Below the pieces are notes generated by a model. The model made no database searches. It was not told the origin of the DNA and was given only the letters and a program-made list of their open reading frames with translations. This document shows positions 1-64,000 of a stretch of 64,000 nucleotides of DNA, piece after piece. Every line of letters begins with the position of its first letter. Position 1 is the first letter of the stretch. The translations under genes and the position numbers were made by a program. This DNA comes from Candidatus Pacearchaeota archaeon (lineage in GTDB: Archaea > Nanobdellota > Nanobdellia > UBA10117 > JAFCGI01): contig JAFCGI010000003.1 of the NCBI GenBank assembly GCA_017608235.1, forward strand, positions 44,146 through 108,145. Direction: 5' to 3'.

Positions 1-161
1 AATTTTCTATACATGTTAAAGCATACTCAGATGAAAATCCAGATAACTTTTGTAGAGAAGAAATAAAAACCATAGACATCCATAAAAACACTCATGATGT
101 AATTATTGATGAATTCTTAATCAGACCCTCCAGTAGTATAGAATGTGGAAGATATGTTGAA

Positions 162-1064
162 ATGTGCGCAATACTAAAAAACATAGGAAATCATGATGAA
201 TCAGACATAACAGTTACCTTTGAAAATCCAAATCTAGGCATATCTGAAACCACAGAAACATTCAATCTAGACACAGATGAATCTGAATCTAGTTGTACTA
301 ATATATTAATCCCTACAAATGCAGCTCAGGGAAATTACTTGATAAAAGCAACTATGAAGTTTGCTAACAAGGAAGACTCTGTTTTTAAGAACATTTCAGT
401 CTCAGGAACTTGTTCTTCAACCCAAACCCAAACTCCACAACTACCAGAACCAGAAACCAAACCTATAACCACAGAGATAATGTCTTCAAAAGAGCTAATA
501 CTTACTGCTAGTACAGAGAATCTAGTATTCAAAGCTGAAAAAGAAACAAAAATTCCAATATTTATAACAAATAATGCTCCCATAACCAAAACATATAGTA
601 TAGATGTTAATACTTCTGGTTGGGCATTCACTAGAGTTGAGCCATCAGAACTAATTCTACCTCCAGGCTTTACTCTAGACTTTATTGCTTATATAATTCC
701 AAGCAAACAAGCAGAAGAAGGACTACAATCTATTAATATAGAAATAATCTCAAACAACCAAATAGTTGCAACACAAACATTAGCTATAGATCTTAAAGAC
801 GCTACCCCTTCAAAAAATCAAATAACTGGCTCTGGCCAAGTTGAAATAATCAGCACAGGACATGAAGATCTTAACATATATAATCCAGAACCTACTATAA
901 AATTAATTAGTGTAGCACTTGGAATCATATTCCTTTTTATAATATATTTCTTTTCAAATATAAACAATGCAGAAGCTGTAAGAAAAGCACTCAGTAAAAA
1001 ATCTCTAAGAAAAATCACAAAGAAAATCAAAAAAAAGTCTAAAAAAAAGCGCAAGAAAGCATAG
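162..1064 (+). CDS. Hypothetical cell-surface protein with a C-terminal TM helix and a Lys-rich cytoplasmic tail
   Basis: 300-aa ORF rich in Thr, Ser, Asn and Ile. Hydrophobic segment LISVALGIIFLFIIYFF is followed by KKSKKKRKKA. Same architecture as the surface-protein genes that follow. No recognisable catalytic motif. Confidence 0.45.
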   Translation: MCAILKNIGNHDESDITVTFENPNLGISETTETFNLDTDESESSCTNILIPTNAAQGNYLIKATMKFANKEDSVFKNISVSGTCSSTQTQTPQLPEPETKPITTEIMSSKELILTASTENLVFKAEKETKIPIFITNNAPITKTYSIDVNTSGWAFTRVEPSELILPPGFTLDFIAYIIPSKQAEEGLQSINIEIISNNQIVATQTLAIDLKDATPSKNQITGSGQVEIISTGHEDLNIYNPEPTIKLISVALGIIFLFIIYFFSNINNAEAVRKALSKKSLRKITKKIKKKSKKKRKKA

Positions 1065-1274
1065 TTTTTTAGATTTTTTAGTTTTTTTTATGTTTCTCAA
1101 TTGTTTACTCTAGACTATAGTAATTATTAGAAAGTAATGAAATCAAAAGTTTTTTATATATTAATGAAGTTTGCAGAAACTATTTCAAAACTCCAAAGTA
1201 ACAAAAAATCAAAAACTTTAAAAACATGTCGTTACTTTCGAGAAACTAACCAATATTTTGAGGTGAAATATGAA

Positions 1275-2225
1275 ATGTCAAATGAAAATAGAATTCCAAC
1301 TAGGAGTCAATTAAATAAAGCAAAGAAAGACCAACTAATTAATTGGTGTACTAAGTATAACTTGCCAACAAACGGAACTGTGAAAGACCTAATATTAAGA
1401 CTACGTGAATACTATGGATATGACACAAATACTGAAATACAAACTACAACTGATAATGAACAACCAGAACAATCACCTCAAAAAACATATGGTCAAACAC
1501 AAATAAATAATAGGGGAGATAATGAAATGGAAGAAGAACAAGATAATTTAGAAGCTAAACTAGGTAGAGGTGCAAGACTAAAAAACTGGATTGCAAATAA
1601 ATTTAGTGTATACAAAGATCCAGGAGTAAGTAAATGGAAAAAAGCAGCATATACAGCATATGGAATTGGTACTGTAGCATTGATTGGTGTACTTGTAAAT
1701 GAACTTTTCAAGTATGGTAATACTGCTATATTCGGTGGAATGCAAGAAGTACCACATGATGAAGTTACAATGTCCACAGAAAAAACAAGCGCAATCTATA
1801 CAAATGCTGATACAGGTCTAAAATACTCAGAACCTGCTGAAGGAAGATTTGAAACACCTTATGAAAGTGCATACTTTAACAACCATCCAAACACTGAATT
1901 AGGTCTTGGAGATACAGGTTCAAATGGAGAACTAATACGTCCAGAAGATGGTACTTATGACTACACACTTGGTGGAGCTACTAAAGAAGTAACTCTATAT
2001 GAAACAGAAAACCACCAATTATATGCAGAAAAACCAATGACTCCAATTACAGGTGAAGAAAGAGCATGGGCTGGACTATATAGTTTTGGTGCAGGTATTG
2101 CTGCAGTAGCTACAGCTTATGGACCAATTAGAATAGCAAAAAGTCTTTGGAATTATGGTAAAGCATACAAAGCTCAAAGAGCAGCAGCTAAAAATGCACT
2201 TGAAGAAACAGTAAAAGAGGAATAA
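1275..2225 (+). CDS. Hypothetical membrane protein with an N-terminal SAP-like DNA-binding motif
   Basis: The ORF track starts at 1137. I prefer the ATG at 1275, preceded by GAGGTGA. It gives an N-terminal SAP-like helix-loop-helix, LNKAKKDQLINWCTKYNLPTNGTVKDLILRLREYY, and one TM segment AAYTAYGIGTVALIGVLV. Confidence 0.4.
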   Translation: MSNENRIPTRSQLNKAKKDQLINWCTKYNLPTNGTVKDLILRLREYYGYDTNTEIQTTTDNEQPEQSPQKTYGQTQINNRGDNEMEEEQDNLEAKLGRGARLKNWIANKFSVYKDPGVSKWKKAAYTAYGIGTVALIGVLVNELFKYGNTAIFGGMQEVPHDEVTMSTEKTSAIYTNADTGLKYSEPAEGRFETPYESAYFNNHPNTELGLGDTGSNGELIRPEDGTYDYTLGGATKEVTLYETENHQLYAEKPMTPITGEERAWAGLYSFGAGIAAVATAYGPIRIAKSLWNYGKAYKAQRAAAKNALEETVKEE

Positions 2226-2260
2226 AGTCCTTTTTTACTTTATTTTTAAATGACAACCTT

Positions 2261-2266
2261 GGAGGT
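2261..2266 (+). promoter_or_regulatory. Shine-Dalgarno GGAGGT for the surface-protein gene
   Basis: GGAGGT lies 7 nt upstream of the ATG at 2274. The same hexamer recurs at 4443..4448 before the next surface-protein gene. Confidence 0.5.
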
Positions 2267-2273
2267 AGTAAAA

Positions 2274-3992
2274 ATGAATAAAAAAATAATCGTTTTCGCA
2301 TTGATCTTTGCACTTTTAGGTTCAATGCTTCCAGCAGCAAGTCTGGCAGTAGTGAACACAGGTCTATGTGATGAAGACGATGTATATATTGGAGATGACT
2401 CCTCAGATTTAGCAAAATCTCAGAAAAATGAAGGATATTACTGTGTACTTATCGCTGGTGGATATACTGCATGGAGAAATCTAGAAAATTCAAATCATGG
2501 AAACTTTGACTGGGATGAAGATGGAGTATCTGATAGAGCTGAATATGAAGCTGGATCAAACCCTGCAATAGCAGGAACCAGAAGTAATAGCAATACAGAT
2601 AATACAAACAATGAAAATACAGAAAGAATAGTAATTCCAGTTGATCAAGAATGTATAAAGGGAGACAACTCTTATGTAGATTATGGATATTACTGTGTAC
2701 AAGATGAAACTACAGGAATCTATATGTGGAAATGGCTAGCAGGAAAATATTATGGAGGCTATGATTATGATGGTGATAGAGTTTCCAATAAGGATGAAAT
2801 TCTAGCTGGAACTAACCCATTAGATGCTGAAGATACACCTATTATTATAACAACATCTTGTAGTACTGATGCATATCTAAAAATCAAAGATTTTGAAATA
2901 TCTAGTGATGATTTATATCCATTAGATGAAGTTGATGTAGAAGTTAAAACAAAGAACACCTACAGAGACGAAGATGGATATGCAGATTTAGATGATGTTG
3001 TATTAGTAGTATGGTTACATGATATAACAGATGATGAATCTATTGTAGAAGAAGATATAGAATTTGATATGGATAGATCTGAAACTATAACAAAAAAACT
3101 AACAATACAAGTTCCAGCAGATATTGATGAAACCCATAAATATAAGATATATGCAAAGGTTTATGACTCAAACACAGAAGATGTTACTCAATGTGCTATT
3201 AAATCAGATAATGTAGACATCAGAAGAAACAAGCATGAAATAAGAGTAGAAGACTTCGAAATTGAGCCAGAAAATGTAATTTGTGGTGGAACATCAACAT
3301 TAACACTAGATGTTGTAAATATTGGAAGATACGATGAAGAAGATGTCATTGTAACAATAAAGAGCGAAGAACTAGGAATTGATATAGCTGCTAGTACATT
3401 TGATCTTGATAGAGGAGATACAGAAAAAGATCTTGTATTTGCACTAGACATTCCAGCTATCGCAGAAAACAAGGAATACATAATTGATGTATTAATTGAG
3501 AATGAAGACATCAAAATAACAGAACAAATAATTGTTCCAGTATCCTGTGAGCCATTTAATGGAAATCTAGATAATACAATCTTAGATGCACCATTAACTG
3601 TAAATATGGCTAAAGGGGAAATAAACACAATACAAATTGCACTACAGAACATGAGAGAAAAGCCAGGAACTTACTCTGTTGAAGTAAGTAATATAAGTGA
3701 ATGGGCAGATATAAGCATCGAACCAAAATCACAAGTATTACAACCTGGACAAAAAGGAACATACTACATATACATAACACCAACAGCTGCTTCAGAGCAT
3801 AACTTTAAGATATATGCAAGAGCAGATGGTGAAGTTGTAGATGTACACTCTGTAACTGCAGTCATTGGAGAACCAGGATTCAAGATTCCAGGTATAGAAG
3901 AAATTCCAATGGAAGCAATATTTATTGGTGGAATTGTAATATTGATTCTGTTAATAACTGGAGTAGCAATCCTAGCTAGGAGAATATCCTAA
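2274..3992 (+). CDS. Secreted, C-terminally membrane-anchored surface protein
   Basis: Signal peptide MNKKIIVFALIFALLGSMLPAASLA. Acidic Ca-binding-like DxDxDG stretches. CARDB-like segment DVVNIGRYDEEDVIVTIKSEELG. C-terminal TM FIGGIVILILLITGVAILARRIS. Start chosen after the SD; the track ORF begins at 2250. Confidence 0.55.
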   Translation: MNKKIIVFALIFALLGSMLPAASLAVVNTGLCDEDDVYIGDDSSDLAKSQKNEGYYCVLIAGGYTAWRNLENSNHGNFDWDEDGVSDRAEYEAGSNPAIAGTRSNSNTDNTNNENTERIVIPVDQECIKGDNSYVDYGYYCVQDETTGIYMWKWLAGKYYGGYDYDGDRVSNKDEILAGTNPLDAEDTPIIITTSCSTDAYLKIKDFEISSDDLYPLDEVDVEVKTKNTYRDEDGYADLDDVVLVVWLHDITDDESIVEEDIEFDMDRSETITKKLTIQVPADIDETHKYKIYAKVYDSNTEDVTQCAIKSDNVDIRRNKHEIRVEDFEIEPENVICGGTSTLTLDVVNIGRYDEEDVIVTIKSEELGIDIAASTFDLDRGDTEKDLVFALDIPAIAENKEYIIDVLIENEDIKITEQIIVPVSCEPFNGNLDNTILDAPLTVNMAKGEINTIQIALQNMREKPGTYSVEVSNISEWADISIEPKSQVLQPGQKGTYYIYITPTAASEHNFKIYARADGEVVDVHSVTAVIGEPGFKIPGIEEIPMEAIFIGGIVILILLITGVAILARRIS

Positions 3993-4024
3993 GCTTTTTT
4001 CTTTCTTTATTTTATTCTTATTTC

Positions 4025-4068
4025 TAAAATCATAACAACTAAAATCATAACAACTAAAATCATAATAA
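4025..4068. repeat. Tandem 15-bp repeat AAAATCATAACAACT, about 2.6 copies
   Basis: Direct reading of the intergenic region after the surface-protein gene. Confidence 0.8.
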
Positions 4069-4179
4069 ATTTTATAATATCTAATAATTATAATATCATA
4101 TAATATCACTATAATAGAATATTTTTATAAAATCATAATAAGATATTTTTATAAACCACAAATTAGCTTATATTATTAT

Positions 4180-4252
4180 GGGGTCATAGCACAATCAGGC
4201 ACTGCGGCCGGCTCCAGACCGGCTGATCTGGGTTCAAATCCCAGTGACCCCA
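4180..4252 (+). tRNA. tRNA-Trp (anticodon CCA), no intron
   Basis: Manual cloverleaf. Acceptor GGGGTCA pairs with TGACCCC. U8. Anticodon stem GCCGG/CCGGC with loop CUCCAGA. T-arm CTGGG-TTCAAAT-CCCAG. Discriminator A. GC-rich island in AT-rich DNA. Confidence 0.8.
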
Positions 4253-4442
4253 CTCTTACTTTCTAGTTTATAATAATTAATAAAAAGGCAGAAATCCTTA
4301 TTTTTAAAAATTAACTCTTCCGCAATGTAAAATAAGTGTCAGCATTGATAAGGAAGGGCTACGCATAGCTATTTTGGAGTAACAAAAACCGAAAACTATT
4401 TATAGCTTTCATTACTAAAAAGTGTTATCCAACTAATGCTTT

Positions 4443-4448
4443 GGAGGT
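4443..4448 (+). promoter_or_regulatory. Shine-Dalgarno GGAGGT
   Basis: GGAGGT lies 7 nt upstream of the ATG at 4456. Confidence 0.5.
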
Positions 4449-4455
4449 ATTAAAC

Positions 4456-5730
4456 ATGAAACAAGGGTTAACTAAAATACTTTTAAGTATACTAAGTATA
4501 TTTCTGATAACTGGATTAACCTTACCAATTACTTCTACCTCTGTTCTAGCTAACAATGAAGATGTTAGCGAATTTGGAATTGAAGTAGCATATAATCCAG
4601 ATCTAGAAAAATTAAATCCAGGCGATCATATAAATATGGAAATTGAGATTGAAAAAGGAGATGTATCTTATGACAAGCTGCATCACTCAAAATTCATTGC
4701 TTGGATTGAAGATGAAGACGGAAAGGATCTAACAGATGAAGCTCAAGTAGGAACATTTACATTAAGAAATGAAGCAGAAGATAAAATAGAAACTATATCT
4801 TTAACAATTCCAAAAGATATAGATACAAGCAAGGAATATATATTAATTATAAATCTAGAAGCAGATGAGCTAGATGAACCAGTTGAAATAGACAGACAAG
4901 TATTATCTATCGAAAAAGAAGATTATAGCCTAATAATTGATGAAGCAAATCTAAGACAATCTGGTGAAAATGCTATTACTGCTGAAATAAAGGTCACAAA
5001 CAATGGTAACGAGGATCAAGAAAATATTATGATTAAAGTATCATCTGCAGATTTAAATATTGTTGAAACTTATGGACCTCTTACATTAGAAGCAGACGAA
5101 ACTAATATGAGATATTATGGCATAAATCTGCCAAAAGATATAGAATTAGGAACTCATAAGGTTTCTATTAAAGTATACAGCAACGATGCATATGATATAG
5201 TTACTAGAGAAGTAAGAATTTCTAACTATAATTCAATATCTACATATGATAGTGATGGCATAGCAAACGCAGATGCAAAATATATCACTGCTCAAAAGAA
5301 TGCAAAAAATATATTTTCTATAGAAGTAACAAACAAAGAATCTAATATAAGAACTATTGGATTTGAAGTAGCAGGTACAAATGCATGGGCAGATGTAAGC
5401 ATCGATGGACCAGTTACACTAGATGCTGGAGAAACCAGAAAATTAGATCTTCAAATAATTCCAAATTCAGATGCAACAGGATCTAATCCATTAACAATTT
5501 ACATAAAAGAAAATGGAGAAATCATAGATTCTATAACATATAATGTAGAAATCACTGGTGCTGCAAATGCAGAACTACCAGATCTAGGACTTACATTAGA
5601 TGAAGCAACAATAACTTCAGGCTTAAAATGGCTGTTTGGCGTATTAATTGTTATAGCAGTTATTTTGTTATCTGTCTGGATGTGGAAGAATAATGAAGAA
5701 AAAGATAAAGGAGAGCAAGTTTACTACTAA
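4456..5730 (+). CDS. Secreted surface protein with a C-terminal TM anchor
   Basis: Signal peptide MKQGLTKILLSILSIFLITGLTLPITSTSVLA. Ig/CARDB-like repeated modules (VTNNGNEDQENIMIKV, EVTNKESNIRTIGFEV). C-terminal TM LFGVLIVIAVILLSVWMW. The track ORF uses a TTG at 4441. Confidence 0.55.
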   Translation: MKQGLTKILLSILSIFLITGLTLPITSTSVLANNEDVSEFGIEVAYNPDLEKLNPGDHINMEIEIEKGDVSYDKLHHSKFIAWIEDEDGKDLTDEAQVGTFTLRNEAEDKIETISLTIPKDIDTSKEYILIINLEADELDEPVEIDRQVLSIEKEDYSLIIDEANLRQSGENAITAEIKVTNNGNEDQENIMIKVSSADLNIVETYGPLTLEADETNMRYYGINLPKDIELGTHKVSIKVYSNDAYDIVTREVRISNYNSISTYDSDGIANADAKYITAQKNAKNIFSIEVTNKESNIRTIGFEVAGTNAWADVSIDGPVTLDAGETRKLDLQIIPNSDATGSNPLTIYIKENGEIIDSITYNVEITGAANAELPDLGLTLDEATITSGLKWLFGVLIVIAVILLSVWMWKNNEEKDKGEQVYY

Positions 5731-5804
5731 TTGCTCTTTTTCTTTTTAATTTATTTTTTAATTATCTTATAATATAGTAATCAAAAATCAACAATAATTT
5801 GGAA

Positions 5805-8800
5805 ATGGCCGCTAAAAAAGGACATCTAAGCAGCATAGTTTTTTTTATATTAACTATATTTTTAGCTCCTTTTTTATCACATACTGCATATGCCTTTGAG
5901 GCAGTTTCTGATGACATTAGTACATATACTTGTCCCAGTAATACTAACATATTCATAATATCTGTTAAAAATGCAGATGTATCAGATAGTTACACCGTAA
6001 CATTGTCTGGAAGTGCAGCAAAATGGGCCGTAGCAGCTCCCTCAGGTTTCGTTTTAGGTCCACAAAAATCAAAGGATATATATGTTTATATAACTCCAAG
6101 CAGCCTTGCACTTCCAGGCACTTATGATCTTATAATAACAATAAATGCTGAAAATTCTGGAACAAAACAAATAAATCACAAAATATATGTTAATGATTGC
6201 CATAAAATATCATTAACATCAGTACAATCCTATATTAAGACATGTGCTTGCACGCTTTCTAGTTTTGATCTAAATTTAGCAAATAATGGTCAATATAGAG
6301 AATTATATGATCTTTCTTTATCAGGAAGCGGTGCAAAATGGGCTAGTCTATCTCAAGAAGTAACCATGATAGACAAGGGCGAAGATAAAGATCTAAAATT
6401 ATATGTTGCAGCTCCTTGTGATAAAAAAGGTAAATACGATATAAATGTAATCGCAAAATCAAGAGATAGCAATACATTCGCAAATAAAAACCTTGAATTT
6501 GAAATAGAACCTTGTTATAATTATGAAGCAGTTCCTGCAGTAAATTTCTATGAATTCTGTGAACATTCCCAAGTTAAGATTCCTATAGATATTAAAAATA
6601 CTGGAGTTAGAAATAATACATTCAAATTAAGCCTAACTGGACCTGCTTGGTCTGCACTAGAAAAATCATCTCTTGATCTTCTCCCAGATCAACAAAACCA
6701 ATCAAAGCTAATATTATTTCCAGATTATGGAGTTCAAGGAAACTATAAACTTGTTGTTAATATAGAAGATGAGCTTACTAAAAACAAAAAATCTCTTCCT
6801 ATAGACATTAAAGTAAAGAAATGTCATGATATTGATCTAGAAATCGGAACTACAGAAGATATTCTTTGCCCTGGCTCAGAAGAAATCTATGAATTAAGTC
6901 TAGAAAATAAGGGAGAATTTAATGATGAATATATTTTATCAGTAGACGGAGCAAGTTGGGTAAAATTAGAAAAAACATTAGTAAGTCTTGATGCTGGTAA
7001 CACTGAAAAAATAAATCTTATTGCAAATCCTAGTACAATCGACATTCCTGCAGACTATAATTTAGATATTTTTGCTAGATCTAAACACTCTCCTTTGATA
7101 TATGATCATGTACCATTAGACATAACTCTAAAATCTAATCTAAATTGTTTTGGAGTTGAACTATCTGCACAACAAAATAAAATAGAAGTTCCATATGGAG
7201 AAGGATCACTGATTCCCATAACCATTCAAAATAAAGGACAAGAAGAAAAAGAATTTCTATTAGATATTTCTGGAAACGGTGCTAGTTATGTACAACTAAA
7301 CCCATCAACCATTAAGATAAAACCAGAAAAACTAGAAACAGTCCACGCCTATATAGCAGTTCCAAAAGAAGCATTACTTGGAGAATATAAAGTAACTATA
7401 ACTGCAAGAACCAAAGATAATTATCTATCAAGCTCAGACTCAATCCAAATAAAAGTAATTGAACCACAAAAGTCAACCCAGACAGATAATACTACACAAG
7501 AAAAACCATCAAATTCTTTTTTAGTATCATTAATTTCATCTTTTAGCAAACTAGGAAATAAAATATCGGGTTTCTTTGCAGGAATTTTCACAAGCGAACC
7601 ACAAATCCCAGACACAGAAGAACCTAAAGAAACTTCATCAGAAAAATCTGAAGCTTCTGAGCAAGAACAAAAACAAGAAACAATTGAACTTGAAACTCAA
7701 ATTCTTGAAGAACAACAATCAGAAGAAAAAGAACCTGAAGAACAAGAATCAGAAATCACTGAGCCAGAAGTTCAAGAACAAGAGCCAAAAATAACAGAAG
7801 AGCTAAACAACACTGAACAAGAGCAAGAAAAGGTAAATGAATCAGAATCTATAGAACCTGAAGTTAACAAATCAGAATTAATAGAGCCTGAAGTTAACAA
7901 ATCAGAGACCTATAAGTCAGAAGCAAATGAATTAGAATCTATAGAACCAAAAGCAAATAATACAGAGCAGCAAAAAATAAATGAAACCAAAACAGAACAA
8001 CCAGATACTAATAAATCAAAATCTCAAGAACCAGAAGAACCAGAAGAACCAGAAGAACCTCAAGAACCAGAAGAACCAGAAGAACCAGAAGAACCAGAAG
8101 AACCAGAAGAACAAAAATCTGAAGAGAAAGAACCAGAGCCAATAATAGAAGTAAAAGAAGAATTTATTGAGTTATCAGAATTTACAAAGTCAACATATCA
8201 TATAGAAGGAAGCACTACAAAATTTATATATAATGATCAAGAACATACAGCAACTCTAGACACTGTAGATGAAACATCTATTATATTAATTATAGAATCT
8301 GATCCAATCTATCTAGACATGGATGTTGGAGATACAAAACAAGTAGATCTTGATAATGATAGCATAAATGATCTTGAAGTAACTCTAAGAGGCATAAAAG
8401 ATGGAGTTGCAGATGTTTCTTATAAAAAATTAGTCCCTATATCAGATACAGAAGAATCTCAGAAATCTCAAGAATCAGAAAAAGAGCCAATGAATAATAA
8501 TCCAGCATTCTTAGCAATTACAGGAATGTTTGCAAATATAGGAACATCAGCTAACAATGTATATAATACTATATTATCAAATAATTTCATAGATGAATAC
8601 AAATACTTTATTTTAGCAGCTATAATAATCTTGATTGGAATTATACTTATTAATCTATATAGTAGAAAATTCACAGACTATCTTGAAGAAGAGTTTGATG
8701 ATCAACTTGAATCAAAGGAAAAACCAAAAAAGATTAAACCTAAACCTAAATCTAAGGTACCAAAAGAAAAGAAATCTTTTTGGACAAAATTTAATGATTT

Positions 8801-9578
8801 CTTAGAGGATGAAGAAGCTAGAGAAAGGAAACAGAAAGAAGAACAAGAAGAAATTAAAAGAAAAATACAAAAAGATCTGGAAGAATCAAGAATAAAAAAA
8901 GAAGCTGCTAAAGAACCAGCTCAAGAAAACATAGAAGAATCAGAAAGCAAAGTAGAAGAAAACATAGAAGAATCAGAAAGCAAAGTAGAAGTAATTAAAG
9001 AATTAAAAGAAGTTAAAGAATTAGAAAAAACTAAGGAAATCCTTGAAGAAAAACCAAAAGAATTTGAATCAGAACCAAATATTATTGATAGTTCTGAAGA
9101 ACCAATTAAGGAAAAACCAAAACCTGAGGAAAAACAAGAACAAACACAAGAAGAAAAACAAGAACAAAAACAAGAACAAACACAAGAAGAAAAACAAGAA
9201 GAAAAACAAGAACCAATATCTGAGATTAAAGAAAAAAAGAAAAGTTTTTGGCAAAAGTTTAATGAGTTCTTAGAAGAGCCAGAAGATCAAGAACAAGCAT
9301 CCCAAGAACCAGAAAAACCAAAACCTGAAGAGAAAAAAGAACCAGAAAAACCAGAACAATTCAAAGAAGAAAAAGAAGACAGAATTATGACAAACATTCC
9401 TGAGGAAATCACTCAAGAACCAGAAAAACCAATAGAAGAGCAGAAACAAGAACCAGAAAAAACAGAATTAGCTAAGAAACCAAAAGAAAAGAAATCTTTT
9501 TGGAAAAAGTTCAATGATTTCCTAGAAGAATCTCCAGAACCTGAAGAGTCAAAGTATAAAGAGGAAAAGAAAGATTAA
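5805..9578 (+). CDS. Giant (1258-aa) surface protein with repeated about 110-aa Cys-pair modules, TM segments, an acidic E/P/K/Q low-complexity tract and a triplicated KKSFWxKFNDFLEE motif
   Basis: Signal peptide IVFFILTIFLAPFLSHTAYA. Six or more similar modules (…LSGSAAKWA…, …LSGSGAKWAS…, …LTGPAWSAL…, …VDGASWVKL…, …ISGNGASYVQL…). EPEEPEEPEEP-rich tract encoded by GAACCAGAA DNA repeats at 8030..8112. TM YFILAAIIILIGIILINLY. A C-terminal charged tail holds three copies of KEKKSFW(T/Q/K)KFN(D/E)FLEE. The track ORF starts at TTG 5799. Confidence 0.55.
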   Translation: MAAKKGHLSSIVFFILTIFLAPFLSHTAYAFEAVSDDISTYTCPSNTNIFIISVKNADVSDSYTVTLSGSAAKWAVAAPSGFVLGPQKSKDIYVYITPSSLALPGTYDLIITINAENSGTKQINHKIYVNDCHKISLTSVQSYIKTCACTLSSFDLNLANNGQYRELYDLSLSGSGAKWASLSQEVTMIDKGEDKDLKLYVAAPCDKKGKYDINVIAKSRDSNTFANKNLEFEIEPCYNYEAVPAVNFYEFCEHSQVKIPIDIKNTGVRNNTFKLSLTGPAWSALEKSSLDLLPDQQNQSKLILFPDYGVQGNYKLVVNIEDELTKNKKSLPIDIKVKKCHDIDLEIGTTEDILCPGSEEIYELSLENKGEFNDEYILSVDGASWVKLEKTLVSLDAGNTEKINLIANPSTIDIPADYNLDIFARSKHSPLIYDHVPLDITLKSNLNCFGVELSAQQNKIEVPYGEGSLIPITIQNKGQEEKEFLLDISGNGASYVQLNPSTIKIKPEKLETVHAYIAVPKEALLGEYKVTITARTKDNYLSSSDSIQIKVIEPQKSTQTDNTTQEKPSNSFLVSLISSFSKLGNKISGFFAGIFTSEPQIPDTEEPKETSSEKSEASEQEQKQETIELETQILEEQQSEEKEPEEQESEITEPEVQEQEPKITEELNNTEQEQEKVNESESIEPEVNKSELIEPEVNKSETYKSEANELESIEPKANNTEQQKINETKTEQPDTNKSKSQEPEEPEEPEEPQEPEEPEEPEEPEEPEEQKSEEKEPEPIIEVKEEFIELSEFTKSTYHIEGSTTKFIYNDQEHTATLDTVDETSIILIIESDPIYLDMDVGDTKQVDLDNDSINDLEVTLRGIKDGVADVSYKKLVPISDTEESQKSQESEKEPMNNNPAFLAITGMFANIGTSANNVYNTILSNNFIDEYKYFILAAIIILIGIILINLYSRKFTDYLEEEFDDQLESKEKPKKIKPKPKSKVPKEKKSFWTKFNDFLEDEEARERKQKEEQEEIKRKIQKDLEESRIKKEAAKEPAQENIEESESKVEENIEESESKVEVIKELKEVKELEKTKEILEEKPKEFESEPNIIDSSEEPIKEKPKPEEKQEQTQEEKQEQKQEQTQEEKQEEKQEPISEIKEKKKSFWQKFNEFLEEPEDQEQASQEPEKPKPEEKKEPEKPEQFKEEKEDRIMTNIPEEITQEPEKPIEEQKQEPEKTELAKKPKEKKSFWKKFNDFLEESPEPEESKYKEEKKD

Positions 9579-9584
9579 CCCAGC

Positions 9585-9603
9585 GAACTCACTATATGAG
9601 TTC
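9585..9603. terminator. Hairpin GAACTCA-ctata-TGAGTTC between convergent genes
   Basis: Perfect 7-bp inverted repeat lying 7 nt after the stop of the giant surface gene. Confidence 0.3.
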
Positions 9604-9623
9604 TCGTTATTCCTTCAGAAATA

Positions 9624-10544
9624 TTATAACTTAATTTCTAAAAAATCTTTAGCAGCAACTGTATTCTTAAAGAACTGTCTTGCTTCCCGTAACAGAGGTA
9701 AAAGATTTTTATATCTTTGACTGAAATGTGTTAAGATAAGCTTCTTAACTTTAGCTTTCTTAGCAATCTTAGCAGCTTGCTTAGCTGTTAGATGCTTTCT
9801 TTCTTTAGCCATATCTTTATGATCACTCATAAAAGTACTCTCACAAATAAACACATCAGAATCCATAGCTAATCTAACTAAATTATCACAAACACCAGTA
9901 TCAGCAGCATAACTTACCTTCTTGCCTGGCTTTTCTATTGTCGCCTTGCTAGCTTTAATCAATTTCCCTTTATATCTAATATCCTTGCCATCTTGCAATT
10001 TTTTAAGTATAGGATCCTGGCCTAAGCCAAACTTCTTAAGATAATCAAGATTTATTTTTCTCTTGCCTTTTTCTTGAAAAGCAAAACCAAGACAAGGTAT
10101 AAAATGATCTAATTTAGTAGCATACACCTCGTATTCATCTTTTTCACAAATCTTATCTACTGCTTTAGGAACTATTTCTTTTATTTTAATAGGAAATTGC
10201 ATGCATTTTTGATTAGATCCTTCGCATATACTGAATGATTTTAATAAATAACTAAAGAAAGTCTTAGTTCCTTTAGGACCATAGATCTCTAAAGGCCTAG
10301 TTCTTTTAGCCTGAGTTAAACTCTGAATCAATCCAGGCAATCCAAGTATATGATCTCCATGCCAATGACTTATAAAAATCTTAGAAACCTTCATAATACT
10401 CTCTCCAGAAATCGTAAATTGTCTTTGAGTTCCTTCACCACAATCAAACAATAATCCTTCACTGCCATATCTAATCAAGATTGCAGAATGATTTCTTTCT
10501 TTTGTTGGAAATACACTACTAGTCCCTAAAATCACAATTTTCAT
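9624..10544 (-). CDS. rnz: Ribonuclease Z (tRNA 3' endonuclease), metallo-beta-lactamase fold
   Basis: Motif ISHWHGDHILGLPGL (HxHxDH). Length 306 aa fits the short-form RNase Z. Conserved GDT..AAD and C-terminal HFS. Confidence 0.85.
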   Translation of the reverse strand: MKIVILGTSSVFPTKERNHSAILIRYGSEGLLFDCGEGTQRQFTISGESIMKVSKIFISHWHGDHILGLPGLIQSLTQAKRTRPLEIYGPKGTKTFFSYLLKSFSICEGSNQKCMQFPIKIKEIVPKAVDKICEKDEYEVYATKLDHFIPCLGFAFQEKGKRKINLDYLKKFGLGQDPILKKLQDGKDIRYKGKLIKASKATIEKPGKKVSYAADTGVCDNLVRLAMDSDVFICESTFMSDHKDMAKERKHLTAKQAAKIAKKAKVKKLILTHFSQRYKNLLPLLREARQFFKNTVAAKDFLEIKL

Positions 10545-10579
10545 ACAAATAAGGAATCAAACACTCTATATAAAATTAT

Positions 10580-11077
10580 TTACCAAGGTTCTTTCTTAAG
10601 ACCTAATTTATATCCCAAATAATTAGCAAGCAAATGCACTGAAGGTGTTAAAAACACTAACACTAAGAAATAACTATAGTTAATTTCCATAATAACACTC
10701 GAAAATATAAATGCACCAATCAAGAAATCTAACTGATCCAATAAAATAGCTCTTTCACCTCTTTCTAAACCAAATCTTCTTTTAACAAAACTTCCTACTA
10801 AATCTCCTATTAATGCTCCAGAAGCTAATAATATTCCTAAGATCAAGGTTCCTTGCAAAAACCCAATAATACTCCCAGCAATTATTCCAAATATCAATCC
10901 TAGCCAGGTTTTACCTGCCCCAAATAATTGTTTTCTACCATATTTTATTCCAAAGTCTACAGGCTTATTATATTTTTTAGCAAACTTAGTTTTAGCAACA
11001 AATACAGGAAACATATTTGCTGTATAAGCAGGCAAAATAAACCAAATCGCTCCAAAGATTAGTTTAAGGATATCCAT
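10580..11077 (-). CDS. carS: CDP-archaeol synthase (CarS, DUF46 family)
   Basis: About 165-aa polytopic membrane protein with PAYTANMFPVF, GKTWLGLIFG and GDLVGSFVKRRFGLERG…LDQLDF, which are CarS hallmarks. The ATG at 11077 is preferred over the upstream TTG because a TATA-like TTTATAT sits about 23 nt upstream, implying a leaderless mRNA. Confidence 0.65.
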   Translation of the reverse strand: MDILKLIFGAIWFILPAYTANMFPVFVAKTKFAKKYNKPVDFGIKYGRKQLFGAGKTWLGLIFGIIAGSIIGFLQGTLILGILLASGALIGDLVGSFVKRRFGLERGERAILLDQLDFLIGAFIFSSVIMEINYSYFLVLVFLTPSVHLLANYLGYKLGLKKEPW

Positions 11078-11101
11078 GCTAGAACAAAACAAATTAATCA
11101 A

Positions 11102-11108
11102 ATATAAA
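11102..11108 (-). promoter_or_regulatory. TATA-box-like element (TTTATAT) for carS
   Basis: Lies about 23 nt upstream of the carS ATG, which is archaeal leaderless-promoter geometry. Confidence 0.35.
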
Positions 11109-11195
11109 CATTTTTAAATCCTCAAAACCCAAAAATTAATAGGAAACACTTATGGTCTATCAGCAAAAGCTGAAGGCGAGTAGTTTCTAAATATA

Positions 11196-11789
11196 ATGGT
11201 TAAGAAAAAAACTAAATTCAAGAAAAAAGTTTCAGAAACTAAAGAAACTAAAATTAAAGAAGAAAAACTTAAAGGTTTGCTAATAAGTAACAGAACTATT
11301 GTATCAGAAAACATAGAATTAGCTCAAGCTCTCTATGATAGAAGTAGCTTTGGAGAATTTCATGGAAGAGAAAAAAAACTAGAACTATCATTAGTTGAAT
11401 CTCTTTTCCTTTTAGAAAAGAAAAAACTAGATCTATATTTTAAAGGAAAAAAGTTAAACTTCAAAACTTTTTTAGCTAAAGCCACAAGACTAGAAAAGAA
11501 TTTCTGGAATAGATTTTCTGTATATAGAGATTTTAGAAATAGAGGATACATCCTTAAGACAGCACTAAAGTTCGGTGCAGACTTTCGTGTATATCCTAGA
11601 GGAGTTAAGCCTGGGCAGCAGCATGCTAAATGGATTTTATTCTGTGCCTCAGAGGGAGAAAAACTCACTTGGAGGCAATTCTCTGCTATGAATCGTGTAG
11701 CTCACTCTACAAGAAAGAAACTTTTAGTAGGAATCGTAGACGATGAAGGTGATGTTACTTATTATCTTATAGGATGGATCAAACCATAA
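11196..11789 (+). CDS. endA: tRNA-splicing endonuclease, catalytic-type subunit (short, alpha-type)
   Basis: C-terminal catalytic domain KFGADFRVYPRG…QQHAKWILFC matches the EndA Y…H…K catalytic region. Length 197 aa with an N-terminal Lys-rich extension. Confidence 0.65.
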   Translation: MVKKKTKFKKKVSETKETKIKEEKLKGLLISNRTIVSENIELAQALYDRSSFGEFHGREKKLELSLVESLFLLEKKKLDLYFKGKKLNFKTFLAKATRLEKNFWNRFSVYRDFRNRGYILKTALKFGADFRVYPRGVKPGQQHAKWILFCASEGEKLTWRQFSAMNRVAHSTRKKLLVGIVDDEGDVTYYLIGWIKP

Positions 11790-11936
11790 ATATAAACTAA
11801 AATATATTTTATTTATATTATGTATATGAAATTGTTCATGTTCATAATTTTAATTTGAAACCAATAATAAATTATAAAATCCACTAAAAAACTTGATTAG
11901 AAAAAACTTATTAAAACTAAACTTATACTTGTAAAT

Positions 11937-13433
11937 ATGGCAGATATCTCTAAAATCCACACAATCTCAGATTTAGCAGCATTTTGTAAGAGAAAAGGCT
12001 TTGTATTTCCTAGCGCAGAAATCTATGGAGGTTTTTCAGGATTCTTTGATTATGGGCCTCTAGGCATAGAACTTAAGGAAAACATCAAAAAAGATTGGTG
12101 GAAAACTTTTGTTCAATCTCGTCAGGATGTTATTGGAATCGATGGCTCAGCTATAACAAATCCTAAAGTTCTAGAAGCTTCAGGGCATGTAGCTGGATTT
12201 AATGATCTTTTAGTAGATTGTAAAAAATGTAAATTCAGAGAAAGAGCTGACCATCTTATAGAAGATCTTCTCAAAATACCTGCAGAACATCTTTCTGCAA
12301 AACAAATCCAAAAGCTTATAGAAAAACATAAAATAAAATGTCCTAAATGTAAAGGTCCTCTTTCAGAACCAAAACAATACAACACAATGTTCAAAACATA
12401 TGTAGGCCCAGTTGAACAAGATTCTTCAGTAGCATACCTACGTCCTGAAACAGCTCAATCTATTTTTTCTAATTTTGAACTCATACAAAAATCTTCAAGA
12501 GCTCAACTTCCATTTGGTATAGCCCAGATAGGAAAAGCCTTCCGCAATGAAATTTCTCCTAGAGATTTTCTATTTCGTATGAGAGAATTTGAGCAAATGG
12601 AACTTGAGTTTTTCACGCACCCAAAAAAAATCAATGATTGCCCTTTCTATAATGACATCCAGACTAGTTCTGTGAACATGCTTTCAGCAGAAATGCAAAA
12701 TAAAGGCAAAAATCATAAAGCAATGACTATAAAATCAGCAGTTATTAAGAAAATAATTAAGAATAGATGGCATGCATATTGGTTATATTCACAATATCAA
12801 TGGTTCCTAAACTTAGGAATCAACCCAAAAAATCTTAGAATTCGCGAACATAAAAAAGAAGAGCTTGCTCATTATGCTAAAGCTTGTTTTGATCTTGAAT
12901 ATAAATTCCCATTTGGCTGGAAAGAACTTCAAGGAATGGCTGATCGTGGTCAATTTGATTTAAGTCAACATGGAAAATATTCTGGAAAAGAAATAACATT
13001 TTTTGACCAAGCTAAACAGGAACATGTTGTCCCTTATGTAGCTGCAGAACCTTCGCAAGGTCTAGACCGTGCTTTTTTAGCATTTCTAATAGATGCATAT
13101 ACTGTTGAAAAGGATAGAGTAGTCTTGAAATTAAATCCAAAGTTAGCTCCAATCAAGATAGCTATTTTTCCATTAGTAAACAAAGACAAACTTCCAGAAG
13201 TTGCTATGAAAATCTATAATTTGCTAAAGGATAAATATCCTATTTTTTATGATACCTCTGGTTCTATTGGAAGAAGATATAGAAGAATGGATGAATCTGG
13301 AACTCCTTTTTGCTTAACCATAGATCATGACACATTAAAAGATAAAGCAGTAACAGTTCGCCATAGAGACTCTATGAAGCAGAAGAGAGTTAAAATAAAA
13401 GATCTAGAAACTTATTTTTTAAAATTAATATAA
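11937..13433 (+). CDS. glyS: Glycyl-tRNA synthetase (archaeal/eukaryal alpha2 type)
   Basis: Class II motif 2 FRNEISPRDFLFRMREFEQMELEFF. The GlyRS N-terminus (FVFPSAEIYGG, GPLG) and insertion domain are recognisable. Length 498 aa. Confidence 0.85.
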   Translation: MADISKIHTISDLAAFCKRKGFVFPSAEIYGGFSGFFDYGPLGIELKENIKKDWWKTFVQSRQDVIGIDGSAITNPKVLEASGHVAGFNDLLVDCKKCKFRERADHLIEDLLKIPAEHLSAKQIQKLIEKHKIKCPKCKGPLSEPKQYNTMFKTYVGPVEQDSSVAYLRPETAQSIFSNFELIQKSSRAQLPFGIAQIGKAFRNEISPRDFLFRMREFEQMELEFFTHPKKINDCPFYNDIQTSSVNMLSAEMQNKGKNHKAMTIKSAVIKKIIKNRWHAYWLYSQYQWFLNLGINPKNLRIREHKKEELAHYAKACFDLEYKFPFGWKELQGMADRGQFDLSQHGKYSGKEITFFDQAKQEHVVPYVAAEPSQGLDRAFLAFLIDAYTVEKDRVVLKLNPKLAPIKIAIFPLVNKDKLPEVAMKIYNLLKDKYPIFYDTSGSIGRRYRRMDESGTPFCLTIDHDTLKDKAVTVRHRDSMKQKRVKIKDLETYFLKLI

Positions 13434-13697
13434 GATCTTAAAATCCTTGAATTCTCCAGTATATTTTTCCCAGCTAATCTTAACATCTTTAACTTTAGCA
13501 GATCTAGGACCTTTCTTGCACCACTCAAGCATATTTATCACTTTTAATTTTGGTCCTTCAAACACAGCTTCTACATCCATTCCAGAATTCCTAACCCATC
13601 CCTGCAGTCCTAGCTTCTTAGCCTGTTTTTTAGTGTTAGCTCTAAAAAATACTCCTTGCACTACTCCTCTTACACTAATATGAGCCCTTGTCTTCAT
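13425..13697 (-). CDS. acyP: Acylphosphatase
   Basis: Signature VRGVVQGVFFR and GWVRNSGMDVEAVFEG. Length 90 aa. Confidence 0.8.
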   Translation of the reverse strand: MKTRAHISVRGVVQGVFFRANTKKQAKKLGLQGWVRNSGMDVEAVFEGPKLKVINMLEWCKKGPRSAKVKDVKISWEKYTGEFKDFKILY

Positions 13698-13742
13698 TTT
13701 TTTCTATATACTAGATCTTATCTTCTCTAATGAATAAATGCT

Positions 13743-13752
13743 TTTATTTAAA
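13743..13752 (+). promoter_or_regulatory. TATA-box-like TTTATTTAAA upstream of pyrG
   Basis: Lies 17 nt before the pyrG ATG, consistent with a leaderless transcript. Confidence 0.35.
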
Positions 13753-13769
13753 TCTTACATAGTTCATAT

Positions 13770-15431
13770 ATGCGCACACACTATATATTTATTACTGGAG
13801 GTGTCTTCTCAGGTTTAGGAAAAGGCATAATTTCAAGCTCAATCGGAAAACTCCTACAATATCAAGGTTATGCAGTAACATCAATTAAAATTGATCCATA
13901 TATCAACTTTGATGCAGGCACTATGCGTCCTACAGAACATGGTGAAGTATGGGTCACAGATGATGGTGGAGAAATAGACCAAGATCTTGGAAACTATGAA
14001 AGATTTCTAAATATAGATCTAAATAAAGAAAATAATATCACTACAGGTAAAGTATATTATTCAGTCATACAAAGAGAACGTGCTGGTGAATATCTAGGAA
14101 AGACAGTCCAGCCTATTCCTCATGTTACTAATGAAATCAAGCGCCAAATCAAAAAACGAGCTGCTGAATCTTTAGCGAATTTTGTAATGGTTGAAGTAGG
14201 CGGACAAGTTGGAGACTATGAAAATATTCTATATTTGGAAGCAGCAAGACAGATGCATCAAGAAGGTAAGAATGTATTATTTATTCATATAGGTTTTCTT
14301 CCAATTCCAAATCATCTAGGTGAAATGAAAACCAAACCAATGCAACATTCAGTAAAAGCCCTCCAAGCCGCAGGAATCCAACCAGATTTCATAATAGGAC
14401 GTTCTTCAAAAGAAATGGATGAGGTAAGAAAAGAAAAAATATCATTATTTTGTAATGTGGATCCTGAAGCAGTTATTTCAGCCCCAGACGTTGAAAATAT
14501 TTATGAAGTACCATTAATCTTAGAGAAGCAAAAACTGACTGAAAAGATCCTAAGCTTTTTTGGATTAAAGTTCAAACCATCTCAAGACCTAATTAAGTGG
14601 CAAGAATTTATTAACAAAACAAAAAACATATCAAAAAAAGTTAAAATTGGAGTTATCGGAAAATATTTTGATACTGGTGATTTTAATCTTGTAGATTCTT
14701 ATATTTCTGTAATAGAAGCAATCAAACATGCAGCCTGGCATAATGATGCCTCTCCAGAAATAATCTGGTTGGATTCAAAAGATTTTGAAAAAGATAAAAA
14801 AAATCTTTTTCAATTAAAAAAGCTGGATGGAGTAGTGGTTCCTGGAGGCTTTGGAAGATCTGGAGTCGAAGGCAAGATTCTTGCAGTACAATATTGCAGA
14901 GAAAACAAAATCCCATATCTAGGATTATGCTATGGATTACAAATGGCAGTAATAGAATATGCAAGAAATGTATGTGGAATAAAAAAAGCAAACTCTCTGG
15001 AAATAGATGAAACCACAGAGCATCCAGTCATAACAATTCTTCCTGAACAAGCAAATATTTTAGATAAAAAACAATATGGTGCTTCTATGAGGCTTGGTGC
15101 ATACACTGCAGAACTAAAAGCAAACACAAAAGTTAGAAATCTTTATATGAATACAGAAGAAGTCTCTGAAAGACACAGACATAGATATGAAGTAAATCCA
15201 GAATATATCAAACAACTTGAAGACAATGGCTTAATATTTTCAGGATATTCTCCAAATAGAAGACTAATGGAATTTCTAGAACTTAAGAACCATCCTTTTT
15301 TCGTTGCAACTCAAGCACATCCAGAATTTAAATCCCGACCTATGCGTCCTGCTCCATTGTTTAATGGATTTCTAAGAGCAGCACTTAAATACTCCACTAA
15401 TTATAGTCAATCAGAACTTAAAAAAGATTAA
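13770..15431 (+). CDS. pyrG: CTP synthase
   Basis: N-terminus MRTHYIFITGGVFSGLGKGI. Glutamine amidotransferase domain with GLCYGLQ and HPEF. Confidence 0.95.
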   Translation: MRTHYIFITGGVFSGLGKGIISSSIGKLLQYQGYAVTSIKIDPYINFDAGTMRPTEHGEVWVTDDGGEIDQDLGNYERFLNIDLNKENNITTGKVYYSVIQRERAGEYLGKTVQPIPHVTNEIKRQIKKRAAESLANFVMVEVGGQVGDYENILYLEAARQMHQEGKNVLFIHIGFLPIPNHLGEMKTKPMQHSVKALQAAGIQPDFIIGRSSKEMDEVRKEKISLFCNVDPEAVISAPDVENIYEVPLILEKQKLTEKILSFFGLKFKPSQDLIKWQEFINKTKNISKKVKIGVIGKYFDTGDFNLVDSYISVIEAIKHAAWHNDASPEIIWLDSKDFEKDKKNLFQLKKLDGVVVPGGFGRSGVEGKILAVQYCRENKIPYLGLCYGLQMAVIEYARNVCGIKKANSLEIDETTEHPVITILPEQANILDKKQYGASMRLGAYTAELKANTKVRNLYMNTEEVSERHRHRYEVNPEYIKQLEDNGLIFSGYSPNRRLMEFLELKNHPFFVATQAHPEFKSRPMRPAPLFNGFLRAALKYSTNYSQSELKKD

Positions 15432-15448
15432 GGAGTAAATCATAGATC

Positions 15449-15757
15449 ATGTTAAGTCAGACTGATCAAGATAATATAGAACAAGAAGTTAGCTTAAGAG
15501 TTATTGAGAATTTAACAAGAGAGAAAGCAGCCTCTCGAGCTAAAAAACTTCTCGGACAAAGATGCGAACTCTGCGGTTATTCAAAATATGTAGATGCTTA
15601 TTTCATAACTCCAAAAAGCAAAGGGGGTACCAACTCTTTAAATAATATAATTATTCTCTGCCCCAACCATCATAAAGAATCCTCCTTAGGATTAATTTCA
15701 GAAGAACAACTTCTTAGTATTGTTGGAAAGCGAGGTAGCCTCAAGAATTTTTTTTAA
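15449..15757 (+). CDS. Small HNH-family endonuclease-like protein, possibly degenerate
   Basis: CELCG…FITPKSKGGTNSLNNIIILCPNHH resembles the HNH motif. The first His of the HH dyad is Phe (AYFITP versus AHHIVP in the paralogue at 39620..39904). Confidence 0.45.
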   Translation: MLSQTDQDNIEQEVSLRVIENLTREKAASRAKKLLGQRCELCGYSKYVDAYFITPKSKGGTNSLNNIIILCPNHHKESSLGLISEEQLLSIVGKRGSLKNFF

Positions 15758-15820
15758 TCAAGCTAACTTTTTAATCAAACTAAAACTTTTTAATATACTA
15801 AACACATATTACACCATAAA

Positions 15821-16666
15821 ATGGTCCTAGAATTAATTCTAAAAGAAAGATGGGTTGATAACATCCCAATCTATGCATTCTTTCTAGGAGTTATTTTTAC
15901 GTCTATAGGAGCAATGATTTCTAGCATTTTATTTTTAGATGTGTTATCTATAGCTATGATTTTCCTAATATCTTTATTTATAATACCTTCTCTTAGTGCA
16001 TTGCTTGTAGAAGAAGCAAAAGAGGGGGCAATCCGAGGATCTAAAGCTTTATTCAAAGATCATATAGATATTTTTCAAACATATCTTTTTTTATTCTTAG
16101 GAATCTTCCTTTTTTTTGCAATAATAGGAACATTTATTCCATTAGGAAGCTATATGCAAGTATTTGCTTATCAAATAGTGCAACTAAATAAAATCTTCCC
16201 AAATTTCTCACAAACAATACAAGGTTTAGCAACAGGCCCTTTACAATCACAAGCATATGCCTTTTCATCAATTATTAAAAATAATATGATTGTAAATATT
16301 TTAACATTTGCATTAAGCTTATTATATGGTGCTGGTGCTATGTTTATTATAGTATTAAATGCATCTATCTTCGGAGCAGCAATCTCTGGAGTAATAAGAT
16401 CATTTGCTTTTGGATTTATAGATAAGGCAGCAGAGCTATTCATAATTATAACTATAATTTCATTGCATTTAATCCCAGAAGTAGCAGCTTATTTGCTTGC
16501 TGCAATTGCTGGAGGAATCCTATCTAAAGGTCTGTTAGTAGAAAAATTCATGTCTGAACGCTTCATAAAACTAACCAAAGATTCTCTTACAATTTTTGCA
16601 GCATCTATCATCTTAGTGATTATAGCAGCATTCATTGAAGTTTTTATTACCTCAGGCATATTATAA
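15821..16666 (+). CDS. Polytopic integral membrane protein, possibly DUF95/SpoIIM-like
   Basis: Seven or more hydrophobic helices. No catalytic motif recognised. Confidence 0.35.
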   Translation: MVLELILKERWVDNIPIYAFFLGVIFTSIGAMISSILFLDVLSIAMIFLISLFIIPSLSALLVEEAKEGAIRGSKALFKDHIDIFQTYLFLFLGIFLFFAIIGTFIPLGSYMQVFAYQIVQLNKIFPNFSQTIQGLATGPLQSQAYAFSSIIKNNMIVNILTFALSLLYGAGAMFIIVLNASIFGAAISGVIRSFAFGFIDKAAELFIIITIISLHLIPEVAAYLLAAIAGGILSKGLLVEKFMSERFIKLTKDSLTIFAASIILVIIAAFIEVFITSGIL

Positions 16667-16668
16667 AA

Positions 16669-16756
16669 CTTATTCTTAATCTTAAACTTATCACAAATAT
16701 AAATATCATTAGCTTATTCTTAATTTTAAACTTATCACAAACATAAATATCATTAG
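16669..16756. repeat. Tandem duplication, 2 x 44 bp with 2 mismatches, upstream of the Lrp/AsnC regulator gene
   Basis: CTTATTCTTAATCTTAAACTTATCACAAATATAAATATCATTAG is immediately repeated. Confidence 0.8.
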
Positions 16757-16840
16757 ATTTCTATAGTGCGTAAAATAAGCAAAATATTTTAAAACATAGC
16801 TTATTATTATATATACACTGTATAAAAATGCGTAATTTGT

Positions 16841-17314
16841 ATGATGAATAAACAAATAGACCAAAAAGACAAGAAGATACTAAAAACCCTTTTTGAAGAT
16901 AGTAGAGCAACGATCGCAGAGATAGCAACAAAGACAGGAATTAGAAGAGACTCTGTTTCTAGAAGGCTAAACAGGCTAAGAAAAGATAAGATAATAACAG
17001 GATTTATCCCATTAGTAGATCCTGCTGCACTAGGTTATCCTAATGTAGCTATCTTGCTATTCAAGCTTAAAACCAGAAATGACGCTGATAAAAAGAAATT
17101 CTTGAAACAACTAGTTTCCAATAAGTTTGTATTTCGTATTTCAAAGCTAATTGGTAAGTATGACTTCCAATGCTCAATAGCATACGAAAATACAACTCAC
17201 CTAGACAGCATAGTTGAAGAGATCAAAACATACATTCCAAACATCGTTGATGAGTTTGAACTGTATCAGGTAGTTGACAATCCAAAAACAGAGAGGATTG
17301 ACGACCTAATATAA
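16841..17314 (+). CDS. Lrp/AsnC-family transcriptional regulator
   Basis: N-terminal HTH DKKILKTLFEDSRATIAEIATKTGIRRDSVSRRLNRL. C-terminal RAM domain. Length 157 aa. Confidence 0.8.
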   Translation: MMNKQIDQKDKKILKTLFEDSRATIAEIATKTGIRRDSVSRRLNRLRKDKIITGFIPLVDPAALGYPNVAILLFKLKTRNDADKKKFLKQLVSNKFVFRISKLIGKYDFQCSIAYENTTHLDSIVEEIKTYIPNIVDEFELYQVVDNPKTERIDDLI

Positions 17315-17332
17315 TTGGGAGTGTATAAAGGG

Positions 17333-19432
17333 ATGGTAAGAAGCTTGTCTACTAAACAGATTTTAGTACTTATTTTGCTAGTCATAATTATAATACCTCT
17401 AGCATATATATTCGCTCCAGCAGGCAAAGTTCCAACCCTAGTCTATAAAGAAGTAACCGTTAAAGTTCCAATCATAAGTTATAAGGAACCAACAGCTGAA
17501 TCTGGAATTACAGGCTATGCAAGTCAAGAAATAGTGCAAGGAACAATAACTTTAGAAGTTGGATCTCTTTTAGATATAAATCAAGTTAATGCAAATCCAA
17601 ATATAATAAACCCTACTCAACAAATAAACTTCACAGCAAATATTACATCTGCATATGCAATAAATCTAGTAACTCTGGAATTTGAAAACACATTATATGT
17701 AATGACCAATTCATCCTCAGATATATGGTATTATGATGCTCTTGACACTAATATTTCATTAGGAACTTATAATTTTACAATATATGCAAAAGATGCCACT
17801 AATTATACAGTAAGCAAGACAGGAAATTTCACAGTAACAGATGAACCACTACCAATAACCTGTCTATCACAAATAGGAGATGCAAAGATAAAGATAGAAA
17901 CAAATCTAAGAGATTATACAGTAATTCCTAAACAAATTCTACCTATAGAAAATTTCACGGCAGAAGTTTATAATAAAACTTGTATTGATAATTTAGCTGG
18001 ATATGATTCTGATACATGGAGCAAATTAAAAATCAAAGATCTTGACTTTAGAAGACAATATCTAAAGGACATTAGAGATAATTGTCCACTTGTAACTTGT
18101 TGTATAACAGGTGCAGATGGAAAATGTTTAGCTAATACTACCAGCCCATCAACTAAAGATGTTGTTATATTTGGACTATCAGATTATGAATTACTTAATA
18201 AAGATATTAAAGCATTTATAATACATAAAAATCCAATTTCAATTAAAGATGGAATCACTAAGAAAGCAAAACTTTTTATGAAAAAATTCTGGTCTTCTGT
18301 ATTTGGACAAGTAATATATATGCCACAATCTCACAATACACTAATTGGTTCTGAAATAGATATAATCTCAGATGACTTTATGTTTTCTGAGAATTATCCT
18401 GAAGACTTATTTTATGATATTATCTTTATAACCAATGATACTTGGGATGTCAACATATCTGCAACAGCACCTACAGAATATACTTGTACTGATTGCGAAA
18501 CAGATTTAAATATAAATAGTACTGAAGTCAATATAACTCTTGATTTGGATCTTATTGATTCTACTAGCTTAGATTCTGATATTTTAGACGAAGGAATAAA
18601 TATAGAGCATGGTGAAATAAATATATCTGCAACAAGTTATAATAGCTCAAACACAACCCAAAACTATATAGAATATTTCCCATTTTATGGAATCATAGCA
18701 TCTTCAATACAAGTAACAGAAGCAATAGCAACTCCTGAAGAGGTAAATGCAGGAGATGCAATAACTTTCAAGGCAAAGATAGTTAAACTAGGATTATTTG
18801 ATGTAGATACTGCTACTTTACAAATACAAGGCACCAAATATACTATGACTAAATCAGGAAATATTTGGTATTATAATACATTTAACACAAACATTGGTGC
18901 AGGCACATATACATTCAAAGTATATGCTAATGATACATCAGGAAAAGATACCTTTCCTAAATATGGTATATTTACAATCACAGCAGAAGAAGTTCCTGCA
19001 GAAGAACCAACACCAGGAAGAACAGGACTTATAACTCCTTCTGAACCAGCACCTCCAACTGAACCAGAAATTCCACCAGAGGAAGAAGTTCCATTAGAAG
19101 AGGAAGAAGTAATTCCTCCAGAAATTCCAGAAGTACCTTTATTTGGTCAGGCAATACAAACCCTTCTAGATCTAAGAGACTTAGGTACTTTGCGCATAAC
19201 ATTAGCTATAATAATTTGGATAGTTACAATAGCTCTAATCTGGTGGCTATGGCTGCTCTGGAAGAGAAAAAAAGAAAAAGAAAAAGAGAAATATGCTCCT
19301 AAAAAAGAAGAACCTTGGCCTCCAGACATCATAAAACTAAAGAGCCATTCAGATGAAGCAAAGAAGCATTATTCATCTGATTTATTTATTTTATATTCTC
19401 ATATAAAAAACTTCTTTAGAAATAAAAAATAA
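17333..19432 (+). CDS. Large surface or membrane protein with an N-terminal signal anchor, a Pro-rich stalk, a TM segment and a Lys-rich tail
   Basis: N-terminal TM ILVLILLVIIIIPLAYIF. N-glycosylation sequons (NxT/S) are abundant. PAEEPTPGRTGLITPSEPAPPTEPEIPPEEE stalk. TM LAIIIWIVTIALIWWLWLLW followed by KRKKEKEKEK. The track ORF starts at TTG 17315. Confidence 0.5.
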   Translation: MVRSLSTKQILVLILLVIIIIPLAYIFAPAGKVPTLVYKEVTVKVPIISYKEPTAESGITGYASQEIVQGTITLEVGSLLDINQVNANPNIINPTQQINFTANITSAYAINLVTLEFENTLYVMTNSSSDIWYYDALDTNISLGTYNFTIYAKDATNYTVSKTGNFTVTDEPLPITCLSQIGDAKIKIETNLRDYTVIPKQILPIENFTAEVYNKTCIDNLAGYDSDTWSKLKIKDLDFRRQYLKDIRDNCPLVTCCITGADGKCLANTTSPSTKDVVIFGLSDYELLNKDIKAFIIHKNPISIKDGITKKAKLFMKKFWSSVFGQVIYMPQSHNTLIGSEIDIISDDFMFSENYPEDLFYDIIFITNDTWDVNISATAPTEYTCTDCETDLNINSTEVNITLDLDLIDSTSLDSDILDEGINIEHGEINISATSYNSSNTTQNYIEYFPFYGIIASSIQVTEAIATPEEVNAGDAITFKAKIVKLGLFDVDTATLQIQGTKYTMTKSGNIWYYNTFNTNIGAGTYTFKVYANDTSGKDTFPKYGIFTITAEEVPAEEPTPGRTGLITPSEPAPPTEPEIPPEEEVPLEEEEVIPPEIPEVPLFGQAIQTLLDLRDLGTLRITLAIIIWIVTIALIWWLWLLWKRKKEKEKEKYAPKKEEPWPPDIIKLKSHSDEAKKHYSSDLFILYSHIKNFFRNKK

Positions 19433-19441
19433 AATAGAAGT

Positions 19442-19575
19442 GGGACCAGTGGGAATTTCTCAACCACGGAATTTTCCGTCAATGCTTTTGTTCTTACAGT
19501 TACAAAAGGGTTGTTTTGAACCCACGACACCTAGATCTTCAGTCTAGTGCTCTCCCAGTCTGAGCTATGGTCCCC
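19442..19575 (-). tRNA. tRNA-Phe (GAA) with an about 60-nt intron at T-loop position 59/60
   Basis: Minus-strand cloverleaf. Acceptor GGGACCA pairs with TGGTCCC; disc A. D-arm GCTC-AGACTGGGA-GAGC. Anticodon stem CTAGA/TCTAG with loop CUGAAGA. T-stem GTGGG; TTCAAA [60-nt insert] T; CCCAC. The insert begins ACAACCC and ends GGTTGAGAAAT. Confidence 0.7.
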
Positions 19576-19619
19576 TACTTAAAACACATACTTTTAGTTT
19601 TATAAAAGTATCGAGTCTT

Positions 19620-20315
19620 TTATTTTCTTAAGTATTCTTTACGTTTTTTTTCATCAAATCTTTCAATAGAATATCTAAGCATAACCCTAGGCATTTCTTT
19701 GTAATACTTGTCTAAAAATTTCTCTTCAGCTTTTTGATCTCTCTTGCCAACTTCTCTAAGCATCCATCCTACAGCTTTATGAATTAAATCATGTTTATCT
19801 CTAAGTAAAATCTCAGAAATTTTTAACATATCTTTAAAATCATTCGCCTTAATAAATTTATATGTAGCTAGAATAGAAATCCTGCGCTCCCATAGATTCT
19901 TTGATACTGCTAATTTATATAAAATAGTTCTATCCTTATCTAAAAGAAAGTCCCCAAGAATATTTGGCGCGCTTAAATCTACAAGATCCCAATTATTAAT
20001 TTGTTTTGTATTTTTAAGATAAAAATCAAATATTTTTTTCTTTAATTTAGAATTTCCTTTAGAATATTGATGCATAAGAATAAGCAAACTAACTAATCTG
20101 TATTCATGTATCTTGCTTTTTAATAAAATCTGAATATCTTTCAAAGATAAATCATAATATTTTCTAGCAATTTCTCTCTGTACCGGAACTTTAATCCCAA
20201 GGAATATATCACCTTCTCCATATTCTCCTTTACCAGTCTTAAAAAATCCAGAAAGAAGTTTTGCTTGATTTTTATCTTCTAATTTTTTAAGATCTTTCTT
20301 TACAGCATTTAACAT
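19620..20315 (-). CDS. DNA alkylation repair protein (AlkD-like HEAT-repeat DNA glycosylase family)
   Basis: N-terminus KLLSGFFKTGKGEYGEGDIFLGIKVPVQREIARKY is typical of the DNA_alkylation family. Length 231 aa. Confidence 0.7.
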   Translation of the reverse strand: MLNAVKKDLKKLEDKNQAKLLSGFFKTGKGEYGEGDIFLGIKVPVQREIARKYYDLSLKDIQILLKSKIHEYRLVSLLILMHQYSKGNSKLKKKIFDFYLKNTKQINNWDLVDLSAPNILGDFLLDKDRTILYKLAVSKNLWERRISILATYKFIKANDFKDMLKISEILLRDKHDLIHKAVGWMLREVGKRDQKAEEKFLDKYYKEMPRVMLRYSIERFDEKKRKEYLRK

Positions 20316-20316
20316 T

Positions 20317-20925
20317 TTACTTTAAAATTTTATCAATTTCTTTTTTAAGATACTTTATATCATGTTCTTGAGAATCATAATGAATTCCTTTAAATCCAGC
20401 TTTCTTAGCCATATCTACATGATATTCATCATTATCTATATATAATATTTCATCGGCAGACATCTTTATTTTATCAGTTATAATCTCAAAGATCTTTGTA
20501 CCATGTTTATCAGTTTTCACATCTCCAGAACTAATTAAAACATTAAACATATTTTCTAACTTAAATTTCTTTTTTAGCAAATCAAATCTGTATTTAGAAC
20601 TATCAGTTATAATTCCTAATAAATATTTGCCAAGATATTCTTTCTTAATTAATTCAAATATTTCTTCATTTAATCTAGCAGAACTCACAGCATAATCCCA
20701 AATCTTCATAGGAATTTTCATACCAAGACCAGCACACATTCCACTAATCACATGTTCTAATTTAATCATACTAATATTAAATGCATGCGCATACTTGCTA
20801 TAGGTTTCATTAACCAAATCATCTGAAACTCCAAGTTTCTCAGCTAAAGCCTTAACTATCACAATCCTTCCAGATCTGTCTAAAGTTAATACGCCATCAA
20901 AATCAAAAAATATTGCCTTAATCAT
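20317..20925 (-). CDS. HAD-superfamily hydrolase
   Basis: Motif I AIFFDFDGVLT. The K/S-G-D-x-D pattern occurs later. The internal ATG (MIKAIFF) is preferred over the track ORF start at 21036. Confidence 0.65.
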   Translation of the reverse strand: MIKAIFFDFDGVLTLDRSGRIVIVKALAEKLGVSDDLVNETYSKYAHAFNISMIKLEHVISGMCAGLGMKIPMKIWDYAVSSARLNEEIFELIKKEYLGKYLLGIITDSSKYRFDLLKKKFKLENMFNVLISSGDVKTDKHGTKIFEIITDKIKMSADEILYIDNDEYHVDMAKKAGFKGIHYDSQEHDIKYLKKEIDKILK

Positions 20926-21083
20926 TTCCTTTTTTTTACCTCTTTCTTTTTTGATGAAACCTTTTTTCCAAAAGTTTCTAAGAAAGGTTAAAGCGCTGGG
21001 AGAGGGACATTCCGAACCCTTGGTACATTCTTTCATGAACGTTTCTTTCCAAGAAAGGTTCTTTTGAACCCTCGCATCCTTGC

Positions 21084-21439
21084 GGAAACTAGCTTAGCAG
21101 GCCTACGCTTCATCCCAAGCTATAGGATTTAATAGCGCCATACCAGACTAGGCGATCCCAGCATAATAAAGTGGAGCATGCTTTAGGATGGACATAAACA
21201 ACATTTACTGTGATCCTAATAATCAGCTCCACCCCGTATCTCCAAAGCACCCCAAAACCAAGTTACGGTTGCTCCATTCCTGGCCTGGCCGGATTAGCTT
21301 GAAAGAGAGGCCCTTGAAGGCGAGGCTTCGACGCCAACTAAAAGGGCAGCAAGCATTCTTTACGCCGCTCCCAAAGCTTCATCTTCCCCTAAAGCGCATT
21401 GAGGATTACAGGCCCGCGCTAATGGCCCAGACTAGCCCC
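21084..21439 (-). ncRNA. Signal recognition particle RNA (archaeal 7S/SRP RNA); ends approximate
   Basis: GC-rich island on the minus strand. 5' GGGGCUAGUCUGGGCC…GGGCCUGUAAUCC is an Alu-domain-like UGUAAU. Helix-8 region CAGGCCAGGAAUGGAGCAACCGUAAC…GGGGUGC matches the archaeal CAGGCCCGGAAGGGAGCAACGGUAG…GGGUGCC. A 3' GCUAGUUUCC can pair with the 5' GGGGCUAG. The overlapping 90-aa ORF (21188..21460) is rejected. Confidence 0.6.
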
Positions 21440-21485
21440 ATAAAAAACACTTTTTATTGATTTAAAAACCTTATCCTTATATAAT

Positions 21486-22679
21486 TTATCTGATATCTAA
21501 CTCTAAGAACTCATTTATCTCTCTACCCATCTCAGGATTATTTTCTTGTATGAAATTATAATATGGTAAGAAATCCTTTGCTAACATTCCTGCAGAACAA
21601 TGTAACTTTGCTCCTATTTGTCTAGCTATTCCCTGAATCTTTGCTCGCTTAGCAGCCCGTATAAATATTTTTTTAAGTATCTCAGGACGTTTATGCATAA
21701 CATATCTTGGATTTACATCATTCTTTGCTTGTTGTACTCCCATCACAAGCAAAAGTCTAGCATAATACATAAATCTCCAGTGCTGCCATCTCATAATTCT
21801 ACTCATAAAAATATCATAATCACCAAGAGCTCTATATGCATTACGTCTTTCAGCAGGATTAAAATATTCTATAGGAATATTTTCTTCAAGCCAATAGCTT
21901 AACATCTTCAAGTCTTCTGAGAGATTATCAACCACATGGGAGGTTGCTTCAGAATTATATGACTTAAAGATTAACTTTAATGCAGAAAACAGACTTTCCT
22001 CTTGCTCACGTTTCCATAAAGTTAGCTCTTTTTCAACTATTTTTCCAGAACTTGATAACATTTGTAAATCATTAACTGCCGCTCTCAGATCTCCATCCAC
22101 ATACCCAGCTAATTTTTTAATAGCACTTTCTTCATAAACCACTCCTTCTTGAGAAAGAATCTGTTTAAGATATTTAGCAACACTTAATACATTTAATTTT
22201 CTAAGTTGAACCATCACACAATAATTTCTAAGAGTTTTCAACTTTTGGCTCCAAGGATCATTTGTAGTTAGAATTATTGGAAACTTAGTTTTTTTAATCA
22301 CATCAATTAGTGCTGTGGTTCCACCTCTGTCTTGTGACCCAGATAAACCATCAATTTCATCTACTAAAATCAATTTACTTCCGCCAAACAAACTCATCTG
22401 CATGCTAGCAGGTCCTAAGGTTTCAAGAACTTCATTTTTATTTCTTCTATCAGATGCATTTACTTCAATTAATTCATGTCCAAGTTCTTCAGCAATAGCA
22501 TAAACCATAGAAGTTTTTCCACATCCTGGCGGGCCATACAACATAATAGCTTTTTTCTTCTGTCTATCAAAACTCTTGATATAATTCAACAAATCCTCAG
22601 TAGCCTTAGTCTGTCCAACCACATCCCTTACAGTTTTAGGTCTATACTTAATAATCCAAGGACTTTTATCTTTTGACAT
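21486..22679 (-). CDS. rfcL: Replication factor C large subunit
   Basis: KYRPKTVRDVVGQ…LYGPPGCGKTS (Walker A) and LILVDEIDG (Walker B). RFC box architecture. Length 397 aa. Confidence 0.9.
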   Translation of the reverse strand: MSKDKSPWIIKYRPKTVRDVVGQTKATEDLLNYIKSFDRQKKKAIMLYGPPGCGKTSMVYAIAEELGHELIEVNASDRRNKNEVLETLGPASMQMSLFGGSKLILVDEIDGLSGSQDRGGTTALIDVIKKTKFPIILTTNDPWSQKLKTLRNYCVMVQLRKLNVLSVAKYLKQILSQEGVVYEESAIKKLAGYVDGDLRAAVNDLQMLSSSGKIVEKELTLWKREQEESLFSALKLIFKSYNSEATSHVVDNLSEDLKMLSYWLEENIPIEYFNPAERRNAYRALGDYDIFMSRIMRWQHWRFMYYARLLLVMGVQQAKNDVNPRYVMHKRPEILKKIFIRAAKRAKIQGIARQIGAKLHCSAGMLAKDFLPYYNFIQENNPEMGREINEFLELDIR

Positions 22680-23230
22680 TATTCTATTTCTTTTTTTAGT
22701 TGCTTTATCGCAGCCTTAGTAAGTTCAATCTTATTTTTGGAAAATTCTTTTGATCTATCTAGTATTAAATTCTCTGCACATAATCCAAGACAAAAATTCT
22801 CCCAAATATCTAAAACACCACTTAACGAATCTTTTTCCCACCAGTCTTCAGCAGTCATTCCAGAAAGTCTAGCAATTCCTGTTGCCCCTAAAAAATCTAA
22901 TAGATCTGCATCATGTAGCATTTTAGCTTCCACTGATATTGGATTTCCTGTAGGCACATGATTAATTATAGCATCCCAAACTAAATCAATTTTATTTTCT
23001 GGAAATTTAATTCTGTTTAGAAATTCAGAAGCGATTTCAGCTGATTTTTTCTGATGTGGATCTTCTCCCTGTCCAATATCATGCAAAAATGTTGCAGCAT
23101 GTAATATTTCATCATCAAACTCATCATTTAGTTTTTTAGCTAACTTATAAGTTCTCTTAAAATGATCAAACCCAGCAGGCAATTTTCCTTTTAATTCTTC
23201 TTTAGCAAAATTTTCAATTTCTTCCCTCAT
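22679..23230 (-). CDS. HD-domain phosphohydrolase
   Basis: ATFLHDIGQ motif (H…HD). Length 183 aa. Start overlaps the rfcL stop, so probably co-transcribed. Confidence 0.65.
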   Translation of the reverse strand: MREEIENFAKEELKGKLPAGFDHFKRTYKLAKKLNDEFDDEILHAATFLHDIGQGEDPHQKKSAEIASEFLNRIKFPENKIDLVWDAIINHVPTGNPISVEAKMLHDADLLDFLGATGIARLSGMTAEDWWEKDSLSGVLDIWENFCLGLCAENLILDRSKEFSKNKIELTKAAIKQLKKEIE

Positions 23231-23246
23231 TTTTTTTACCTCAAAA

Positions 23247-24197
23247 TCATGAAGATATTAAAGCAAACTCAGATATTAGCGCAGCTAACTGAGTAAATTC
23301 ATCTGAACCTTCCACCAATCTGAATTCATATTCTCCGCAAGCCCTTATAAGTTTCACTTTAATCTTATCATCAATATAAGAATTTAATACTTCTTTTTGA
23401 ATTTGCCTAATCATATCAATTCCAGACAACCCATGTTTAATCATTATGTTTTGCATCAATGATTTAGCTTTTTCAAATTCTCCAGAAGTAGCATCCTTAA
23501 TCAGCTGAGCAATCTCTTTAGGCTCAGCAAATGAAATAATCTCAGATACAATCTGTTTATCTACTTTTTTAGAAATCGCAGAACAAGCCTGCAGCATATT
23601 CTCTGCTCTTCTACAATCACCTTCACAAGCAACATATAATAAATCTAAAGCATCAGCATTAATATCAATTTCTTCATTCTTAGCAATATTTCCAAGTATA
23701 TTTTTAATTATTTCATCAGGCAATGGCTTAAATCTAAAAATCGCACATCTTGATTGTATCGGACTTATGATTTTACTAGAATAATTGCATGATAAAATAA
23801 AACGAGTATTCTGAGTATAGTCTTCCATAGTCCTTCTCAAAGCATGTTGAGCTTCTTTTGTTAGTGCATCTGACTCATCTAAGTAAATAATTTTAAATGG
23901 CACATCTTCTATAGCCTTAGATCTTGCAAAATCCTTAACTTTATTTCTAATAATATCAATTCCTCTCTCATCACTTGCATTTAATTCAAGAATATTATCT
24001 CTCCAAGTATCCCCATATAAGTCTCTAGCAATAGCTATTGCTGAAGCAGTTTTACCAGTTCCTGCAGGACCTGCAAACAGTAAATGAGGCATATTTCCAC
24101 TTTTTATGAAAGCAACTAACCTTTTTGTAACATCCTCTTGTCCTTTTACTTCAGCTAAAGTCTTAGGTCTATATTTTTCAGTCCAAACTTGTAACAT
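23247..24197 (-). CDS. rfcS: Replication factor C small subunit (no intein)
   Basis: WTEKYRPKTLAEVKGQ…LFAGPAGTGKTA, DESD, SRC-like SRCAIFRF. Length 316 aa. Confidence 0.9.
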   Translation of the reverse strand: MLQVWTEKYRPKTLAEVKGQEDVTKRLVAFIKSGNMPHLLFAGPAGTGKTASAIAIARDLYGDTWRDNILELNASDERGIDIIRNKVKDFARSKAIEDVPFKIIYLDESDALTKEAQHALRRTMEDYTQNTRFILSCNYSSKIISPIQSRCAIFRFKPLPDEIIKNILGNIAKNEEIDINADALDLLYVACEGDCRRAENMLQACSAISKKVDKQIVSEIISFAEPKEIAQLIKDATSGEFEKAKSLMQNIMIKHGLSGIDMIRQIQKEVLNSYIDDKIKVKLIRACGEYEFRLVEGSDEFTQLAALISEFALISS

Positions 24198-24302
24198 TTT
24201 CTTTTGACTAAACTTTTTTAAAAGTTAGTAGCACTCTCCAAAACTATCTTAAAAATTAAGATATATGTTTATAAGCTTTTATTTTTTAGAAGTCAATACT
24301 TC

Positions 24303-25430
24303 CTAAGAACTAGTATCTAATAATTCTTCTATTTGATGGTATTGATTTTTTATATCTTTTTCTAATCTATCCTGCTCTCTTACTTCTGTAGAGTTAAAAA
24401 ACATATACCAATCCTGCTTACACCTACAGTCCGGAAGGTTTCTAATATGTTCAAAATCTTTAGTAAGATTCCAAAAGACTATACTATCTATTACATAAGA
24501 AAAGCATTCTTCACAGGTTGAAGCAAACTCAATAGGCTGTGGGGAGGATCTTATCAGACCTTTAATAACTACTTTATTATGTTCTGGCACTATAACCCGT
24601 AAAACTTCTAAAGGCAACCAAAGTTTTGCTAACTCATACATTCCTTTGTCATACATAAATTTAGTTAAAGTGTATGGTTGAAGATTAGTGACCATTATTA
24701 TAATTGTATCCACATTATTTTCAATCGCAAATCTAGATGTTTCAACCGCATCCCTAACATCTTCTTTCATATTTAGAAATGGTTTCCCAACTAAAACATA
24801 AGCATCTGTAATGAGATCACATTCTTGAGCAGTTTGAAGAGCTTCTACATAGATTTCTAGCTTAGTGCCTTTATTTAAACAAAAATTTCTAATAAAATCA
24901 TTTTTTGATTCTAAGCCTATACCTACAGATACTTCATCAAAATATGATCTTACTATTTCAAGTTTTGTTCTATCAATAAGATATTCAGGTCTTGATTCAA
25001 AATTAAGAGCTTTATATCCTGCATCTCTTAGCATACCAAAAATCTTCTCTATAGTTTTAAATGGAATTTCTTTTTCATCTAGTAAGCTTCCAGCACTAGT
25101 AAAATTAATAAATGGATATTTCTCAGGATTATATTTATTTATAACCCATTCAGTTTGTTTAAGCATGTCTTTTTGATTATAAACCCCAGATAAATCAGCT
25201 ATCAATTGATAGCCGCAAGTAACACATCCCCCTCCAGCAGAAAACCAGCTACAAGGACGTGTTTTAAGTTCATTTAAAGGCATAATATATGGTTTTCCAT
25301 GCCATGTCCTTTCTTCATAATAAAAACCAGGCATATTCTCTTTATCAGATTTATCCTTACTATATATATGGCTAGAATACATAGGTGCTCTTATCTTTTG
25401 CATAACTCTAATAATATCTTTTTGATGCAT
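24303..25430 (-). CDS. Putative Fe-S / radical-SAM-like protein (TIGR01210-like), function uncertain
   Basis: Cys cluster CSWFSAGGGCVTCGY (Cx8Cx2C, not the canonical Cx3Cx2C). TIM-barrel-like length (375 aa). Assignment by recollection only. Confidence 0.35.
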   Translation of the reverse strand: MHQKDIIRVMQKIRAPMYSSHIYSKDKSDKENMPGFYYEERTWHGKPYIMPLNELKTRPCSWFSAGGGCVTCGYQLIADLSGVYNQKDMLKQTEWVINKYNPEKYPFINFTSAGSLLDEKEIPFKTIEKIFGMLRDAGYKALNFESRPEYLIDRTKLEIVRSYFDEVSVGIGLESKNDFIRNFCLNKGTKLEIYVEALQTAQECDLITDAYVLVGKPFLNMKEDVRDAVETSRFAIENNVDTIIIMVTNLQPYTLTKFMYDKGMYELAKLWLPLEVLRVIVPEHNKVVIKGLIRSSPQPIEFASTCEECFSYVIDSIVFWNLTKDFEHIRNLPDCRCKQDWYMFFNSTEVREQDRLEKDIKNQYHQIEELLDTSS

Positions 25431-25483
25431 GTTATTTTATTTAAAGATAATATTATAAATTTTATTGGAATACAAAACATATA

Positions 25484-26719
25484 ATGCTAACAAGAATTAA
25501 AAAATACTGGAATGATCAGCTGACAGAAACTATTAGACATGCATATAAGACTAAATATTATAGTAAACTTTTCAAAGAATTAAACATATCTTCTAGATCA
25601 GACCTTTCCGAAATTCCTATTACTTCTTCTTTGGATTACAGAAATAACATATTTGAATTTCTTGCTACAGATCTAAGCAAAATTAAGTTTATCTCACAGA
25701 CAACAGGCACTACAGGAGAACCTAAATTAATATTTTTCACACAAAAAGACTTAGATATTATGAGAACAAGAGCAGAAGTATGTTGGTCTTGGTTTAATTT
25801 TAATAAAGAAGACAGGATTGCTGTGCTAAGTTCATATACAAATCCGCCTTTAGGTCAATATTATGAAAATGCATTTGCAAGTTTAAGAGTTATGCAATAT
25901 CCAGCAGGTGTAACAAGGTGCCTGCAATCTCAGATGAATAATATTGCCAAACTAGGTATATCTATAATCGCAACACATCCATCAATTCTAACTAGGTTAA
26001 CAAAAACATATATTCAGTTAAATCCAAAAACCAATATAAAAAATATAATTTTATCAGGCGAACCATTTTCTAAAGAATATAGAACTAAAATGGAAAATAT
26101 TTGGAATACAAAATTAATTAACCTTTATGGCTCAATGGAAGCAGATATTATAGCAATTAATTGTAATAAATATCTAAACAAACATTTAATGTATAAAGAT
26201 ATTCTCGTAGAAATCCGTACAGAAGATAACAAAATAAAAGATCAGGGTACTGGAGAAATTATTCTAACAGTTTTAAACTCAGATGGTTTTTCGTTATTAA
26301 GATACGCAACTGGAGATCTTGGCACTCTAAGTTTTAGAGAATGTGATTGCAGTTTAAAGTGGCCAATACTTAATATAAAAGGCAGAGTTGATGATATTAT
26401 TTTTATAGCTGGAATGAATATCTTTCCTTCAGATATAGAACACTTTCTACTATCTTTTCCAGAGATTTCATCTAATTATCTTTGCTACCTCAAGGAAAAA
26501 GAAGGAGTAACAATATTAAAAATTATCATAGAAACAAAAATTCGGAAAGATAAATTAAAACTAAAAATACTAAAAAAAGCATATAAGATATCTCCTGAGG
26601 TTGATTTACTTTTAAATGAAGGGTCTATGGTCATTAAAATAGATTTTGTTAGCCCAGGATATTTAGCACAGACAAATAGAAAAACAAAAAGAATTATTGA
26701 CCTAAGAAAAAATAACTAA
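25484..26719 (+). CDS. Adenylate-forming enzyme of the phenylacetate-CoA ligase / coenzyme F390 synthetase family
   Basis: AMP-binding P-loop SQTTGTTGEPK. Length 411 aa. C-terminal PaaK-like small domain. Confidence 0.6.
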   Translation: MLTRIKKYWNDQLTETIRHAYKTKYYSKLFKELNISSRSDLSEIPITSSLDYRNNIFEFLATDLSKIKFISQTTGTTGEPKLIFFTQKDLDIMRTRAEVCWSWFNFNKEDRIAVLSSYTNPPLGQYYENAFASLRVMQYPAGVTRCLQSQMNNIAKLGISIIATHPSILTRLTKTYIQLNPKTNIKNIILSGEPFSKEYRTKMENIWNTKLINLYGSMEADIIAINCNKYLNKHLMYKDILVEIRTEDNKIKDQGTGEIILTVLNSDGFSLLRYATGDLGTLSFRECDCSLKWPILNIKGRVDDIIFIAGMNIFPSDIEHFLLSFPEISSNYLCYLKEKEGVTILKIIIETKIRKDKLKLKILKKAYKISPEVDLLLNEGSMVIKIDFVSPGYLAQTNRKTKRIIDLRKNN

Positions 26720-26764
26720 CTACCAAACATTACACTTATAAACTTAGTTTTCTAAATTTTATAA

Positions 26765-29146
26765 ATGAAAGAGCTCCCTAAGAAAATAGATTTCAATAGC
26801 CTGGAAAAATGGCAGGAATACTGGGAAAAAGAAAAAATCTTTAAATTTAATCCTAAATCCAATAAGAAAATCTTTTCTGTAGATGTTCCTCCAGTATATG
26901 CTTCTGCTGGGCATCTTCACATAGGACATGCCTTGCATTATACTCAATTTGAATTTCCAACAAGATATTGGAGAATGAATGGCAAGGAAGTTTACTTCTC
27001 TCCATGTTTTGATGATAATGGCTTACCAACTGAAAAGATGGTAGAAGAAAAATACAAAATAAACAAAGCCACAACCACTAGGGAAGAATTTGTAAAACTT
27101 TGTCTAAAAGAATCAAAAGAAGTAGAGAAATTATATTCTGAAAAAGTATATAAGAAACTTGGACATGCTTATGATTGGGATTTGCTTTACGTTACAATAA
27201 GTAAAGAAGCTCAAAAAGTAGCCCAAACTTCATTTTTAGATTTAGTTGAAAAAAATCTAGCCTATCGTGGAGAAGAGCCAACTATCTGGTGTATACATCA
27301 TCAAACAGCACTAGCCCAAGCAGAAGTGGAAGACACACAAAGAACTACTATATTAAATCATATTAACTTCAAGCTAGAAGATGGAGAAATAATAAATATT
27401 GCTACTACACGTCCTGAATTTTTACCAGCCTGCGTAGCTATTTTTGTAAACCCTCAAGATAAAAGATATAAAAAACTTATTGGAAAGCAAGCAATAGTTC
27501 CAATCTTTAAACATAAAGTAAAGATAATGACAGATGAAGCTGTAGATCCAGAATTTGGAACTGGAATTTTAATGGTTTGTACTTTTGGAGATAATGCAGA
27601 CATAGAAAAATGGAGAAAATACAAACTAGATACAAAAATAATTATAGATAATGATGGCAAACTAAATGACATTGCTGGTAAATATAAAGGCCTAACATTA
27701 GAAGAAGCAAAAGCTAAAATAATTAAAGAATTAAAATCCCAAGATTTAATAACAAAACAAGAACCATTACAACAAACTATAGGAACCTGTTGGAGATGTT
27801 CCACTCCTGTAGAATATATAGTAACAAAACAATGGCATATAGACATACTAAGTCATAAAAAAGAACTTATTGCTCAAGGAAAGAAAGTAAACTGGCACCC
27901 TGCTTTTTATAGAAAAAGATTCGAAGATTGGGTAAGTAATCTTAATTGGAACTGGGGAATCTCAAGACAAAGATTTTATGGAATTCCTATTCCTGTTTGG
28001 TATTGTAAAGATTGTGATAGTCCAGTATTTCCAGATAAGAAAGATCTTCCTATAGATCCATTAAAAGATCCTGCTCCAAAAAAATGTAGCTGCGGGTCTA
28101 CAGATTTAATTCCAGAGGATGATGTCTTTGATACATGGATGACTTCTAGCATGACACCGCAAATTGCTTCACAATGGTTAGAAAATCCTAAAGTCTTTGA
28201 TAAAGTATTTCCTATGACTCTTCGCCCGCAATCTCATGATATAATAAGAACCTGGGCATTCTATACAATAACAAAATCATACTACCATCTAAAATCTATT
28301 CCTTGGAAAGATGTAATGATTGGAACATATATTTTAGATCCTAAAGGAAAAGGTATGCACAAATCCAAAGGAAACGCTATTTGGTTTGATGACTTAATAA
28401 AAAAATATGATGTAGATTCTTTTAGATACTGGGTTTCCACAGCAGGAATTGGAGAAGACATACCTTTCAAAGAAAAAGATATAATTAGAGGCACAAAAAT
28501 CTTAATTAAACTCTGGAATACAGCCAGATTTATTTTCATAAATATAGATAAAGTTCCAAATAGTAAACAAAAATTCACTCCTTTGGATTTATGGATTACA
28601 AATCAATTACATAAAGTTCTAAACAACTATCATAAATTCTTCCAGGAATATAAAATTACAAAAGCAAGAAAAGAACTAGAAATGTTTTTCTTGCATGATT
28701 TCTGTGACTTCTATCTTGAGGCAGTTAAACATAGAATTTATTCTGAAAATAAAGAAACCAAAAATGCAGCAGTCTATACTTTATACAATATATTCTTTAA
28801 CATAATTAAAATGTGGGCTCCAATCATCCCGCACATAACAGAAGAAATCTATCAGACTGCTTTCAAAGAACAAGAAAAAGAGAAATCCATACATCTCTGT
28901 CAATTTCCAAAGCAAAAAAAGCCAAACAAAAAATCTCTAGAATTAGGAGTCCTTGCTAAGATGTTAATTTCTGAACTAAGAAAATGGAAGCAAGAAAATA
29001 ACATCAAACTCGGAGAAGAATTCGACTTAGTAAATCTTACACATCCAGATGTAGACAAACTAAAAACTCTTAAGCCAGAACTTGAAGGAACACTAAGAAT
29101 AAAAAACCTTCACATCTCAAAAGGAAAATTCTCTATAAGTATGTAA
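26765..29146 (+). CDS. valS: Valyl-tRNA synthetase (short form, no C-terminal coiled coil)
   Basis: HIGH motif PPVYASAGHLHIGHAL. The ValRS hallmark TTRPEFLPACVAIFVNPQDKRYKKLIGK (compare E. coli ATTRPET…VNPEDPRYKDLIGK). KMSKS-like GMHKSKGN. Confidence 0.75.
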   Translation: MKELPKKIDFNSLEKWQEYWEKEKIFKFNPKSNKKIFSVDVPPVYASAGHLHIGHALHYTQFEFPTRYWRMNGKEVYFSPCFDDNGLPTEKMVEEKYKINKATTTREEFVKLCLKESKEVEKLYSEKVYKKLGHAYDWDLLYVTISKEAQKVAQTSFLDLVEKNLAYRGEEPTIWCIHHQTALAQAEVEDTQRTTILNHINFKLEDGEIINIATTRPEFLPACVAIFVNPQDKRYKKLIGKQAIVPIFKHKVKIMTDEAVDPEFGTGILMVCTFGDNADIEKWRKYKLDTKIIIDNDGKLNDIAGKYKGLTLEEAKAKIIKELKSQDLITKQEPLQQTIGTCWRCSTPVEYIVTKQWHIDILSHKKELIAQGKKVNWHPAFYRKRFEDWVSNLNWNWGISRQRFYGIPIPVWYCKDCDSPVFPDKKDLPIDPLKDPAPKKCSCGSTDLIPEDDVFDTWMTSSMTPQIASQWLENPKVFDKVFPMTLRPQSHDIIRTWAFYTITKSYYHLKSIPWKDVMIGTYILDPKGKGMHKSKGNAIWFDDLIKKYDVDSFRYWVSTAGIGEDIPFKEKDIIRGTKILIKLWNTARFIFINIDKVPNSKQKFTPLDLWITNQLHKVLNNYHKFFQEYKITKARKELEMFFLHDFCDFYLEAVKHRIYSENKETKNAAVYTLYNIFFNIIKMWAPIIPHITEEIYQTAFKEQEKEKSIHLCQFPKQKKPNKKSLELGVLAKMLISELRKWKQENNIKLGEEFDLVNLTHPDVDKLKTLKPELEGTLRIKNLHISKGKFSISM

Positions 29147-29220
29147 TCATATTAGCTTATTCTCTATAAGTATGTAATCATATTAGCTTATTCTCTATAA
29201 GTATGTAATCATATTAGCTT
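29128..29220. repeat. Tandem 31-bp direct repeat x3 (ATTCTCTATAAGTATGTAATCATATTAGCTT) containing the stop codons of both convergent genes
   Basis: Copy 1 carries the valS stop (TAA at 29144..29146). Copy 3 carries the pyrBI stop (reverse complement, 29209..29211). Confidence 0.85.
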
Positions 29221-30693
29221 AACTCTATTTTCACCAAATCTAATATTACAATAATGACAAATAAACATTGCAGGTTCTCTATTAATAACATAAATCATAG
29301 GCATAGCGCCCTCTTTATAAATTAAATTAGAAATACAACTACTATTAGGACAAGCTACTATATTATTAAGAATCTCTGGAAGTTTAACTTTACCTTTTCT
29401 AACAACATTAGAGTGTTCTATGAAACTAACAGTTGAATCTGGAGTAACCACTGCCAACATATTAAGCAAAGATTCAGAAATATTTCTATTAGATACTTTC
29501 AAGATTAATTTCTTCTCCCCATTAGTTCTTGTAACTCTTCCAAGACTAAAATTAATTTCAGGATCCTTTAGTCCTAATATAGAAGATACTTCTTTGAATT
29601 TATCTGGAGCAATATGATCTATAACTATACCATTTTCAATAGGTGCAATAATTCCTTTCTTAGCACTAGGTCTAGGCTTAACATTTTGAAATGAAGCAGT
29701 CTTATACTCTTGCTTTTTCTCAGTATATATTTCAGAGTCATTAAATATTAAATCTAACAAAGCTTCTCTTATATATATTCCATTCTGTGCTTGTTGAATA
29801 TAATAAGCATACTCAGTATTATCAACAGAATAATCTAACTCAATTGCATTCTTGTTTCTTGGCAAAGGATGTAATACTTTTAAATTAGGTTTAACATTCT
29901 TTAACAACTTAGCATGAAGACTAAATAAATTTTTTACTCTATCATAGTCTTCCTTACCTTCCATAGTATCTGGGAATCTCTCTTGCTGTATTCTAGTCAT
30001 ATATAAAATATCAACTTTTTCAGCAACTTCTTGCAAATCATTAGAAATCTCATAATCATGTCCTCTATTCTTTATCAAATCTAAATAATATAAAGGCATT
30101 TTAAGGACATCTGGAGAAACAAAATAAAATTTGTTACTACTAAACATCGTAAGTGCACTAACTAAAGAATGTGTAGTCCTTCCATATTTCAAGTCTCCAA
30201 CAACCCCAATTTTTAATCCATCTAATTTTCCCTGAGTTTCTTTAATGCTTAACAAATCAAGCATAGTCTGAGTAGGATGCTGATTTTTACCATCACCAGC
30301 ATTTATAATAGGAATCTTTAGAGAATCAGCAGCAAATCTAGCAGCACCATCTAAATTATGTCTTATAATTATAGCTTGAGCATCATAATTTTCAAACATT
30401 CTCAATGAATCAACTAATGGCTCGCCCTTAACCACAGAAGTGTTTGATGGATTCCCAAAACCAATAGCTTCTGCACCAAGATTTTTGATTGCTGCATCAA
30501 AGCTTTTCTCAGTTCTTGTACTAGGTTCAAAGAAAAGTGATGCAATTCTTTTTCCTTTAAGAAGGTCACTAATTTTATTAGCATTCCCTTGCTTATGCAA
30601 ATTCTTAAACTCCTCAGCCCGCTTTAGAACTATATCAAAATCTCTAGCAGAGAAATCATTCACAGAAATTACGCTTCTTCCTTTAAATCCCAT
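29209..30693 (-). CDS. pyrB: Aspartate carbamoyltransferase, fused catalytic (PyrB) and regulatory (PyrI) chain
   Basis: N-terminal 310 aa: FEPSTRTEKSF (STRT), HPTQTMLDL (HPTQ), HPLP. C-terminal 150 aa: PyrI-like with Zn-site cysteines ACPNSSCISN and CHYCNIRF. A single 494-aa ORF with no internal stop. Confidence 0.85.
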   Translation of the reverse strand: MGFKGRSVISVNDFSARDFDIVLKRAEEFKNLHKQGNANKISDLLKGKRIASLFFEPSTRTEKSFDAAIKNLGAEAIGFGNPSNTSVVKGEPLVDSLRMFENYDAQAIIIRHNLDGAARFAADSLKIPIINAGDGKNQHPTQTMLDLLSIKETQGKLDGLKIGVVGDLKYGRTTHSLVSALTMFSSNKFYFVSPDVLKMPLYYLDLIKNRGHDYEISNDLQEVAEKVDILYMTRIQQERFPDTMEGKEDYDRVKNLFSLHAKLLKNVKPNLKVLHPLPRNKNAIELDYSVDNTEYAYYIQQAQNGIYIREALLDLIFNDSEIYTEKKQEYKTASFQNVKPRPSAKKGIIAPIENGIVIDHIAPDKFKEVSSILGLKDPEINFSLGRVTRTNGEKKLILKVSNRNISESLLNMLAVVTPDSTVSFIEHSNVVRKGKVKLPEILNNIVACPNSSCISNLIYKEGAMPMIYVINREPAMFICHYCNIRFGENRVKLI

Positions 30694-30757
30694 AATTATT
30701 CAAAAAAAATATAGTCAGTTAATCATTTATATTATTATTGCAACTGAAATAAATACA

Positions 30758-31543
30758 ATGAATAATCTAGATACTATTCACTTAGATCAGCATCTAATGA
30801 TAGATAAAAGACTACTTAATAGATTAACTAAATATGCAGATCTTACTAGTAAAGATATTGTATTAGAAATCGGCGCAGGCTCTGGCAACCTAACAAAAAG
30901 ACTAGTAGAAAAAGCAAAAAAAGTTTATGCTTTTGAAATTGATCCACACTTCAAACCAGACTTAAACGAAATCAAAGAAAATCATCCAAATCTCATAATG
31001 AAATATCAAGATATCCTTAAAGCAAAGCTTCCTAAAGTAGATAAAGTTATAGCAAATATCCCATATAGTCTTTCAGAACAAATTATAACATTATTAGCTG
31101 GCTATAAATTCAAACTAGCAGTATTAACTCTTGGAAAAAACTTTGCTGAATTAATAACTCTAAAGAAAAACAACAGAAGAATTTATTTTTTAGCAAGAGC
31201 ATACTTTGATATTCATATAAAAGAACTTGTTCTACCAACCGCATTCAACCCAGCACCAAGAATAAATTCTGTTGTAATAACAATAACACCAAGATCAAAA
31301 TCCCAACTAACCAGACAAGAGTTCATAACTAGAGAACTCTGGCAGCAAAAAACCAAGAAAACCAAGAATGCATTAATGGAAGCAATAATAAATCATTCCA
31401 GACATCATAAAGAGCCTTTAACTCAAAAACAAGCTAAAACACATATCTCAAAACTCAAACTTCCAAAGAAGATTCTAGAAAAAACAGTACAAAGACTTTC
31501 AGGAACAGAATTATCTTTAATTCTTAAGCAAGTACAAAAATAA
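30758..31543 (+). CDS. ksgA: 16S rRNA (adenine1518/1519-N6)-dimethyltransferase KsgA/RsmA (Dim1)
   Basis: SAM-binding VLEIGAGSGNLT and NIPYSLSEQI. The internal ATG at 30758 is chosen because the track ORF's N-terminal 106 aa overlap pyrBI on the opposite strand. Confidence 0.85.
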   Translation: MNNLDTIHLDQHLMIDKRLLNRLTKYADLTSKDIVLEIGAGSGNLTKRLVEKAKKVYAFEIDPHFKPDLNEIKENHPNLIMKYQDILKAKLPKVDKVIANIPYSLSEQIITLLAGYKFKLAVLTLGKNFAELITLKKNNRRIYFLARAYFDIHIKELVLPTAFNPAPRINSVVITITPRSKSQLTRQEFITRELWQQKTKKTKNALMEAIINHSRHHKEPLTQKQAKTHISKLKLPKKILEKTVQRLSGTELSLILKQVQK

Positions 31544-31627
31544 TCTAATAAAAGTTTTTTTAAAAGCTTAAAACATATATCTACTAAGGAAAAAAACTTT
31601 ATAAATAGCTAATTAAAGCCATTAAAA

Positions 31628-34600
31628 ATGACAATATACAATCCATTAGAGATCGAGCCAGAAATATTAAAATTCTGGGACAAAGATAAAAGCTTCCAAA
31701 AGTTAATGTCTAAGCTTAGCAAGAGCAAGAAGCAATTCTCGTTCTTAGATGGGCCTATAACAGCAAATAACCCTATGGGAGTTCATCATGCCTGGGGCCG
31801 TGCATACAAAGACCTCTTCTTAAGATTCAAAGCAATGCAAGGTTATAATCAAAGAAGGCAAAATGGATTTGATTCTCAGGGTTTATGGATTGAAAGGGAA
31901 GTAGAAAAAGAAAAAGGCTTCAAATCCAAAGAAGACATTGAAAAGTTTGGAATTTTAAATTTTGCAAAAGCCTGTAAGGAAAGAGTAGAAAAATTCTCAA
32001 AGTTAATAATCCAAGATTCCATAAGACTTGGTTATTGGATGGATTGGGGCAACGATTACTATACTATGACTGATAATAATAATTTACATAACTGGTACCT
32101 CATTAAATCATACTATGATAAGGGATGGCTATACAAAGGAAAAGATGTTGTTCCTTGGTGTGCAAGATGTGGAACCGCTTCATCTAAACATGACATAATA
32201 ACAGAAGGTTATCTTGAGATTACACATCCAGCAATTTTCATGAAATTTCCAGTAATTGGAAAAGAAAAAGAATTCCTTTTAGTATGGACAACAACTCCTT
32301 GGACAATGCCTGCTGATTCTGCAGTAGCAGTAAGTCCTGATATTGTTTATGCTAAAGTAAAACAAAAAGATGAAATATACTATCTTGCAAAAGATAGATT
32401 AGATATTTTAGAAGGAAATTATGAAGAACTAGATACTCTATCAGGAGCAGATATAGTAGGAATAAGCTATGTTGCTCCATACAAAGATCTTCCAGCTGCA
32501 AAAGAAGCCACATATTCAGTAATAACTTGGGACTTGGTAAGTTCAGAAGAAGGAACTGGAATGGTTCATATAGCACCTGGCTGTGGTCCTGAAGACTATG
32601 AACTTGGCAAGAGAGAAAGACTTGCAACTATAGCTCCTTTGGATCAAGCAGGAGTTTATATAGAAGGTTATGATTGGTTGACAGGCATGTCTGCAAAAGA
32701 TGCAAATCCAAAAATCATAGAAGACATGAAAAAACGAGGCTTCATTTACAAAATCGAAAATTATACTCATCGTTATCCACATTGCTGGCGTTGTAGCGAA
32801 GAACTTGTTTTCAGATTAGTAGATGAATGGTATATTAGATCAGCTGACATCCGTGGAAAACTAATCTCAGAAAACAAGAAAATAAAATGGTATCCAGAAT
32901 ATGGAAAAACTAGACAAGAAACCTGGTTCAAGAACATGAGCGACTGGCTCATCTCAAGAAAAAGATTCTGGGGACTTCCGCTTCCAATTTGGGAATGTGA
33001 ATGTGGTAAGATTCATGTTTTTGGCAGCTTAGAAGAACTAAAGAAGCTAGCTCTAAGTCCAAAGAAAGTAGACAAGCTTCCTGAATTACATAGACCATGG
33101 ATTGATGAAATTAAGATCAGGTGTGAAACTTGTGGAGCAGAAGTGGAAAGAATTCCAGATGTAGGAGATGCTTGGTTAGATGCAGGCATAGTTCCACTAT
33201 CAACAATTGGCCCATATCTCAAAAATAAAAAATATTGGGAAAAATGGTTCCCAGCAGATATGATCTCAGAAAATTATCCAGGTCAGTATCGTGGTTGGTT
33301 TAATGCACTATTTTGGGCATCAGTAACTTTAACAGGAAAAGCTCCATTCAAATCTGTTTTTGGATATGAAACTTTAAAAGATGAAAATGGAGAAGAGATG
33401 CACAAATCCAAAGGAAATGCTATCTGGGCTAGCGAAGCATTAGAAACTGCAGGTGCAGACCCAATAAGATGGCTCTATATAAAACAAGATCCAACAAGAG
33501 AATTATTATTTGGCTATAACAATGTAAATGAAGCTAAAAGATCTTTGAATGTTTTCTGGAACATGGCAAACTATCTAAAAATCTTAATAAACTCTGATTT
33601 CAAACCAAAAGAACCAAAGATAGAATCCTTGCAAGATCGTTGGATAATATCAAGATTAGAATCCACAAAACAAGAAGTTACAGAATCTCTAGAAAATCTA
33701 ATGCCCCATATAGCTTCAGCAGCATTAGAAAAATTTTTCCTAGAGGATCTATCAAGAACATATATTCAATGGGTTCGTGATATCTTAAGTAAAGAATCCA
33801 AAGAAGCTCAAAATACTATACAAATAATATACAAATGTCTTTTTGATACTACAAAGCTACTTGCACCTTTTATCCCATTTTTAACAGAAAAACTTTATCA
33901 AGATATATTTAAACAATATAATAAAGAATCAAGTATTCATCATATAGATTGGCCTTCTGCAAATAAAGCAAAAATAGACTCTACTTTAGAAAACCAAATA
34001 TCAATAGTAAATGAAGTTTCCTCACAAATCCTCTATCTAAGGGAAAAAGCTCAAAGAAATGTAAGATGGCCTATTAAAGAAGCAATCATAGTAACTACAG
34101 ATCCAAAAATAAAAAAAGCAATCAAAAAACATCAATCTATAATCTCAGAAAAAACCAATACTCTTGAGATAAAAACCCAGGAAAAAGAAATTAAAGGCGC
34201 TGAATATAAAGTAAAAGCAAACTATTCAAGATTATCTAGATTTGGAAAAGATGTTAGCAAAGTAGTAGTTAAATTATCTCAACAAAGTCCTAAATCTATA
34301 TTAAAGAAGTTCGAAAAAGATAGTAAACTTACAATTAAAGCAGAAGGTACAAACTTTGAAATTCTAAAAACAGACTTAATAATTCAAACAAAAGCACCAA
34401 AAGGATTCCTTGGAAACTCAGCACATAAATATTCTATCTATATAGATTTAGAGGAAACAAATGAAATGCTAGCCTCTGGTTTTGCTAGAGAACTAACAAG
34501 AAAGATTCAGGAGCTAAGAAAGAAATCTGGACTAAAGAAACCAGACAGGATTCTATTACATCTTGAAGTCTCAGATGATCTAAAAGAACAACTTTTAGCA

Positions 34601-34729
34601 TTCATAGCAGACATAAAAGAAAAAGTTGGAGCAGATGAATTTGCATTTGAATCCACATATCCAAAAAAATTCAAAGATGATTTCAAAATCAAAGATGAAG
34701 AAATAAAGATTGGATTTAGTGTTGTTTAA
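31628..34729 (+). CDS. ileS: Isoleucyl-tRNA synthetase
   Basis: N-terminus EPEILKFWDKDKSF. HIGH-like PMGVHHAWG. The IleRS hallmark WTTTPWTMPADSAVAV. FPADMI…GQYRGWF. KMSKS-like EMHKSKGN. Length 1033 aa. Confidence 0.85.
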   Translation: MTIYNPLEIEPEILKFWDKDKSFQKLMSKLSKSKKQFSFLDGPITANNPMGVHHAWGRAYKDLFLRFKAMQGYNQRRQNGFDSQGLWIEREVEKEKGFKSKEDIEKFGILNFAKACKERVEKFSKLIIQDSIRLGYWMDWGNDYYTMTDNNNLHNWYLIKSYYDKGWLYKGKDVVPWCARCGTASSKHDIITEGYLEITHPAIFMKFPVIGKEKEFLLVWTTTPWTMPADSAVAVSPDIVYAKVKQKDEIYYLAKDRLDILEGNYEELDTLSGADIVGISYVAPYKDLPAAKEATYSVITWDLVSSEEGTGMVHIAPGCGPEDYELGKRERLATIAPLDQAGVYIEGYDWLTGMSAKDANPKIIEDMKKRGFIYKIENYTHRYPHCWRCSEELVFRLVDEWYIRSADIRGKLISENKKIKWYPEYGKTRQETWFKNMSDWLISRKRFWGLPLPIWECECGKIHVFGSLEELKKLALSPKKVDKLPELHRPWIDEIKIRCETCGAEVERIPDVGDAWLDAGIVPLSTIGPYLKNKKYWEKWFPADMISENYPGQYRGWFNALFWASVTLTGKAPFKSVFGYETLKDENGEEMHKSKGNAIWASEALETAGADPIRWLYIKQDPTRELLFGYNNVNEAKRSLNVFWNMANYLKILINSDFKPKEPKIESLQDRWIISRLESTKQEVTESLENLMPHIASAALEKFFLEDLSRTYIQWVRDILSKESKEAQNTIQIIYKCLFDTTKLLAPFIPFLTEKLYQDIFKQYNKESSIHHIDWPSANKAKIDSTLENQISIVNEVSSQILYLREKAQRNVRWPIKEAIIVTTDPKIKKAIKKHQSIISEKTNTLEIKTQEKEIKGAEYKVKANYSRLSRFGKDVSKVVVKLSQQSPKSILKKFEKDSKLTIKAEGTNFEILKTDLIIQTKAPKGFLGNSAHKYSIYIDLEETNEMLASGFARELTRKIQELRKKSGLKKPDRILLHLEVSDDLKEQLLAFIADIKEKVGADEFAFESTYPKKFKDDFKIKDEEIKIGFSVV

Positions 34730-34815
34730 TTTAATTATAAAATTTAATTATAAAATTCAATTTATAAAATTCAGTTATAAAATTCAATTATGAAATTTAA
34801 TTTATAATATTATAT
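34728..34815. repeat. AT-rich degenerate tandem repeats (TTATAAAATTCAA-like units)
   Basis: Direct reading downstream of the ileS stop. Confidence 0.6.
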
Positions 34816-35266
34816 TCAAATGAACCTTTGTAGTGCTTGCTTACTTAGAATACTGTTTTACTTAGAATAAATTGCTTAGAATAAATTATAAAATATAATA
34901 AAAAAAATTTATAATCAATCCCCTTTCTGCTGTTCTTTGAACCAGGTTTCCTTATACATTTTCTTTCCAAGAAACCAAGAACCTATTCCTGTTAAGCCAA
35001 TTCCTATCAAAAGCAGCCAACTATAATCACTTTGTACACCAATTCTGATTTGTATGACAAACAGCCAAAAAATTAGAAAAAGTAATGCACCAAAGCTAAT
35101 CATATAATATTTTTTCTCCATGTTTCAGTTAGGAAGATTCATAAAGAGGTTTAGCTTCCTTATTTTCACTCCCTTAAAGAAACGTTATATTTATAAAAGC
35201 CTTTTTAAAGGTTCCTCCCTTTTAAAGACCCTGTAACAAATATAACTTTGTGAGGTGCTTTTAGAA

Positions 35267-35824
35267 ATGGGAAAGGTTTTTGCTAAAACCCAAAATGTTG
35301 TAGTCTCAGCTACAATACATCGAGATCTGCCTTTAGAAAAACTAGCAACAAAATTAGAAGGCGCAGAATATAATCCAGAACAATTTCCAGGATTAATTCT
35401 AAAAATTGAAGAACCAAAAGCTTCTGCTCTTTTATTTAGCTCTGGTAAAATAATATGTACAGGAACCAAATCTATAAAGGAAGCAGGAAAAGCAATAGCA
35501 GCAATTGTAAGATTAATAGAAAAACTTGGCTTAAAAGTTAAAGGCCGACCAGAAATCGAAGTTCAAAACATGGTTGCTTCTGGCAGCGTAGGTGGAAAAC
35601 TAAATTTAAACGAAATAGTATTCAAATTCGAAAACACAGAATATGAACCAGAACAATTTCCAGGATTAGTTTACAAGCTCCCAGAGTCCCATATAACTTT
35701 TTTATTGTTTGGAACAGGAAAGATTGTAATCACAGGAGCCAAATCAGAAAAAGAAATCATCGACTCAGTACATGTTCTTAGAAAACAATTAATAGATGCA
35801 GAAGAACTCGGCGAACCAAACTAA
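35267..35824 (+). CDS. tbp: TATA-box binding protein
   Basis: Two TBP repeats: ATIHRDLPLEKLA…EQFPGLILKI…GKIICTGTKS and ASGSVGGKLNLNEI…EQFPGLVYKL…GKIVITGAKS. ATG at 35267 is preceded by GGTG; the track ORF begins at GTG 35255. Confidence 0.9.
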   Translation: MGKVFAKTQNVVVSATIHRDLPLEKLATKLEGAEYNPEQFPGLILKIEEPKASALLFSSGKIICTGTKSIKEAGKAIAAIVRLIEKLGLKVKGRPEIEVQNMVASGSVGGKLNLNEIVFKFENTEYEPEQFPGLVYKLPESHITFLLFGTGKIVITGAKSEKEIIDSVHVLRKQLIDAEELGEPN

Positions 35825-35867
35825 ATTCTTTTCTTTTTATTAATTCTATTAATAATTCTATTAATTT

Positions 35868-36593
35868 TTAAAGAAGCCATATAATCAAAATCAGAATAGG
35901 CTGATGCAATAAATAAATTAACAAAGAGTTTCTTCCAAGAAAAGATAATGGCCTAGAAATTAAAGAATCCTTTCTTTCTCTATAAATTCTCCTGCCATCC
36001 TTAAAAAATATGCTTCCAGCCCAAAGTCCTAGTAGCATCACACCCAACCAAGGAAATAATGGAAAATAATCTACACTATAAAAGCTGCCAGATCTAATTC
36101 CTAACCATAAAAGCCAATTATATTCTGCCTGTAAACTATTAAGAAACAAACCAAATCCAATTATTAGTCCAGCTAATACAGGATTATATAACTTATATTT
36201 CAAAGCAAAATATCCTAGTATTACAGCAACTCCAATAAAATGCAAAATTCCAAATACAACTGTGCCTTCTTTAAGGAAGAAATAAGTCATTCCAGTAATT
36301 AGCAAACCATATCCAAATATTTTCAAGCCCCTAAAGAAATATTTTTTCCAAAGATTCTTATCAGATTTATCTTTAACACGGGAATAACTTATAGCAAGAG
36401 AGATTCCAACCAAGAAGATAAAGATTGTTGCAGTACTTCTAGCTAGCAGCCACCAAGGCAAAGAATCTATAGGAATTTCTTTAATCTTAAAATAATTCAA
36501 ATCAAAAAAACCATGATAAACAATCATCATGATTATAGCTATACCCCTAAATGCATCAATCTCCCAGAATCTTTCAGCGCAGCCCTTTTTCAT
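35868..36593 (-). CDS. DUF1624-like (acyltransferase-3 / HGSNAT-like) integral membrane protein
   Basis: N-terminus RFWEIDAFRGIAIIMMIVYHGFFD is typical of the DUF1624 family. Several TM helices. Confidence 0.45.
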   Translation of the reverse strand: MKKGCAERFWEIDAFRGIAIIMMIVYHGFFDLNYFKIKEIPIDSLPWWLLARSTATIFIFLVGISLAISYSRVKDKSDKNLWKKYFFRGLKIFGYGLLITGMTYFFLKEGTVVFGILHFIGVAVILGYFALKYKLYNPVLAGLIIGFGLFLNSLQAEYNWLLWLGIRSGSFYSVDYFPLFPWLGVMLLGLWAGSIFFKDGRRIYRERKDSLISRPLSFLGRNSLLIYLLHQPILILIIWLL

Positions 36594-36702
36594 TTAATTT
36601 TACTTAACTTTATTTAGATATCCATTCAAAATAAGCATAGCATCTGGTCTTTGATTTCTTCATGAAAATCCAAACTGCTATAAATAACAATTTTATTTTA
36701 AA

Positions 36703-37131
36703 TTATTTTAAAGTTCTTACAGATGATTTAGCACCACAAGCAGCACATCTCTTAAATGTCAAGCCACGTTCTTTCATAAGTTCAGTATCTGGCTTACCAC
36801 ATTGATCACACATCACAAACTCTTTAACATATTTCTCGATCTTTTCATTCAAGAAACTAGAATTAAATCTCCCTACAAAAATAGTTCCTCCACTCTTTAT
36901 ATCACCAGTGGTAGCTAGTTCTCTAAGCAAGAACTTAAAAACATGATTAATATCTCTTCTAAGATCATTAGCAATCTGTTGTAAGTTAGTTATGATAGTC
37001 CTATTTCCTTGAATACTTCCTTTCACTTTAGGAATTTCAAATCTTACTTCTTCCTTACTAACTTCAGGAAGTTCCTTGTATGCTTTATCAAGCATTTCAT
37101 CATAATTATACTTAAACACCATAAAATCCAT
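36703..37131 (-). CDS. Translation initiation factor 2 beta subunit (aIF2-beta)
   Basis: FLLRELATTGDIKSGGTIFVGRF core and C4 zinc ribbon CDQCGKPDT…CAACGA. Length 142 aa. Confidence 0.85.
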   Translation of the reverse strand: MDFMVFKYNYDEMLDKAYKELPEVSKEEVRFEIPKVKGSIQGNRTIITNLQQIANDLRRDINHVFKFLLRELATTGDIKSGGTIFVGRFNSSFLNEKIEKYVKEFVMCDQCGKPDTELMKERGLTFKRCAACGAKSSVRTLK

Positions 37132-37212
37132 GAGAAAACTTTGCTTTAAGAAGTTTTTGTTTTAACTGGCCTTGTAGAAACCCTTGTCAAATCTAGCTAG
37201 ATTTAGCAGGTG

Positions 37213-37452
37213 AAAGGCGATGTTAGAGATGACTGTGGCAGATATTCTAGTAGTTTTGGGTTTGAAATAAAAGGGAATGTTGGAAATGATTGTGGTTGGT
37301 ATTCGGAGAACTCTGAATTTAAGATAAATGGGAATGTTAGAGATATGTGTGGTTGTAATTCTGAGAGTTCTAGGTTTAAGGTAAAAGGGAATATTGGAAT
37401 GAATTGTGGTTACGGTTCTAAAAATTCTAAATTTTATCAAAGAGGAAAGCTA
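37213..37452. repeat. Tandem repeat of 4 x about 60 bp; possibly codes a Cys/Gly-rich 20-aa repeat peptide on the + strand
   Basis: Units GGGAATGTTGGAAATGATTGTGG…; the + frame gives (F)xIKGNVxxDCGxxSExSxF four times (track ORF 37210..37467). The - frame gives IPFYLKPRTLRI… repeats (37162..37440). Coding status unresolved. Confidence 0.7.
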
Positions 37453-37504
37453 ATTAGGATAAGATGAAGACTATTGATGTTCTATAAGAAAAAAAATAAT
37501 TGTG

Positions 37505-37807
37505 CTAAAGTCTCATTGAGGCAAATCCAAGAACTATAAGCACTAACACCCAGGTAGGTATTGTGGTAAGGTAGCCTGCATAATTTAATGCATATAACAC
37601 TCCTATTATAAATAACAACCTACCAAAGCCTCCTTCATGTATTTTATGATAACACATCCAAGATTTCATATATGGTGGTTTATCTATAGTATATGAAGAA
37701 GATGGGATAATAGTCTTAGAAGATGCTTCTATCTTTGTTCCTATAGCTTTGCCAATTTCATCCCATGTAGGTTCTTTTTTAGTTGTTTTTTTCTTCTTTT
37801 TAGCCAT
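37505..37807 (-). CDS. Small membrane protein with an N-terminal Lys-rich segment (hypothetical)
   Basis: MAKKKKKTTKKEPTW… with two C-terminal TM helices. Confidence 0.35.
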   Translation of the reverse strand: MAKKKKKTTKKEPTWDEIGKAIGTKIEASSKTIIPSSSYTIDKPPYMKSWMCYHKIHEGGFGRLLFIIGVLYALNYAGYLTTIPTWVLVLIVLGFASMRL

Positions 37808-37839
37808 TTTAGCTCCTCCTTATTAATTTATTTGTCGAA

Positions 37840-38055
37840 TTATTTGGTAGATATTTTTACCCATTTGTCTTGCTTCTTTTGATATTTGGTTTTAACAGCT
37901 TTCCAAGCAATCCTATGTGAGATTTCTTCCTGTCTAGGATTATCCTTATATTGTTTGAAAGCAGAATTAAAAGCTTTCATATATATTGTTTGAGCACTTT
38001 TAGGAAGGTTTTCTTTAACTTTGTCTGGTAGATCTTCTGTTTTGTTATAGGGCAT
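37840..38055 (-). CDS. chaB: ChaB-family protein
   Basis: Whole-length resemblance to ChaB: MPY…DLPDKVKENLPKSAQTIYMKAFNSAFKQYKD…EEISHRIAWKAVK. Length 71 aa. Confidence 0.7.
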   Translation of the reverse strand: MPYNKTEDLPDKVKENLPKSAQTIYMKAFNSAFKQYKDNPRQEEISHRIAWKAVKTKYQKKQDKWVKISTK

Positions 38056-38214
38056 CTTAGGACTATAACGTTAGTAATATAAAAGTTAAACGCTTAGAGA
38101 ACCAAAAAGAAATGATTTCTTTAAGTAATTTATAGTCTTAGTAGACAATATAGTCATAAGGTCATGAGTTCTTTTAATAGATTATTATTTAATACATTAT
38201 ATATTTGTTAGATA

Positions 38215-38333
38215 TGGGCCTACTGGGAATTTCTCAGCTATAGGGGTTTCTACTAATGGTTTCCCGAAAAACTGTATCGAACCCAGGTCTTTTGGTCCGC
38301 AACCAAACATTCTATCCACTAGACTATAGGCCC
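38215..38333 (-). tRNA. tRNA-Arg (GCG) with an about 47-nt intron at T-loop 59/60
   Basis: Acceptor GGGCCTA pairs with TAGGCCC; disc A. Anticodon stem TTTGG/CCAAA with loop UUGCGGA. T-stem CTGGG; TTCGAT [insert ACAG…GCTGAGAAAT] T; CCCAG. The D-stem is weak (GTCT/GAAT has one mismatch and two G-U). Confidence 0.6.
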
Positions 38334-38452
38334 ATAGAAAAGTGTTTTAGAGAGATTAAAAAACTTATGTTTAGCTATTTTTGTATACTATAATGTTGAA
38401 AGACATATGCTGTATTAAGATTATAGTAAAAATATTACAATAAAAAATATAA

Positions 38453-38607
38453 TAGCCCCGACCGGACATTCTCAACCGCGGATTTCTTCCGCCAATGCTT
38501 CTTTCTAAGAAGGGTTGTTTCGAACCAGTGTCCTAAGGTCCAGAACCTCAGATGCTTGACTTATAGATCTAATAATTTTTTTATTAAATTCACTACACTA
38601 CGGGGCT
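38453..38607 (-). tRNA. tRNA-Gln (CUG) with a 52-nt T-loop 59/60 intron and an additional about 30-nt AT-rich insertion in the D-loop
   Basis: Acceptor AGCCCCG pairs with CGGGGCT; disc A. D-stem GTGT/GCAT. Anticodon stem TGAGG/CCTTA with loop UUCUGGA. T-stem ACTGG; TTCGAA [ACAACCC…GGTTGAGAATG] T; CCGGT. The D-region insert forms the hairpin TTAATAA-AAAAA-TTATTAG. Confidence 0.5.
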
Positions 38608-38754
38608 ATGTCTAAAATAATAATAAGCTAGTTTTTAAAGTATTCGAATGTTATGGACTTTTAAATTATGATAGTGCTTCTATACCTTTTTTAGTAACTC
38701 TCTAGCAGTAGTATAAATCATAAAATTTATAAGGTGAAGCACAAAGGCATAATT

Positions 38755-39561
38755 ATGGCATTACCATTTTATATCATGGCAGAGAATGATGATAGAGAAC
38801 TTCTTAAGATAGTTGAAGATTCATTTAGTTTTTTAGAATCACTAAGTGGAATAAGTATTCCTAGGAAAGTATTTGGTTCTTATTTTTGTAAGGATGATTA
38901 TGGAAGCATAGATTGGTATATCAAAGAATCTACTGATTATAATCCATATGCTAAAAAGAAGCAAGTTAATGCTGCTAATTTATTTAATTTATTTGGTAAA
39001 GAACCCTGGCAGGAACAAAATAGACATTATGAATTAATGGTTTTAAATAATGATTTATTTGTTAAAAATACTAGGTTTATATTTGGCCTTACTTGTAAAA
39101 AAATAGATTTTAATGGGAAATTAAAAGATGATTTACTTTGTGAGCAAATATATGGTAGAGCTGAGAATAAAGTTATTAGAGAACGGAAACCATATATATC
39201 TGGGATTGTTCAATCTGCTTATAGAATTAAGAATTGGTATGGAGAAGAATGGAAACCTGCTTTTAAGACTATGATATTACACGAGCTTGGGCATTTCTAT
39301 GGATTGGCTGCAGAATCTAATCCTAATATGCTAAAACCTGGTGATAGACGTACAAAAAATATGTTAGATGTTTGGCATTGTAACAATAGAGATTGTATTA
39401 TGGAGCAAGTTAATATCGCAGGGAGGTTAGATTTGTTAGAAAAAACAAAATATCTAAATAAACATAATTCTAAGCTATTCTGCGAGTATGATTTAGAAGC
39501 ATTAAAAAAAAACATCTGCAAGTTGTATTCTTCAAGAAATGGAATTAAAATCTTAAATTAG
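38755..39561 (+). CDS. Archaemetzincin-like zinc metallopeptidase (M54-like)
   Basis: HELGHFYGL (HExxHxxG) followed by HCNNRDCIM, which is the archaemetzincin CX4CXM element. The track ORF starts at GTG 38734. Confidence 0.55.
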   Translation: MALPFYIMAENDDRELLKIVEDSFSFLESLSGISIPRKVFGSYFCKDDYGSIDWYIKESTDYNPYAKKKQVNAANLFNLFGKEPWQEQNRHYELMVLNNDLFVKNTRFIFGLTCKKIDFNGKLKDDLLCEQIYGRAENKVIRERKPYISGIVQSAYRIKNWYGEEWKPAFKTMILHELGHFYGLAAESNPNMLKPGDRRTKNMLDVWHCNNRDCIMEQVNIAGRLDLLEKTKYLNKHNSKLFCEYDLEALKKNICKLYSSRNGIKILN

Positions 39562-39619
39562 AGGAGTTATTTACTTTTCTGTTATTTACTTTTACTAGTT
39601 GAGTTTGTAAAGCTAATTT

Positions 39620-39904
39620 TTAGAATGAATAATAATTTTCAAAAAGTATTTTAGATTTGGAGTTCTTATGCTTTGTTTTTTCTTTTTCTCGCTCCTGTAA
39701 ATGAACATGGTATTTTAAGTGACAAGTATAACAGATTGCTTTTAGATTATCTAAAGTATTTCTACCTCCTTTTGAAATTGGAACTATGTGATGTGCATAT
39801 AATCTTATGCGCGTCTTTCCACAATCTTCGCAAGTATAGTTTGCTAGCTCTTTTACGCGCTTACTTAAATCTTTCCAATAAGGCCATTTATTGCTATAAT
39901 CCAT
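39620..39904 (-). CDS. HNH endonuclease (small, stand-alone)
   Basis: CEDCGKTRIRLYAHHIVPISKGGRNTLDNLKAICYTCHLKYH is an intact HNH/zinc motif. Length 94 aa. Confidence 0.65.
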   Translation of the reverse strand: MDYSNKWPYWKDLSKRVKELANYTCEDCGKTRIRLYAHHIVPISKGGRNTLDNLKAICYTCHLKYHVHLQEREKEKTKHKNSKSKILFENYYSF

Positions 39905-39956
39905 AATTTTCTATTCCTGTATTTTTCAGCTGTGTTTAAGATTTGTTTTTTATTTC

Positions 39957-40478
39957 CTAATTTAATTCCATATGAAAAATTCTTTTTTTATTTTGGATTT
40001 GTTTATCTTTATCTAATATGTCCAAAGAGAATTTTGTTTGAGTTACTCCTAAGTCTTGCAGAAAGCAAAGACATTGATAATAGATGCTATTTTTAGATTC
40101 TTCTAAATTATAAAGATTTGAAACTGTTAGATTTAGTAATCTTTGTGCTACTAAATTCTCAAGATCTTGTTCTGATATTGCATTGTAATTACTATATGCT
40201 ATTAATTTATGTGCATCGCTTGGGAATATCTCATAATTTATGGAATATACTATAGTTGTATTAGCATTGACTTTATAATTTAGTCTTAAATTATGTTCTC
40301 TTCTATCTATAAATGCTATTTTCTTTTTAAAAAGATAAGATAGATTGCTCTCAGTATAGTGATTATTCAGAGGACCTTTAATTTCATCTTTTGTAATTAT
40401 ATATTTAGTATTTGGATTATTCTGGAGGTACTTTTTAAAGGCCCTCTTTCTAACATTTATTACTTGCATAAGATACAT
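39957..40478 (-). CDS. Hypothetical protein (last gene of the 8-gene operon)
   Basis: 173 aa with no recognisable motif. Start lies 3 nt after the AAA ATPase stop. Confidence 0.4.
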   Translation of the reverse strand: MYLMQVINVRKRAFKKYLQNNPNTKYIITKDEIKGPLNNHYTESNLSYLFKKKIAFIDRREHNLRLNYKVNANTTIVYSINYEIFPSDAHKLIAYSNYNAISEQDLENLVAQRLLNLTVSNLYNLEESKNSIYYQCLCFLQDLGVTQTKFSLDILDKDKQIQNKKRIFHMELN

Positions 40479-40480
40479 GG

Positions 40481-41677
40481 TTATTTATACTCATAGACTA
40501 GATTTACAAGATCTTGTCCTAATCCTCCCTCACCATTCTTTTTAATATGGTCTTTAGCTTCTTTGATCCAATCTAAGAATACAGATGTGTTAGGGTGATA
40601 AAGTGCATATTCTAAATCTCTGTTGTTAATTGGATCTAAGCTATTAATATCATTATCTTTATTTCTAGCTAATGCTAGTTCTGCTGCAATATTACAAATA
40701 TTTTCAATATCTTTTCCAGTATATATACCAAAGTTATTTGATGCTTGTGCTAATAATTTTAAGTTAACATTTGAACTAATTTTACTTTTTTTAAGTTTAA
40801 CTTTATAAATTTCCTCTATAGCTTTAATATCTGGTTGTGGGACAAATAGTGTTCTATTGAATCTTCTTCTTACTGCAGGATCTATCTTCCAGATATAGTT
40901 TGTGGCACCTATTACAATTGCTGCATGATTATTTTCTTTTATATATTCATCAAAATCAGATAATGAAGTTAGTAGCTGATTAGTTTGGGACTGCGCATAA
41001 TGGGATCTAGTCTTGGTTCTCCTGCCTGCTATTGCATCTATTTCATCTAGTAATACTATACATGGAGAGTATTCTTTTGCTTCTTCAAAAATTGCTTTTA
41101 TGTTTTTTTCTGTATTACCTACATATGGATCTAGTATTTCTGCTAAAGACCTATGAATAAAATATGCTCTTGCTTCACCTGCTGCTGCTTCCACACTAAA
41201 AGTTTTACCACATCCTTGCGGGCCATGAAGCAATATGCTTCCTCCGCTAGATAATCCAAGAGCTTGCCTCTTTTGGCTATAAGTTTGATCTCTTAGTGGA
41301 GTTATGATCATATTATAGATTTGTTCTTTGAAGTAATTCATGCCTCCAATGTCTCTAAAAGTTGTTTTTGGTATTTCTGGCTTTCTGAAGTTTTTCTCAT
41401 AGTCTAGATTTCTTCTTGCTTTAGACTTTCTCTGATTTTTTGGAAATGCGGAAGGTTTATCATCTTCTACATAATATATAGCTTCTATCTTTAATGCTCT
41501 TTTTTTAAGATTTAGTGCTTTTTTTTTAGCATCAAAATCTAAGCTTTCTTTGAATCTTTTACTATATTCAGCTACTGCTGCTTGGTAATTTATTAGTGCT
41601 CCATATAGATCGCCTTTTTTTTCTTTACGCCGTGCTTGAATTTCTAATCTGCGTGCAGAGTCAATCAACTTAATCAC
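40481..41677 (-). CDS. MIT-domain AAA+ ATPase of the Vps4/CdvC (meiotic-clade) type
   Basis: N-terminal MIT-like three-helix region RRLEIQARRKEKKGDLYGALINYQAAVAEYSKRFKE…ALKIEAIYY (compare Vps4 …GNYEEALQLYQHAVQYF…). Walker A LLHGPQGCGKT. Walker B IVLLDEIDA. GATNYIWKIDPAVRRRFNRTLFVPQP matches the Vps4 GATNIPW.LD.AIRRRFE.RIYIPLP. Confidence 0.85.
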   Translation of the reverse strand: MIKLIDSARRLEIQARRKEKKGDLYGALINYQAAVAEYSKRFKESLDFDAKKKALNLKKRALKIEAIYYVEDDKPSAFPKNQRKSKARRNLDYEKNFRKPEIPKTTFRDIGGMNYFKEQIYNMIITPLRDQTYSQKRQALGLSSGGSILLHGPQGCGKTFSVEAAAGEARAYFIHRSLAEILDPYVGNTEKNIKAIFEEAKEYSPCIVLLDEIDAIAGRRTKTRSHYAQSQTNQLLTSLSDFDEYIKENNHAAIVIGATNYIWKIDPAVRRRFNRTLFVPQPDIKAIEEIYKVKLKKSKISSNVNLKLLAQASNNFGIYTGKDIENICNIAAELALARNKDNDINSLDPINNRDLEYALYHPNTSVFLDWIKEAKDHIKKNGEGGLGQDLVNLVYEYK

Positions 41678-41742
41678 CTCCTAGCTATAAAATTTCTAAA
41701 TATATAAAATCAGATTCCAAAAGTTCTGACTCTGGAATCATT

Positions 41743-42360
41743 TTACTCTTCTTCATTTGCTAACGAATTTGATCTGTTCTGTACTGGTCTATATATTTGG
41801 TTTATAAAATCATCCATATTCCCTTCAGCATATTGTGGATCATTATCTAGCTGTTCTCTTTCATAAAGAAGTTCTTGCGAATACTCAGATAGTTCTCTCA
41901 TATTCCCTGCATGGTCATATTTTCTTGAGTTACTAATTATACTAAATAGGCTTTTTTTAGGGATTATGCGTCTGCTATGTTTTGCAACTTTGATTAATTC
42001 TCTATCTGCTTTTTTTCCTATAATACCTGCTTCTGCTCTTGCTGTAGCCTCGCATACAATTAAAAATCTTTCAGCCATTAGATCCATAGCAATTCTTGCT
42101 TGCTCATATATCTCTGACTTAACATTAAGCTCTGCTTCTCCTATCTTTTTATCATTATATTTTTTAGCAGCAACTAATGCTTCTTTTCGCTTTTGTCTAT
42201 AATCCTTACATGCTTCTTCATATAGTGCTTCTATTTTAGTTCTTGAGTTAGTAATGGTATCTATTTTTTTCATTTCCCTATGTTCTTTCCTTATTTTTCT
42301 ATTCTGTTCATAACCTAATGCTTTGAGTGCTTTTTTTCTTCTCATTTTAATAACCTCCAT
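41743..42360 (-). CDS. Small charged alpha-helical protein (candidate ESCRT-III/Snf7/PspA-like; speculative)
   Basis: 205 aa. The N-terminal half is basic (MRRKKALKAL…RKIRKEHREMKK). It is predicted helical with heptad character, and the C-terminus is acidic (…DDFINQ…ANEEE). The ORF overlaps neighbours on both sides. Confidence 0.4.
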   Translation of the reverse strand: MEVIKMRRKKALKALGYEQNRKIRKEHREMKKIDTITNSRTKIEALYEEACKDYRQKRKEALVAAKKYNDKKIGEAELNVKSEIYEQARIAMDLMAERFLIVCEATARAEAGIIGKKADRELIKVAKHSRRIIPKKSLFSIISNSRKYDHAGNMRELSEYSQELLYEREQLDNDPQYAEGNMDDFINQIYRPVQNRSNSLANEEE

Positions 42361-43529
42361 CCTCCCCTACTTTCTTTATAGAGGAAAAGATCATGAAGAA
42401 TATCTGTGGCTATGCTGCCTCTGATGTTAAACTTTTTCTCTAGATAATTTGATTTTATATCAAAGGCATCTACATTATTATAGAGAAAACTTGCAAATGA
42501 ATCTGAGGAGCTTGATCTTTTTATCCAAGTAGAAAAATATTCATTTACTTTGTTATGCATGCAAACTAGCTTATTATTTGTAAGGTTTAATAAGAATATA
42601 GAAGATGTTTCAAATTCATTATTTTCAAGTTTACTTAGATCCAAATTTCTACTGAATTTATTTGTTAGAAGTATTTCTAATTTATATGTTAAAAGGTCTT
42701 CATTAGCTCTTAATATTAGTGAGTTTAAATCTGCATTTTTGGCTTCAGATACATACTTGACAGAAATTGCTAATGGAAACTTTCTATTAGGTCTTAGTGT
42801 TAAACCATAATTATCTATTTCTAGTTGTTTTTGGATTTGTTTTCTTTTTGGTTTTTTATATATGTTTGGAGGAATAAATTCTATTGGAGTTTTAATTAGT
42901 TTATATTGCAAATTTTTAATATATGTTTTTGCAAGATCTGGTAATGGCTCTAAGTCTTTTTTTGCTAAAGTTATAGTTTTATTATATATTGAAGTATTAG
43001 GTTCTATTGTTTCTGAGTTTCCTAATCTATAGAATACGGATTGGATGTTTTCTTGCTCTTTTAGGAGCCAAGATTTATTTAGTATATCTAGGTAAGATTC
43101 TAAACTCTCTAGTTCTGAGTTTAAATTGTTTTTAAATTTTAGTTCTGTAGCTGCTTCTGTAAAATATTTTGATAGCTCCTTATCAAAAAAGAAGATATAG
43201 TTTCTGATATTTTGTGCAAGAGCTATATCTTGTAAATGATAATTTTTTTCTGGAGTAGAGATTAGTTTATCTTGAGTATCTATGTTTTTCTTTAAGAGGA
43301 TTGCCTTGTTTAGAGTTGTTTTTATATTTTGAAAATAAGGGTCATTGCTATCTAAATGTTCAGCCATTAGAGATTCTAGATCTGAAATTGTTTGATTTAA
43401 GCTTAAAATTATATTGGATCTTGCATAAGATGCTTTTCTCTCATATCTTGAGATTACTGCCTCCCAAATATGTGGGAGTATCTTAAATCCAATACTTGTT
43501 ATATTTGTTATAGGTTCAATAGTTGTCAT
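42342..43529 (-). CDS. Hypothetical protein (operon member)
   Basis: 395 aa with no known motif. Tightly packed in the operon. Confidence 0.4.
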   Translation of the reverse strand: MTTIEPITNITSIGFKILPHIWEAVISRYERKASYARSNIILSLNQTISDLESLMAEHLDSNDPYFQNIKTTLNKAILLKKNIDTQDKLISTPEKNYHLQDIALAQNIRNYIFFFDKELSKYFTEAATELKFKNNLNSELESLESYLDILNKSWLLKEQENIQSVFYRLGNSETIEPNTSIYNKTITLAKKDLEPLPDLAKTYIKNLQYKLIKTPIEFIPPNIYKKPKRKQIQKQLEIDNYGLTLRPNRKFPLAISVKYVSEAKNADLNSLILRANEDLLTYKLEILLTNKFSRNLDLSKLENNEFETSSIFLLNLTNNKLVCMHNKVNEYFSTWIKRSSSSDSFASFLYNNVDAFDIKSNYLEKKFNIRGSIATDILHDLFLYKESRGGWRLLK

Positions 43530-43765
43530 AGAAATATTAAGACGATACTAATATAAGTATGAATTTAGCTTAAATTTTCTGAATAAAGACTTCATAAGTT
43601 GTAAGATCTTTCAGTAACTTTTATTTTTATCTAGTGGCAATATGCTAAAATATATATTTTATGTATGTGAGCTATATTTGTATATGTATTTTTTATGTTT
43701 TGAACTTATATATTTTATAGATTATTTAAATATGTCTTTTATAGTTCTCAGGCTAATAGAATATT

Positions 43766-45055
43766 CTAGGGTTTATATTTTTTGTACATATTTAGTTTTT
43801 GTATTTTTTCTTGCAGATCTTCATACTTATCAAAATCTTTGTAAATATTAATTCTTGTATTTTTTACACCACTATTTTTTAATAATTTTCCTATAATCAA
43901 TATACTTGACATTCCATAGAAATCCATATCTGTTAAACAAATATTTGTTTCTCCTAAATAAAAATCATATAGATGGTATACAAAATATGCTATTAATATA
44001 TCGTATGTAGTTATTCCCCCCATACCTCTTTTGCTTTTTCTTGCATCTTCTTGGCGAATCTTACGCCTTATACATCTAGTACCTGGAATTTTTTTAAGAA
44101 CTATATCTATAGCACGTCTATTTTTCTTAAAGCCTTCTAAAAAATCTAAAATCGATATAGTATAGTCTCTAAATCTATAATTAACTACTACACTAAGATC
44201 ATTCTTTACGTGAACATACTTAAAATTATTTTTATTGGTATGAATCACTAACTGGGATAAATATTCTGTTATAATTAGATTTTTTTTATAATGCTCTGCT
44301 TCTTCTTTTGCAAAGTTTAAAAAATCTGATATTATTTCTTTTTGTAATTCATAAATTTCTTTTTGTGACTTATAATTTAACTTTGGATTATTTATTCTTT
44401 CTTCTAAATTAGAAGAATATAGTCTAGAAGGATGTAGTTTTTTTCTTTTTTTAATAAGCGACTTTAATATTTCCTCTTGTCTGTGTGCAGAATCATAATT
44501 GGGATCAATTTCAATAGATTTTCTAATATAATTGAGCGCTTCTTCATACCTCCCAGACCATTTTAAAGCTAGTGCTTTATTATAAAACAAAATAGGATTA
44601 GGTAGTTTTTCTAGAGTTAATGCTTTGTCATAGTATACTATTGCTTCTTTATATTTTTTAAGTTCAGTAAGTATTTTACCTTTTAAATTATAATACTTAG
44701 AATTATTTGGGTCTATTTTAATAGCTTTGTTAATTATTTCTAATGACTCCTGATGATTGTTGGCTTCCCTTACTTTCTTATAATATGCATTTGCAAATTG
44801 TGGATCTATAGATATAGATGGAGCGAGCTTTTTGGCAGAATCCATATCTTTTAGGGCGCTATCTGTTTGATTTAATTTTAAAAGAATTAATGCTCGCTGA
44901 TGGTATGCTCTAGCACTTTCAGAATATTCTGATATGTAGTTATTGATTATTCTCAGAGCTTTTTGATATTCTTTAAGCTTATAAAGTGTTCTTGCTTCTG
45001 CAAACCAGGCATCTTGTTCTATATCCATATTAGTTCTTCCAAGCTTTTTATACAT
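43766..45055 (-). CDS. TPR-repeat protein with a C-terminal domain of unknown function
   Basis: Five or more 34-aa TPR-like units (…AYHQRALILLKLNQTDSALKDMDSAKKLAP…, …NAIKIDPNNSKYYNLKGKILTELKKYKEAIVYYDKALTLEK…). Length 429 aa. Confidence 0.55.
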   Translation of the reverse strand: MYKKLGRTNMDIEQDAWFAEARTLYKLKEYQKALRIINNYISEYSESARAYHQRALILLKLNQTDSALKDMDSAKKLAPSISIDPQFANAYYKKVREANNHQESLEIINKAIKIDPNNSKYYNLKGKILTELKKYKEAIVYYDKALTLEKLPNPILFYNKALALKWSGRYEEALNYIRKSIEIDPNYDSAHRQEEILKSLIKKRKKLHPSRLYSSNLEERINNPKLNYKSQKEIYELQKEIISDFLNFAKEEAEHYKKNLIITEYLSQLVIHTNKNNFKYVHVKNDLSVVVNYRFRDYTISILDFLEGFKKNRRAIDIVLKKIPGTRCIRRKIRQEDARKSKRGMGGITTYDILIAYFVYHLYDFYLGETNICLTDMDFYGMSSILIIGKLLKNSGVKNTRINIYKDFDKYEDLQEKIQKLNMYKKYKP

Positions 45056-47777
45056 TTTCTCTTACCTTGCGATAACAATCGTAAGCTTCTTTAAATTTAC
45101 CTTGTGCTTCGAGTACTTGACCTTTTTGATAGTTTGCTTGTTTATTTTCTGGTTCTAGATATAAAATTGAATCTAAGGTGCTCATTGCATGAGCATATAG
45201 TCTTCGATTGCTATAATACTTTGATATAAAAATTGCTTTATCTAAGTACCCTAAAAAATCCGAATAATAATGAAGTCTGTGCTTTCTTTTATTTTTAACA
45301 AGCTGCCTTTTCATTAGGCTCATAATTGCTGCGCCTATTGCAAATTCTAAATAAGAATAATTTACCAATCCTCCTATTAGTAATACTTCTAATATGTTTT
45401 TTGGATAGATTTTTCGTTTTAATTTCTTAATTTTAGGTGTATGTTTGACTAAAGTATCTAATGCTGTTCTTTTGAAATATCTTTTACCAAGTTTTTTATT
45501 GATTTCTTCAACACTTACTGGTTCCTCATATATTTTTCTCTCATTTAGACCTTGTCGTACAGATATATTTATTTTAGTATCATCTGCAGTATATGTTATT
45601 CTATAATTTTTAAATCTTAAAGTCATACTATTTTTATATATTTGCTCTATCGAAAATGCAGACTTATATAGCCTTGCTTCCATTAATACTAATCTTAATA
45701 TATTTTTAGAAGAAAATCTACAGTTTCTTAGCTTTGATATTTTAGTCTTTGGCAATATTATGTTATATTGCTTTAGAACTGCATCCATATGAATCGGGCT
45801 TAAATCTAGAGCTTTTTTTGGGTCAGTTTTAAAAAGGTACCAAGCCTCTGCATTATATCTGTTTAATTCTAAAGCGCGAGTATATGATTTTATTCTTTGA
45901 TCAGATTCTTGGCGACTTGCTAGATCTAAATAGGCATTAGCTAGTTCTGAAGAAACTTCAGAATTTTTTGCTAATGCTATTGATTTCTCAAATAAATAAA
46001 TTGCTTCCTCTAAATTTTTAGAAGATTTCCGTTTATTATATATTTTATGCCCTAGTTCATAGAATGCTTCTGCTGCAATCTTTTTGATTTCTTTATTAGA
46101 AGAATAACTTAGAGCTTTTTCGAAATGTTTGATGGCTTTTCTATGTTTTTTCTTATTTAGTACTTTTTTAGCTTGTCTAAAATGAATTTGGGAGATATAG
46201 CTTTCTGCAGCAAAATTTTTGTAAGGTAGTATTGCTTCCAAATAGTTTAGGGCAGACTTATACTTTTTTTTATTTATAAGCTGTTTTGCTAGGCTAAACC
46301 AAATTTTTGGGCTGATATCATTATTTTTCTTTAGATAAATACGCTTAGCTCTCTTACTAAACTTATATGCTTTTTTATGCTGTCCATCTTTTTCTAATGC
46401 TAATGCCTTATAATATAAAGCCTCATAATTCTTAGAATCTAGTTCTATAGCCTTTTCAGAGTTTATGATTGCTCGTTTATAACTATTTAATTCAATATTT
46501 GTTTTAGCTTCTAAAATTCTTAGCTGAATTTGATTTGGATTATAGTCTAATGCTCTATTTATTAATCTTAATTTTCGTTTCAAAAAGATACTATTTTTTT
46601 TATCTTCTGGTTTTGTTTGCAAATTTGCAAAACTAAAATAGGCATCTGCTAGATCTGGTTTTATTTCATTTGCTCTATCTGGTGCAAATACTAATATTTC
46701 TTCAAGAATTTTTATTCTTTCTTTGAGGTTAGTTTCAGTTTTAGAAATGCCTATTCTTGCGTTTATAGAAAAAGGATCATATTTTAATGTTTGATCAAAG
46801 AATTTTTTAGCTTTTTTAAGATTTTTTTGTCTTAGAGCTAACTTTCCTCGTATCTCTAAAGTATATGGGTCTAAATTTTGTTCTAGAAGTTCTTCTAATT
46901 TCATATCTGCAGACGTATCAGCAAATTCATCAATAGAATTATTATTTGAGAATTGAAGCTTACTAATTTGCTCGCTAAAAAATAAATTTAGTGCTGTAAG
47001 CTGATCTATTTTTTTATAGGCTAAGTCTATGAAGTTATCTATTTTTTTATTGCATCTTTCTTTGTTAATCTTTGATTTATTATTTGGCGATAACTTTTTA
47101 CTTAATTCGTAATGTTTTGATATAATTTTTTTTTCTTTATTTTTAAGTTTAACTATATCTAAAATTACTTGAAGATAGTCTAGAACTTCTTTTTGTTTTT
47201 CTAAAAAATCAGATTGTATGTCTTGATATTTTATACTTAGTGCATTACTTAACTTGTATATTTTCTTATTCCAAGAAATATTTGACTTTAAATCTTTTTT
47301 TAATTGTCTTAGATTTTTAGCTTTTAGTATTTTTCTTACTTTTTGATCTTTTTTTGCAACCAAAGATGTTACAAATGGATTATTAAAATATTTAGTAACT
47401 GTATAATTTTGGCTGTCTTCTGGCATAATTATTTCTTGTCCAAATGATAATGCAGTATTTAGAAAAATCTCATTTAGGTCTGAAAATAAATGCTTATATA
47501 GTTCATAACTATGAGCTAATATATGTGCATTGTCTAGTATTTTAAATTCTTTTGCACCTAGATTAGCACTCTCTTCTAATATATCAAGCATATATAATGC
47601 TTTATTTAGTTTTTTATCTCTTCGTCTATTATAGAAGTTTAAATATGATTGATATTTTATATCTTGTTTTGCTATATTTTTTTTAGTAATCTTTTGTAAT
47701 CTAGCTTTGATTTTTTTTAGATTCTTCTTTCTACGCTTATTTTTCTTTGCTTCAGATATAAATTCCTTCCTATTCAT
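45048..47777 (-). CDS. Large TPR-repeat protein (909 aa) with an N-terminal Lys-rich coiled-coil region
   Basis: Many TPR units (…YEALYYKALALEKDGQHKKAYKFSKRAKRI…, …AEAWYLFKTDPKKALDLSP…). The C-terminal region has a hydrophobic segment LLIGGLVNYSYLEFAIGAAIMSLM. Confidence 0.55.
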   Translation of the reverse strand: MNRKEFISEAKKNKRRKKNLKKIKARLQKITKKNIAKQDIKYQSYLNFYNRRRDKKLNKALYMLDILEESANLGAKEFKILDNAHILAHSYELYKHLFSDLNEIFLNTALSFGQEIIMPEDSQNYTVTKYFNNPFVTSLVAKKDQKVRKILKAKNLRQLKKDLKSNISWNKKIYKLSNALSIKYQDIQSDFLEKQKEVLDYLQVILDIVKLKNKEKKIISKHYELSKKLSPNNKSKINKERCNKKIDNFIDLAYKKIDQLTALNLFFSEQISKLQFSNNNSIDEFADTSADMKLEELLEQNLDPYTLEIRGKLALRQKNLKKAKKFFDQTLKYDPFSINARIGISKTETNLKERIKILEEILVFAPDRANEIKPDLADAYFSFANLQTKPEDKKNSIFLKRKLRLINRALDYNPNQIQLRILEAKTNIELNSYKRAIINSEKAIELDSKNYEALYYKALALEKDGQHKKAYKFSKRAKRIYLKKNNDISPKIWFSLAKQLINKKKYKSALNYLEAILPYKNFAAESYISQIHFRQAKKVLNKKKHRKAIKHFEKALSYSSNKEIKKIAAEAFYELGHKIYNKRKSSKNLEEAIYLFEKSIALAKNSEVSSELANAYLDLASRQESDQRIKSYTRALELNRYNAEAWYLFKTDPKKALDLSPIHMDAVLKQYNIILPKTKISKLRNCRFSSKNILRLVLMEARLYKSAFSIEQIYKNSMTLRFKNYRITYTADDTKINISVRQGLNERKIYEEPVSVEEINKKLGKRYFKRTALDTLVKHTPKIKKLKRKIYPKNILEVLLIGGLVNYSYLEFAIGAAIMSLMKRQLVKNKRKHRLHYYSDFLGYLDKAIFISKYYSNRRLYAHAMSTLDSILYLEPENKQANYQKGQVLEAQGKFKEAYDCYRKVRENV

Positions 47778-48760
47778 TCTTCTTCAGTAGCTTTTTCGCA
47801 CAGCGAGTCCAGCGCATAATAAATAGCTTCTTCTTCAAAATCTTCTCCAATCATTGAGTCTAAAAATTTATCATAGAAATCTGTGTGAATACTGCTTAGA
47901 TCTAATGTATCTGAAAGTACAAAATCTCTTGCCCTATTTAAGATAAGCTTGTTAAGTTCCATTAATTCATTTATTCTGTAATATGAGAAGCTGCAAAATT
48001 CAGTAATTATTTTAGTTTCTAGATTTCTATTATACTTTGCATCTTCACTATCTTTGCTACATAATTTGGCATCAGCTTCATAAAAAGAGATTAATACTTC
48101 TGCTTCGTCTAGCTTTTGATAAATCCTTTTAATAACTTTTTTTCTATAACTAATAACTTTTTTTTGCAGATTTATAAATTTATTATGTAATCTCTTAGTC
48201 CTTTCTTCACTTTCTAGCATATTTGTTGGTATAATTCTATTCCATTTTAAACTAGATTTTAAGAATTTTCTAATATATTTAAAATTAATATCTTCTTTTT
48301 TAAGTTCTGGCTTATTTATATTTAAGGTAAAGAAAGCATCTTTGTATTCATTAAGCAATATATTATCTTTTGTATCATACTTTAATTCCTTAAGGAATGA
48401 TTCTGTTAGATAACTTAATTCCTCTTTTAAATTATTAGTCCATATAGGAGCATTATTATCATAATTAAATACATATCCATCAACCCATGTTCCTACTGGG
48501 TGCGATATGTTAGCACCCCTTTTTGCATTATCTGAGATTTTGCTATTTAGTTTAATTATATTTTCAAAACACTTATCTAGCTGCTTATAATATTCACTTC
48601 TAATTTCTTTATGTTTTTCTGCAAAAGAATTAAATTTTGTTCTTGCTTTTTTTGCTTTTTTTTTTCTTTTATTATATTTTTTACTCTCCATATTTAATCT
48701 TTTTCTAGTTTTAGCTAATTGACTCATAATATCACCTTTGGAGATCTTTAGATATATCAT
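47774..48760 (-). CDS. Hypothetical coiled-coil protein (operon member)
   Basis: 328 aa. Lys-rich N-terminus. No known motif. Confidence 0.4.
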   Translation of the reverse strand: MIYLKISKGDIMSQLAKTRKRLNMESKKYNKRKKKAKKARTKFNSFAEKHKEIRSEYYKQLDKCFENIIKLNSKISDNAKRGANISHPVGTWVDGYVFNYDNNAPIWTNNLKEELSYLTESFLKELKYDTKDNILLNEYKDAFFTLNINKPELKKEDINFKYIRKFLKSSLKWNRIIPTNMLESEERTKRLHNKFINLQKKVISYRKKVIKRIYQKLDEAEVLISFYEADAKLCSKDSEDAKYNRNLETKIITEFCSFSYYRINELMELNKLILNRARDFVLSDTLDLSSIHTDFYDKFLDSMIGEDFEEEAIYYALDSLCEKATEEE

Positions 48761-50744
48761 ACATTTCAGACTGTAGCCTGTCTAAAGTTACATTATATCT
48801 TCTTAGAGTAGAAACATATTTTGTGATTCCCATGCTAATTTGTAGATTGTCTTTTGCAGCATATAATATGCTATTTACTTTCCGAATCTCTTTTATTTCG
48901 CATGTTATTGCCTGAACTATAGATTTAAGATTTGAAATTAAATCTTCATGCAATTTTTCTTTGGCAGAACTATATGATTCATATTCTTCTTTTTTTTGTT
49001 TGGTCTCATAATATATATATTTGGAAAATTTTTTTCTATGTTGTTTTATTTTTTTAAGTTCTTGTTTTATAATTTTAGATATAGTTTTTTTTCTCTTTCT
49101 CAGAATTTGTTTCTTATTAAATCTAATGCCTAACTTAGATAATTCATTCCAAATCTCAGGCTCATTCTTTCCATGAATTAAATAATTTTGGATATGTTTT
49201 ACTTTTTCTTTTTTATTTTTAGTTAAGTATATGAGTTCCAAAAATGTTTCTGCTTTTGTATTAAATGTGTTAAAATTATTTGGCTTTATTTCTTTAGAAA
49301 GTATTGTTAATGCTGAATATGCGTTTATATTATATGCTTCAGCTTTAATCTTATCCTCTACTACTTCTGCAAGAGTTATCTGTGCATGAGCTAAGGATAG
49401 TACTATATCATTATAGTCTGATTGTGCTTTTTCTTTTGGGAAAGGGCTTTCTTCTGCTTCAACCTTCTGTTTAGTATTTTCCTGCGCATTCAATAGACCC
49501 TTCATTCCACGTTCAAGAAGATCTAAAAGTTTTGTTTTTTCGACTTTACTTAAATTTTGAGAATAGTTTCTTAGAAATCCAGATAGTTCTGAAATATAAA
49601 ATGCTGCTATACTAGTAATTTCTAATTTTGAGTTAGAAATAACTAATAAGTCATCTGCTAATTCTATAAGAGTAGTTCTGAAATATTCTTTTACTTTTTC
49701 ATAATTATGATGCTTATTTTCATTTATTTCTGACAATTTAAAGTTAATAGCGCTTCTTAAGGTATTTACATAATTAACTACTCTCTCAAGAATTTCTTGA
49801 TCAATTTTAAGATCTTTTCCAAAATTAAATAAGTGCGTTTTTGGAATTTTCTCTGGTATTGTTCCTCTTTTTATACTTAGCGCCTCTTGGAATAAGTCTG
49901 CATGCGAATGAAATTCCTCAGGGCGGAATAAATACCTAGTGCATTCTTTTTCTAGCTCTATAAGATTTTTCTTAGGTATTACTATATCTGTAGATGCTAT
50001 GTAATATGAATGAGCCATTCTGCAAATAGCTTTAGATAATTCTGCTACTGCTTCTTCTCTTTTTTCATCATCATCTTTATTTTTTAGGATGTCTGCTAAG
50101 CTTGAAAGAGTATATCTTGTATATATCAAAAATAATTCGAATGCCTCATATCTTGGGATATTTATTTTTGGCAGATCTTCAAATTCTTCAAATACATCAT
50201 AGCCCATTAAAATTTTATGGCAATTCCAAATATAAGAGAAAAGGAATTTACTAGCTAAACCTCGCCAATTATTAATTTGTTTTTTAGATCTACCGATTGC
50301 TCCACTTTTAAATGCATCTATATTTTTAGGATTTATGCTATTCTTATCTCTTACCCATATTTGCGCCTTAACTTTACATCCGAGGTCTGCATTTATCTTT
50401 TCAAGATCTTCATTCAGCTTATCTTCTAAAGTGTTAATTTCTGTTTCTATGTCTTTAATTTTGTTAAATTCAATTGATCCATAATGTTCCTTATATAGTT
50501 CAGGATTATCTTTGTATTCCTCTAAGGCATTATATACATTTGGATTAACTAAGAAATCTATATCAAAATCAGAATATTTATTCATGTCCCCTGAATAAAT
50601 GCTACCAGAACTAAATGCGCTATGGCAATAAAAGCAAGAAGCATCATCATCTTCTATTGAAAATTTAGAGTCCATAAAGTAATTGCAAAATTTGTCTTCT
50701 AGAAAGCTTGGAATATCTTGAATAGTTTGGATAGGTTTTGACAT
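48732..50744 (-). CDS. Large protein with an N-terminal Pol-beta-superfamily nucleotidyltransferase signature and a long helical C-terminal region
   Basis: SAFSSGSIYSGDMNKYSDFDIDFLV fits hG[GS]x9-13DhDh (GS + 10 aa + DFDID). Preceded by a CFYCHS Cys/His cluster. A candidate third acidic residue lies in IWVRDKN. Length 670 aa. First gene of the operon. Confidence 0.55.
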   Translation of the reverse strand: MSKPIQTIQDIPSFLEDKFCNYFMDSKFSIEDDDASCFYCHSAFSSGSIYSGDMNKYSDFDIDFLVNPNVYNALEEYKDNPELYKEHYGSIEFNKIKDIETEINTLEDKLNEDLEKINADLGCKVKAQIWVRDKNSINPKNIDAFKSGAIGRSKKQINNWRGLASKFLFSYIWNCHKILMGYDVFEEFEDLPKINIPRYEAFELFLIYTRYTLSSLADILKNKDDDEKREEAVAELSKAICRMAHSYYIASTDIVIPKKNLIELEKECTRYLFRPEEFHSHADLFQEALSIKRGTIPEKIPKTHLFNFGKDLKIDQEILERVVNYVNTLRSAINFKLSEINENKHHNYEKVKEYFRTTLIELADDLLVISNSKLEITSIAAFYISELSGFLRNYSQNLSKVEKTKLLDLLERGMKGLLNAQENTKQKVEAEESPFPKEKAQSDYNDIVLSLAHAQITLAEVVEDKIKAEAYNINAYSALTILSKEIKPNNFNTFNTKAETFLELIYLTKNKKEKVKHIQNYLIHGKNEPEIWNELSKLGIRFNKKQILRKRKKTISKIIKQELKKIKQHRKKFSKYIYYETKQKKEEYESYSSAKEKLHEDLISNLKSIVQAITCEIKEIRKVNSILYAAKDNLQISMGITKYVSTLRRYNVTLDRLQSEMYDISKDLQR

Positions 50745-50982
50745 AGGGAATCACTTTTTAGTATTATTAAGTAACTAATCCTATATTTTTTTAAACATTT
50801 CTAAATTATATATTCTAGTCACTCAATAAACTTAAGACGCTACCTATATTTTAATGTAAGTTCTAAACTATATATTAATAAATTTTAAACATTCTGAAAT
50901 TGTTTTCAGTATTTAGATATACTTAGGATGTGGTCGTTATTTAGGACATCTAAATTAGAATTAAAATAATAATTGTATTACG

Positions 50983-51567
50983 CTAAGACATTTCTTTGCA
51001 GTATTGTTTTGCTCTTTGTAATAATTTGCTCAGGAATTTTTTTCCTGCTTTTGTCTTGAATCTCGAAGCTTTTTCTTTTTCAAAAAAGTCTAAAAACCTA
51101 ATGTAGTCTTTTTTAGAAAATGTAGGAGTTACTCTATCTACATTAATTTGTCCTAAGCTATCTGCTTCAAAAACTAGTTGCCCATCTGGAGAAGAAGTTA
51201 TTTTATCTAAATTATCATGAGTTCCTACTAAATAGACTATCTTTTCAATTTCTTCTGTAGAGTATTCTCTAATTTCACTTAATATTATTTTAGATAATTT
51301 TATTCCATTATCCATTTGCTTTTGTTTTAATTGTTCCTGAGATTCAAAACTAAGATTTTTTTTATTGAGAATGTTTGCTCCTCCAATATCATGTAAATAC
51401 ATTGTAGAAATTAGAATCTTTGGATCTCCTTCTTCATAAACCAATAGCTTTTTCATCCAATAGACTGTAGCCATTGTGTGTGGTATATCCCAGTTAGGGC
51501 GAGCTTTATCTAAATATTTTATGGCTTCATTCTTTAGTTTTTCCTCTAGTCCTGCATTTAGATCCAT
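50983..51567 (-). CDS. HD-domain protein
   Basis: H…STMYLHDIGG (HD)…GTHDNLDK…D pattern. Length 194 aa. Directly upstream (same strand) of the operon promoter region. Confidence 0.6.
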   Translation of the reverse strand: MDLNAGLEEKLKNEAIKYLDKARPNWDIPHTMATVYWMKKLLVYEEGDPKILISTMYLHDIGGANILNKKNLSFESQEQLKQKQMDNGIKLSKIILSEIREYSTEEIEKIVYLVGTHDNLDKITSSPDGQLVFEADSLGQINVDRVTPTFSKKDYIRFLDFFEKEKASRFKTKAGKKFLSKLLQRAKQYCKEMS

Positions 51568-51657
51568 AATTTAAAAAAGATCTACATATACTTTAATGAA
51601 TACACCTAAACTTTGCTGTAATGTTTTAAAGAAGATAGGAAAAGTTTTTATTTTAGT

Positions 51658-52959
51658 ATGTGTTTGGCGGAAATGATGAAATCCTTTACAATTAAAGATA
51701 TAGAAGATGCAATAAAATCCAGTGCAGATTATATGCTTTCCTTGCAAAAACCAGAGGGGTTCTGGGGAGTGGATAAGGTAGAACATAGAGAACCTCCATA
51801 TTATCAAAAAAAAATAGTTCTTACTGCTCAAGCAATATCTGTATTAGTTTTGTCTGAAAGTAAAAACCTTAAAGCAATTCAGAAGGGGCTTAGATTTTGT
51901 ATTAATGAAGAACTAAATAATAATGATGTAATTGACTTATGGGCTTGGAAGTCTATTGCGCTAGGTTTTTCAAATACCAAGATTGCTAGAGATAAAATGG
52001 CTAAAGTAGATAACTATATTCTTTCCAAACAAGATCCAAAAGGATTTTGGCCTAATTATCCTATTACAAACAACTTATCTAATAAAATAGTAGTTAGTGC
52101 ATTTAGAAATAAGATATATGATAAAAGCCTTAAACTAATTAAAAGCTGGTTTTTAAATAATAAAGCTAAAGATGGAATTGGTTGGGGGTTTAATAGCTTA
52201 TCTAATAAATCAGAAATAACATTTACTAATAATGTGCTATTGGCTTTATTTATTTTAGGATTAAATCCAGATAATAAAGATCTTAGAAAAATATTAGACT
52301 TTATATTTAAAAAACAAAGAAAAGATGGAGGTTGGCCTTCCTCTAAAATGACAATCTCTAACAAATCTACATGTTATTCAACTTCTTTATCTCTAGCAAG
52401 TTTGCTTTGTCTTAGAGGAGAATGTAAAGAAACAGACAGAGCAATAAAATTTCTGTTAGACATGCAAAATGAAGATGGAGGTTGGCCTTTTGTAAAAGGA
52501 GAGGAATCAAAAATATATGTTACTTATTATGTTGCTAGAACATTAAGTTTTTATCTGTATTTGAAAAAGATGCATAGGACTTCTAAAATAAGGTTTTTAA
52601 AAAATTATATGAGTGTATCTCAGATTAATACTTTCTTGTTTAGTGAATTTGATGATGCAGTTATTAAGGATTTTAGAAAGAGCATGTTTGAGGCTATTTT
52701 AAATTCAAGAACTTTGGGTGTTACAAAAAAAGCTATTGATAGAAGAGTGAATATTCTTAGATTATTAAATGAGCGCGGAGATATGGATATAGCAGAGATT
52801 ATAGATGCTTTAAAAGAATTTCCAGAATATAGTTATTTGAATAAAAAATCACATATGACTCAAATAAAACTTGATGTAGAGTATCTTAGAGATATGAATT
52901 TATTAAATGTGCAAGATTATAGATATTACCTAATTTATAATTTTTTTGAAAACAATTGA
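51658..52959 (+). CDS. Prenyltransferase/squalene-cyclase-type alpha/alpha-toroid repeat protein with a C-terminal HTH-like region
   Basis: Repeated xxDGGW(P) units: QKPEGFWGV, QDPKGFWPN, AKDGIGWGF, RKDGGWPSS, NEDGGWPFV. Length 433 aa. Confidence 0.5.
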   Translation: MCLAEMMKSFTIKDIEDAIKSSADYMLSLQKPEGFWGVDKVEHREPPYYQKKIVLTAQAISVLVLSESKNLKAIQKGLRFCINEELNNNDVIDLWAWKSIALGFSNTKIARDKMAKVDNYILSKQDPKGFWPNYPITNNLSNKIVVSAFRNKIYDKSLKLIKSWFLNNKAKDGIGWGFNSLSNKSEITFTNNVLLALFILGLNPDNKDLRKILDFIFKKQRKDGGWPSSKMTISNKSTCYSTSLSLASLLCLRGECKETDRAIKFLLDMQNEDGGWPFVKGEESKIYVTYYVARTLSFYLYLKKMHRTSKIRFLKNYMSVSQINTFLFSEFDDAVIKDFRKSMFEAILNSRTLGVTKKAIDRRVNILRLLNERGDMDIAEIIDALKEFPEYSYLNKKSHMTQIKLDVEYLRDMNLLNVQDYRYYLIYNFFENN

Positions 52960-52989
52960 AAGGAAAGTAACTAAGAAAATAAACTATAA

Positions 52990-54252
52990 TCATAAATTAT
53001 ATGACTCTTTTATTATTTCTGCTATATCTTTAGGGCTTAAATTAAATGCCCTATCATCTTTGGGCCCAAATAAAATAGTATCTTTTCCAAACCAAGGCGC
53101 ATTATTTTCTTTAGTTAATTTAGGCATAATTTTAATAAGTAAGTATGGGCTATTTGGCTGGTCTGGTCCTTGGTCTGCTGATGCGAGATTATATCCTATA
53201 TTTGTTTTAATTAAAGCAAATCTTGTATTATATATCCATTTACCATATCCTTCTGCCAACCAAAAAGGAGCATCAGGAGAGATATCTAATGGACCTCCAC
53301 CGTTTGGAGTTAGATCAAAATATACAAACTTTTTATTAAGATATGTTTTTGCTCTTTTAGTGGCTTCATAGTTTATATCTTTTAATCTCCTAACAAAAAT
53401 ATGTGCATATATTTCATTTTTAAATTCAGACTCTTCTATTTGGCGAACATAGGTATTGATAAGTTGTCCGCTTGGTTCTCTTGCAGTAAAATACAAATCT
53501 GAAAGAGTATCTATAGATATTTCCATGTATTTATTATTTTTGAAAGTTTCTGTATTTCTAGTTATATCTTCAAATATATTTTCTGTTATAGCTAATAATG
53601 TTTTGTAGCCATCTATCACTGCACGTGCTGTGCCATCAATATTTGCAGGTGGGAATCCTTTTAGAATTTCAATTGCTGGAGTATCTCCAAATGGCTTTAT
53701 GTGTTCATTAAATTCGAGTAGAGTGGCTTCAAATATTTTTTGTAATAATGAAAAAGCTATTTTTTCATAATTTTCTGTTATTTTATAATCTTCATTAAAA
53801 ATTTGTCCACCAAATGCAGTATTGTCTGAGAAGAATGCTACTTCCTTTATTAATTTTGAATATTTTTTTGCAAAATTAGGGTTTAAGAAACTAGTCATTG
53901 ATAATACTCCATCAGGATCAAAGTTTGATTGTCCTGTAATTACTATAGTATTATCTGAAGTATAGTTTGCTTTACTTAGACCTTTTAATGAATCTATAAC
54001 TCCTGCAGTAGCAGTTTCATAAGATTTATTATATGCTCCATGATGATCTATTACTTTAACCCATTCTGGTAGAAAATCTTCTATCTCTTCTCTAGATCCA
54101 GAAAACAAAGGATAGTCTACTACTAGAATATTTTTATTTTCTCTAGACGCATCTAATTTCTGAATAATTTCTTCATTAGATCCGAATCCAAATTGATGGT
54201 TTATTATTCCAATAGTCTTATCAGAATTTAAAATAAGTTCTAAATCTTTCAT
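52990..54252 (-). CDS. DHH-superfamily phosphoesterase-like protein (divergent)
   Basis: VIDHHG (the DHH motif) and NGGGPLD (GGGH-like) are present. The motif-I region is IINHQFG rather than the Dx D pattern. Length 420 aa. Confidence 0.45.
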   Translation of the reverse strand: MKDLELILNSDKTIGIINHQFGFGSNEEIIQKLDASRENKNILVVDYPLFSGSREEIEDFLPEWVKVIDHHGAYNKSYETATAGVIDSLKGLSKANYTSDNTIVITGQSNFDPDGVLSMTSFLNPNFAKKYSKLIKEVAFFSDNTAFGGQIFNEDYKITENYEKIAFSLLQKIFEATLLEFNEHIKPFGDTPAIEILKGFPPANIDGTARAVIDGYKTLLAITENIFEDITRNTETFKNNKYMEISIDTLSDLYFTAREPSGQLINTYVRQIEESEFKNEIYAHIFVRRLKDINYEATKRAKTYLNKKFVYFDLTPNGGGPLDISPDAPFWLAEGYGKWIYNTRFALIKTNIGYNLASADQGPDQPNSPYLLIKIMPKLTKENNAPWFGKDTILFGPKDDRAFNLSPKDIAEIIKESYNL

Positions 54253-54464
54253 TTTATTGCCTTCAAAAGTTGCTGTAAAAAAGAATGGTTAAAAAAGTTT
54301 CTATAATAGATAACAGAGCCAGTATGGTTTTCTATAATAGATAAAAGAGCTGATATATTTAGCCTGAATCAGAGTCTGATCTTCTAGTGTGCAACTGAAG
54401 ATATTATTTATCAGGACTGGAATATATAAAGAATATATCATATAGATATTAATTGTTTATTATA

Positions 54465-54770
54465 TTAGTCTGTCATGATTATTACTTGTGCATGAGGTAT
54501 GTTATCTATAAAAACTATATTTTCCTGGTTTACAAGGCCTGCTTCTATTCCTGCTTGAACTGCTTCTTTTCCAATTAAATTTATGTTAACAGCTTTCCTT
54601 AGAAGTGATATAATTTCCTTCTTAGTAGCTTGTTCTCCTTGGTAAAAACGAGGATTTACAAAAAACTCTATTTTAGTTTCTGAAGATCTAAGAGTTTTTC
54701 CTAAAAGAGATTTATCACAGACTGCTATCATAAATCCATGTTTTCTGTTATATAATTTATAGTATAACAT
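54465..54770 (-). CDS. DUF424-like small conserved archaeal protein
   Basis: 101 aa; …IAVCDKSLLGK…NIPHAQ… is a family resemblance from memory only. Confidence 0.35.
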   Translation of the reverse strand: MLYYKLYNRKHGFMIAVCDKSLLGKTLRSSETKIEFFVNPRFYQGEQATKKEIISLLRKAVNINLIGKEAVQAGIEAGLVNQENIVFIDNIPHAQVIIMTD

Positions 54771-55441
54771 TATTCTTCCTCCTTAGACTTGTAGCCATAT
54801 TTTCCAATTAATGGAACAAATCCATACGTTCCTAGTATTTCTTGTTTTTGCTCTCCAGAGACTTTTATGATTTTATACATTTCCTGAATATTTTGTTCTT
54901 GGTTCTTAGTTATTGGAATTATCATAATGCCTTGTTCTTTAAGCTGGGAAAACAAAGTATTTGGTAATGTTGGTGCTGCTGCAGTTACTATTATTCTATC
55001 ATAAGGTGCTTCTTTTGGGTATCCTAAAGTGCCATCTTCTAAAATTAATTCAATATTCTTATAATTAATTAAATTTGATTTTGCATAATCATATAGTTCT
55101 GGAATACGTTCTATGCTAACTATTTTACCTTTCTGTCCAACTATTTCAGATAAGATTGCAGATTGATAGCCAGATCCTGAACCAATCTCTAGGATTTTAT
55201 GTCCTAAGTTAGGTTCTAGTGATTCAGTCATTACTGCAATAGTATATGGTTGAGATATAGTTTGATGTGCAAGTATTGGTCTGGCTTCATCAACATATGC
55301 GTGTTTTTTATACTCTGGGAGCATAAAATCCTCTCTTGGTACTTTCTCAAATGCATGTATTATTTCTGGAGTTTTAAGAATACCTATATCTTTTAGATTT
55401 TTAATTAATTTTACTTTTGCTTGCTTTAATCTGCCCAGCAT
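54770..55441 (-). CDS. pcm: Protein-L-isoaspartate O-methyltransferase
   Basis: AHQTISQPYTIAVM, SAM-binding ILEIGSGSGYQSA and YDRIIVTAAA. Internal ATG (MLGRLKQ…) chosen; the track ORF extends to 55489. Confidence 0.85.
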   Translation of the reverse strand: MLGRLKQAKVKLIKNLKDIGILKTPEIIHAFEKVPREDFMLPEYKKHAYVDEARPILAHQTISQPYTIAVMTESLEPNLGHKILEIGSGSGYQSAILSEIVGQKGKIVSIERIPELYDYAKSNLINYKNIELILEDGTLGYPKEAPYDRIIVTAAAPTLPNTLFSQLKEQGIMIIPITKNQEQNIQEMYKIIKVSGEQKQEILGTYGFVPLIGKYGYKSKEEE

Positions 55442-55570
55442 ATAGATGTAAAAATGACTTAAGAATAAAAGGTTTTCCACAGGAAACATTGGAAATTAAG
55501 GCGTTTGGAATACAAATATTTTAAATATAGGAAAGTCTTCAAGATTTTTAATGGCTTTGGAGATGCGCTC

Positions 55571-57598
55571 ATGCTAGATTATGAAGATATGATTACAAAG
55601 TTTAGAACTTTCTTTGAGAGATATTATTATAATTCTCTTCTGACTAATATTAAGAAAGGCAAGAAATATATTAATATTAAATTTGGAGATTTAGCTAAGT
55701 TCGACTTAGACTTATCTGAGGAGTTGATTTCTAAGCCTCAGGAGATTTTAGATTTAGCTGAGAAGTCTCTAAAAGAGTTTGATATTCCTGAAGCTGAGCA
55801 TCCTATTAGAGTTAGAGTTATTGATTTGCCTCAAGCCTATTATCTTTCTATTCGAAATATTCGAAGTAGTCATTTGGGAAAGTTAATTTGGACTGAGGGT
55901 TTGATAAGACAGGCATCTGATATCAGACCTAAAGTTACGATTGCTACATTTGAGTGTCCTAGCTGTAATGCACAGATTGTTGTAGAACAAAGAGATACAA
56001 GTTTCAAGGAACCTGCAAGATGTCAGTGTGGCAGGAAAGGTAAATTTAGACTATCTAGCAAGAAGATGGTTGATGTTCAGAGATTAGTTATAGAAGAAGT
56101 CCCTGAGAGTTTAAGCGGAGGGGAGCAGCCAAAAAGAATCAGAGCATATCTTTCAGAAGATCTTTTGGATGCAGATCTAGAGAAGAGAAGATATCCTGGA
56201 AATAAAGTTAGGATTGCTGGTGTGATTAAAGAGGTTCCAGTATCTACAAGAACTGGAGGTAGAAGTACAACCTATGATTTAATGATTGATGCGAATTCTG
56301 CAGAAACTGTTGAAGAAGAGTTTGGAGAACTTCAGATATCTGCTAAAGATGAAGAGTTAATTAAGGATCTAGCTTCAAAGTCAAATATTTTTGAAAAGTT
56401 AGCTAGGAGCATTGCTCCAAGTATTTATGGGTTGAATGAGATTAAGCAGGCGATTGTTTTGCAGTTGTTTGGAGGTACAAGAAAAACTAGAGAGGATGGT
56501 ACAAGTACAAGAGGAGATATTCATATATTCTTGGTTGGAGATCCTGGAGCAGGCAAGTCTCAGATTTTAAGTTATGTTTCTAATCTAGCACCAAAAGCAA
56601 GAATGGTAACTGGAAGAGGCGCTAGCGCAGCTGGAATCACAGCAAGTGTTGTTAAGGATGAATTTATGGGCGGCTGGGCTTTAGAAGCTGGCGCACTTGT
56701 TTTAGCGAATAATGGAATAGCATTGCTAGACGAACTAGATAAAATCTCAAGAGAGGATACTTCAGCAATGCATGAAGCTATGGAGCAACAGCGTGTTACT
56801 ATTAGCAAAGCAAATATTCAAGCAACTCTAAGAGCACAAACTTCTATTCTTGCGGCTGCAAATCCAAAGTTTGGAAGGTTTGATCCTTATAGTCCTATAG
56901 CTTCACAAATAGATCTTCCTCCCACGCTGATTAACAGGTTTGATCTTATCTTTACTGTGAGAGATATTCCAAACATAGAAAAAGATGAATTAATAGCTAG
57001 GCATGTTTTGGAGTTACATAGAGATGATGATGCTAAAAAAGCAGATATTAGTCCTGAGGTAATTAGGAAATATATTGCATATGCAAAGCAGCATTGCAAG
57101 CCAGTGTTAAGTTCTGGTGCTCTAGATGAGATTAGAGAGTTTTATGTTAATTTAAGAAGTACAGCTGCCTTGGAAGATTCTGAAGTAAAATCAATTCCAA
57201 TTTCTGCAAGACAGCTTGAAGCTCTAATCAGGCTGTCGGAAGCAAGCGCTAGAATCAGGCTTTCTGATAAAGTAACCAAAAGGGATGCACAGAGAGCAAT
57301 TGGATTGCTAAGAAGCTGTATGGAAGCAGTAGCACTAGATGTGGAAACTGGTAAGTTTGATATAGATAGAATTGCTACAGGAATCACAGCTACTGATAGA
57401 AGTAGGATTACGATAGTTAGAAGAATTATTGATGAGTTAGAAGGTAGAGTTGGAAAAAACATTCCAATTTCAGATATTCTAAATGAAGCAGAGAATGAAG
57501 GACTAGAAAAAGCTAAGGCAGAGGATGTTATTGAAAACTTAAAGAAAAAAGGAGACATCTTTGAACCTAAGCCTGGATTGATTCAGAAGATTGGTTAG
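55571..57598 (+). CDS. mcm: MCM replicative helicase
   Basis: Zn finger CPSCN…CQCG. Walker A IHIFLVGDPGAGKSQ. Walker B and arginine finger region ALLDELDK…SILAAANP. Winged-helix C-terminus. ATG at 55571; the track ORF starts at TTG 55505. Confidence 0.9.
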   Translation: MLDYEDMITKFRTFFERYYYNSLLTNIKKGKKYINIKFGDLAKFDLDLSEELISKPQEILDLAEKSLKEFDIPEAEHPIRVRVIDLPQAYYLSIRNIRSSHLGKLIWTEGLIRQASDIRPKVTIATFECPSCNAQIVVEQRDTSFKEPARCQCGRKGKFRLSSKKMVDVQRLVIEEVPESLSGGEQPKRIRAYLSEDLLDADLEKRRYPGNKVRIAGVIKEVPVSTRTGGRSTTYDLMIDANSAETVEEEFGELQISAKDEELIKDLASKSNIFEKLARSIAPSIYGLNEIKQAIVLQLFGGTRKTREDGTSTRGDIHIFLVGDPGAGKSQILSYVSNLAPKARMVTGRGASAAGITASVVKDEFMGGWALEAGALVLANNGIALLDELDKISREDTSAMHEAMEQQRVTISKANIQATLRAQTSILAAANPKFGRFDPYSPIASQIDLPPTLINRFDLIFTVRDIPNIEKDELIARHVLELHRDDDAKKADISPEVIRKYIAYAKQHCKPVLSSGALDEIREFYVNLRSTAALEDSEVKSIPISARQLEALIRLSEASARIRLSDKVTKRDAQRAIGLLRSCMEAVALDVETGKFDIDRIATGITATDRSRITIVRRIIDELEGRVGKNIPISDILNEAENEGLEKAKAEDVIENLKKKGDIFEPKPGLIQKIG

Positions 57599-57723
57599 AG
57601 CCTTTCTTTGGCAAGAAACACTCACAAAAGAAGCTAAAAAAGATTTATGCAATAAGTAAGTTGATTTTGAGATACTATTAGATTGAATAAAACTTTATAT
57701 ATTAGCTATAATTTTGATTTAAA

Positions 57724-58419
57724 ATGCCAGCTGAATCTCAAGAGATAAAAGAAGGGGAAGTTCAGATTAAGAGACAGGTAGCTTTCAAAGTATATATTTC
57801 TGATATAATTAATGGAGAATATGTTAAACAGGAAGGCTGGAATCCTAATTATGTGATTTTGGATGATAAAAAAGTTTCCAGGGTAAACCTTTTAGCTACT
57901 GTTGTGTCAAAGTTTTCTAGTGAAGATGGAAACTATGCTGCATTGACTTTAGATGATGGCACAGAAACTATTAGGGTTAAGGCATTTGGTCCAGATGTTA
58001 TGAAAGTTAGAGAGATTGGGATTGGAAATATTGTTAGCTTTATAGGAAAGGTAAAACAATACAATAATGAAACTTATCTTGCCCCAGAAGGAGTTAGGAA
58101 AGTAGATGATATTAATTGGATTCTTGTTAGAAAGCTTGAGTTAGGAAAACCTAGGAAGATTGCTGGGATGAATGGTAAGAAGATCAAAGTTATATCAGAA
58201 GATGAGGCTAGGGAGAAACTTAAGGAAGAAGATAAGAATATTACTGAAAAAGTAGCTAATCTTATTAGAGCCTTGGATAAAGGAGAAGGTGCTGAAATCG
58301 ATCAAGTTATAGCAGGATCTGGTTTAGATGAAGACGAGGCTAAGAACATAATTATTTCTTTATTAAAATCTGGGGATGTTTATGAACCTAAAAAAGGCAA
58401 GCTAAAGATGCTGGATTAA
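57724..58419 (+). CDS. OB-fold nucleic-acid-binding protein (RPA/SSB-like; tentative)
   Basis: VSRVNLLATVVSKFS…GNYAALTLDDGTETIRVKAFG…IGNIVSFIGKV is the typical RPA OB-fold pattern. Acidic C-terminus. Directly downstream of mcm. Confidence 0.5.
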   Translation: MPAESQEIKEGEVQIKRQVAFKVYISDIINGEYVKQEGWNPNYVILDDKKVSRVNLLATVVSKFSSEDGNYAALTLDDGTETIRVKAFGPDVMKVREIGIGNIVSFIGKVKQYNNETYLAPEGVRKVDDINWILVRKLELGKPRKIAGMNGKKIKVISEDEAREKLKEEDKNITEKVANLIRALDKGEGAEIDQVIAGSGLDEDEAKNIIISLLKSGDVYEPKKGKLKMLD

Positions 58420-58602
58420 AACAGCCTTCTAGAAACCCTTAAAGCAAATAATTTACACAACAACTTATTCTTCTATCTTAAAATTTCTAGACTTTAGTTT
58501 AGAATCATAGCATCTTTTCCTTTGCTTATAAGGATACTAGTCATATAATAACACAAAACTTTATAAGTTATATAGTCTTAATTTTTCAAAGGAGATGATA
58601 TC

Positions 58603-59118
58603 ATGGGAGCAATAATAGGTGAATCCCTAAAAAAAATAAATGCAGTAAGAGAAAAATTAGAACCAAAATTAAAAATTGCTAACAATATCGTAATAAAAGA
58701 TGTTTATATAAAAGACTTATTTGTGGGCGCGCAAGCTGAAAAAGTACTAGCCTTCGATTATCTTTTTACTTCAAATTATGGAGAAACCACAGGCCATATT
58801 AACATAGAAGGATCTGTATTTTATAGAGATACTCAAGATAAGTTAAATAAAATAGTTGAATCCTGGAAAACCAATCAAAATCTAAGTCAAGAAATAGCTC
58901 TTCCTGTATTGAATAAAGCATTAGAAGCAAGTCAAGTTCAGGCAATAAATATAGCAACCCAACTTAAACTACCAATGCCTGTAAGAATGCCTGTTTTCAA
59001 AGCAGGAGGCTCCACTCAAGAAGTAAAAGGTGCAGAAGATACACAAGAAGTAGAAGCTCCAGCTCCAGAAACCCATAAAGAAGGCGGAGAAGCACCAGCT
59101 GAACAACCTTCAGAGTAA
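58603..59118 (+). CDS. Hypothetical protein
   Basis: 171 aa. RBS AAAGGAGATGA. Acidic Pro/Ala/Glu-rich tail. Confidence 0.4.
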   Translation: MGAIIGESLKKINAVREKLEPKLKIANNIVIKDVYIKDLFVGAQAEKVLAFDYLFTSNYGETTGHINIEGSVFYRDTQDKLNKIVESWKTNQNLSQEIALPVLNKALEASQVQAINIATQLKLPMPVRMPVFKAGGSTQEVKGAEDTQEVEAPAPETHKEGGEAPAEQPSE

Positions 59119-59121
59119 AGG

Positions 59122-59814
59122 ATGAGTGATCCTGTACTTAAAGATATAAAAGAAGCTTTTAGGGACCTTGAGCAAGATTTTGAGAGCAAAGAAAACTCAA
59201 AAAAAGGCCCAGGGAAGCTCATTTTATCACTTTTTATTATCTTTATTTTCTTTTTTAGTTTTATTCCTTATTACTCTCTAAAGCTTGACCCGCATCCTGA
59301 TTTGCAAGTTATAGAGGATTTTAAGCTTACATCTCAAGAAAAAGAGCTGTTTAGAGATAATATAGCTCATTTTTCGTCTGTAAAGCAGGCTGCTAACAAA
59401 GTAGACCCCTCACTTTATCGACCATTTACAACAAGATTAGTGACTACAGCATGTCCATTTAAGTCAAAAACATGCTACGCAAAGGCTATTTACCTATATG
59501 TAAGAGATAATATCTATTATGTCTCAGATCCAGACTTCGAATACGTGCAAAATCCTGCTGAAACTCTCACTTCTGGAGGAGATGATTGCGACGGCAAAGC
59601 CCTTTTATTGGCTACAATGCTTGAATCTATAGGGATTGATGCTGATATAGGTCTCACTTTTTCCCATGCTTTTGTTCGAGCTCAAATTCCAGAAGCACTC
59701 ACAAAATATAAACATCAGGGATCTGACTATGTCTGGCTGGATTCAACCTCTCACTTTTCCTTTGGGTCTCACAACATAAAAGACTCTGAAATCAGAGGTT
59801 TTATCGAAATTTAA
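59122..59814 (+). CDS. Transglutaminase-like cysteine protease-fold protein with an N-terminal TM segment
   Basis: GGDDCDGKALLLATMLESIGIDAD (Cys core), SHAFVRAQI (His) and WLDST (Asp) match the transglutaminase-like triad spacing. Confidence 0.55.
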   Translation: MSDPVLKDIKEAFRDLEQDFESKENSKKGPGKLILSLFIIFIFFFSFIPYYSLKLDPHPDLQVIEDFKLTSQEKELFRDNIAHFSSVKQAANKVDPSLYRPFTTRLVTTACPFKSKTCYAKAIYLYVRDNIYYVSDPDFEYVQNPAETLTSGGDDCDGKALLLATMLESIGIDADIGLTFSHAFVRAQIPEALTKYKHQGSDYVWLDSTSHFSFGSHNIKDSEIRGFIEI

Positions 59815-59862
59815 TTTTTCAATTTTATCTCAACTTTTCCTCTCAAATTTCCTTATTTTTAG

Positions 59863-60023
59863 CGTTATAACGTTATAACGCAGGCTTTACGCGTAAAGAA
59901 GTAACGTTATAACGCGTTATAACGCATAATATTAAATAAGGGATAAGTAAGCCATATTTACGATAACTAACCGTTATAACGCACGACATAACGTTATAAC
60001 GTATAAGATTTACCGTTATAACG
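59863..60023. repeat. Array of seven perfect copies of the 10-bp palindrome CGTTATAACG plus the palindrome TTTACGCGTAAA, immediately upstream of the wHTH gene
   Basis: Copies at 59863, 59871 (overlapping), 59905, 59915, 59972, 59992 and 60014. A degenerate copy CGATAACTAACCG is also present. Confidence 0.85.
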
Positions 60024-60059
60024 CAAGATTTTTATATCTTAAAACTCTAATTATTAGTA

Positions 60060-60623
60060 ATGTTTAAAAAAATAAGTTTTGCTTTAGGTATGAAGAATAA
60101 ATGGGATAAACTTATAGATGAGATAAATAAAGGATTCAGACTAACAAAGCAAGACATGATTTCTAATTTTTTTGAAGTTAGACAAAATCGAGAATATATA
60201 CTTAAACAACATAAACATATTAATTTACTCACAAATGAGATAATGAAGTTTAGACATGAAATAGAAGATCTAAAGAAAATCGCATTACATCGCCCTCAAT
60301 CTTATCAAGAAGATTATGAAATAAGCTCACCAACGCCTGTACTTAAAGAATCTATGGCAGAACTTAAGAAAACAATACCGCAAGCTAAATATCAAACAAT
60401 AACAAACTCAGAAAGAGCTGTTCTTTCAGTTTTATTTGATGCTGAAATGCCTCTAAGCTATGAAGTTATAGCACATAGATTAAATATCAGTCCAAACAGT
60501 GCCAAAGTACATATCAATTCCCTAAAGCGAAAAGGCTATCCTTTAGAAACGTTCCAAGGACCTAAAAAATCAAAACTTTATGCAATAAGAAATACAGAAA
60601 AAATTAGACAATTTTATGGTTAA
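60060..60623 (+). CDS. Winged-helix DNA-binding protein (hypothetical regulator or site-binding protein)
   Basis: C-terminal wHTH ERAVLSVLFDAEMPLSYEVIAHRLNISPNSAKVHINSLKRKGYPLE. N-terminal coiled-coil. Confidence 0.5.
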   Translation: MFKKISFALGMKNKWDKLIDEINKGFRLTKQDMISNFFEVRQNREYILKQHKHINLLTNEIMKFRHEIEDLKKIALHRPQSYQEDYEISSPTPVLKESMAELKKTIPQAKYQTITNSERAVLSVLFDAEMPLSYEVIAHRLNISPNSAKVHINSLKRKGYPLETFQGPKKSKLYAIRNTEKIRQFYG

Positions 60624-60696
60624 TATTTATAATTAAAAACTAAAACATATAATTATTAAATAACTAAAAGAAATAATCATAAATCAAAAGATATGA

Positions 60697-61272
60697 TCAG
60701 ATCATTTCTTGAATTTTTTTCTTATATTCCTCCTCAATATCTATTTGACTTGGAGTACCATAAACATCAATAGTAGTCTTAATGCTGCTATGCCCTACTA
60801 TTTGTTGAACATATTGCAAAGGCATGCCTGCCTTAAGAGCATTTCTTACAAAACTATGTCTAAACAAATGTGGGTTTATCTTATTTCTTCCCGGATTTGG
60901 ATGATTTACTCCTGCCCTTTTAGCACATTTGCATACTATCTCATTAATTTGTTTCAAACTTAATGGTCCAGGATAACTTTTAGCACTCGTGAATACATAT
61001 CCCTGTTTCCTATTCCCAAGAAGTTGCTTAATATCCATAATAGTTAAATTATCTATTGGCACAGTTCTAGGCTTAGCCCCTTTTCCTTCTTTAATATAAA
61101 TATGATTTTTTTCAAAATCCACATTTTCAATTTTCAAATTTCTGAGTTCAGCTCTTCTAATCCCAGTTCTAGAAAAAACCTCAATAATCACCCGATCACG
61201 GAATGTTGGAGCATTTTCTATTATGCTTTTGATCTCATCAGAACTTAAACAATAAGTACTCTCTTTGGCCAT
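60697..61272 (-). CDS. Tyrosine recombinase/integrase, catalytic domain only (about 191 aa)
   Basis: R…K…HLFRHSFVRNAL…VGHSSIKTTIDVYG (R-K-HxxR-H-Y). ATG at 61272 preceded by TGGAGA RBS; the track ORF extends to 61302. Confidence 0.8.
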   Translation of the reverse strand: MAKESTYCLSSDEIKSIIENAPTFRDRVIIEVFSRTGIRRAELRNLKIENVDFEKNHIYIKEGKGAKPRTVPIDNLTIMDIKQLLGNRKQGYVFTSAKSYPGPLSLKQINEIVCKCAKRAGVNHPNPGRNKINPHLFRHSFVRNALKAGMPLQYVQQIVGHSSIKTTIDVYGTPSQIDIEEEYKKKIQEMI

Positions 61273-61290
61273 ATTTATTCTCCAATGTAA

Positions 61291-61385
61291 TTTACGTAAC
61301 ACTTCTATAAAAAGATTACGTTAACGTAACTTTTTACCTTTTTTACGTAACAGAATAGCCAAAATGTAACCTTTTCGTTACTTTT
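61291..61385. repeat. Cluster of TTACGTAAC / GTTAACGTAAC palindromic motifs in the recombinase promoter region
   Basis: TTTACGTAAC (61291), GATTACGTTAACGTAAC (61315) and TTTTACGTAAC (61342). Inverted half-sites GTAACC…CGTTAC at 61365..61381. Confidence 0.75.
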
Positions 61386-61984
61386 ATCCTTTTAGTTAGC
61401 AGATCTAGCAAAATATCTATAAATCAAAAGGAATTAAAGAAATAATTAAAAGATTTAATCAAAAACTAAAATATGTAAGATAGATATACAATCAAAACTT
61501 TTAATCAAAGATTAAAATATTTTATCTTAAAAATTTTGAATCTAACTCTTTAAACATAGTTTGTTTTTGGTCTTCAGTATTATTATGATGTATAATATAT
61601 GAAAAATCATAATCCCAAACTATTTTTCCCTTTTTATAATTTTAGGATTTTCATAATCAAAAGGACTATAATATTTTCCATAAAACTCATCTCTAATCAT
61701 ATCTGAAGATAGTCTTAGAAAGTCATAATTAGAAATAATTTATTTCAAGAATTATTAGGAAAGAAATATTGATTAGAACATTAAAACACATATAGATATT
61801 TCTTTTATTGTAATAAAGAAATTTTAAAAAAAGAAAAATAAATATTATTTACCAATCTATACTTATAAAGTTTTCAAATATAAAAATTTTACAAATTTAT
61901 AATATAAAAATTCAAAAACATAAAAATAAGGAAATTAAGATTTCAAAATATATTTATACCATAGTCTTCTAATAGTAAAAAGTA

Positions 61985-62233
61985 ATGGCTAAAAAGAAGA
62001 CCTCAAATAAAAAAACCTGTGTTGTTTGTGGGGATTGTGATTATAATTTAATGAAGCAGCTAACCAAACTTAACCAACTACTTTGGAATATTGATGGATA
62101 TATCTCAGATGCAAAGAAAGCAAAACATAAAGAATGCCAGAAAGTGCTTGAAAGGCTTAGAGATGACACACAGAAAAACGCTGAAAGACTTAAGCAAATT
62201 TTAATAAAGAAGTGTTGTGAAGGCAAATTATAA
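61985..62233 (+). CDS. Small Cys-rich hypothetical protein (possible zinc ribbon)
   Basis: CVVCGDC…CC motif. Length 82 aa. Followed by a 10-bp perfect inverted repeat hairpin at 62353..62388. Confidence 0.3.
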   Translation: MAKKKTSNKKTCVVCGDCDYNLMKQLTKLNQLLWNIDGYISDAKKAKHKECQKVLERLRDDTQKNAERLKQILIKKCCEGKL

Positions 62234-62530
62234 GAATCCTATATTAATAGTGCAGAACTAACGCATATTCAGAATTATCTTTGAGTTTTTCTAATTAATT
62301 TACTTTAGTTTTCTAATTAATTTATTCTAGCTATCTGTTTTTATACAAAATAAGCTGTGTTGTTTTTCATGAATCATGCAACACAGCTGTTAAAACAAAA
62401 TAGAAAGTATTATAGAGGCATAATTACCACTATTGCTGCTTAAAAATTTAAATTTACGCAAATAAATCAGATAGAGTTGAAATTATGCCAAATAATATAT
62501 CAATTACAACAAGAAAAGAATTAACAGACT

Positions 62531-63706
62531 TTATTTTCTCTTTCTTGATTTTATTTTATCTTTAATAGCACCTAACTTAGCAACTAATCCTATAGGTCCA
62601 TAATAAAATGGAACTAAAGGTAGCAATGCTAGAGTTTCCTTAGGATTTTCAATCTCTTCTTCATTATACGCTGTAAGTGCAGAAGCTATTCCTAAACCAA
62701 TACCATACCCCCATAAAAGGAATTTAGAATAAGATTCACTAAAGTAGTTTGCTAACCTATCCCAATCAAAATCAAAATTTTGAAGATAGTCTGCAATTAC
62801 ATCTCCAAAACCATAGGCTGCACCAGCCAAAGACGCTCCCAATAATCCCCATCCAAAATATTCCCATACAGATACTACACCATACCTATTCCTAGGAATA
62901 TTTTTAGCTATAAAACCAGCCTTATTGCCAAGCTTAACATTCAGATCGCCAACAAACCATTCTCTTAATTTTTTATAATGGTCTTTTATTGTATTTGGAA
63001 CTTGTGTGGTAACTAATACATTATTAAAATACCTCATTTTATATTTTTGCTTACCCTCATCTTTTCTACTTAAAGTTTGAGTAGTTATTTGATAGTCATC
63101 TCCTTGGAAGAAAACTCCAGGATATCTTTTGGCTTCTTCTATGAATACTTCTTTATCATAAATATTTCCTGCACCAGCAGCATTATTACACATGCCTTTT
63201 TTAGCAGAAAATTTTCTCATAGAATTGGCTATTAAATACTGTAACCTTTGCATTTTTACAGCAAAACTATTTTTATTGGCTTTTGGTATTAATCTAAATG
63301 CGCCTCCAGCTGCTTCAGGATCATTTTCTAAACTCCTAACAACACCATCTAAGGTTTCAGGGTTTTCTATGCTAGAATCATCATCTAAACAAACCACATA
63401 ATCAACCTCATATCCAAGAAGATCATTTGCTTGTTCAGCAGCAGCTCTTAAAGCACCAATCTTAAGTCCATTTTTCTCTTGGTATAAAAAATGTATTTTA
63501 CTATCATTCTCTTTTTCATATTTTCTAAGATAGTTTGGAGTATCATCTTCTGAGCCATCATCCACTAAGATCATAGGGTGTCCTTTCTCGGCTAGATCTT
63601 CAAGGGTTGGAAGAGTTCTATAAATATCTCCGCTAAGTCTCCCATTATACATAGGAGTTATAATAACATAATTATGTCTATCCAGTTCAACTTCTCTCAT
63701 TTTCAA
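62531..63706 (-). CDS. Family-2 glycosyltransferase with C-terminal TM helices
   Basis: N-terminal GT-A fold IITPMYNGRLSG…ILVDDGSEDDT (DxD). Hydrophobic C-terminus. Length 391 aa. Confidence 0.7.
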   Translation of the reverse strand: MKMREVELDRHNYVIITPMYNGRLSGDIYRTLPTLEDLAEKGHPMILVDDGSEDDTPNYLRKYEKENDSKIHFLYQEKNGLKIGALRAAAEQANDLLGYEVDYVVCLDDDSSIENPETLDGVVRSLENDPEAAGGAFRLIPKANKNSFAVKMQRLQYLIANSMRKFSAKKGMCNNAAGAGNIYDKEVFIEEAKRYPGVFFQGDDYQITTQTLSRKDEGKQKYKMRYFNNVLVTTQVPNTIKDHYKKLREWFVGDLNVKLGNKAGFIAKNIPRNRYGVVSVWEYFGWGLLGASLAGAAYGFGDVIADYLQNFDFDWDRLANYFSESYSKFLLWGYGIGLGIASALTAYNEEEIENPKETLALLPLVPFYYGPIGLVAKLGAIKDKIKSRKRK

Positions 63707-64000
63707 TCTCTAATAATTTTAAGAAAGCACGCTCTAAGGCATGGCTTTTATTTCTAAATCTGCCCTCTCTGATTGGATCTTCTATCTTCTTTAAAGTGTC
63801 CAAGCTTACGCTTATACTTAGCATAGGTTTCATTACCTAATAGTATTAAATACTACTTTAAAAGCTTTATGCTAAAGTCCATTGATTTTCATAGGAAATG
63901 ACTAAACTTTTTAATCAAAAGCGAAATCTTTTTATATAAGAACAATAATTTTAATAATTGATTATAGAAAATGATTAAAATACTTTTAACTGCTCAAGAA

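Follow-up and report, generated by a model that had tools for sequence, protein, structure and literature searches.

A nucleotidyltransferase-like active-site motif in an orphan 670-residue protein encoded by the first gene of a four-gene operon in a Pacearchaeota archaeon

Results

A four-gene operon headed by an orphan reading frame

The DNA analyzed here (the window, meaning the whole stretch of 64,000 nt) comes from Candidatus Pacearchaeota archaeon GCA_017608235.1 (JAFCGI010000003.1:44146-108145), and the source organism is a DPANN, Pace-/Woesearchaeota-like archaeon. A preliminary description of the same DNA had reported an open reading frame for a 670-aa protein at 48732..50744 (stop codon included). 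This reading frame is real and lies on the minus strand, and we refer to its orphan product as T670. There is no ambiguity about the start, as the frame between stop codons reaches just two codons upstream of the ATG. That the gene is the first of an operon, as had also been proposed, is borne out by our analysis, since T670 heads a tightly coupled operon and has an AT-rich upstream region of its own. This intergenic region (50745..50982, minus strand), as read from the sequence, contains TATA-like runs, and 7 nt before the T670 ATG is a GTGAT element that resembles a Shine-Dalgarno sequence; the region is a putative promoter and ribosome-binding site of the operon. Scanning the locus for bacterial (sigma-70) promoters and terminators gave results no better than those for shuffled sequences, and such a scan is not meaningful here because the host is an archaeon.

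The operon consists of four tightly overlapping genes, namely those for T670, g328, g909 and g429, all on the minus strand, and their overlaps indicate co-translation. The g328 gene (47774..48760), which encodes a 328-aa coiled-coil protein, shares 29 nt with the 3' end of the T670 gene; with Met12 as its start, it would instead begin 4 nt past that end. It overlaps by 4 nt with the g909 gene (45048..47777), the 909-aa product of which begins with a g328-like module and continues with TPR repeats (TPR_2, E 6e-17). The last gene of the overlapping unit, g429 (43766..45055; 8-nt overlap with g909), encodes a 429-aa TPR protein (TPR_2, E 2e-24) with TPR similarity to g909 (E 1e-6). The g328 protein and the N-terminal 270 aa of g909 are paralogous: the Smith-Waterman alignment of the two had a z-score of 10.9, with 0 of 200 shuffles scoring as high, and BLASTP aligned 272 collinear residues at 23% identity (E 0.002). 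A relationship between the middle region of T670 and the g909 N-terminus was also considered, and rejected, as the similarity amounts to one 30-residue patch.

A rare GS-X10-DXD motif near the N-terminus

The peptide that first drew attention to T670, FSSGSIYSGDMNKYSDFDIDFLV, is present as residues 44-66 and includes a GS-X10-DXD signature (50562..50606, minus strand; residues 47-61, GSIYSGDMNKYSDFD). The diagnostic residues are G47/S48, G52, S58, D59 and D61, with G47 and S48 separated by ten residues from D59-F-D61. A GS-X10-DXD motif with a Ser before the first Asp is the form found in MntA-type minimal nucleotidyltransferases (NTases), which AMPylate proteins (PMC7641770); the motif definition and the residue roles used here are taken from MntA (PMC7641770). 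The preliminary description had assigned T670 to the Pol-beta superfamily on the basis of the pattern hG[GS]-x(9-13)-DhDh. Taken literally, this pattern fails in T670 because Ser46, which is not hydrophobic, precedes G47, but the stricter pattern G-S-x3-G-x5-S-D-h-D-h does match. While 0.115 matches to the loose pattern are expected per window proteome, the strict pattern occurs once in the six frames of the window and not at all in 2000 shuffles, its analytic expectation being 9.7e-5 per 18.9k aa (the window) and 1.5e-3 per 300k-aa genome. With a relaxed version of the motif, four of approximately 9,200 ORFs in 2 Mb of fetched related DNA were matched; all four belong to the PF01909 NTases and score above the curated cut-off (29.8-45.3 bits), so that there were no false positives. 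The motif match to the superfamily is real and statistically unusual, but no resemblance could be demonstrated outside this stretch of about 20 residues.

The three acidic residues that had been singled out for a conservation check, D59, D61 and D63, are all located on one strand, and the MntA register (S-D-x-D) makes D59 and D61 the catalytic pair. By analogy, the true third carboxylate would be located about 30 residues further downstream, and not at D63. In MntA this is D71, at +30 (PMC7641770). The candidate third metal ligand in T670 is Glu92 (in SIEFNKI; 50469..50471, minus strand), at +31 from D61. It is the sole h-[D/E]-h site 15-80 residues past D61, but with about one such site expected by chance, the assignment is a weak one. 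For comparison we used 12 verified NTases from related DPANN genomes, which are wHTH-NTase or NTase-helical ORFs (loci L020, L021, L022, L037, L038, L046, L066, L070, L072 and L076); in verified DPANN NTases the third acid is found at +18 to +33.

Predicted fold beyond the motif

The AlphaFold models of T670 are of low confidence (pLDDT 39.8, and 42.9 for a cropped run); supplying AlphaFold with an alignment of generic NTases was rejected because the argument would be circular. The cropped model has the order H10-25, E38-43, H46-51, E60-66, several helices and E125-131. In this prediction, with its pLDDT of 42.9, GS and DXD would fall at precisely the positions that they occupy in a minimal NTase. 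Foldseek searches against the PDB gave no match (best E 0.36, TM <= 0.21), and PDB sequence searches with T670 and its segments returned nothing relevant. No confident match to a non-NTase fold, which had been named beforehand as grounds for abandoning the assignment, was found, and the NTase reading survives, albeit unproven.

The preliminary description had drawn attention to a Cys/His cluster next to the motif. CFYCHS indeed closely precedes the quoted peptide, as residues 37-42, but the cluster consists of C37-x2-C40-H41 and a distant C20 and is not significant; CxxC occurs 16 times in the window proxy proteome. Pfam scans of T670 returned no zinc-finger, haem or other metal-binding family. 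The CFYCH stretch (50622..50636, minus strand; residues 37-41) is most simply viewed as predicted beta-strand 1 ahead of the GS turn, the cropped model having strand E38-43 at this position. A haem-c site at CxxCH was rejected, as CxxC is common and T670 has neither a signal peptide nor a membrane segment, which also indicates that the protein is cytoplasmic.

The remaining approximately 550 aa had been described as helical and free of known domains. This agrees with the low-confidence, helical AlphaFold prediction, and searches with Pfam, NCBIfam, PADLOC and PHROG detected no domain in this part of T670. The NTase-like part is followed by a predicted five-helix bundle (49875..50285, minus strand; residues 154-290), with helices H154-179, H198-221, H226-251, H258-272 and H275-288 in the low-confidence model. 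This bundle may be a substrate-binding or HEPN-like domain, which is unproven; it has no Pfam match to HEPN, DUF86, KNTase_C or AadA_C. At the start of its last helix is the sole Rx4-6H motif of T670, RPEEFH (49908..49925, minus strand; residues 274-279). An HEPN reading of RPEEFH was rejected because Rx4-6H, with about 33 occurrences per proxy proteome, is too common for its presence to be significant, and because RPEEFH misfits the HepT motif R-phi-xxxHxY, which has a polar residue after the Arg and an acceptor Tyr (PMC13000451, PMC7641770). An aminoglycoside or lincosamide NTase (KNTase, AadA, Lnu) was likewise rejected, as neither residues 36-295 nor residues 157-340 matched KNTase_C or AadA_C at E <= 10. 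By eye only, residues 176-182 resemble the L-x-G helix of KNTase/AadA/Lnu-type NTases. The C-terminal region (48735..49874, minus strand; residues 291-670) is Lys/Glu-rich, helical and coiled-coil-like with no recognisable domain, and T670 as a whole contains 12% Lys and 10% Glu.

An NTase-like part followed by a helical part and a very basic C-terminal stretch, in a protein with this Lys content, is an arrangement that would also suit an RNA 3'-end NTase, that is, a non-canonical poly(A)/poly(U) polymerase or a CCA-like tailing enzyme in which the helical region is PAP-associated or RNA-binding and the Lys-rich tail binds RNA. The motif G-S-x3-G-x5-S-D-h-D is also found in non-canonical poly(A)/uridylyl transferases (Cid1, Trf4, PAP), and this likeness speaks for such an activity, as does the weak match of verified DPANN NTases with the motif to MTPAP-like_central. 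However, the third Asp of non-canonical poly(A)/uridylyl transferases is located approximately 55-60 residues after DXD, and T670 has no h-D-h at this distance, its sole candidate being the MNT-like E92 at +31. Moreover, T670 matched no PAP_assoc, MTPAP-like_central, tRNA_NucTransf2 or RNA-binding family at E <= 10, and its operon partners are TPR and coiled-coil proteins rather than RNA-processing factors. We therefore consider a role in RNA tailing distinctly unlikely.

Profile similarity and relatives

The N-terminal 156 aa of T670 have PF01909 (NTP_transf_2) as their top Pfam match (E 0.0028, 18.4 bits), which is below the curated gathering threshold of 21 bits. With full-length T670, the PF01909 score drops to 14.0 bits and PF01909 is no longer the top match; the corresponding Pfam-wide E-value of 0.067 is not significant across the approximately 60 window proteins. 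Mutating G47, S48, D59, D61 and D63 abolishes the match, shuffling the N-flank leaves the score unchanged, and with both flanks shuffled the score stays at 15.5-16.9 bits in two of four variants. The PF01909 score arises from the motif block alone, and since it is also sub-threshold, the match adds nothing independent. These shuffle and mutation controls carry a methodological caution, as a seemingly independent sub-threshold Pfam match turned out to be the motif itself. A local HMM built from the 12 DPANN NTases gave T670 a score of 8 bits, all from the motif, and hhalign against the same 12 proteins aligned T670 residues 38-68 only. The helix-1/strand-1 part of PF01909 is unmatched in T670, which has Ser46 in place of the usual hydrophobic residue before GS. 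All of the positive NTase evidence traces back to one block of 15-23 residues.

Searches for relatives returned nothing but T670 itself. The query alone was recovered by a word-seeded search with the full protein and by exhaustive phmmer against 1.84 billion representatives, the N-terminal 337 aa had no match at E <= 10, and no relatives were present in 5.8 billion clusters, in GTDB genomes or in IMG/VR. Likewise, phmmer revealed no T670 relative when run on every ORF of 80 DPANN loci anchored on MCM and of 80 metagenome loci anchored on the AAA ATPase; the MCM synteny route failed because the region is an insertion that is absent from the relatives. T670 is an orphan, a singleton in one metagenome-assembled genome, and nothing general can therefore be concluded yet.

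Several of these observations are consistent with the view that the motif is due to chance or decay and that T670, like g328, g909 and g429, serves a fast-evolving island as a helical or coiled-coil scaffold without enzymatic function, its N-terminus having neither the fold nor the activity of an NTase. Three profile methods show no similarity beyond the motif block, the T670 score is sub-threshold and below that of the weakest verified NTase of related genomes (24 bits), the full-length E-value is not significant, and the models are mostly helical, of low confidence and without a structural match. In addition, the singleton offers no evidence of purifying selection, conservation or covariation, and the other operon products are coiled-coil and TPR proteins. 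This view nonetheless has to accommodate a strict eight-position pattern for which chance predicts no more than some 1e-4 occurrences per window and about 1.5e-3 per genome, the lack of false positives among the real ORFs, and the further coincidences of a predicted strand-turn-helix-strand and an acid at the MntA spacing. On balance, we regard it as rather unlikely.

The operon is located on a lineage-specific insertion

The T670 operon lies within a lineage-specific insertion of 17.3 kb (37162..54467), which is flanked on one side by the gene for aIF2-beta (36703..37131) and on the other by a conserved gene for a 101-aa protein (54465..54770). In 48 of 50 related DPANN loci these two genes sit side by side, separated by a median gap of 256 bp, and the ORFs of the island have no counterpart in 80 related DPANN loci. 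No att-like direct repeats were found to flank the island.

A strain-specific insertion is a typical setting for defence genes, and T670 could accordingly be imagined as a CD-NTase or cGAS/DncV-like second-messenger synthase of a defence system on the island, with HD and DHH-like proteins as signal hydrolases and an AAA ATPase and TPR proteins as effectors or sensors. Some of the neighbours suit such a system: an HD-domain protein is encoded directly upstream of T670 on the same strand (50983..51567; Pfam HD, E 0.002), a DHH-like protein with a VIDHHG motif is encoded nearby (52990..54252; DHH, E 0.024), an HNH endonuclease gene lies at the island edge, and the MIT/Vps4-like AAA ATPase of the island matches the NCBIfam model for the anti-phage ATPase IteA. 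The last match reaches 107.7 bits, far under the cut-off of 510; the best protein matches of this ATPase are generic CDC48 AAA domains, and its nearest metagenome relatives are bacterial and 34% identical, one example (L081) being a contig of high GC content on which the AAA-TPR pair is unrelated. The HD and DHH matches are themselves sub-threshold, and neither protein has relatives in the PDB. Furthermore, no SAVED, CARF, STING, TIR or patatin effector domain is recognisable in the island, its genes have no viral or defence-island relatives among the fetched sequences, and T670 and its neighbours lack SMODS/CD-NTase, Cas10, GGDEF and PADLOC matches. The Ser-Asp-x-Asp form of the motif and the acid at +31 fit MNT-type enzymes instead. 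A second-messenger synthase is very unlikely by this evidence, and nothing points to the nucleotide signal that the preliminary description had suggested as a possible product.

Discussion

The first approximately 135 residues of T670 are probably a very diverged minimal Pol-beta-type NTase domain. The more complete explanation that we favor, in which this domain is combined with a helical scaffold and acts in a complex with the operon partners, is put forward tentatively as a possibility that falls somewhat short of probable. In the proposed layout, helix 1 and strand 1 lead into the G47-S48 turn, which is followed by a short helix, by strand 2 (S58-D59-x-D61) and by a strand on which E92 is located. 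If these residues act as their MntA counterparts do, the phosphates of the NTP would be held by G47/S48 and S58, and two Mg2+ ions would be bound by D59, D61 and probably E92. The reaction would be the transfer of an NMP, with AMP as the likeliest, onto a hydroxyl group. The five-helix bundle of residues 154-290 could serve as the substrate-binding part, and the Lys/Glu-rich tail (residues 291-670) could be the scaffold that keeps the enzyme in a complex with g328, g909 and g429. The likeliest acceptor would be a protein side chain on T670 itself or on a partner, resulting in an AMPylation-type regulation, with an RNA 3' end as the second choice.

If T670 is a working NTase, it represents a case in which an MntA-type catalytic hairpin survives within a large helical scaffold after all other detectable similarity has been lost. 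This would help to annotate the very large "dark matter" of DPANN genomes and could provide a new protein-AMPylation module. A more far-reaching idea is that T670, g328, g909 and g429 form an undescribed NTase-centred module, in which an NTase embedded in a helical scaffold of approximately 530 residues nucleotidylates a partner held by TPR and coiled-coil proteins. Encoded on a hypervariable island of 17 kb alongside the MIT/Vps4-like AAA ATPase and HD/DHH-like hydrolases, such a module would function in conflict or host interaction, would be specific to DPANN archaea and would lack sequence relatives in all current databases. We consider this idea quite unlikely.

Among the known systems with which T670 can be compared, archaeal class I CCA-adding enzymes are proteins of about 450 aa with an NTase head, a tRNA_NucTransf2 neck and a PAP/25A-associated body and tail. 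The earlier conclusion that T670 is not such an enzyme is supported by its length of 670 aa and by the absence of tRNA_NucTransf2 and PAP-associated matches. With the CD-NTases and cGAS/DncV (SMODS, CBASS), T670 shares only the G[GS]...DxD motif of the Pol-beta superfamily, whereas motif flavour and length are different, neither T670 nor six of its neighbours matched SMODS (Pfam) or PADLOC models, and there are no Cap or effector genes.

A closer resemblance in domain order is seen with FhepTA, a fused MNT-HEPN protein of Shewanella, in which a helical domain of some 140 aa comes after an N-terminal NTase motif (PMC13000451). The sole Rx4H motif of T670 is located near the end of the helical bundle, like the RNase motif in HEPN domains. 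FhepTA, however, has 276 aa and keeps R-phi-xxxHxY, whereas T670 has about 380 extra residues and reads RPEEFHSH, in which the polar position is taken by Pro and that of the acceptor Tyr by His. The 12 DPANN NTases share with T670 their phylogenetic neighbourhood and the GS...SDhD signature, and several of them end in hhLxGY, to which ILMGY at residues 178-182 of T670 may be compared; unlike T670, they score 24-45 bits on PF01909 and also match PF18765.

The closest parallel in the active site is MntA. MntA is a protein of approximately 100-150 aa encoded beside a small HEPN (DUF86) toxin gene, whereas T670 has coiled-coil and TPR partners; no HEPN or DUF86 was detected at the thresholds applied in the T670 neighbours that were scanned, nor in T670 itself at E <= 10. 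T670 also differs from MntA in that its PF01909 score is below the family cut-off and in that there is no similarity outside the motif. Within the motif, however, GS-X10-DXD is identical in the two proteins, including the Ser before the first Asp (S38 of MntA, S58 of T670), both have an acidic residue at about +30 (D71 of MntA, the candidate E92 of T670), and the placement of the predicted strand-turn-helix-strand in T670 agrees with that in MntA.

The T670 gene and its genomic setting

The window (GC content ~0.30) contains an SRP RNA of archaeal type and an MCM helicase gene (55505..57598), the closest relatives of which in GTDB genomes belong to MAGs of Pacearchaeota, Woesearchaeota and other Nanoarchaeota, with identities of at most 65%. 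This places the source organism among the DPANN archaea. A match just over the Rfam tRNA threshold (30.4 bits, model positions 7-64) at 19505-19568 on the minus strand, which was not called by ARAGORN, may represent a truncated or atypical tRNA.

The 670-aa ORF on the minus strand at 48732..50744, here named T670, was confirmed, and its start is unambiguous because the open frame reaches just two codons past the ATG. In the translated sequence, the peptide quoted in the preliminary description was located at residues 44-66 and the CFYCHS segment at residues 37-42. T670 retrieved only itself, both among 5.8 billion clusters and when 1.84 billion representatives were searched exhaustively with phmmer, and its N-terminal 337 residues searched alone gave zero matches at E ≤ 10. 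Likewise, relatives were detected neither in GTDB genomes and IMG/VR, nor at E ≤ 10 among the ORFs of the 160 fetched loci. Orphan genes abound in DPANN genomes.

A strict nucleotidyltransferase signature

T670 had been said to match the pattern hG[GS]-x(9-13)-DhDh, of which 0.115 occurrences are expected per window proteome. Taken literally, this pattern fails, since Ser46 precedes Gly47. A stricter signature does fit: G47-S48-x3-G52-x5-S58-D59-F-D61-I corresponds exactly to GS-X10-DXD. A six-frame scan of the window finds this signature once, whereas none of 2000 shuffles that preserve composition contains it; analytically, 9.7e-5 occurrences are expected in 18.9k residues and 1.5e-3 in a genome of 300k residues. 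To provide a real-sequence control, a relaxed pattern was applied to ~9,200 ORFs from 2 Mb of fetched loci. It matched four of them, all PF01909 (NTP_transf_2) nucleotidyltransferases scoring over the curated cut-off (29.8-45.3 bits). The main rival explanation is that T670 is a structural protein in which the motif arose by chance or persists as a relic; we regard it as possible but less probable than the nucleotidyltransferase reading. The case for a putative nucleotidyltransferase is carried by a single short motif, in a protein known only as a singleton of one MAG.

With full-length T670, PF01909 scored 14.0 bits (E 0.067) and another model ranked above it; with the first 156 residues the score rose to 18.4 bits (E 0.0028), which is under the 21-bit cut-off. 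The source of this score was tested by shuffling the flanks, separately or together, while the 23-residue block was kept, or by mutating the motif. When both flanks were shuffled, the match survived in two of four variants (16.9 and 15.5 bits). Shuffling of the N-flank alone left the score unchanged (18.6 bits), shuffling of the C-flank alone lowered it to 14.4-14.9 bits, and replacement of G47, S48, D59, D61 and D63 by Ala abolished the match. The PF01909 match is therefore a restatement of the motif and not independent evidence of the fold. A local HMM, built iteratively from 12 nucleotidyltransferases of related genomes, gave 8 bits over residues 47-113, the truly matched residues being those of the motif only, and the hhalign alignment of T670 with the same 12 proteins was limited to residues 38-68. 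Nothing relevant was returned by PADLOC, NCBIfam, PHROGs or a PDB sequence search. Searches with T670 segments at E ≤ 10 recovered no SMODS/CD-NTase, Cas10, CCA-enzyme, HEPN/DUF86, KNTase_C or AadA_C model. A signalling enzyme of the CD-NTase type, as suggested previously, has no specific support, and we regard this role as improbable.

Predicted structure of T670

The single-sequence AlphaFold model of full-length T670 had a pLDDT of 39.8, and that of a crop comprising residues 1-190 a pLDDT of 42.9 and a pTM of 0.43. The secondary structure elements predicted for the crop (H10-25, E38-43, H46-51, E60-66, H68-88, H99-121, E125-131 and H154-180) follow the order expected for a minimal nucleotidyltransferase, with strand 1, the GS turn, a short helix and strand 2 carrying the DXD, but the confidence of the model is too low for this order to serve as evidence. 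A Foldseek search against the PDB gave no match (best E 0.36, TM ≤ 0.21). These predictions neither confirm nor contradict the proposed fold.

The Cys/His cluster described next to the motif amounts to C37-x2-C40-H41 plus C20 and matched no metal-binding family; the C37-H41 segment overlaps predicted strand 1, and CxxC occurs 16 times in the proxy proteome of the window. A haem-c site at the CxxCH is not credible because neither a signal peptide nor a membrane segment is predicted in T670.

For residues 154-290 the low-confidence model predicts five helices, at the start of the last of which lies the sole Rx4-6H of T670, RPEEFH (274-279). This arrangement recalls fused MNT-HEPN proteins such as FhepTA, which has 276 aa with the MNT at 1-132 and the HEPN at 136-276 (PMC13000451). 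T670 departs from the HepT motif R-phi-xxxH-x-Y in having Pro where that motif has a polar residue and His where it has the acceptor Tyr, and Rx4-6H occurs ~33 times per proxy proteome. Since no HEPN profile matched either, the likeness of the helical region to HEPN is no more than a lead. The remaining residues, 291-670, form a helical region rich in Lys and Glu in which no domain is recognisable.

The T670 operon lies in a lineage-specific insertion

T670 is the first gene of a tight operon on the minus strand, which continues with g328 (47774..48760), g909 (45048..47777) and g429 (43766..45055). The g328 gene either overlaps T670 by 29 nt or starts at Met12, 4 nt past the T670 stop; g909 overlaps g328 by 4 nt and g429 overlaps g909 by 8 nt, both encoding TPR proteins. 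T670 is preceded by an AT-rich spacer of 238 bp that contains TATA-like runs and, 7 nt ahead of the ATG, a GTGAT element. The coiled-coil protein g328 is paralogous to the g909 N-terminus (~270 residues; 46878-47777, minus strand; Smith-Waterman z = 10.9), with 23% identity over 272 collinear residues (E 0.002), so that one operon holds a duplicated module.

When all window ORFs were mapped onto the 80 related DPANN loci, aIF2-beta (36703..37131) and a conserved 101-aa gene (54465..54770) proved to be members of the conserved neighbourhood of MCM. Of the 50 DPANN loci holding both genes, 48 have them side by side (median gap 256 bp, maximum 1.5 kb). In the window they are 17.3 kb apart, and the ORFs between them have zero counterparts in the 80 loci; T670 therefore sits in a lineage-specific insertion (37162-54467). 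The GC content of this island (0.26-0.29) is slightly under that of its flanks. No flanking (att-like) direct repeats were found, and none of the four island proteins searched for viral relatives had any. Near its left edge, a 94-aa HNH endonuclease (39620-39904, minus strand; PHROG E 6e-15) is a possible mobile-element remnant. At the aIF2-beta edge, a tandem repeat with a 57-nt period (37213-37411; 3.5 copies, 71% matches) lies within two overlapping small ORFs (37162..37440, minus strand; 37210..37467, plus strand), in which it would encode 19-residue peptide repeats. A 275-aa protein (38734-39561, plus strand) contains HELGHFYGL followed by HCNNRDCIM and resembles archaemetzincin zinc proteases by eye, with no Pfam match at E ≤ 0.01.

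Directly upstream of T670 are genes for an HD-domain protein (50983..51567, minus strand; Pfam E 0.002, sub-threshold) and, further on, a protein of 420 aa whose VIDHHG motif is DHH-like (52990..54252, minus strand; DHH E 0.024, sub-threshold; DUF6687 E 0.0011). Both are possible nucleotide or phosphoester hydrolases, and the PDB holds no sequence relative of either. Divergent from the HD gene, the island also holds a gene for a 433-aa protein with alpha/alpha-toroid repeats of the prenyltransferase/squalene-hopene-cyclase type (51658-52959, plus strand; E 1e-13 to 1e-10).

A 236-bp gap separates the T670 unit from four more same-strand genes, including one for a single-domain AAA ATPase (40481..41677, minus strand). 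This protein aligns end-to-end with the CdvC/Vps4 model (residues 3-374 versus positions 6-361 of 370) with a score of 134 bits, the cut-off being 650, and the model for the anti-phage ATPase IteA gives it 107.7 bits (cut-off 510). Close orthologues are absent, the top non-self matches being CDC48 AAA domains with at most 40% identity, and the flanking 205-aa and 395-aa proteins match no family. By eye, the N-terminal ~100 residues of the ATPase appear MIT-like. Separately, a high-GC bacterial metagenome contig (L081, 9611-12517) encodes an AAA ATPase whose N-terminus is TPR-like and, next to it, a TPR protein containing several hydrophobic segments. The two have no relation to the island, but such AAA-TPR pairing recurs, being seen in L082 too.

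Comparison of T670 with MntA

A nucleotidyltransferase fold at the N-terminus of T670 is, taken alone, probable. The full proposal is tentative, and we place it slightly short of an even chance: the N-terminus would be a very diverged MntA-like minimal nucleotidyltransferase, followed by a helical bundle for substrate binding and then by a long scaffold, and T670 would form a complex with the coiled-coil and TPR proteins of its operon, transferring NMP to a protein hydroxyl group, an RNA 3' end being the less probable acceptor. In MntA, the ATP phosphates are contacted by G27/S28 and S38, and two Mg2+ ions are bound by D39, D41 and D71 (PMC7641770). In T670 the Gly, both Ser residues and the first two Asp have counterparts. 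As to the third acid, E92 (SIEFNKI) is the sole h-[D/E]-h site in the relevant stretch, where ~1 is expected by chance; its distance of 31 residues from D61 compares with 30 residues after the DXD in MntA and 18-33 in verified DPANN nucleotidyltransferases. If the domain is real, T670 would carry the catalytic hairpin of a minimal nucleotidyltransferase in an unprecedented 670-aa architecture and operon.

Follow-up and report, generated by a model that had tools for sequence, protein, structure and literature searches.

The locus described here is, in our assessment, probably a chromosomal resolution locus of the Xer/dif type from a DPANN (Pacearchaeota-like) archaeon, at which a tyrosine recombinase consisting of the catalytic domain only, here called mini-Xer, has replaced XerA beside a conserved module of a winged-helix (wHTH) protein gene and its palindrome array. 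The DNA analysed is a window of 64 kb, and all window-wide counts given below are limited to those 64 kb. A site-specific resolution locus was among the readings offered by the first-pass annotation, and it is the one that fits best: XerA is the closest relative of the recombinase, and a single-copy dif-like core lies upstream of its gene. The wHTH gene (60060-60623, forward strand) and the recombinase gene (60697-61272, reverse strand) had been described as divergent; they are in fact convergent, with stop codons 73 nt apart, and the recombinase promoter is on the far side, at 61273-61400. We propose that the locus comprises two separate protein-site pairs arranged tail to tail.

The recombinase has 191 residues and is closest to archaeal XerA. 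PF00589 covers residues 9-171 (E-value 7.7e-33) with no N-terminal domain, and the structure model contains one domain only, which upholds the earlier observation that a core-binding domain is missing. The catalytic residues R39, K64, H135, R138, H161 and Y171 are all kept and are invariant in 31 family members. More than 50 homologues were found, every one of them 189-217 aa long. Searched against the PDB, the family profile matched XerA of Pyrococcus abyssi (4a8e, E 1.4e-37) and of Thermoplasma acidophilum (5hxy, E 9.4e-32), and Foldseek returned 4a8e (TM-score 0.81), then XerA and XerH. With respect to Xer-family membership, mini-Xer has a catalytic domain closest to Xer and lacks the N-terminal clamp domain; the XerA proteins of neighbouring lineages carry Phage_int_SAM_4.

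The promoter of the recombinase gene lies within a block of GTWAC boxes (61292-61381, reverse strand), which are found at 61296, 61326, 61347, 61366 and 61377, together with a degenerate box, ATTAC, at 61317. The related motifs noticed previously in this promoter are real: GTWAC/TTACGTAAC boxes are present upstream of the recombinase, as is TTACGTAA, which occurs twice (61292 and 61343). ACGTAAC occurs three times (61294, 61324 and 61345), always upstream of the recombinase, a count reached in 2 of 100 shuffles. A TATA-like box (61305-61314, reverse strand) has box 6 (61296-61300) on one side and is directly flanked on the other by box 5, a spacer and box 4 (ATTACGTTAACGTAAC, 61315-61330, reverse strand). 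The TATA box together with boxes 5 and 4 (61305-61330) forms a putative autoregulatory operator.

The same block holds Site I (61345-61372), a dif-like core of 11-6-11 geometry that reads AGGTTACATTT-TGGCTA-TTCTGTTACGT on the recombinase strand and is present in a single copy; no second Site I, direct or inverted, was found in the 64-kb window with up to 7 mismatches. Among the loci compared, Site I has the 11-6-11 geometry, a TGTATA or TGGATA centre and a single copy in every locus. Its arms are complementary at only 6 of 11 positions in the window, against 8-10 of 11 in relatives, and this weak palindrome speaks against the dif reading. In one related locus (L018, JANQNF010000046), a homology breakpoint falls at the very edge of the Site I central hexamer, where a perfect inverted repeat of 58 nt comes to its end; this is an indirect sign that recombination may take place at the site. 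Some 120-145 nt upstream of Site I there is a conserved, AT-rich palindromic element, AATCAAAACTTTTAATCAAAGATTAAAAT (61490-61518). The ORB-like CAATATTG palindromes present upstream of relatives' xer genes are absent from the window, as is the ATAGCGATTTTT block.

An alignment of 16 archaeal loci shows that about 110 nt upstream of mini-Xer are conserved, with boxes at fixed offsets from the ATG (-98, -79, -67, -47, -36 and -17). The box blocks of the window and of L003 share 81% DNA identity over 80 nt, and between Pacearchaeota and Aenigmatarchaeota the upstream DNA is conserved at least as well as the protein. Bacterial mini-Xer genes have boxes in the same layout with lineage-specific sequences (GGACGT, GGTCATC, GTGCAAT, GGCACA, TGGGAA and GGCCC). 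Thus, the layout is kept as the boxes change from lineage to lineage, which indicates covariation of the protein with its site.

In related genomes, a dif site, AGTTCGTTTAA-TGTATA-TTATACGAACT, lies 35-60 nt upstream of a full-length xerA gene. The dif of these xerA loci and Site I align column for column, downstream of a common AAAACTTTTAAT...ATTAAAAT element, and a counterpart of AATCAAAACTTTTAATCAAAGATTAAAAT is conserved upstream of dif as well. The two recombinase genes are found together in L001, where the remnant of a decayed, frameshifted xerA (just residues 149-268) lies 2.2 kb from an intact mini-Xer, and in L004, where mini-Xer coexists with an intact xerA that has only half a dif upstream. 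Since mini-Xer and its site hold the position of xerA/dif in related genomes, they appear to have displaced them; a full-length xerA with a separate dif may be located elsewhere in the genome, outside the 64-kb window. In haloarchaea dif lies upstream of a xerA operon, and a chromosome boundary forms where a TrmB-like wHTH protein is bound to the DNA beside dif (PMC11840125); the inverted repeats flanking archaeal dif were proposed to be sites for partner proteins (PMC2958812).

The second pair consists of the wHTH protein and the array beside its gene. The protein (187 aa) is predicted to begin with a helix of 75 residues (coiled coil), which a disordered linker joins to a winged helix of the ArsR/MarR type at the C terminus. 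In the AlphaFold model (pLDDT 89.8) the winged helix spans residues 116-186, with the three helices and the beta-hairpin wing that define this type, and Foldseek matched the model to CzrA, SmtB and MepR (rmsd 2.2-2.9 A over about 72 residues). All Pfam matches to HTH families fell below the curated cut-offs. Homologues were obtained by a full HMMER scan; a word-seeded search gave only the query protein.

The array (59863-60023) contains seven perfect 10-bp palindromes CGTTATAACG, with extended core TAACGTTATAACG, starting at 59863, 59871, 59905, 59915, 59972, 59992 and 60014; they are putative sites of the adjacent wHTH protein. These seven copies are the only ones in the 64-kb window (shuffles give an expectation of 0), and no further copies with one mismatch are present. 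A variant palindrome, TTTACGCGTAAA (59886-59897), with half-sites TTACG.CGTAA, lies inside the array and nowhere else in the 64 kb; it is similar to the TTACG/TTAACG repeats adjoining a wHTH homologue in L124. The palindrome cluster reported earlier upstream of this gene is thereby confirmed. The last palindrome ends 5 nt upstream of a TATA-like box, TTTTTATAT (60029-60037, forward strand), at the position of the TFB-recognition element (BRE). The box lies only about 23 nt before the ATG, which implies a leaderless wHTH mRNA if this putative promoter, assigned from sequence, is the one used. Pairs of CGTTATAACG are also present on 85 contigs of the viral collection.

An array of the CGTTATAACG/TATAACG kind accompanies the window's wHTH family in three genomes. 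In L086, all 16 TATAACG half-sites fall within 1953-2237, adjoining the wHTH homologue; in L123, 13 fall within 4755-4975 and 3 more inside the 3' end of the wHTH gene. No recombinase was seen in L086 or L123 within the short flanks at hand, and the other members of the family are likewise not adjacent to one. The site cluster stays beside the wHTH homologue genes, either 5' or 3'.

A link between this kind of module and Xer is visible in a sister wHTH family, A4, which a metagenome scan recovered at 33 loci. The two families are weakly related (hhalign probability 26%, over the wHTH part only). Nearly all of the 33 A4 loci have an array of their own, and a convergent xer gene follows the A4 gene in 19 of the 33 and in 13 of the 20 with 1.2 kb or more of sequence downstream; the 33 loci are redundant, many of them coming from closely related populations, and amount to about nine lineages with xer and about five without. 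The A4/xerA/dif loci are frequently beside the same flanking genes as the window; the chromosomal contigs that carry them reach a length of 788 kb (Ga0233437_1000005, with the locus at 414.5-423.0 kb). Thus, the proposed link between the wHTH protein and a tyrosine recombinase stands as far as conserved convergent synteny in many DPANN loci is concerned. The accompanying suggestion that the wHTH protein takes the place of the missing core-binding domain finds no support: the partner of such wHTH proteins is mostly a two-domain XerA, and most mini-recombinase loci are without a wHTH of this kind. Moreover, the window wHTH protein shows no homology, by BLASTP or HMM, to the HTH neighbours at other mini-recombinase loci, so its link to the recombinase is no family-level rule for mini-Xer. 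A weak match of the A4 profile within the window (16841-17314) was rejected as an ordinary Lrp/AsnC-like regulator.

In the flank, a 171-aa gene and a transglutaminase-like gene (58603-59814, forward strand) form a synteny common to relatives that have the array-plus-wHTH module, xerA or both. The retention of the layout by relatives indicates a locus of chromosome maintenance rather than a mobile element. Scans with Rfam and for tRNA genes gave nothing relevant, the sole tRNA gene of the 64-kb window being at 4180.

The anatomy, conservation, covariation and synteny described above are observed; for the binding partners, the resolution function and the part played by the array we propose the following model. 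Mini-Xer would recognise the GTWAC boxes located immediately 5' of the gene that encodes it. Site I would consist of two of these boxes and the 6-bp centre, and strand exchange there would resolve replicon dimers. The further boxes around the TATA box may serve both autorepression and cooperative binding by mini-Xer, and this cooperative binding may make up for the missing clamp domain. The wHTH protein would bind the CGTTATAACG palindromes as a dimer, over an array that overlaps its own promoter. The cluster lies beside the gene either 5' or 3', and the sister family has its array beside xerA/dif; for these reasons, the array is most likely a cis-acting chromosomal site. It would act as an architectural or centromere-like site, with autoregulation as a by-product, and would not be accessory to recombinase catalysis; the wHTH/array module is in any case conserved, and possibly architectural or centromere-like in function.

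Alternatively, the array could be a replication origin for which the wHTH protein is the initiator, or a centromere to which the protein binds, and the recombinase a mere neighbour. We consider this unlikely, despite several features that agree with it. Clustered candidate sites beside the gene of the binding protein, as in the partition systems ParB/parS, ParR/parC, TubR/tubC and SegB, are seen in the window, L086, L123 and the A4 family; the cluster remains linked to the gene whether it lies 5' or 3', and the 64 kb contain one such cluster. The mcm gene is 2.3 kb from the array, mcm and an OB-fold gene together being 2-4 kb away, and very AT-rich DNA adjoins the array in L123 and occurs in the window at 61.4-62.0 kb. 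However, the 59-60 kb interval that holds the array is not AT-rich (37% GC), and GC-skew has no clear turning point there. The scanned proteins included no Orc1/Cdc6, and neither the window neighbours within about 5 kb nor the related loci had a motor NTPase gene (ParA, ParM, TubZ or SegA). The adjacency of xer is, furthermore, too recurrent to ignore. As regards the array itself, this explanation and the one we prefer overlap.

As a second alternative, in line with the mobile-element core put forward by the first-pass annotation, the module could belong to an integrated plasmid, virus or IS-like element. The recombinase would then serve as integrase and the array as iteron or partition site, with the AT-rich stretch at 61.4-62.0 kb as origin. 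The distribution of mini-Xer lends it some weight. The family is patchy, being carried by about 15 archaeal species representatives, and multiplies, with two copies in L018 and at least three, with variable cargo, in one bacterial MAG; such patchy spread and multiple copies are unlike a housekeeping Xer. Toxin-antitoxin genes adjoin some of the loci, and the conservation of the upstream DNA from Pacearchaeota to Aenigmatarchaeota, at least equal to that of the protein, could also be read in this way. A perfect 16-nt inverted repeat (59846-59861 and 61921-61936) even brackets the module, but it is one of three in the window, where simulation gives 0.85 expected and a maximum of 3, which is within chance, and homologous loci are without it; we therefore rejected such repeats as element ends. 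The stretches 60620-60692 and 61411-61520, on the two sides of the recombinase gene, resemble each other as imperfect direct repeats; we put this down to low complexity, since the order of the sub-blocks differs between them and AT makes up 77% of the DNA.

Neither att-like direct repeats nor a second Site I were found in the 64 kb, a tRNA gene is absent nearby and in 16 related loci, and replication, capsid and transfer genes are absent from the locus. In the viral collection, identity to the mini-Xer family did not exceed 34%, and wHTH proteins of the A4 type were absent. Synteny of the flanks, like the AAAACTTTTAAT element, is common to the window and to xerA/dif loci whose contigs are chromosomal and measure up to 788 kb. 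Orthologous regions lacking both recombinase and palindromes had been named beforehand as evidence against mobility. One relative (L088) has the order 171-aa gene, transglutaminase-like gene, array and wHTH gene, as in the window, and no recombinase, in agreement with the first half; its palindromes are present, though different in sequence, contrary to the second. The closest flank homologues of the window are only 47-51% identical, and at that distance an empty-site comparison does not discriminate. On balance, an integrated element appears improbable.

It is very doubtful that the short recombinase is no resolvase at all, i.e., that it is an invertase of the FimB/FimE type, a relaxase like MpsA of SGI1 or a repressor like MrpR of SPbeta. 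FimB and FimE are of similar size (about 200 aa), the mini-Xer family has a weak Pfam MrpR_C_cat match, and L018 has two inverted Site I copies around a 4.5-kb segment. MpsA, for its part, is a tyrosine-recombinase-like relaxase with its DNA-binding part on a separate protein and oriT nearby (PMC6414798). In the window, however, no second site occurs in either orientation over 64 kb, and conjugation genes are absent from the locus. All catalytic residues are kept in mini-Xer, whereas MrpR has lost recombinase function (PMC10516654), and its closest relatives by sequence and fold are XerA proteins.

The first-pass suggestion that one protein, wHTH or recombinase, reads both motif sets through a common half-site draws on the presence of CGTTA/TAACG in both motifs, and GTT..AAC-type palindromes do occur near some mini-recombinase genes (L003, L009, L011 and L013), but it is extremely unlikely, given that GTWAC boxes accompany the recombinase in 16 archaeal loci of which none (0/16) has the window's CGTTATAACG array and 11 have no GTT..AAC-type palindrome near the gene, that bacterial mini-Xer loci have other box sequences, that L003 keeps the GTWAC boxes beside a different array (GTTWAAC) and a different wHTH protein, and that TATAACG arrays go with the wHTH family also at the two loci where no recombinase was seen.

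As a resolution locus, the region is most similar to the archaeal XerA/dif systems of Pyrococcus abyssi, Thermoplasma acidophilum and the haloarchaea. The catalytic domain is closest to theirs by profile and by fold, and the non-coding DNA immediately 5' of the recombinase gene likewise contains a single-copy 11-6-11 core whose centre is TGTATA-like; in the DPANN xerA/dif loci the site occupies the same position. Unlike XerA, mini-Xer has no N-terminal core-binding (SAM-like) domain, its core is accompanied by four or five additional boxes, fixed in their spacing and overlapping the promoter, and its family is patchy, at times with two or more copies. XerS/difSL and XerH/difH are single-recombinase Xer systems in which the site adjoins the gene, and the resolution sites IRS of Tn4430 (TnpI) and res of Tn3 lie upstream of recombinase genes. 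In all four, as here, a core and accessory motifs overlap the promoter, so that resolution and autoregulation together are possible; their enzymes have DNA-binding domains besides the catalytic domain, whereas mini-Xer has none.

MpsA/MpsB of SGI1 (PMC6414798) and the SSV1 integrase reduced to its C-terminal half (PMC8371274) are precedents for a catalytic module that works on a site nearby with no core-binding domain fused to it. The SSV1 catalytic half binds its target and recombines weakly but, unlike mini-Xer, is an experimental truncation (PMC8371274). For MpsA, a relaxase function has been proposed, as has dependence on a second protein, MpsB, that is similar to a core-binding domain (PMC6414798). 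No conserved small partner of this kind is present at all mini-Xer loci.

Analogously, MatP/matS, RacA/ram, ParB/parS, TubR/tubC and AspA are examples of HTH proteins, often with coiled coils, that act on clustered short palindromes at or near dif or beside their own genes, with a higher-order complex as the result. A parallel at dif is TrmBL2 of Thermococcus kodakarensis, a wHTH-type protein that forms a higher-order complex at the sequence surrounding dif (PMC11840125); it binds many loci with low sequence specificity, in contrast with the tight array of perfect 10-bp palindromes here. With TrmBL2, MatP, RacA, ParB, TubR and AspA alike, the homology found is limited to the generic wHTH fold, and the present locus has no adjacent gene for a motor ATPase.

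A more far-reaching view, which we offer as speculative, is that the locus represents a previously undescribed hub of DPANN chromosome maintenance, combining a dif-associated wHTH/array with a natural catalytic-only Xer that replaces XerA in some lineages and, by binding five or six short boxes cooperatively, makes up for the missing clamp. The wHTH/array would then be a centromere-like or roadblock complex that positions or licenses Xer recombination, an archaeal counterpart of the roles of FtsK/MatP or TrmBL2.

According to a 2021 survey of tyrosine recombinases, all members combine, at a minimum, a core-binding domain with a catalytic one (PMC8138268). A conserved, apparently active family of about 190 aa with the catalytic domain only would be the smallest that this superfamily has in nature. 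The co-evolving site adjoins the gene in archaea and bacteria alike, and mini-Xer may thus offer a compact system for the study of site recognition and synapsis without a clamp. The locus also addresses the questions of how archaeal Xer is controlled without FtsK and what assembles on the DNA around dif (PMC2958812, PMC11840125): the coiled-coil wHTH protein and its array, recurring beside xerA/dif in uncultivated DPANN archaea, constitute a candidate Xer partner with defined DNA sites.

The 191-aa recombinase gene (60697–61272, minus strand) converges with the wHTH gene (60060–60623, plus strand), rather than diverging from it as the first-pass annotation had described. The absence of an N-terminal core-binding domain, claimed in the same annotation, is borne out: the product is a bare tyrosine-recombinase catalytic domain, with PF00589 at residues 9–171 and nothing else. 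A search of 5.8 billion proteins recovered more than 50 homologues of this mini-recombinase (mini-Xer), which are 189–217 aa long and 39–71% identical; the R-K-H-R-H-Y set is invariant across the family. In species-representative genomes, the archaeal hosts are Pacearchaeota, Aenigmatarchaeota, and unclassified archaea (loci L007–L020), and the bacterial hosts, at 38–47% identity, are Zixibacteria, Ignavibacteria, Acetothermia, and others (L021–L035). Nearest to the family profile and predicted fold is the archaeal XerA of Pyrococcus abyssi (4a8e; E 1.4e-37; TM-score 0.81), followed by Thermoplasma acidophilum XerA (5hxy), XerH, and IntI. Judged by sequence, the mini-recombinases form a real family of catalytic-domain-only enzymes.

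Upstream of the mini-recombinase gene, at 61292–61351, lie two copies of TTACGTAA and three of ACGTAAC. In all 16 archaeal loci, the ~110 nt 5′ of the ATG are conserved in DNA, while the proteins are 50–70% identical; GTWAC boxes are fixed at −98, −79, −67, −47, −36, and −17 from the ATG, with a TATA box between −36 and −17. Bacterial members follow the same plan, i.e., an inverted box pair, the promoter, and one or two further boxes, and their boxes are lineage-specific (GGACGT, GGTCATC, GTGCAAT, GGCACA, TGGGAA, GGCCC). Because box sequences covary with recombinase lineage, we infer that the recombinase itself reads its upstream boxes. The first two boxes constitute an 11-6-11 unit, exemplified by ACGTTACAGAA-TGTATA-TTCTGTAACTT in the Aenigmatarchaeota locus L011. 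The arms are complementary at 8–10 of 11 positions in many loci; the unit of the window, termed Site I (61345–61372), is less symmetric (6/11). Site I is present in one copy in each locus and in the entire 64-kb window, and locus L018, which has two mini-Xer genes, has a site for each. Between the two L018 genes, which point away from each other, lies a 4.5-kb segment with an 895-aa ORF; the inner ends of this segment form a perfect 58-nt inverted repeat (1271–1328 / 5855–5912). In both arms the repeat runs precisely up to the final base of TGGATA, the central hexamer of Site I, and past it the sequences are unrelated. These repeat ends provide indirect evidence that Site I would be the crossover point, and the arrangement resembles either a segment capable of inversion or a trace left by recombination.

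Comparison with loci encoding regular XerA points to an equivalence of Site I and dif. The dif of xerA loci, AGTTCGTTTAA-TGTATA-TTATACGAACT, comes close to being a perfect 11-6-11 palindrome and is located 35–60 nt before the xerA ATG; its centre, TGTATA, is also that of E. coli dif. Farther 5′ lie TTACAATATTGTAA palindromes and the element ATTAAAACTTTTAATAAAAAATTAAAAT, whose homologue in the window (61490–61518) agrees at 25 of 29 positions. In a joint alignment, xerA-locus dif and mini-Xer Site I share columns, downstream of the ATTAAAACTTTTAATAAAAAATTAAAAT-type element. Locus L004 has both mini-Xer and xerA, with just half a dif 5′ of the latter. In L001, mini-Xer is intact and a xerA pseudogene, 2.2 kb away (8809–9167), retains residues 149–268 only, with a frameshift at 9015. 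The window and L003, a Pacearchaeota contig, carry mini-Xer alone, without xerA, in the DNA available. Mini-Xer and its site would thus appear to have displaced xerA and dif in situ.

Several other features are found near these genes. In the window, the 23%-GC spacer 5′ of the recombinase contains short broken reading frames (61540–61740, minus strand; e.g., MIRDEFYGKYYSPFDYENPKIIK), possibly what is left of a gene that has decayed. Aenigmatarchaeota loci L008–L011 and L013 have a conserved non-coding block 3′ of the mini-recombinase, without an Rfam match, in which one or two GTTTAAAC palindromes precede ~170 nt of >85% A+T and then AAAGTGAGACTT..GAAATTTGAC..ATAGCGATTTTT; L003 and L004 have ATAGCGATTTTT too, there 5′ of the recombinase. 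A small conserved winged-helix protein (95–122 aa; motif FLR[DE]KP..LL....Y..L.KEA.C) recurs near xer in distant DPANN lineages, being encoded 5′ of the mini-recombinase in L008–L011, L013, L014, and L016, near xerA in L094, L097, L098, and L105, and at L001:2932–3273. A homologue of this protein was not found in the window.

The seven palindromes reported initially upstream of the winged-helix gene are confirmed. An exact count over 64 kb places all seven copies of CGTTATAACG within 59863–60023; shuffled sequence contains none, and the 64 kb hold no copies with one mismatch. The palindrome and recombinase finding is real and beyond chance. A related palindrome, TTTACGCGTAAA (59886–59897), lies inside the array, and the final palindrome stops 5 nt short of a TATA-like box (60029–60037) situated ~23 nt before the ATG of the wHTH gene. 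Two CGTTATAACG copies no more than 30 nt apart also occur in 85 IMG/VR viral contigs (L205–L284), mainly as the 20-mer CGTTATAACGCGTTATAACG.

The wHTH ORF encodes 187 aa with sub-threshold Pfam HTH matches only. Its AlphaFold model (36 homologues; pLDDT 89.8) comprises a 75-residue single helix, a disordered linker, and, at the C-terminus, a winged helix of ArsR/MarR type. When 1.84 billion representatives were scanned in full with HMMER, 57 distant homologues emerged, all of which have the N-terminal coiled coil and the conserved C-terminal wHTH. Arrays and genes were compared at four loci of this family. The window has 14 TATAACG half-sites 5′ of the gene and just two more elsewhere in 64 kb. 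L086, the closest homologue (40% identity), has 16, every one immediately 3′ of the gene; L123 (wHTH 60% identical) has 13 immediately 3′ and three within the 3′ end of the gene; and L124, more distant, has 10-bp TTAACGTAAA repeats 5′ of the gene. The short available flanks of L086, L123, and L124 contain no recombinase gene, and a CGTTATAACG array is absent from all 16 further archaeal loci with a mini-recombinase. Since arrays and recombinase occur apart, the CGTTA half-site they have in common is no sign of a common reader, and the earlier proposal of a single protein for both arrays is not supported. The comparison identifies the array as the predicted site cluster of the wHTH protein itself. 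The short L086 contig has a second array type: ahead of its wHTH gene is a gene for 294 aa, and GTGTTAAAC-type repeats (186–255) lie 5′ of that gene. The TATAACG-type array, 3′ of the wHTH gene, spans 1953–2237.

A similar neighbourhood surrounds a sister family of coiled-coil wHTH proteins (A4), linked weakly to that of the window through the wHTH part only (probability 26% in profile comparison). L003 mirrors the window in its AT-rich DNA, GTWAC block, mini-recombinase, convergent coiled-coil wHTH gene, and array of eight GTTWAAC. Its 183-aa wHTH protein is 40% identical to the 158-aa protein of L088, in which the gene order is that of the window: a homologue of the 171-aa gene, the transglutaminase-like gene (51% identical to that directly left of the window array), a GTGTTTAAC-type array, and the coiled-coil wHTH gene, after which there is no recombinase. 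A metagenome scan found 33 A4 loci, nearly all with a GTGTTTAAC/AACACGTG array immediately upstream and often near homologues of the 171-aa and transglutaminase-like genes. A convergent tyrosine recombinase gene lies directly downstream in 19 of the 33, and in 13 of the 20 whose downstream sequence reaches 1.2 kb or more, representing roughly nine independent lineages; these recombinases are regular two-domain XerA of 266–269 aa. One A4 locus lies midway in a 788-kb contig and is therefore chromosomal. In gene content, the window itself is a normal stretch of archaeal chromosome of low GC, encoding mcm, aminoacyl-tRNA synthetases, CTP synthase, aspartate carbamoyltransferase, and a proteasome-type ATPase. 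Elsewhere in it, a ~47-nt tandem duplication (16667–16760; cttattcttaat.ttaaacttatcacaaa.ataaatatcattag) lies 5′ of an Lrp/AsnC-type regulator gene (16841–17314), and dense AGAACCA-containing repeats (7943–8131) lie within a 1259-aa ORF (5799–9578).

The mini-recombinase family may move between genomes, though the chromosomal position of the window copy is conserved. Mobility is suggested by the patchy distribution of the family, the unusual conservation of its upstream DNA, and the presence in one bacterial MAG (CAZTBA01; L022, L024, L036) of at least three copies of the recombinase with its upstream site. Bacterial copies (L021, L022, L024, L036) are 86–95% identical in DNA, carry differing cargo genes of 84, 134, or 367 aa, and share a downstream block of 110–165 nt with hairpin potential, a cassette-like multi-copy arrangement.

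With respect to the array and wHTH protein, simple autoregulation would account for the window and for A4 loci, in which the array extends to the promoter, and does not suit L086 and L123, the array there being 3′ of the gene. The modules resemble centromere-like or architectural sites in their cis linkage on either side of the gene, single cluster per region, and coiled coil; comparable systems are ParB/parS, TubR/tubC, AspA, RacA/ram, and MatP/matS. A replication origin or partition site may also be considered, but neither a motor ATPase gene nor an Orc1/Cdc6 gene adjoins the module. The nearest archaeal case is that of Thermococcus, where DNA surrounding dif is bound by the TrmB-like TrmBL2 and forms a boundary for SMC, the chromosome-condensing complex (PMC11840125).

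The mobile-element core envisaged in the first-pass annotation finds little support: the 64-kb window has no att-like direct repeats flanking the locus, no second Site I, and no tRNA near the locus, and 2.9 million viral contigs include no close relatives. The perfect 16-nt inverted repeat that brackets the whole module (59846–59861 / 61921–61936) is absent from homologous loci, and the window contains three repeats of this kind where 0.85 are expected (simulation maximum 3). The other suggestion of that annotation, a site-specific resolution locus, fares better. We infer from sequence both who binds what and that recombination takes place at Site I. The locus is best described as a resolution locus of the Xer/dif type, unusual in that its recombinase consists of a catalytic domain only; the wHTH/array module next to it is conserved.
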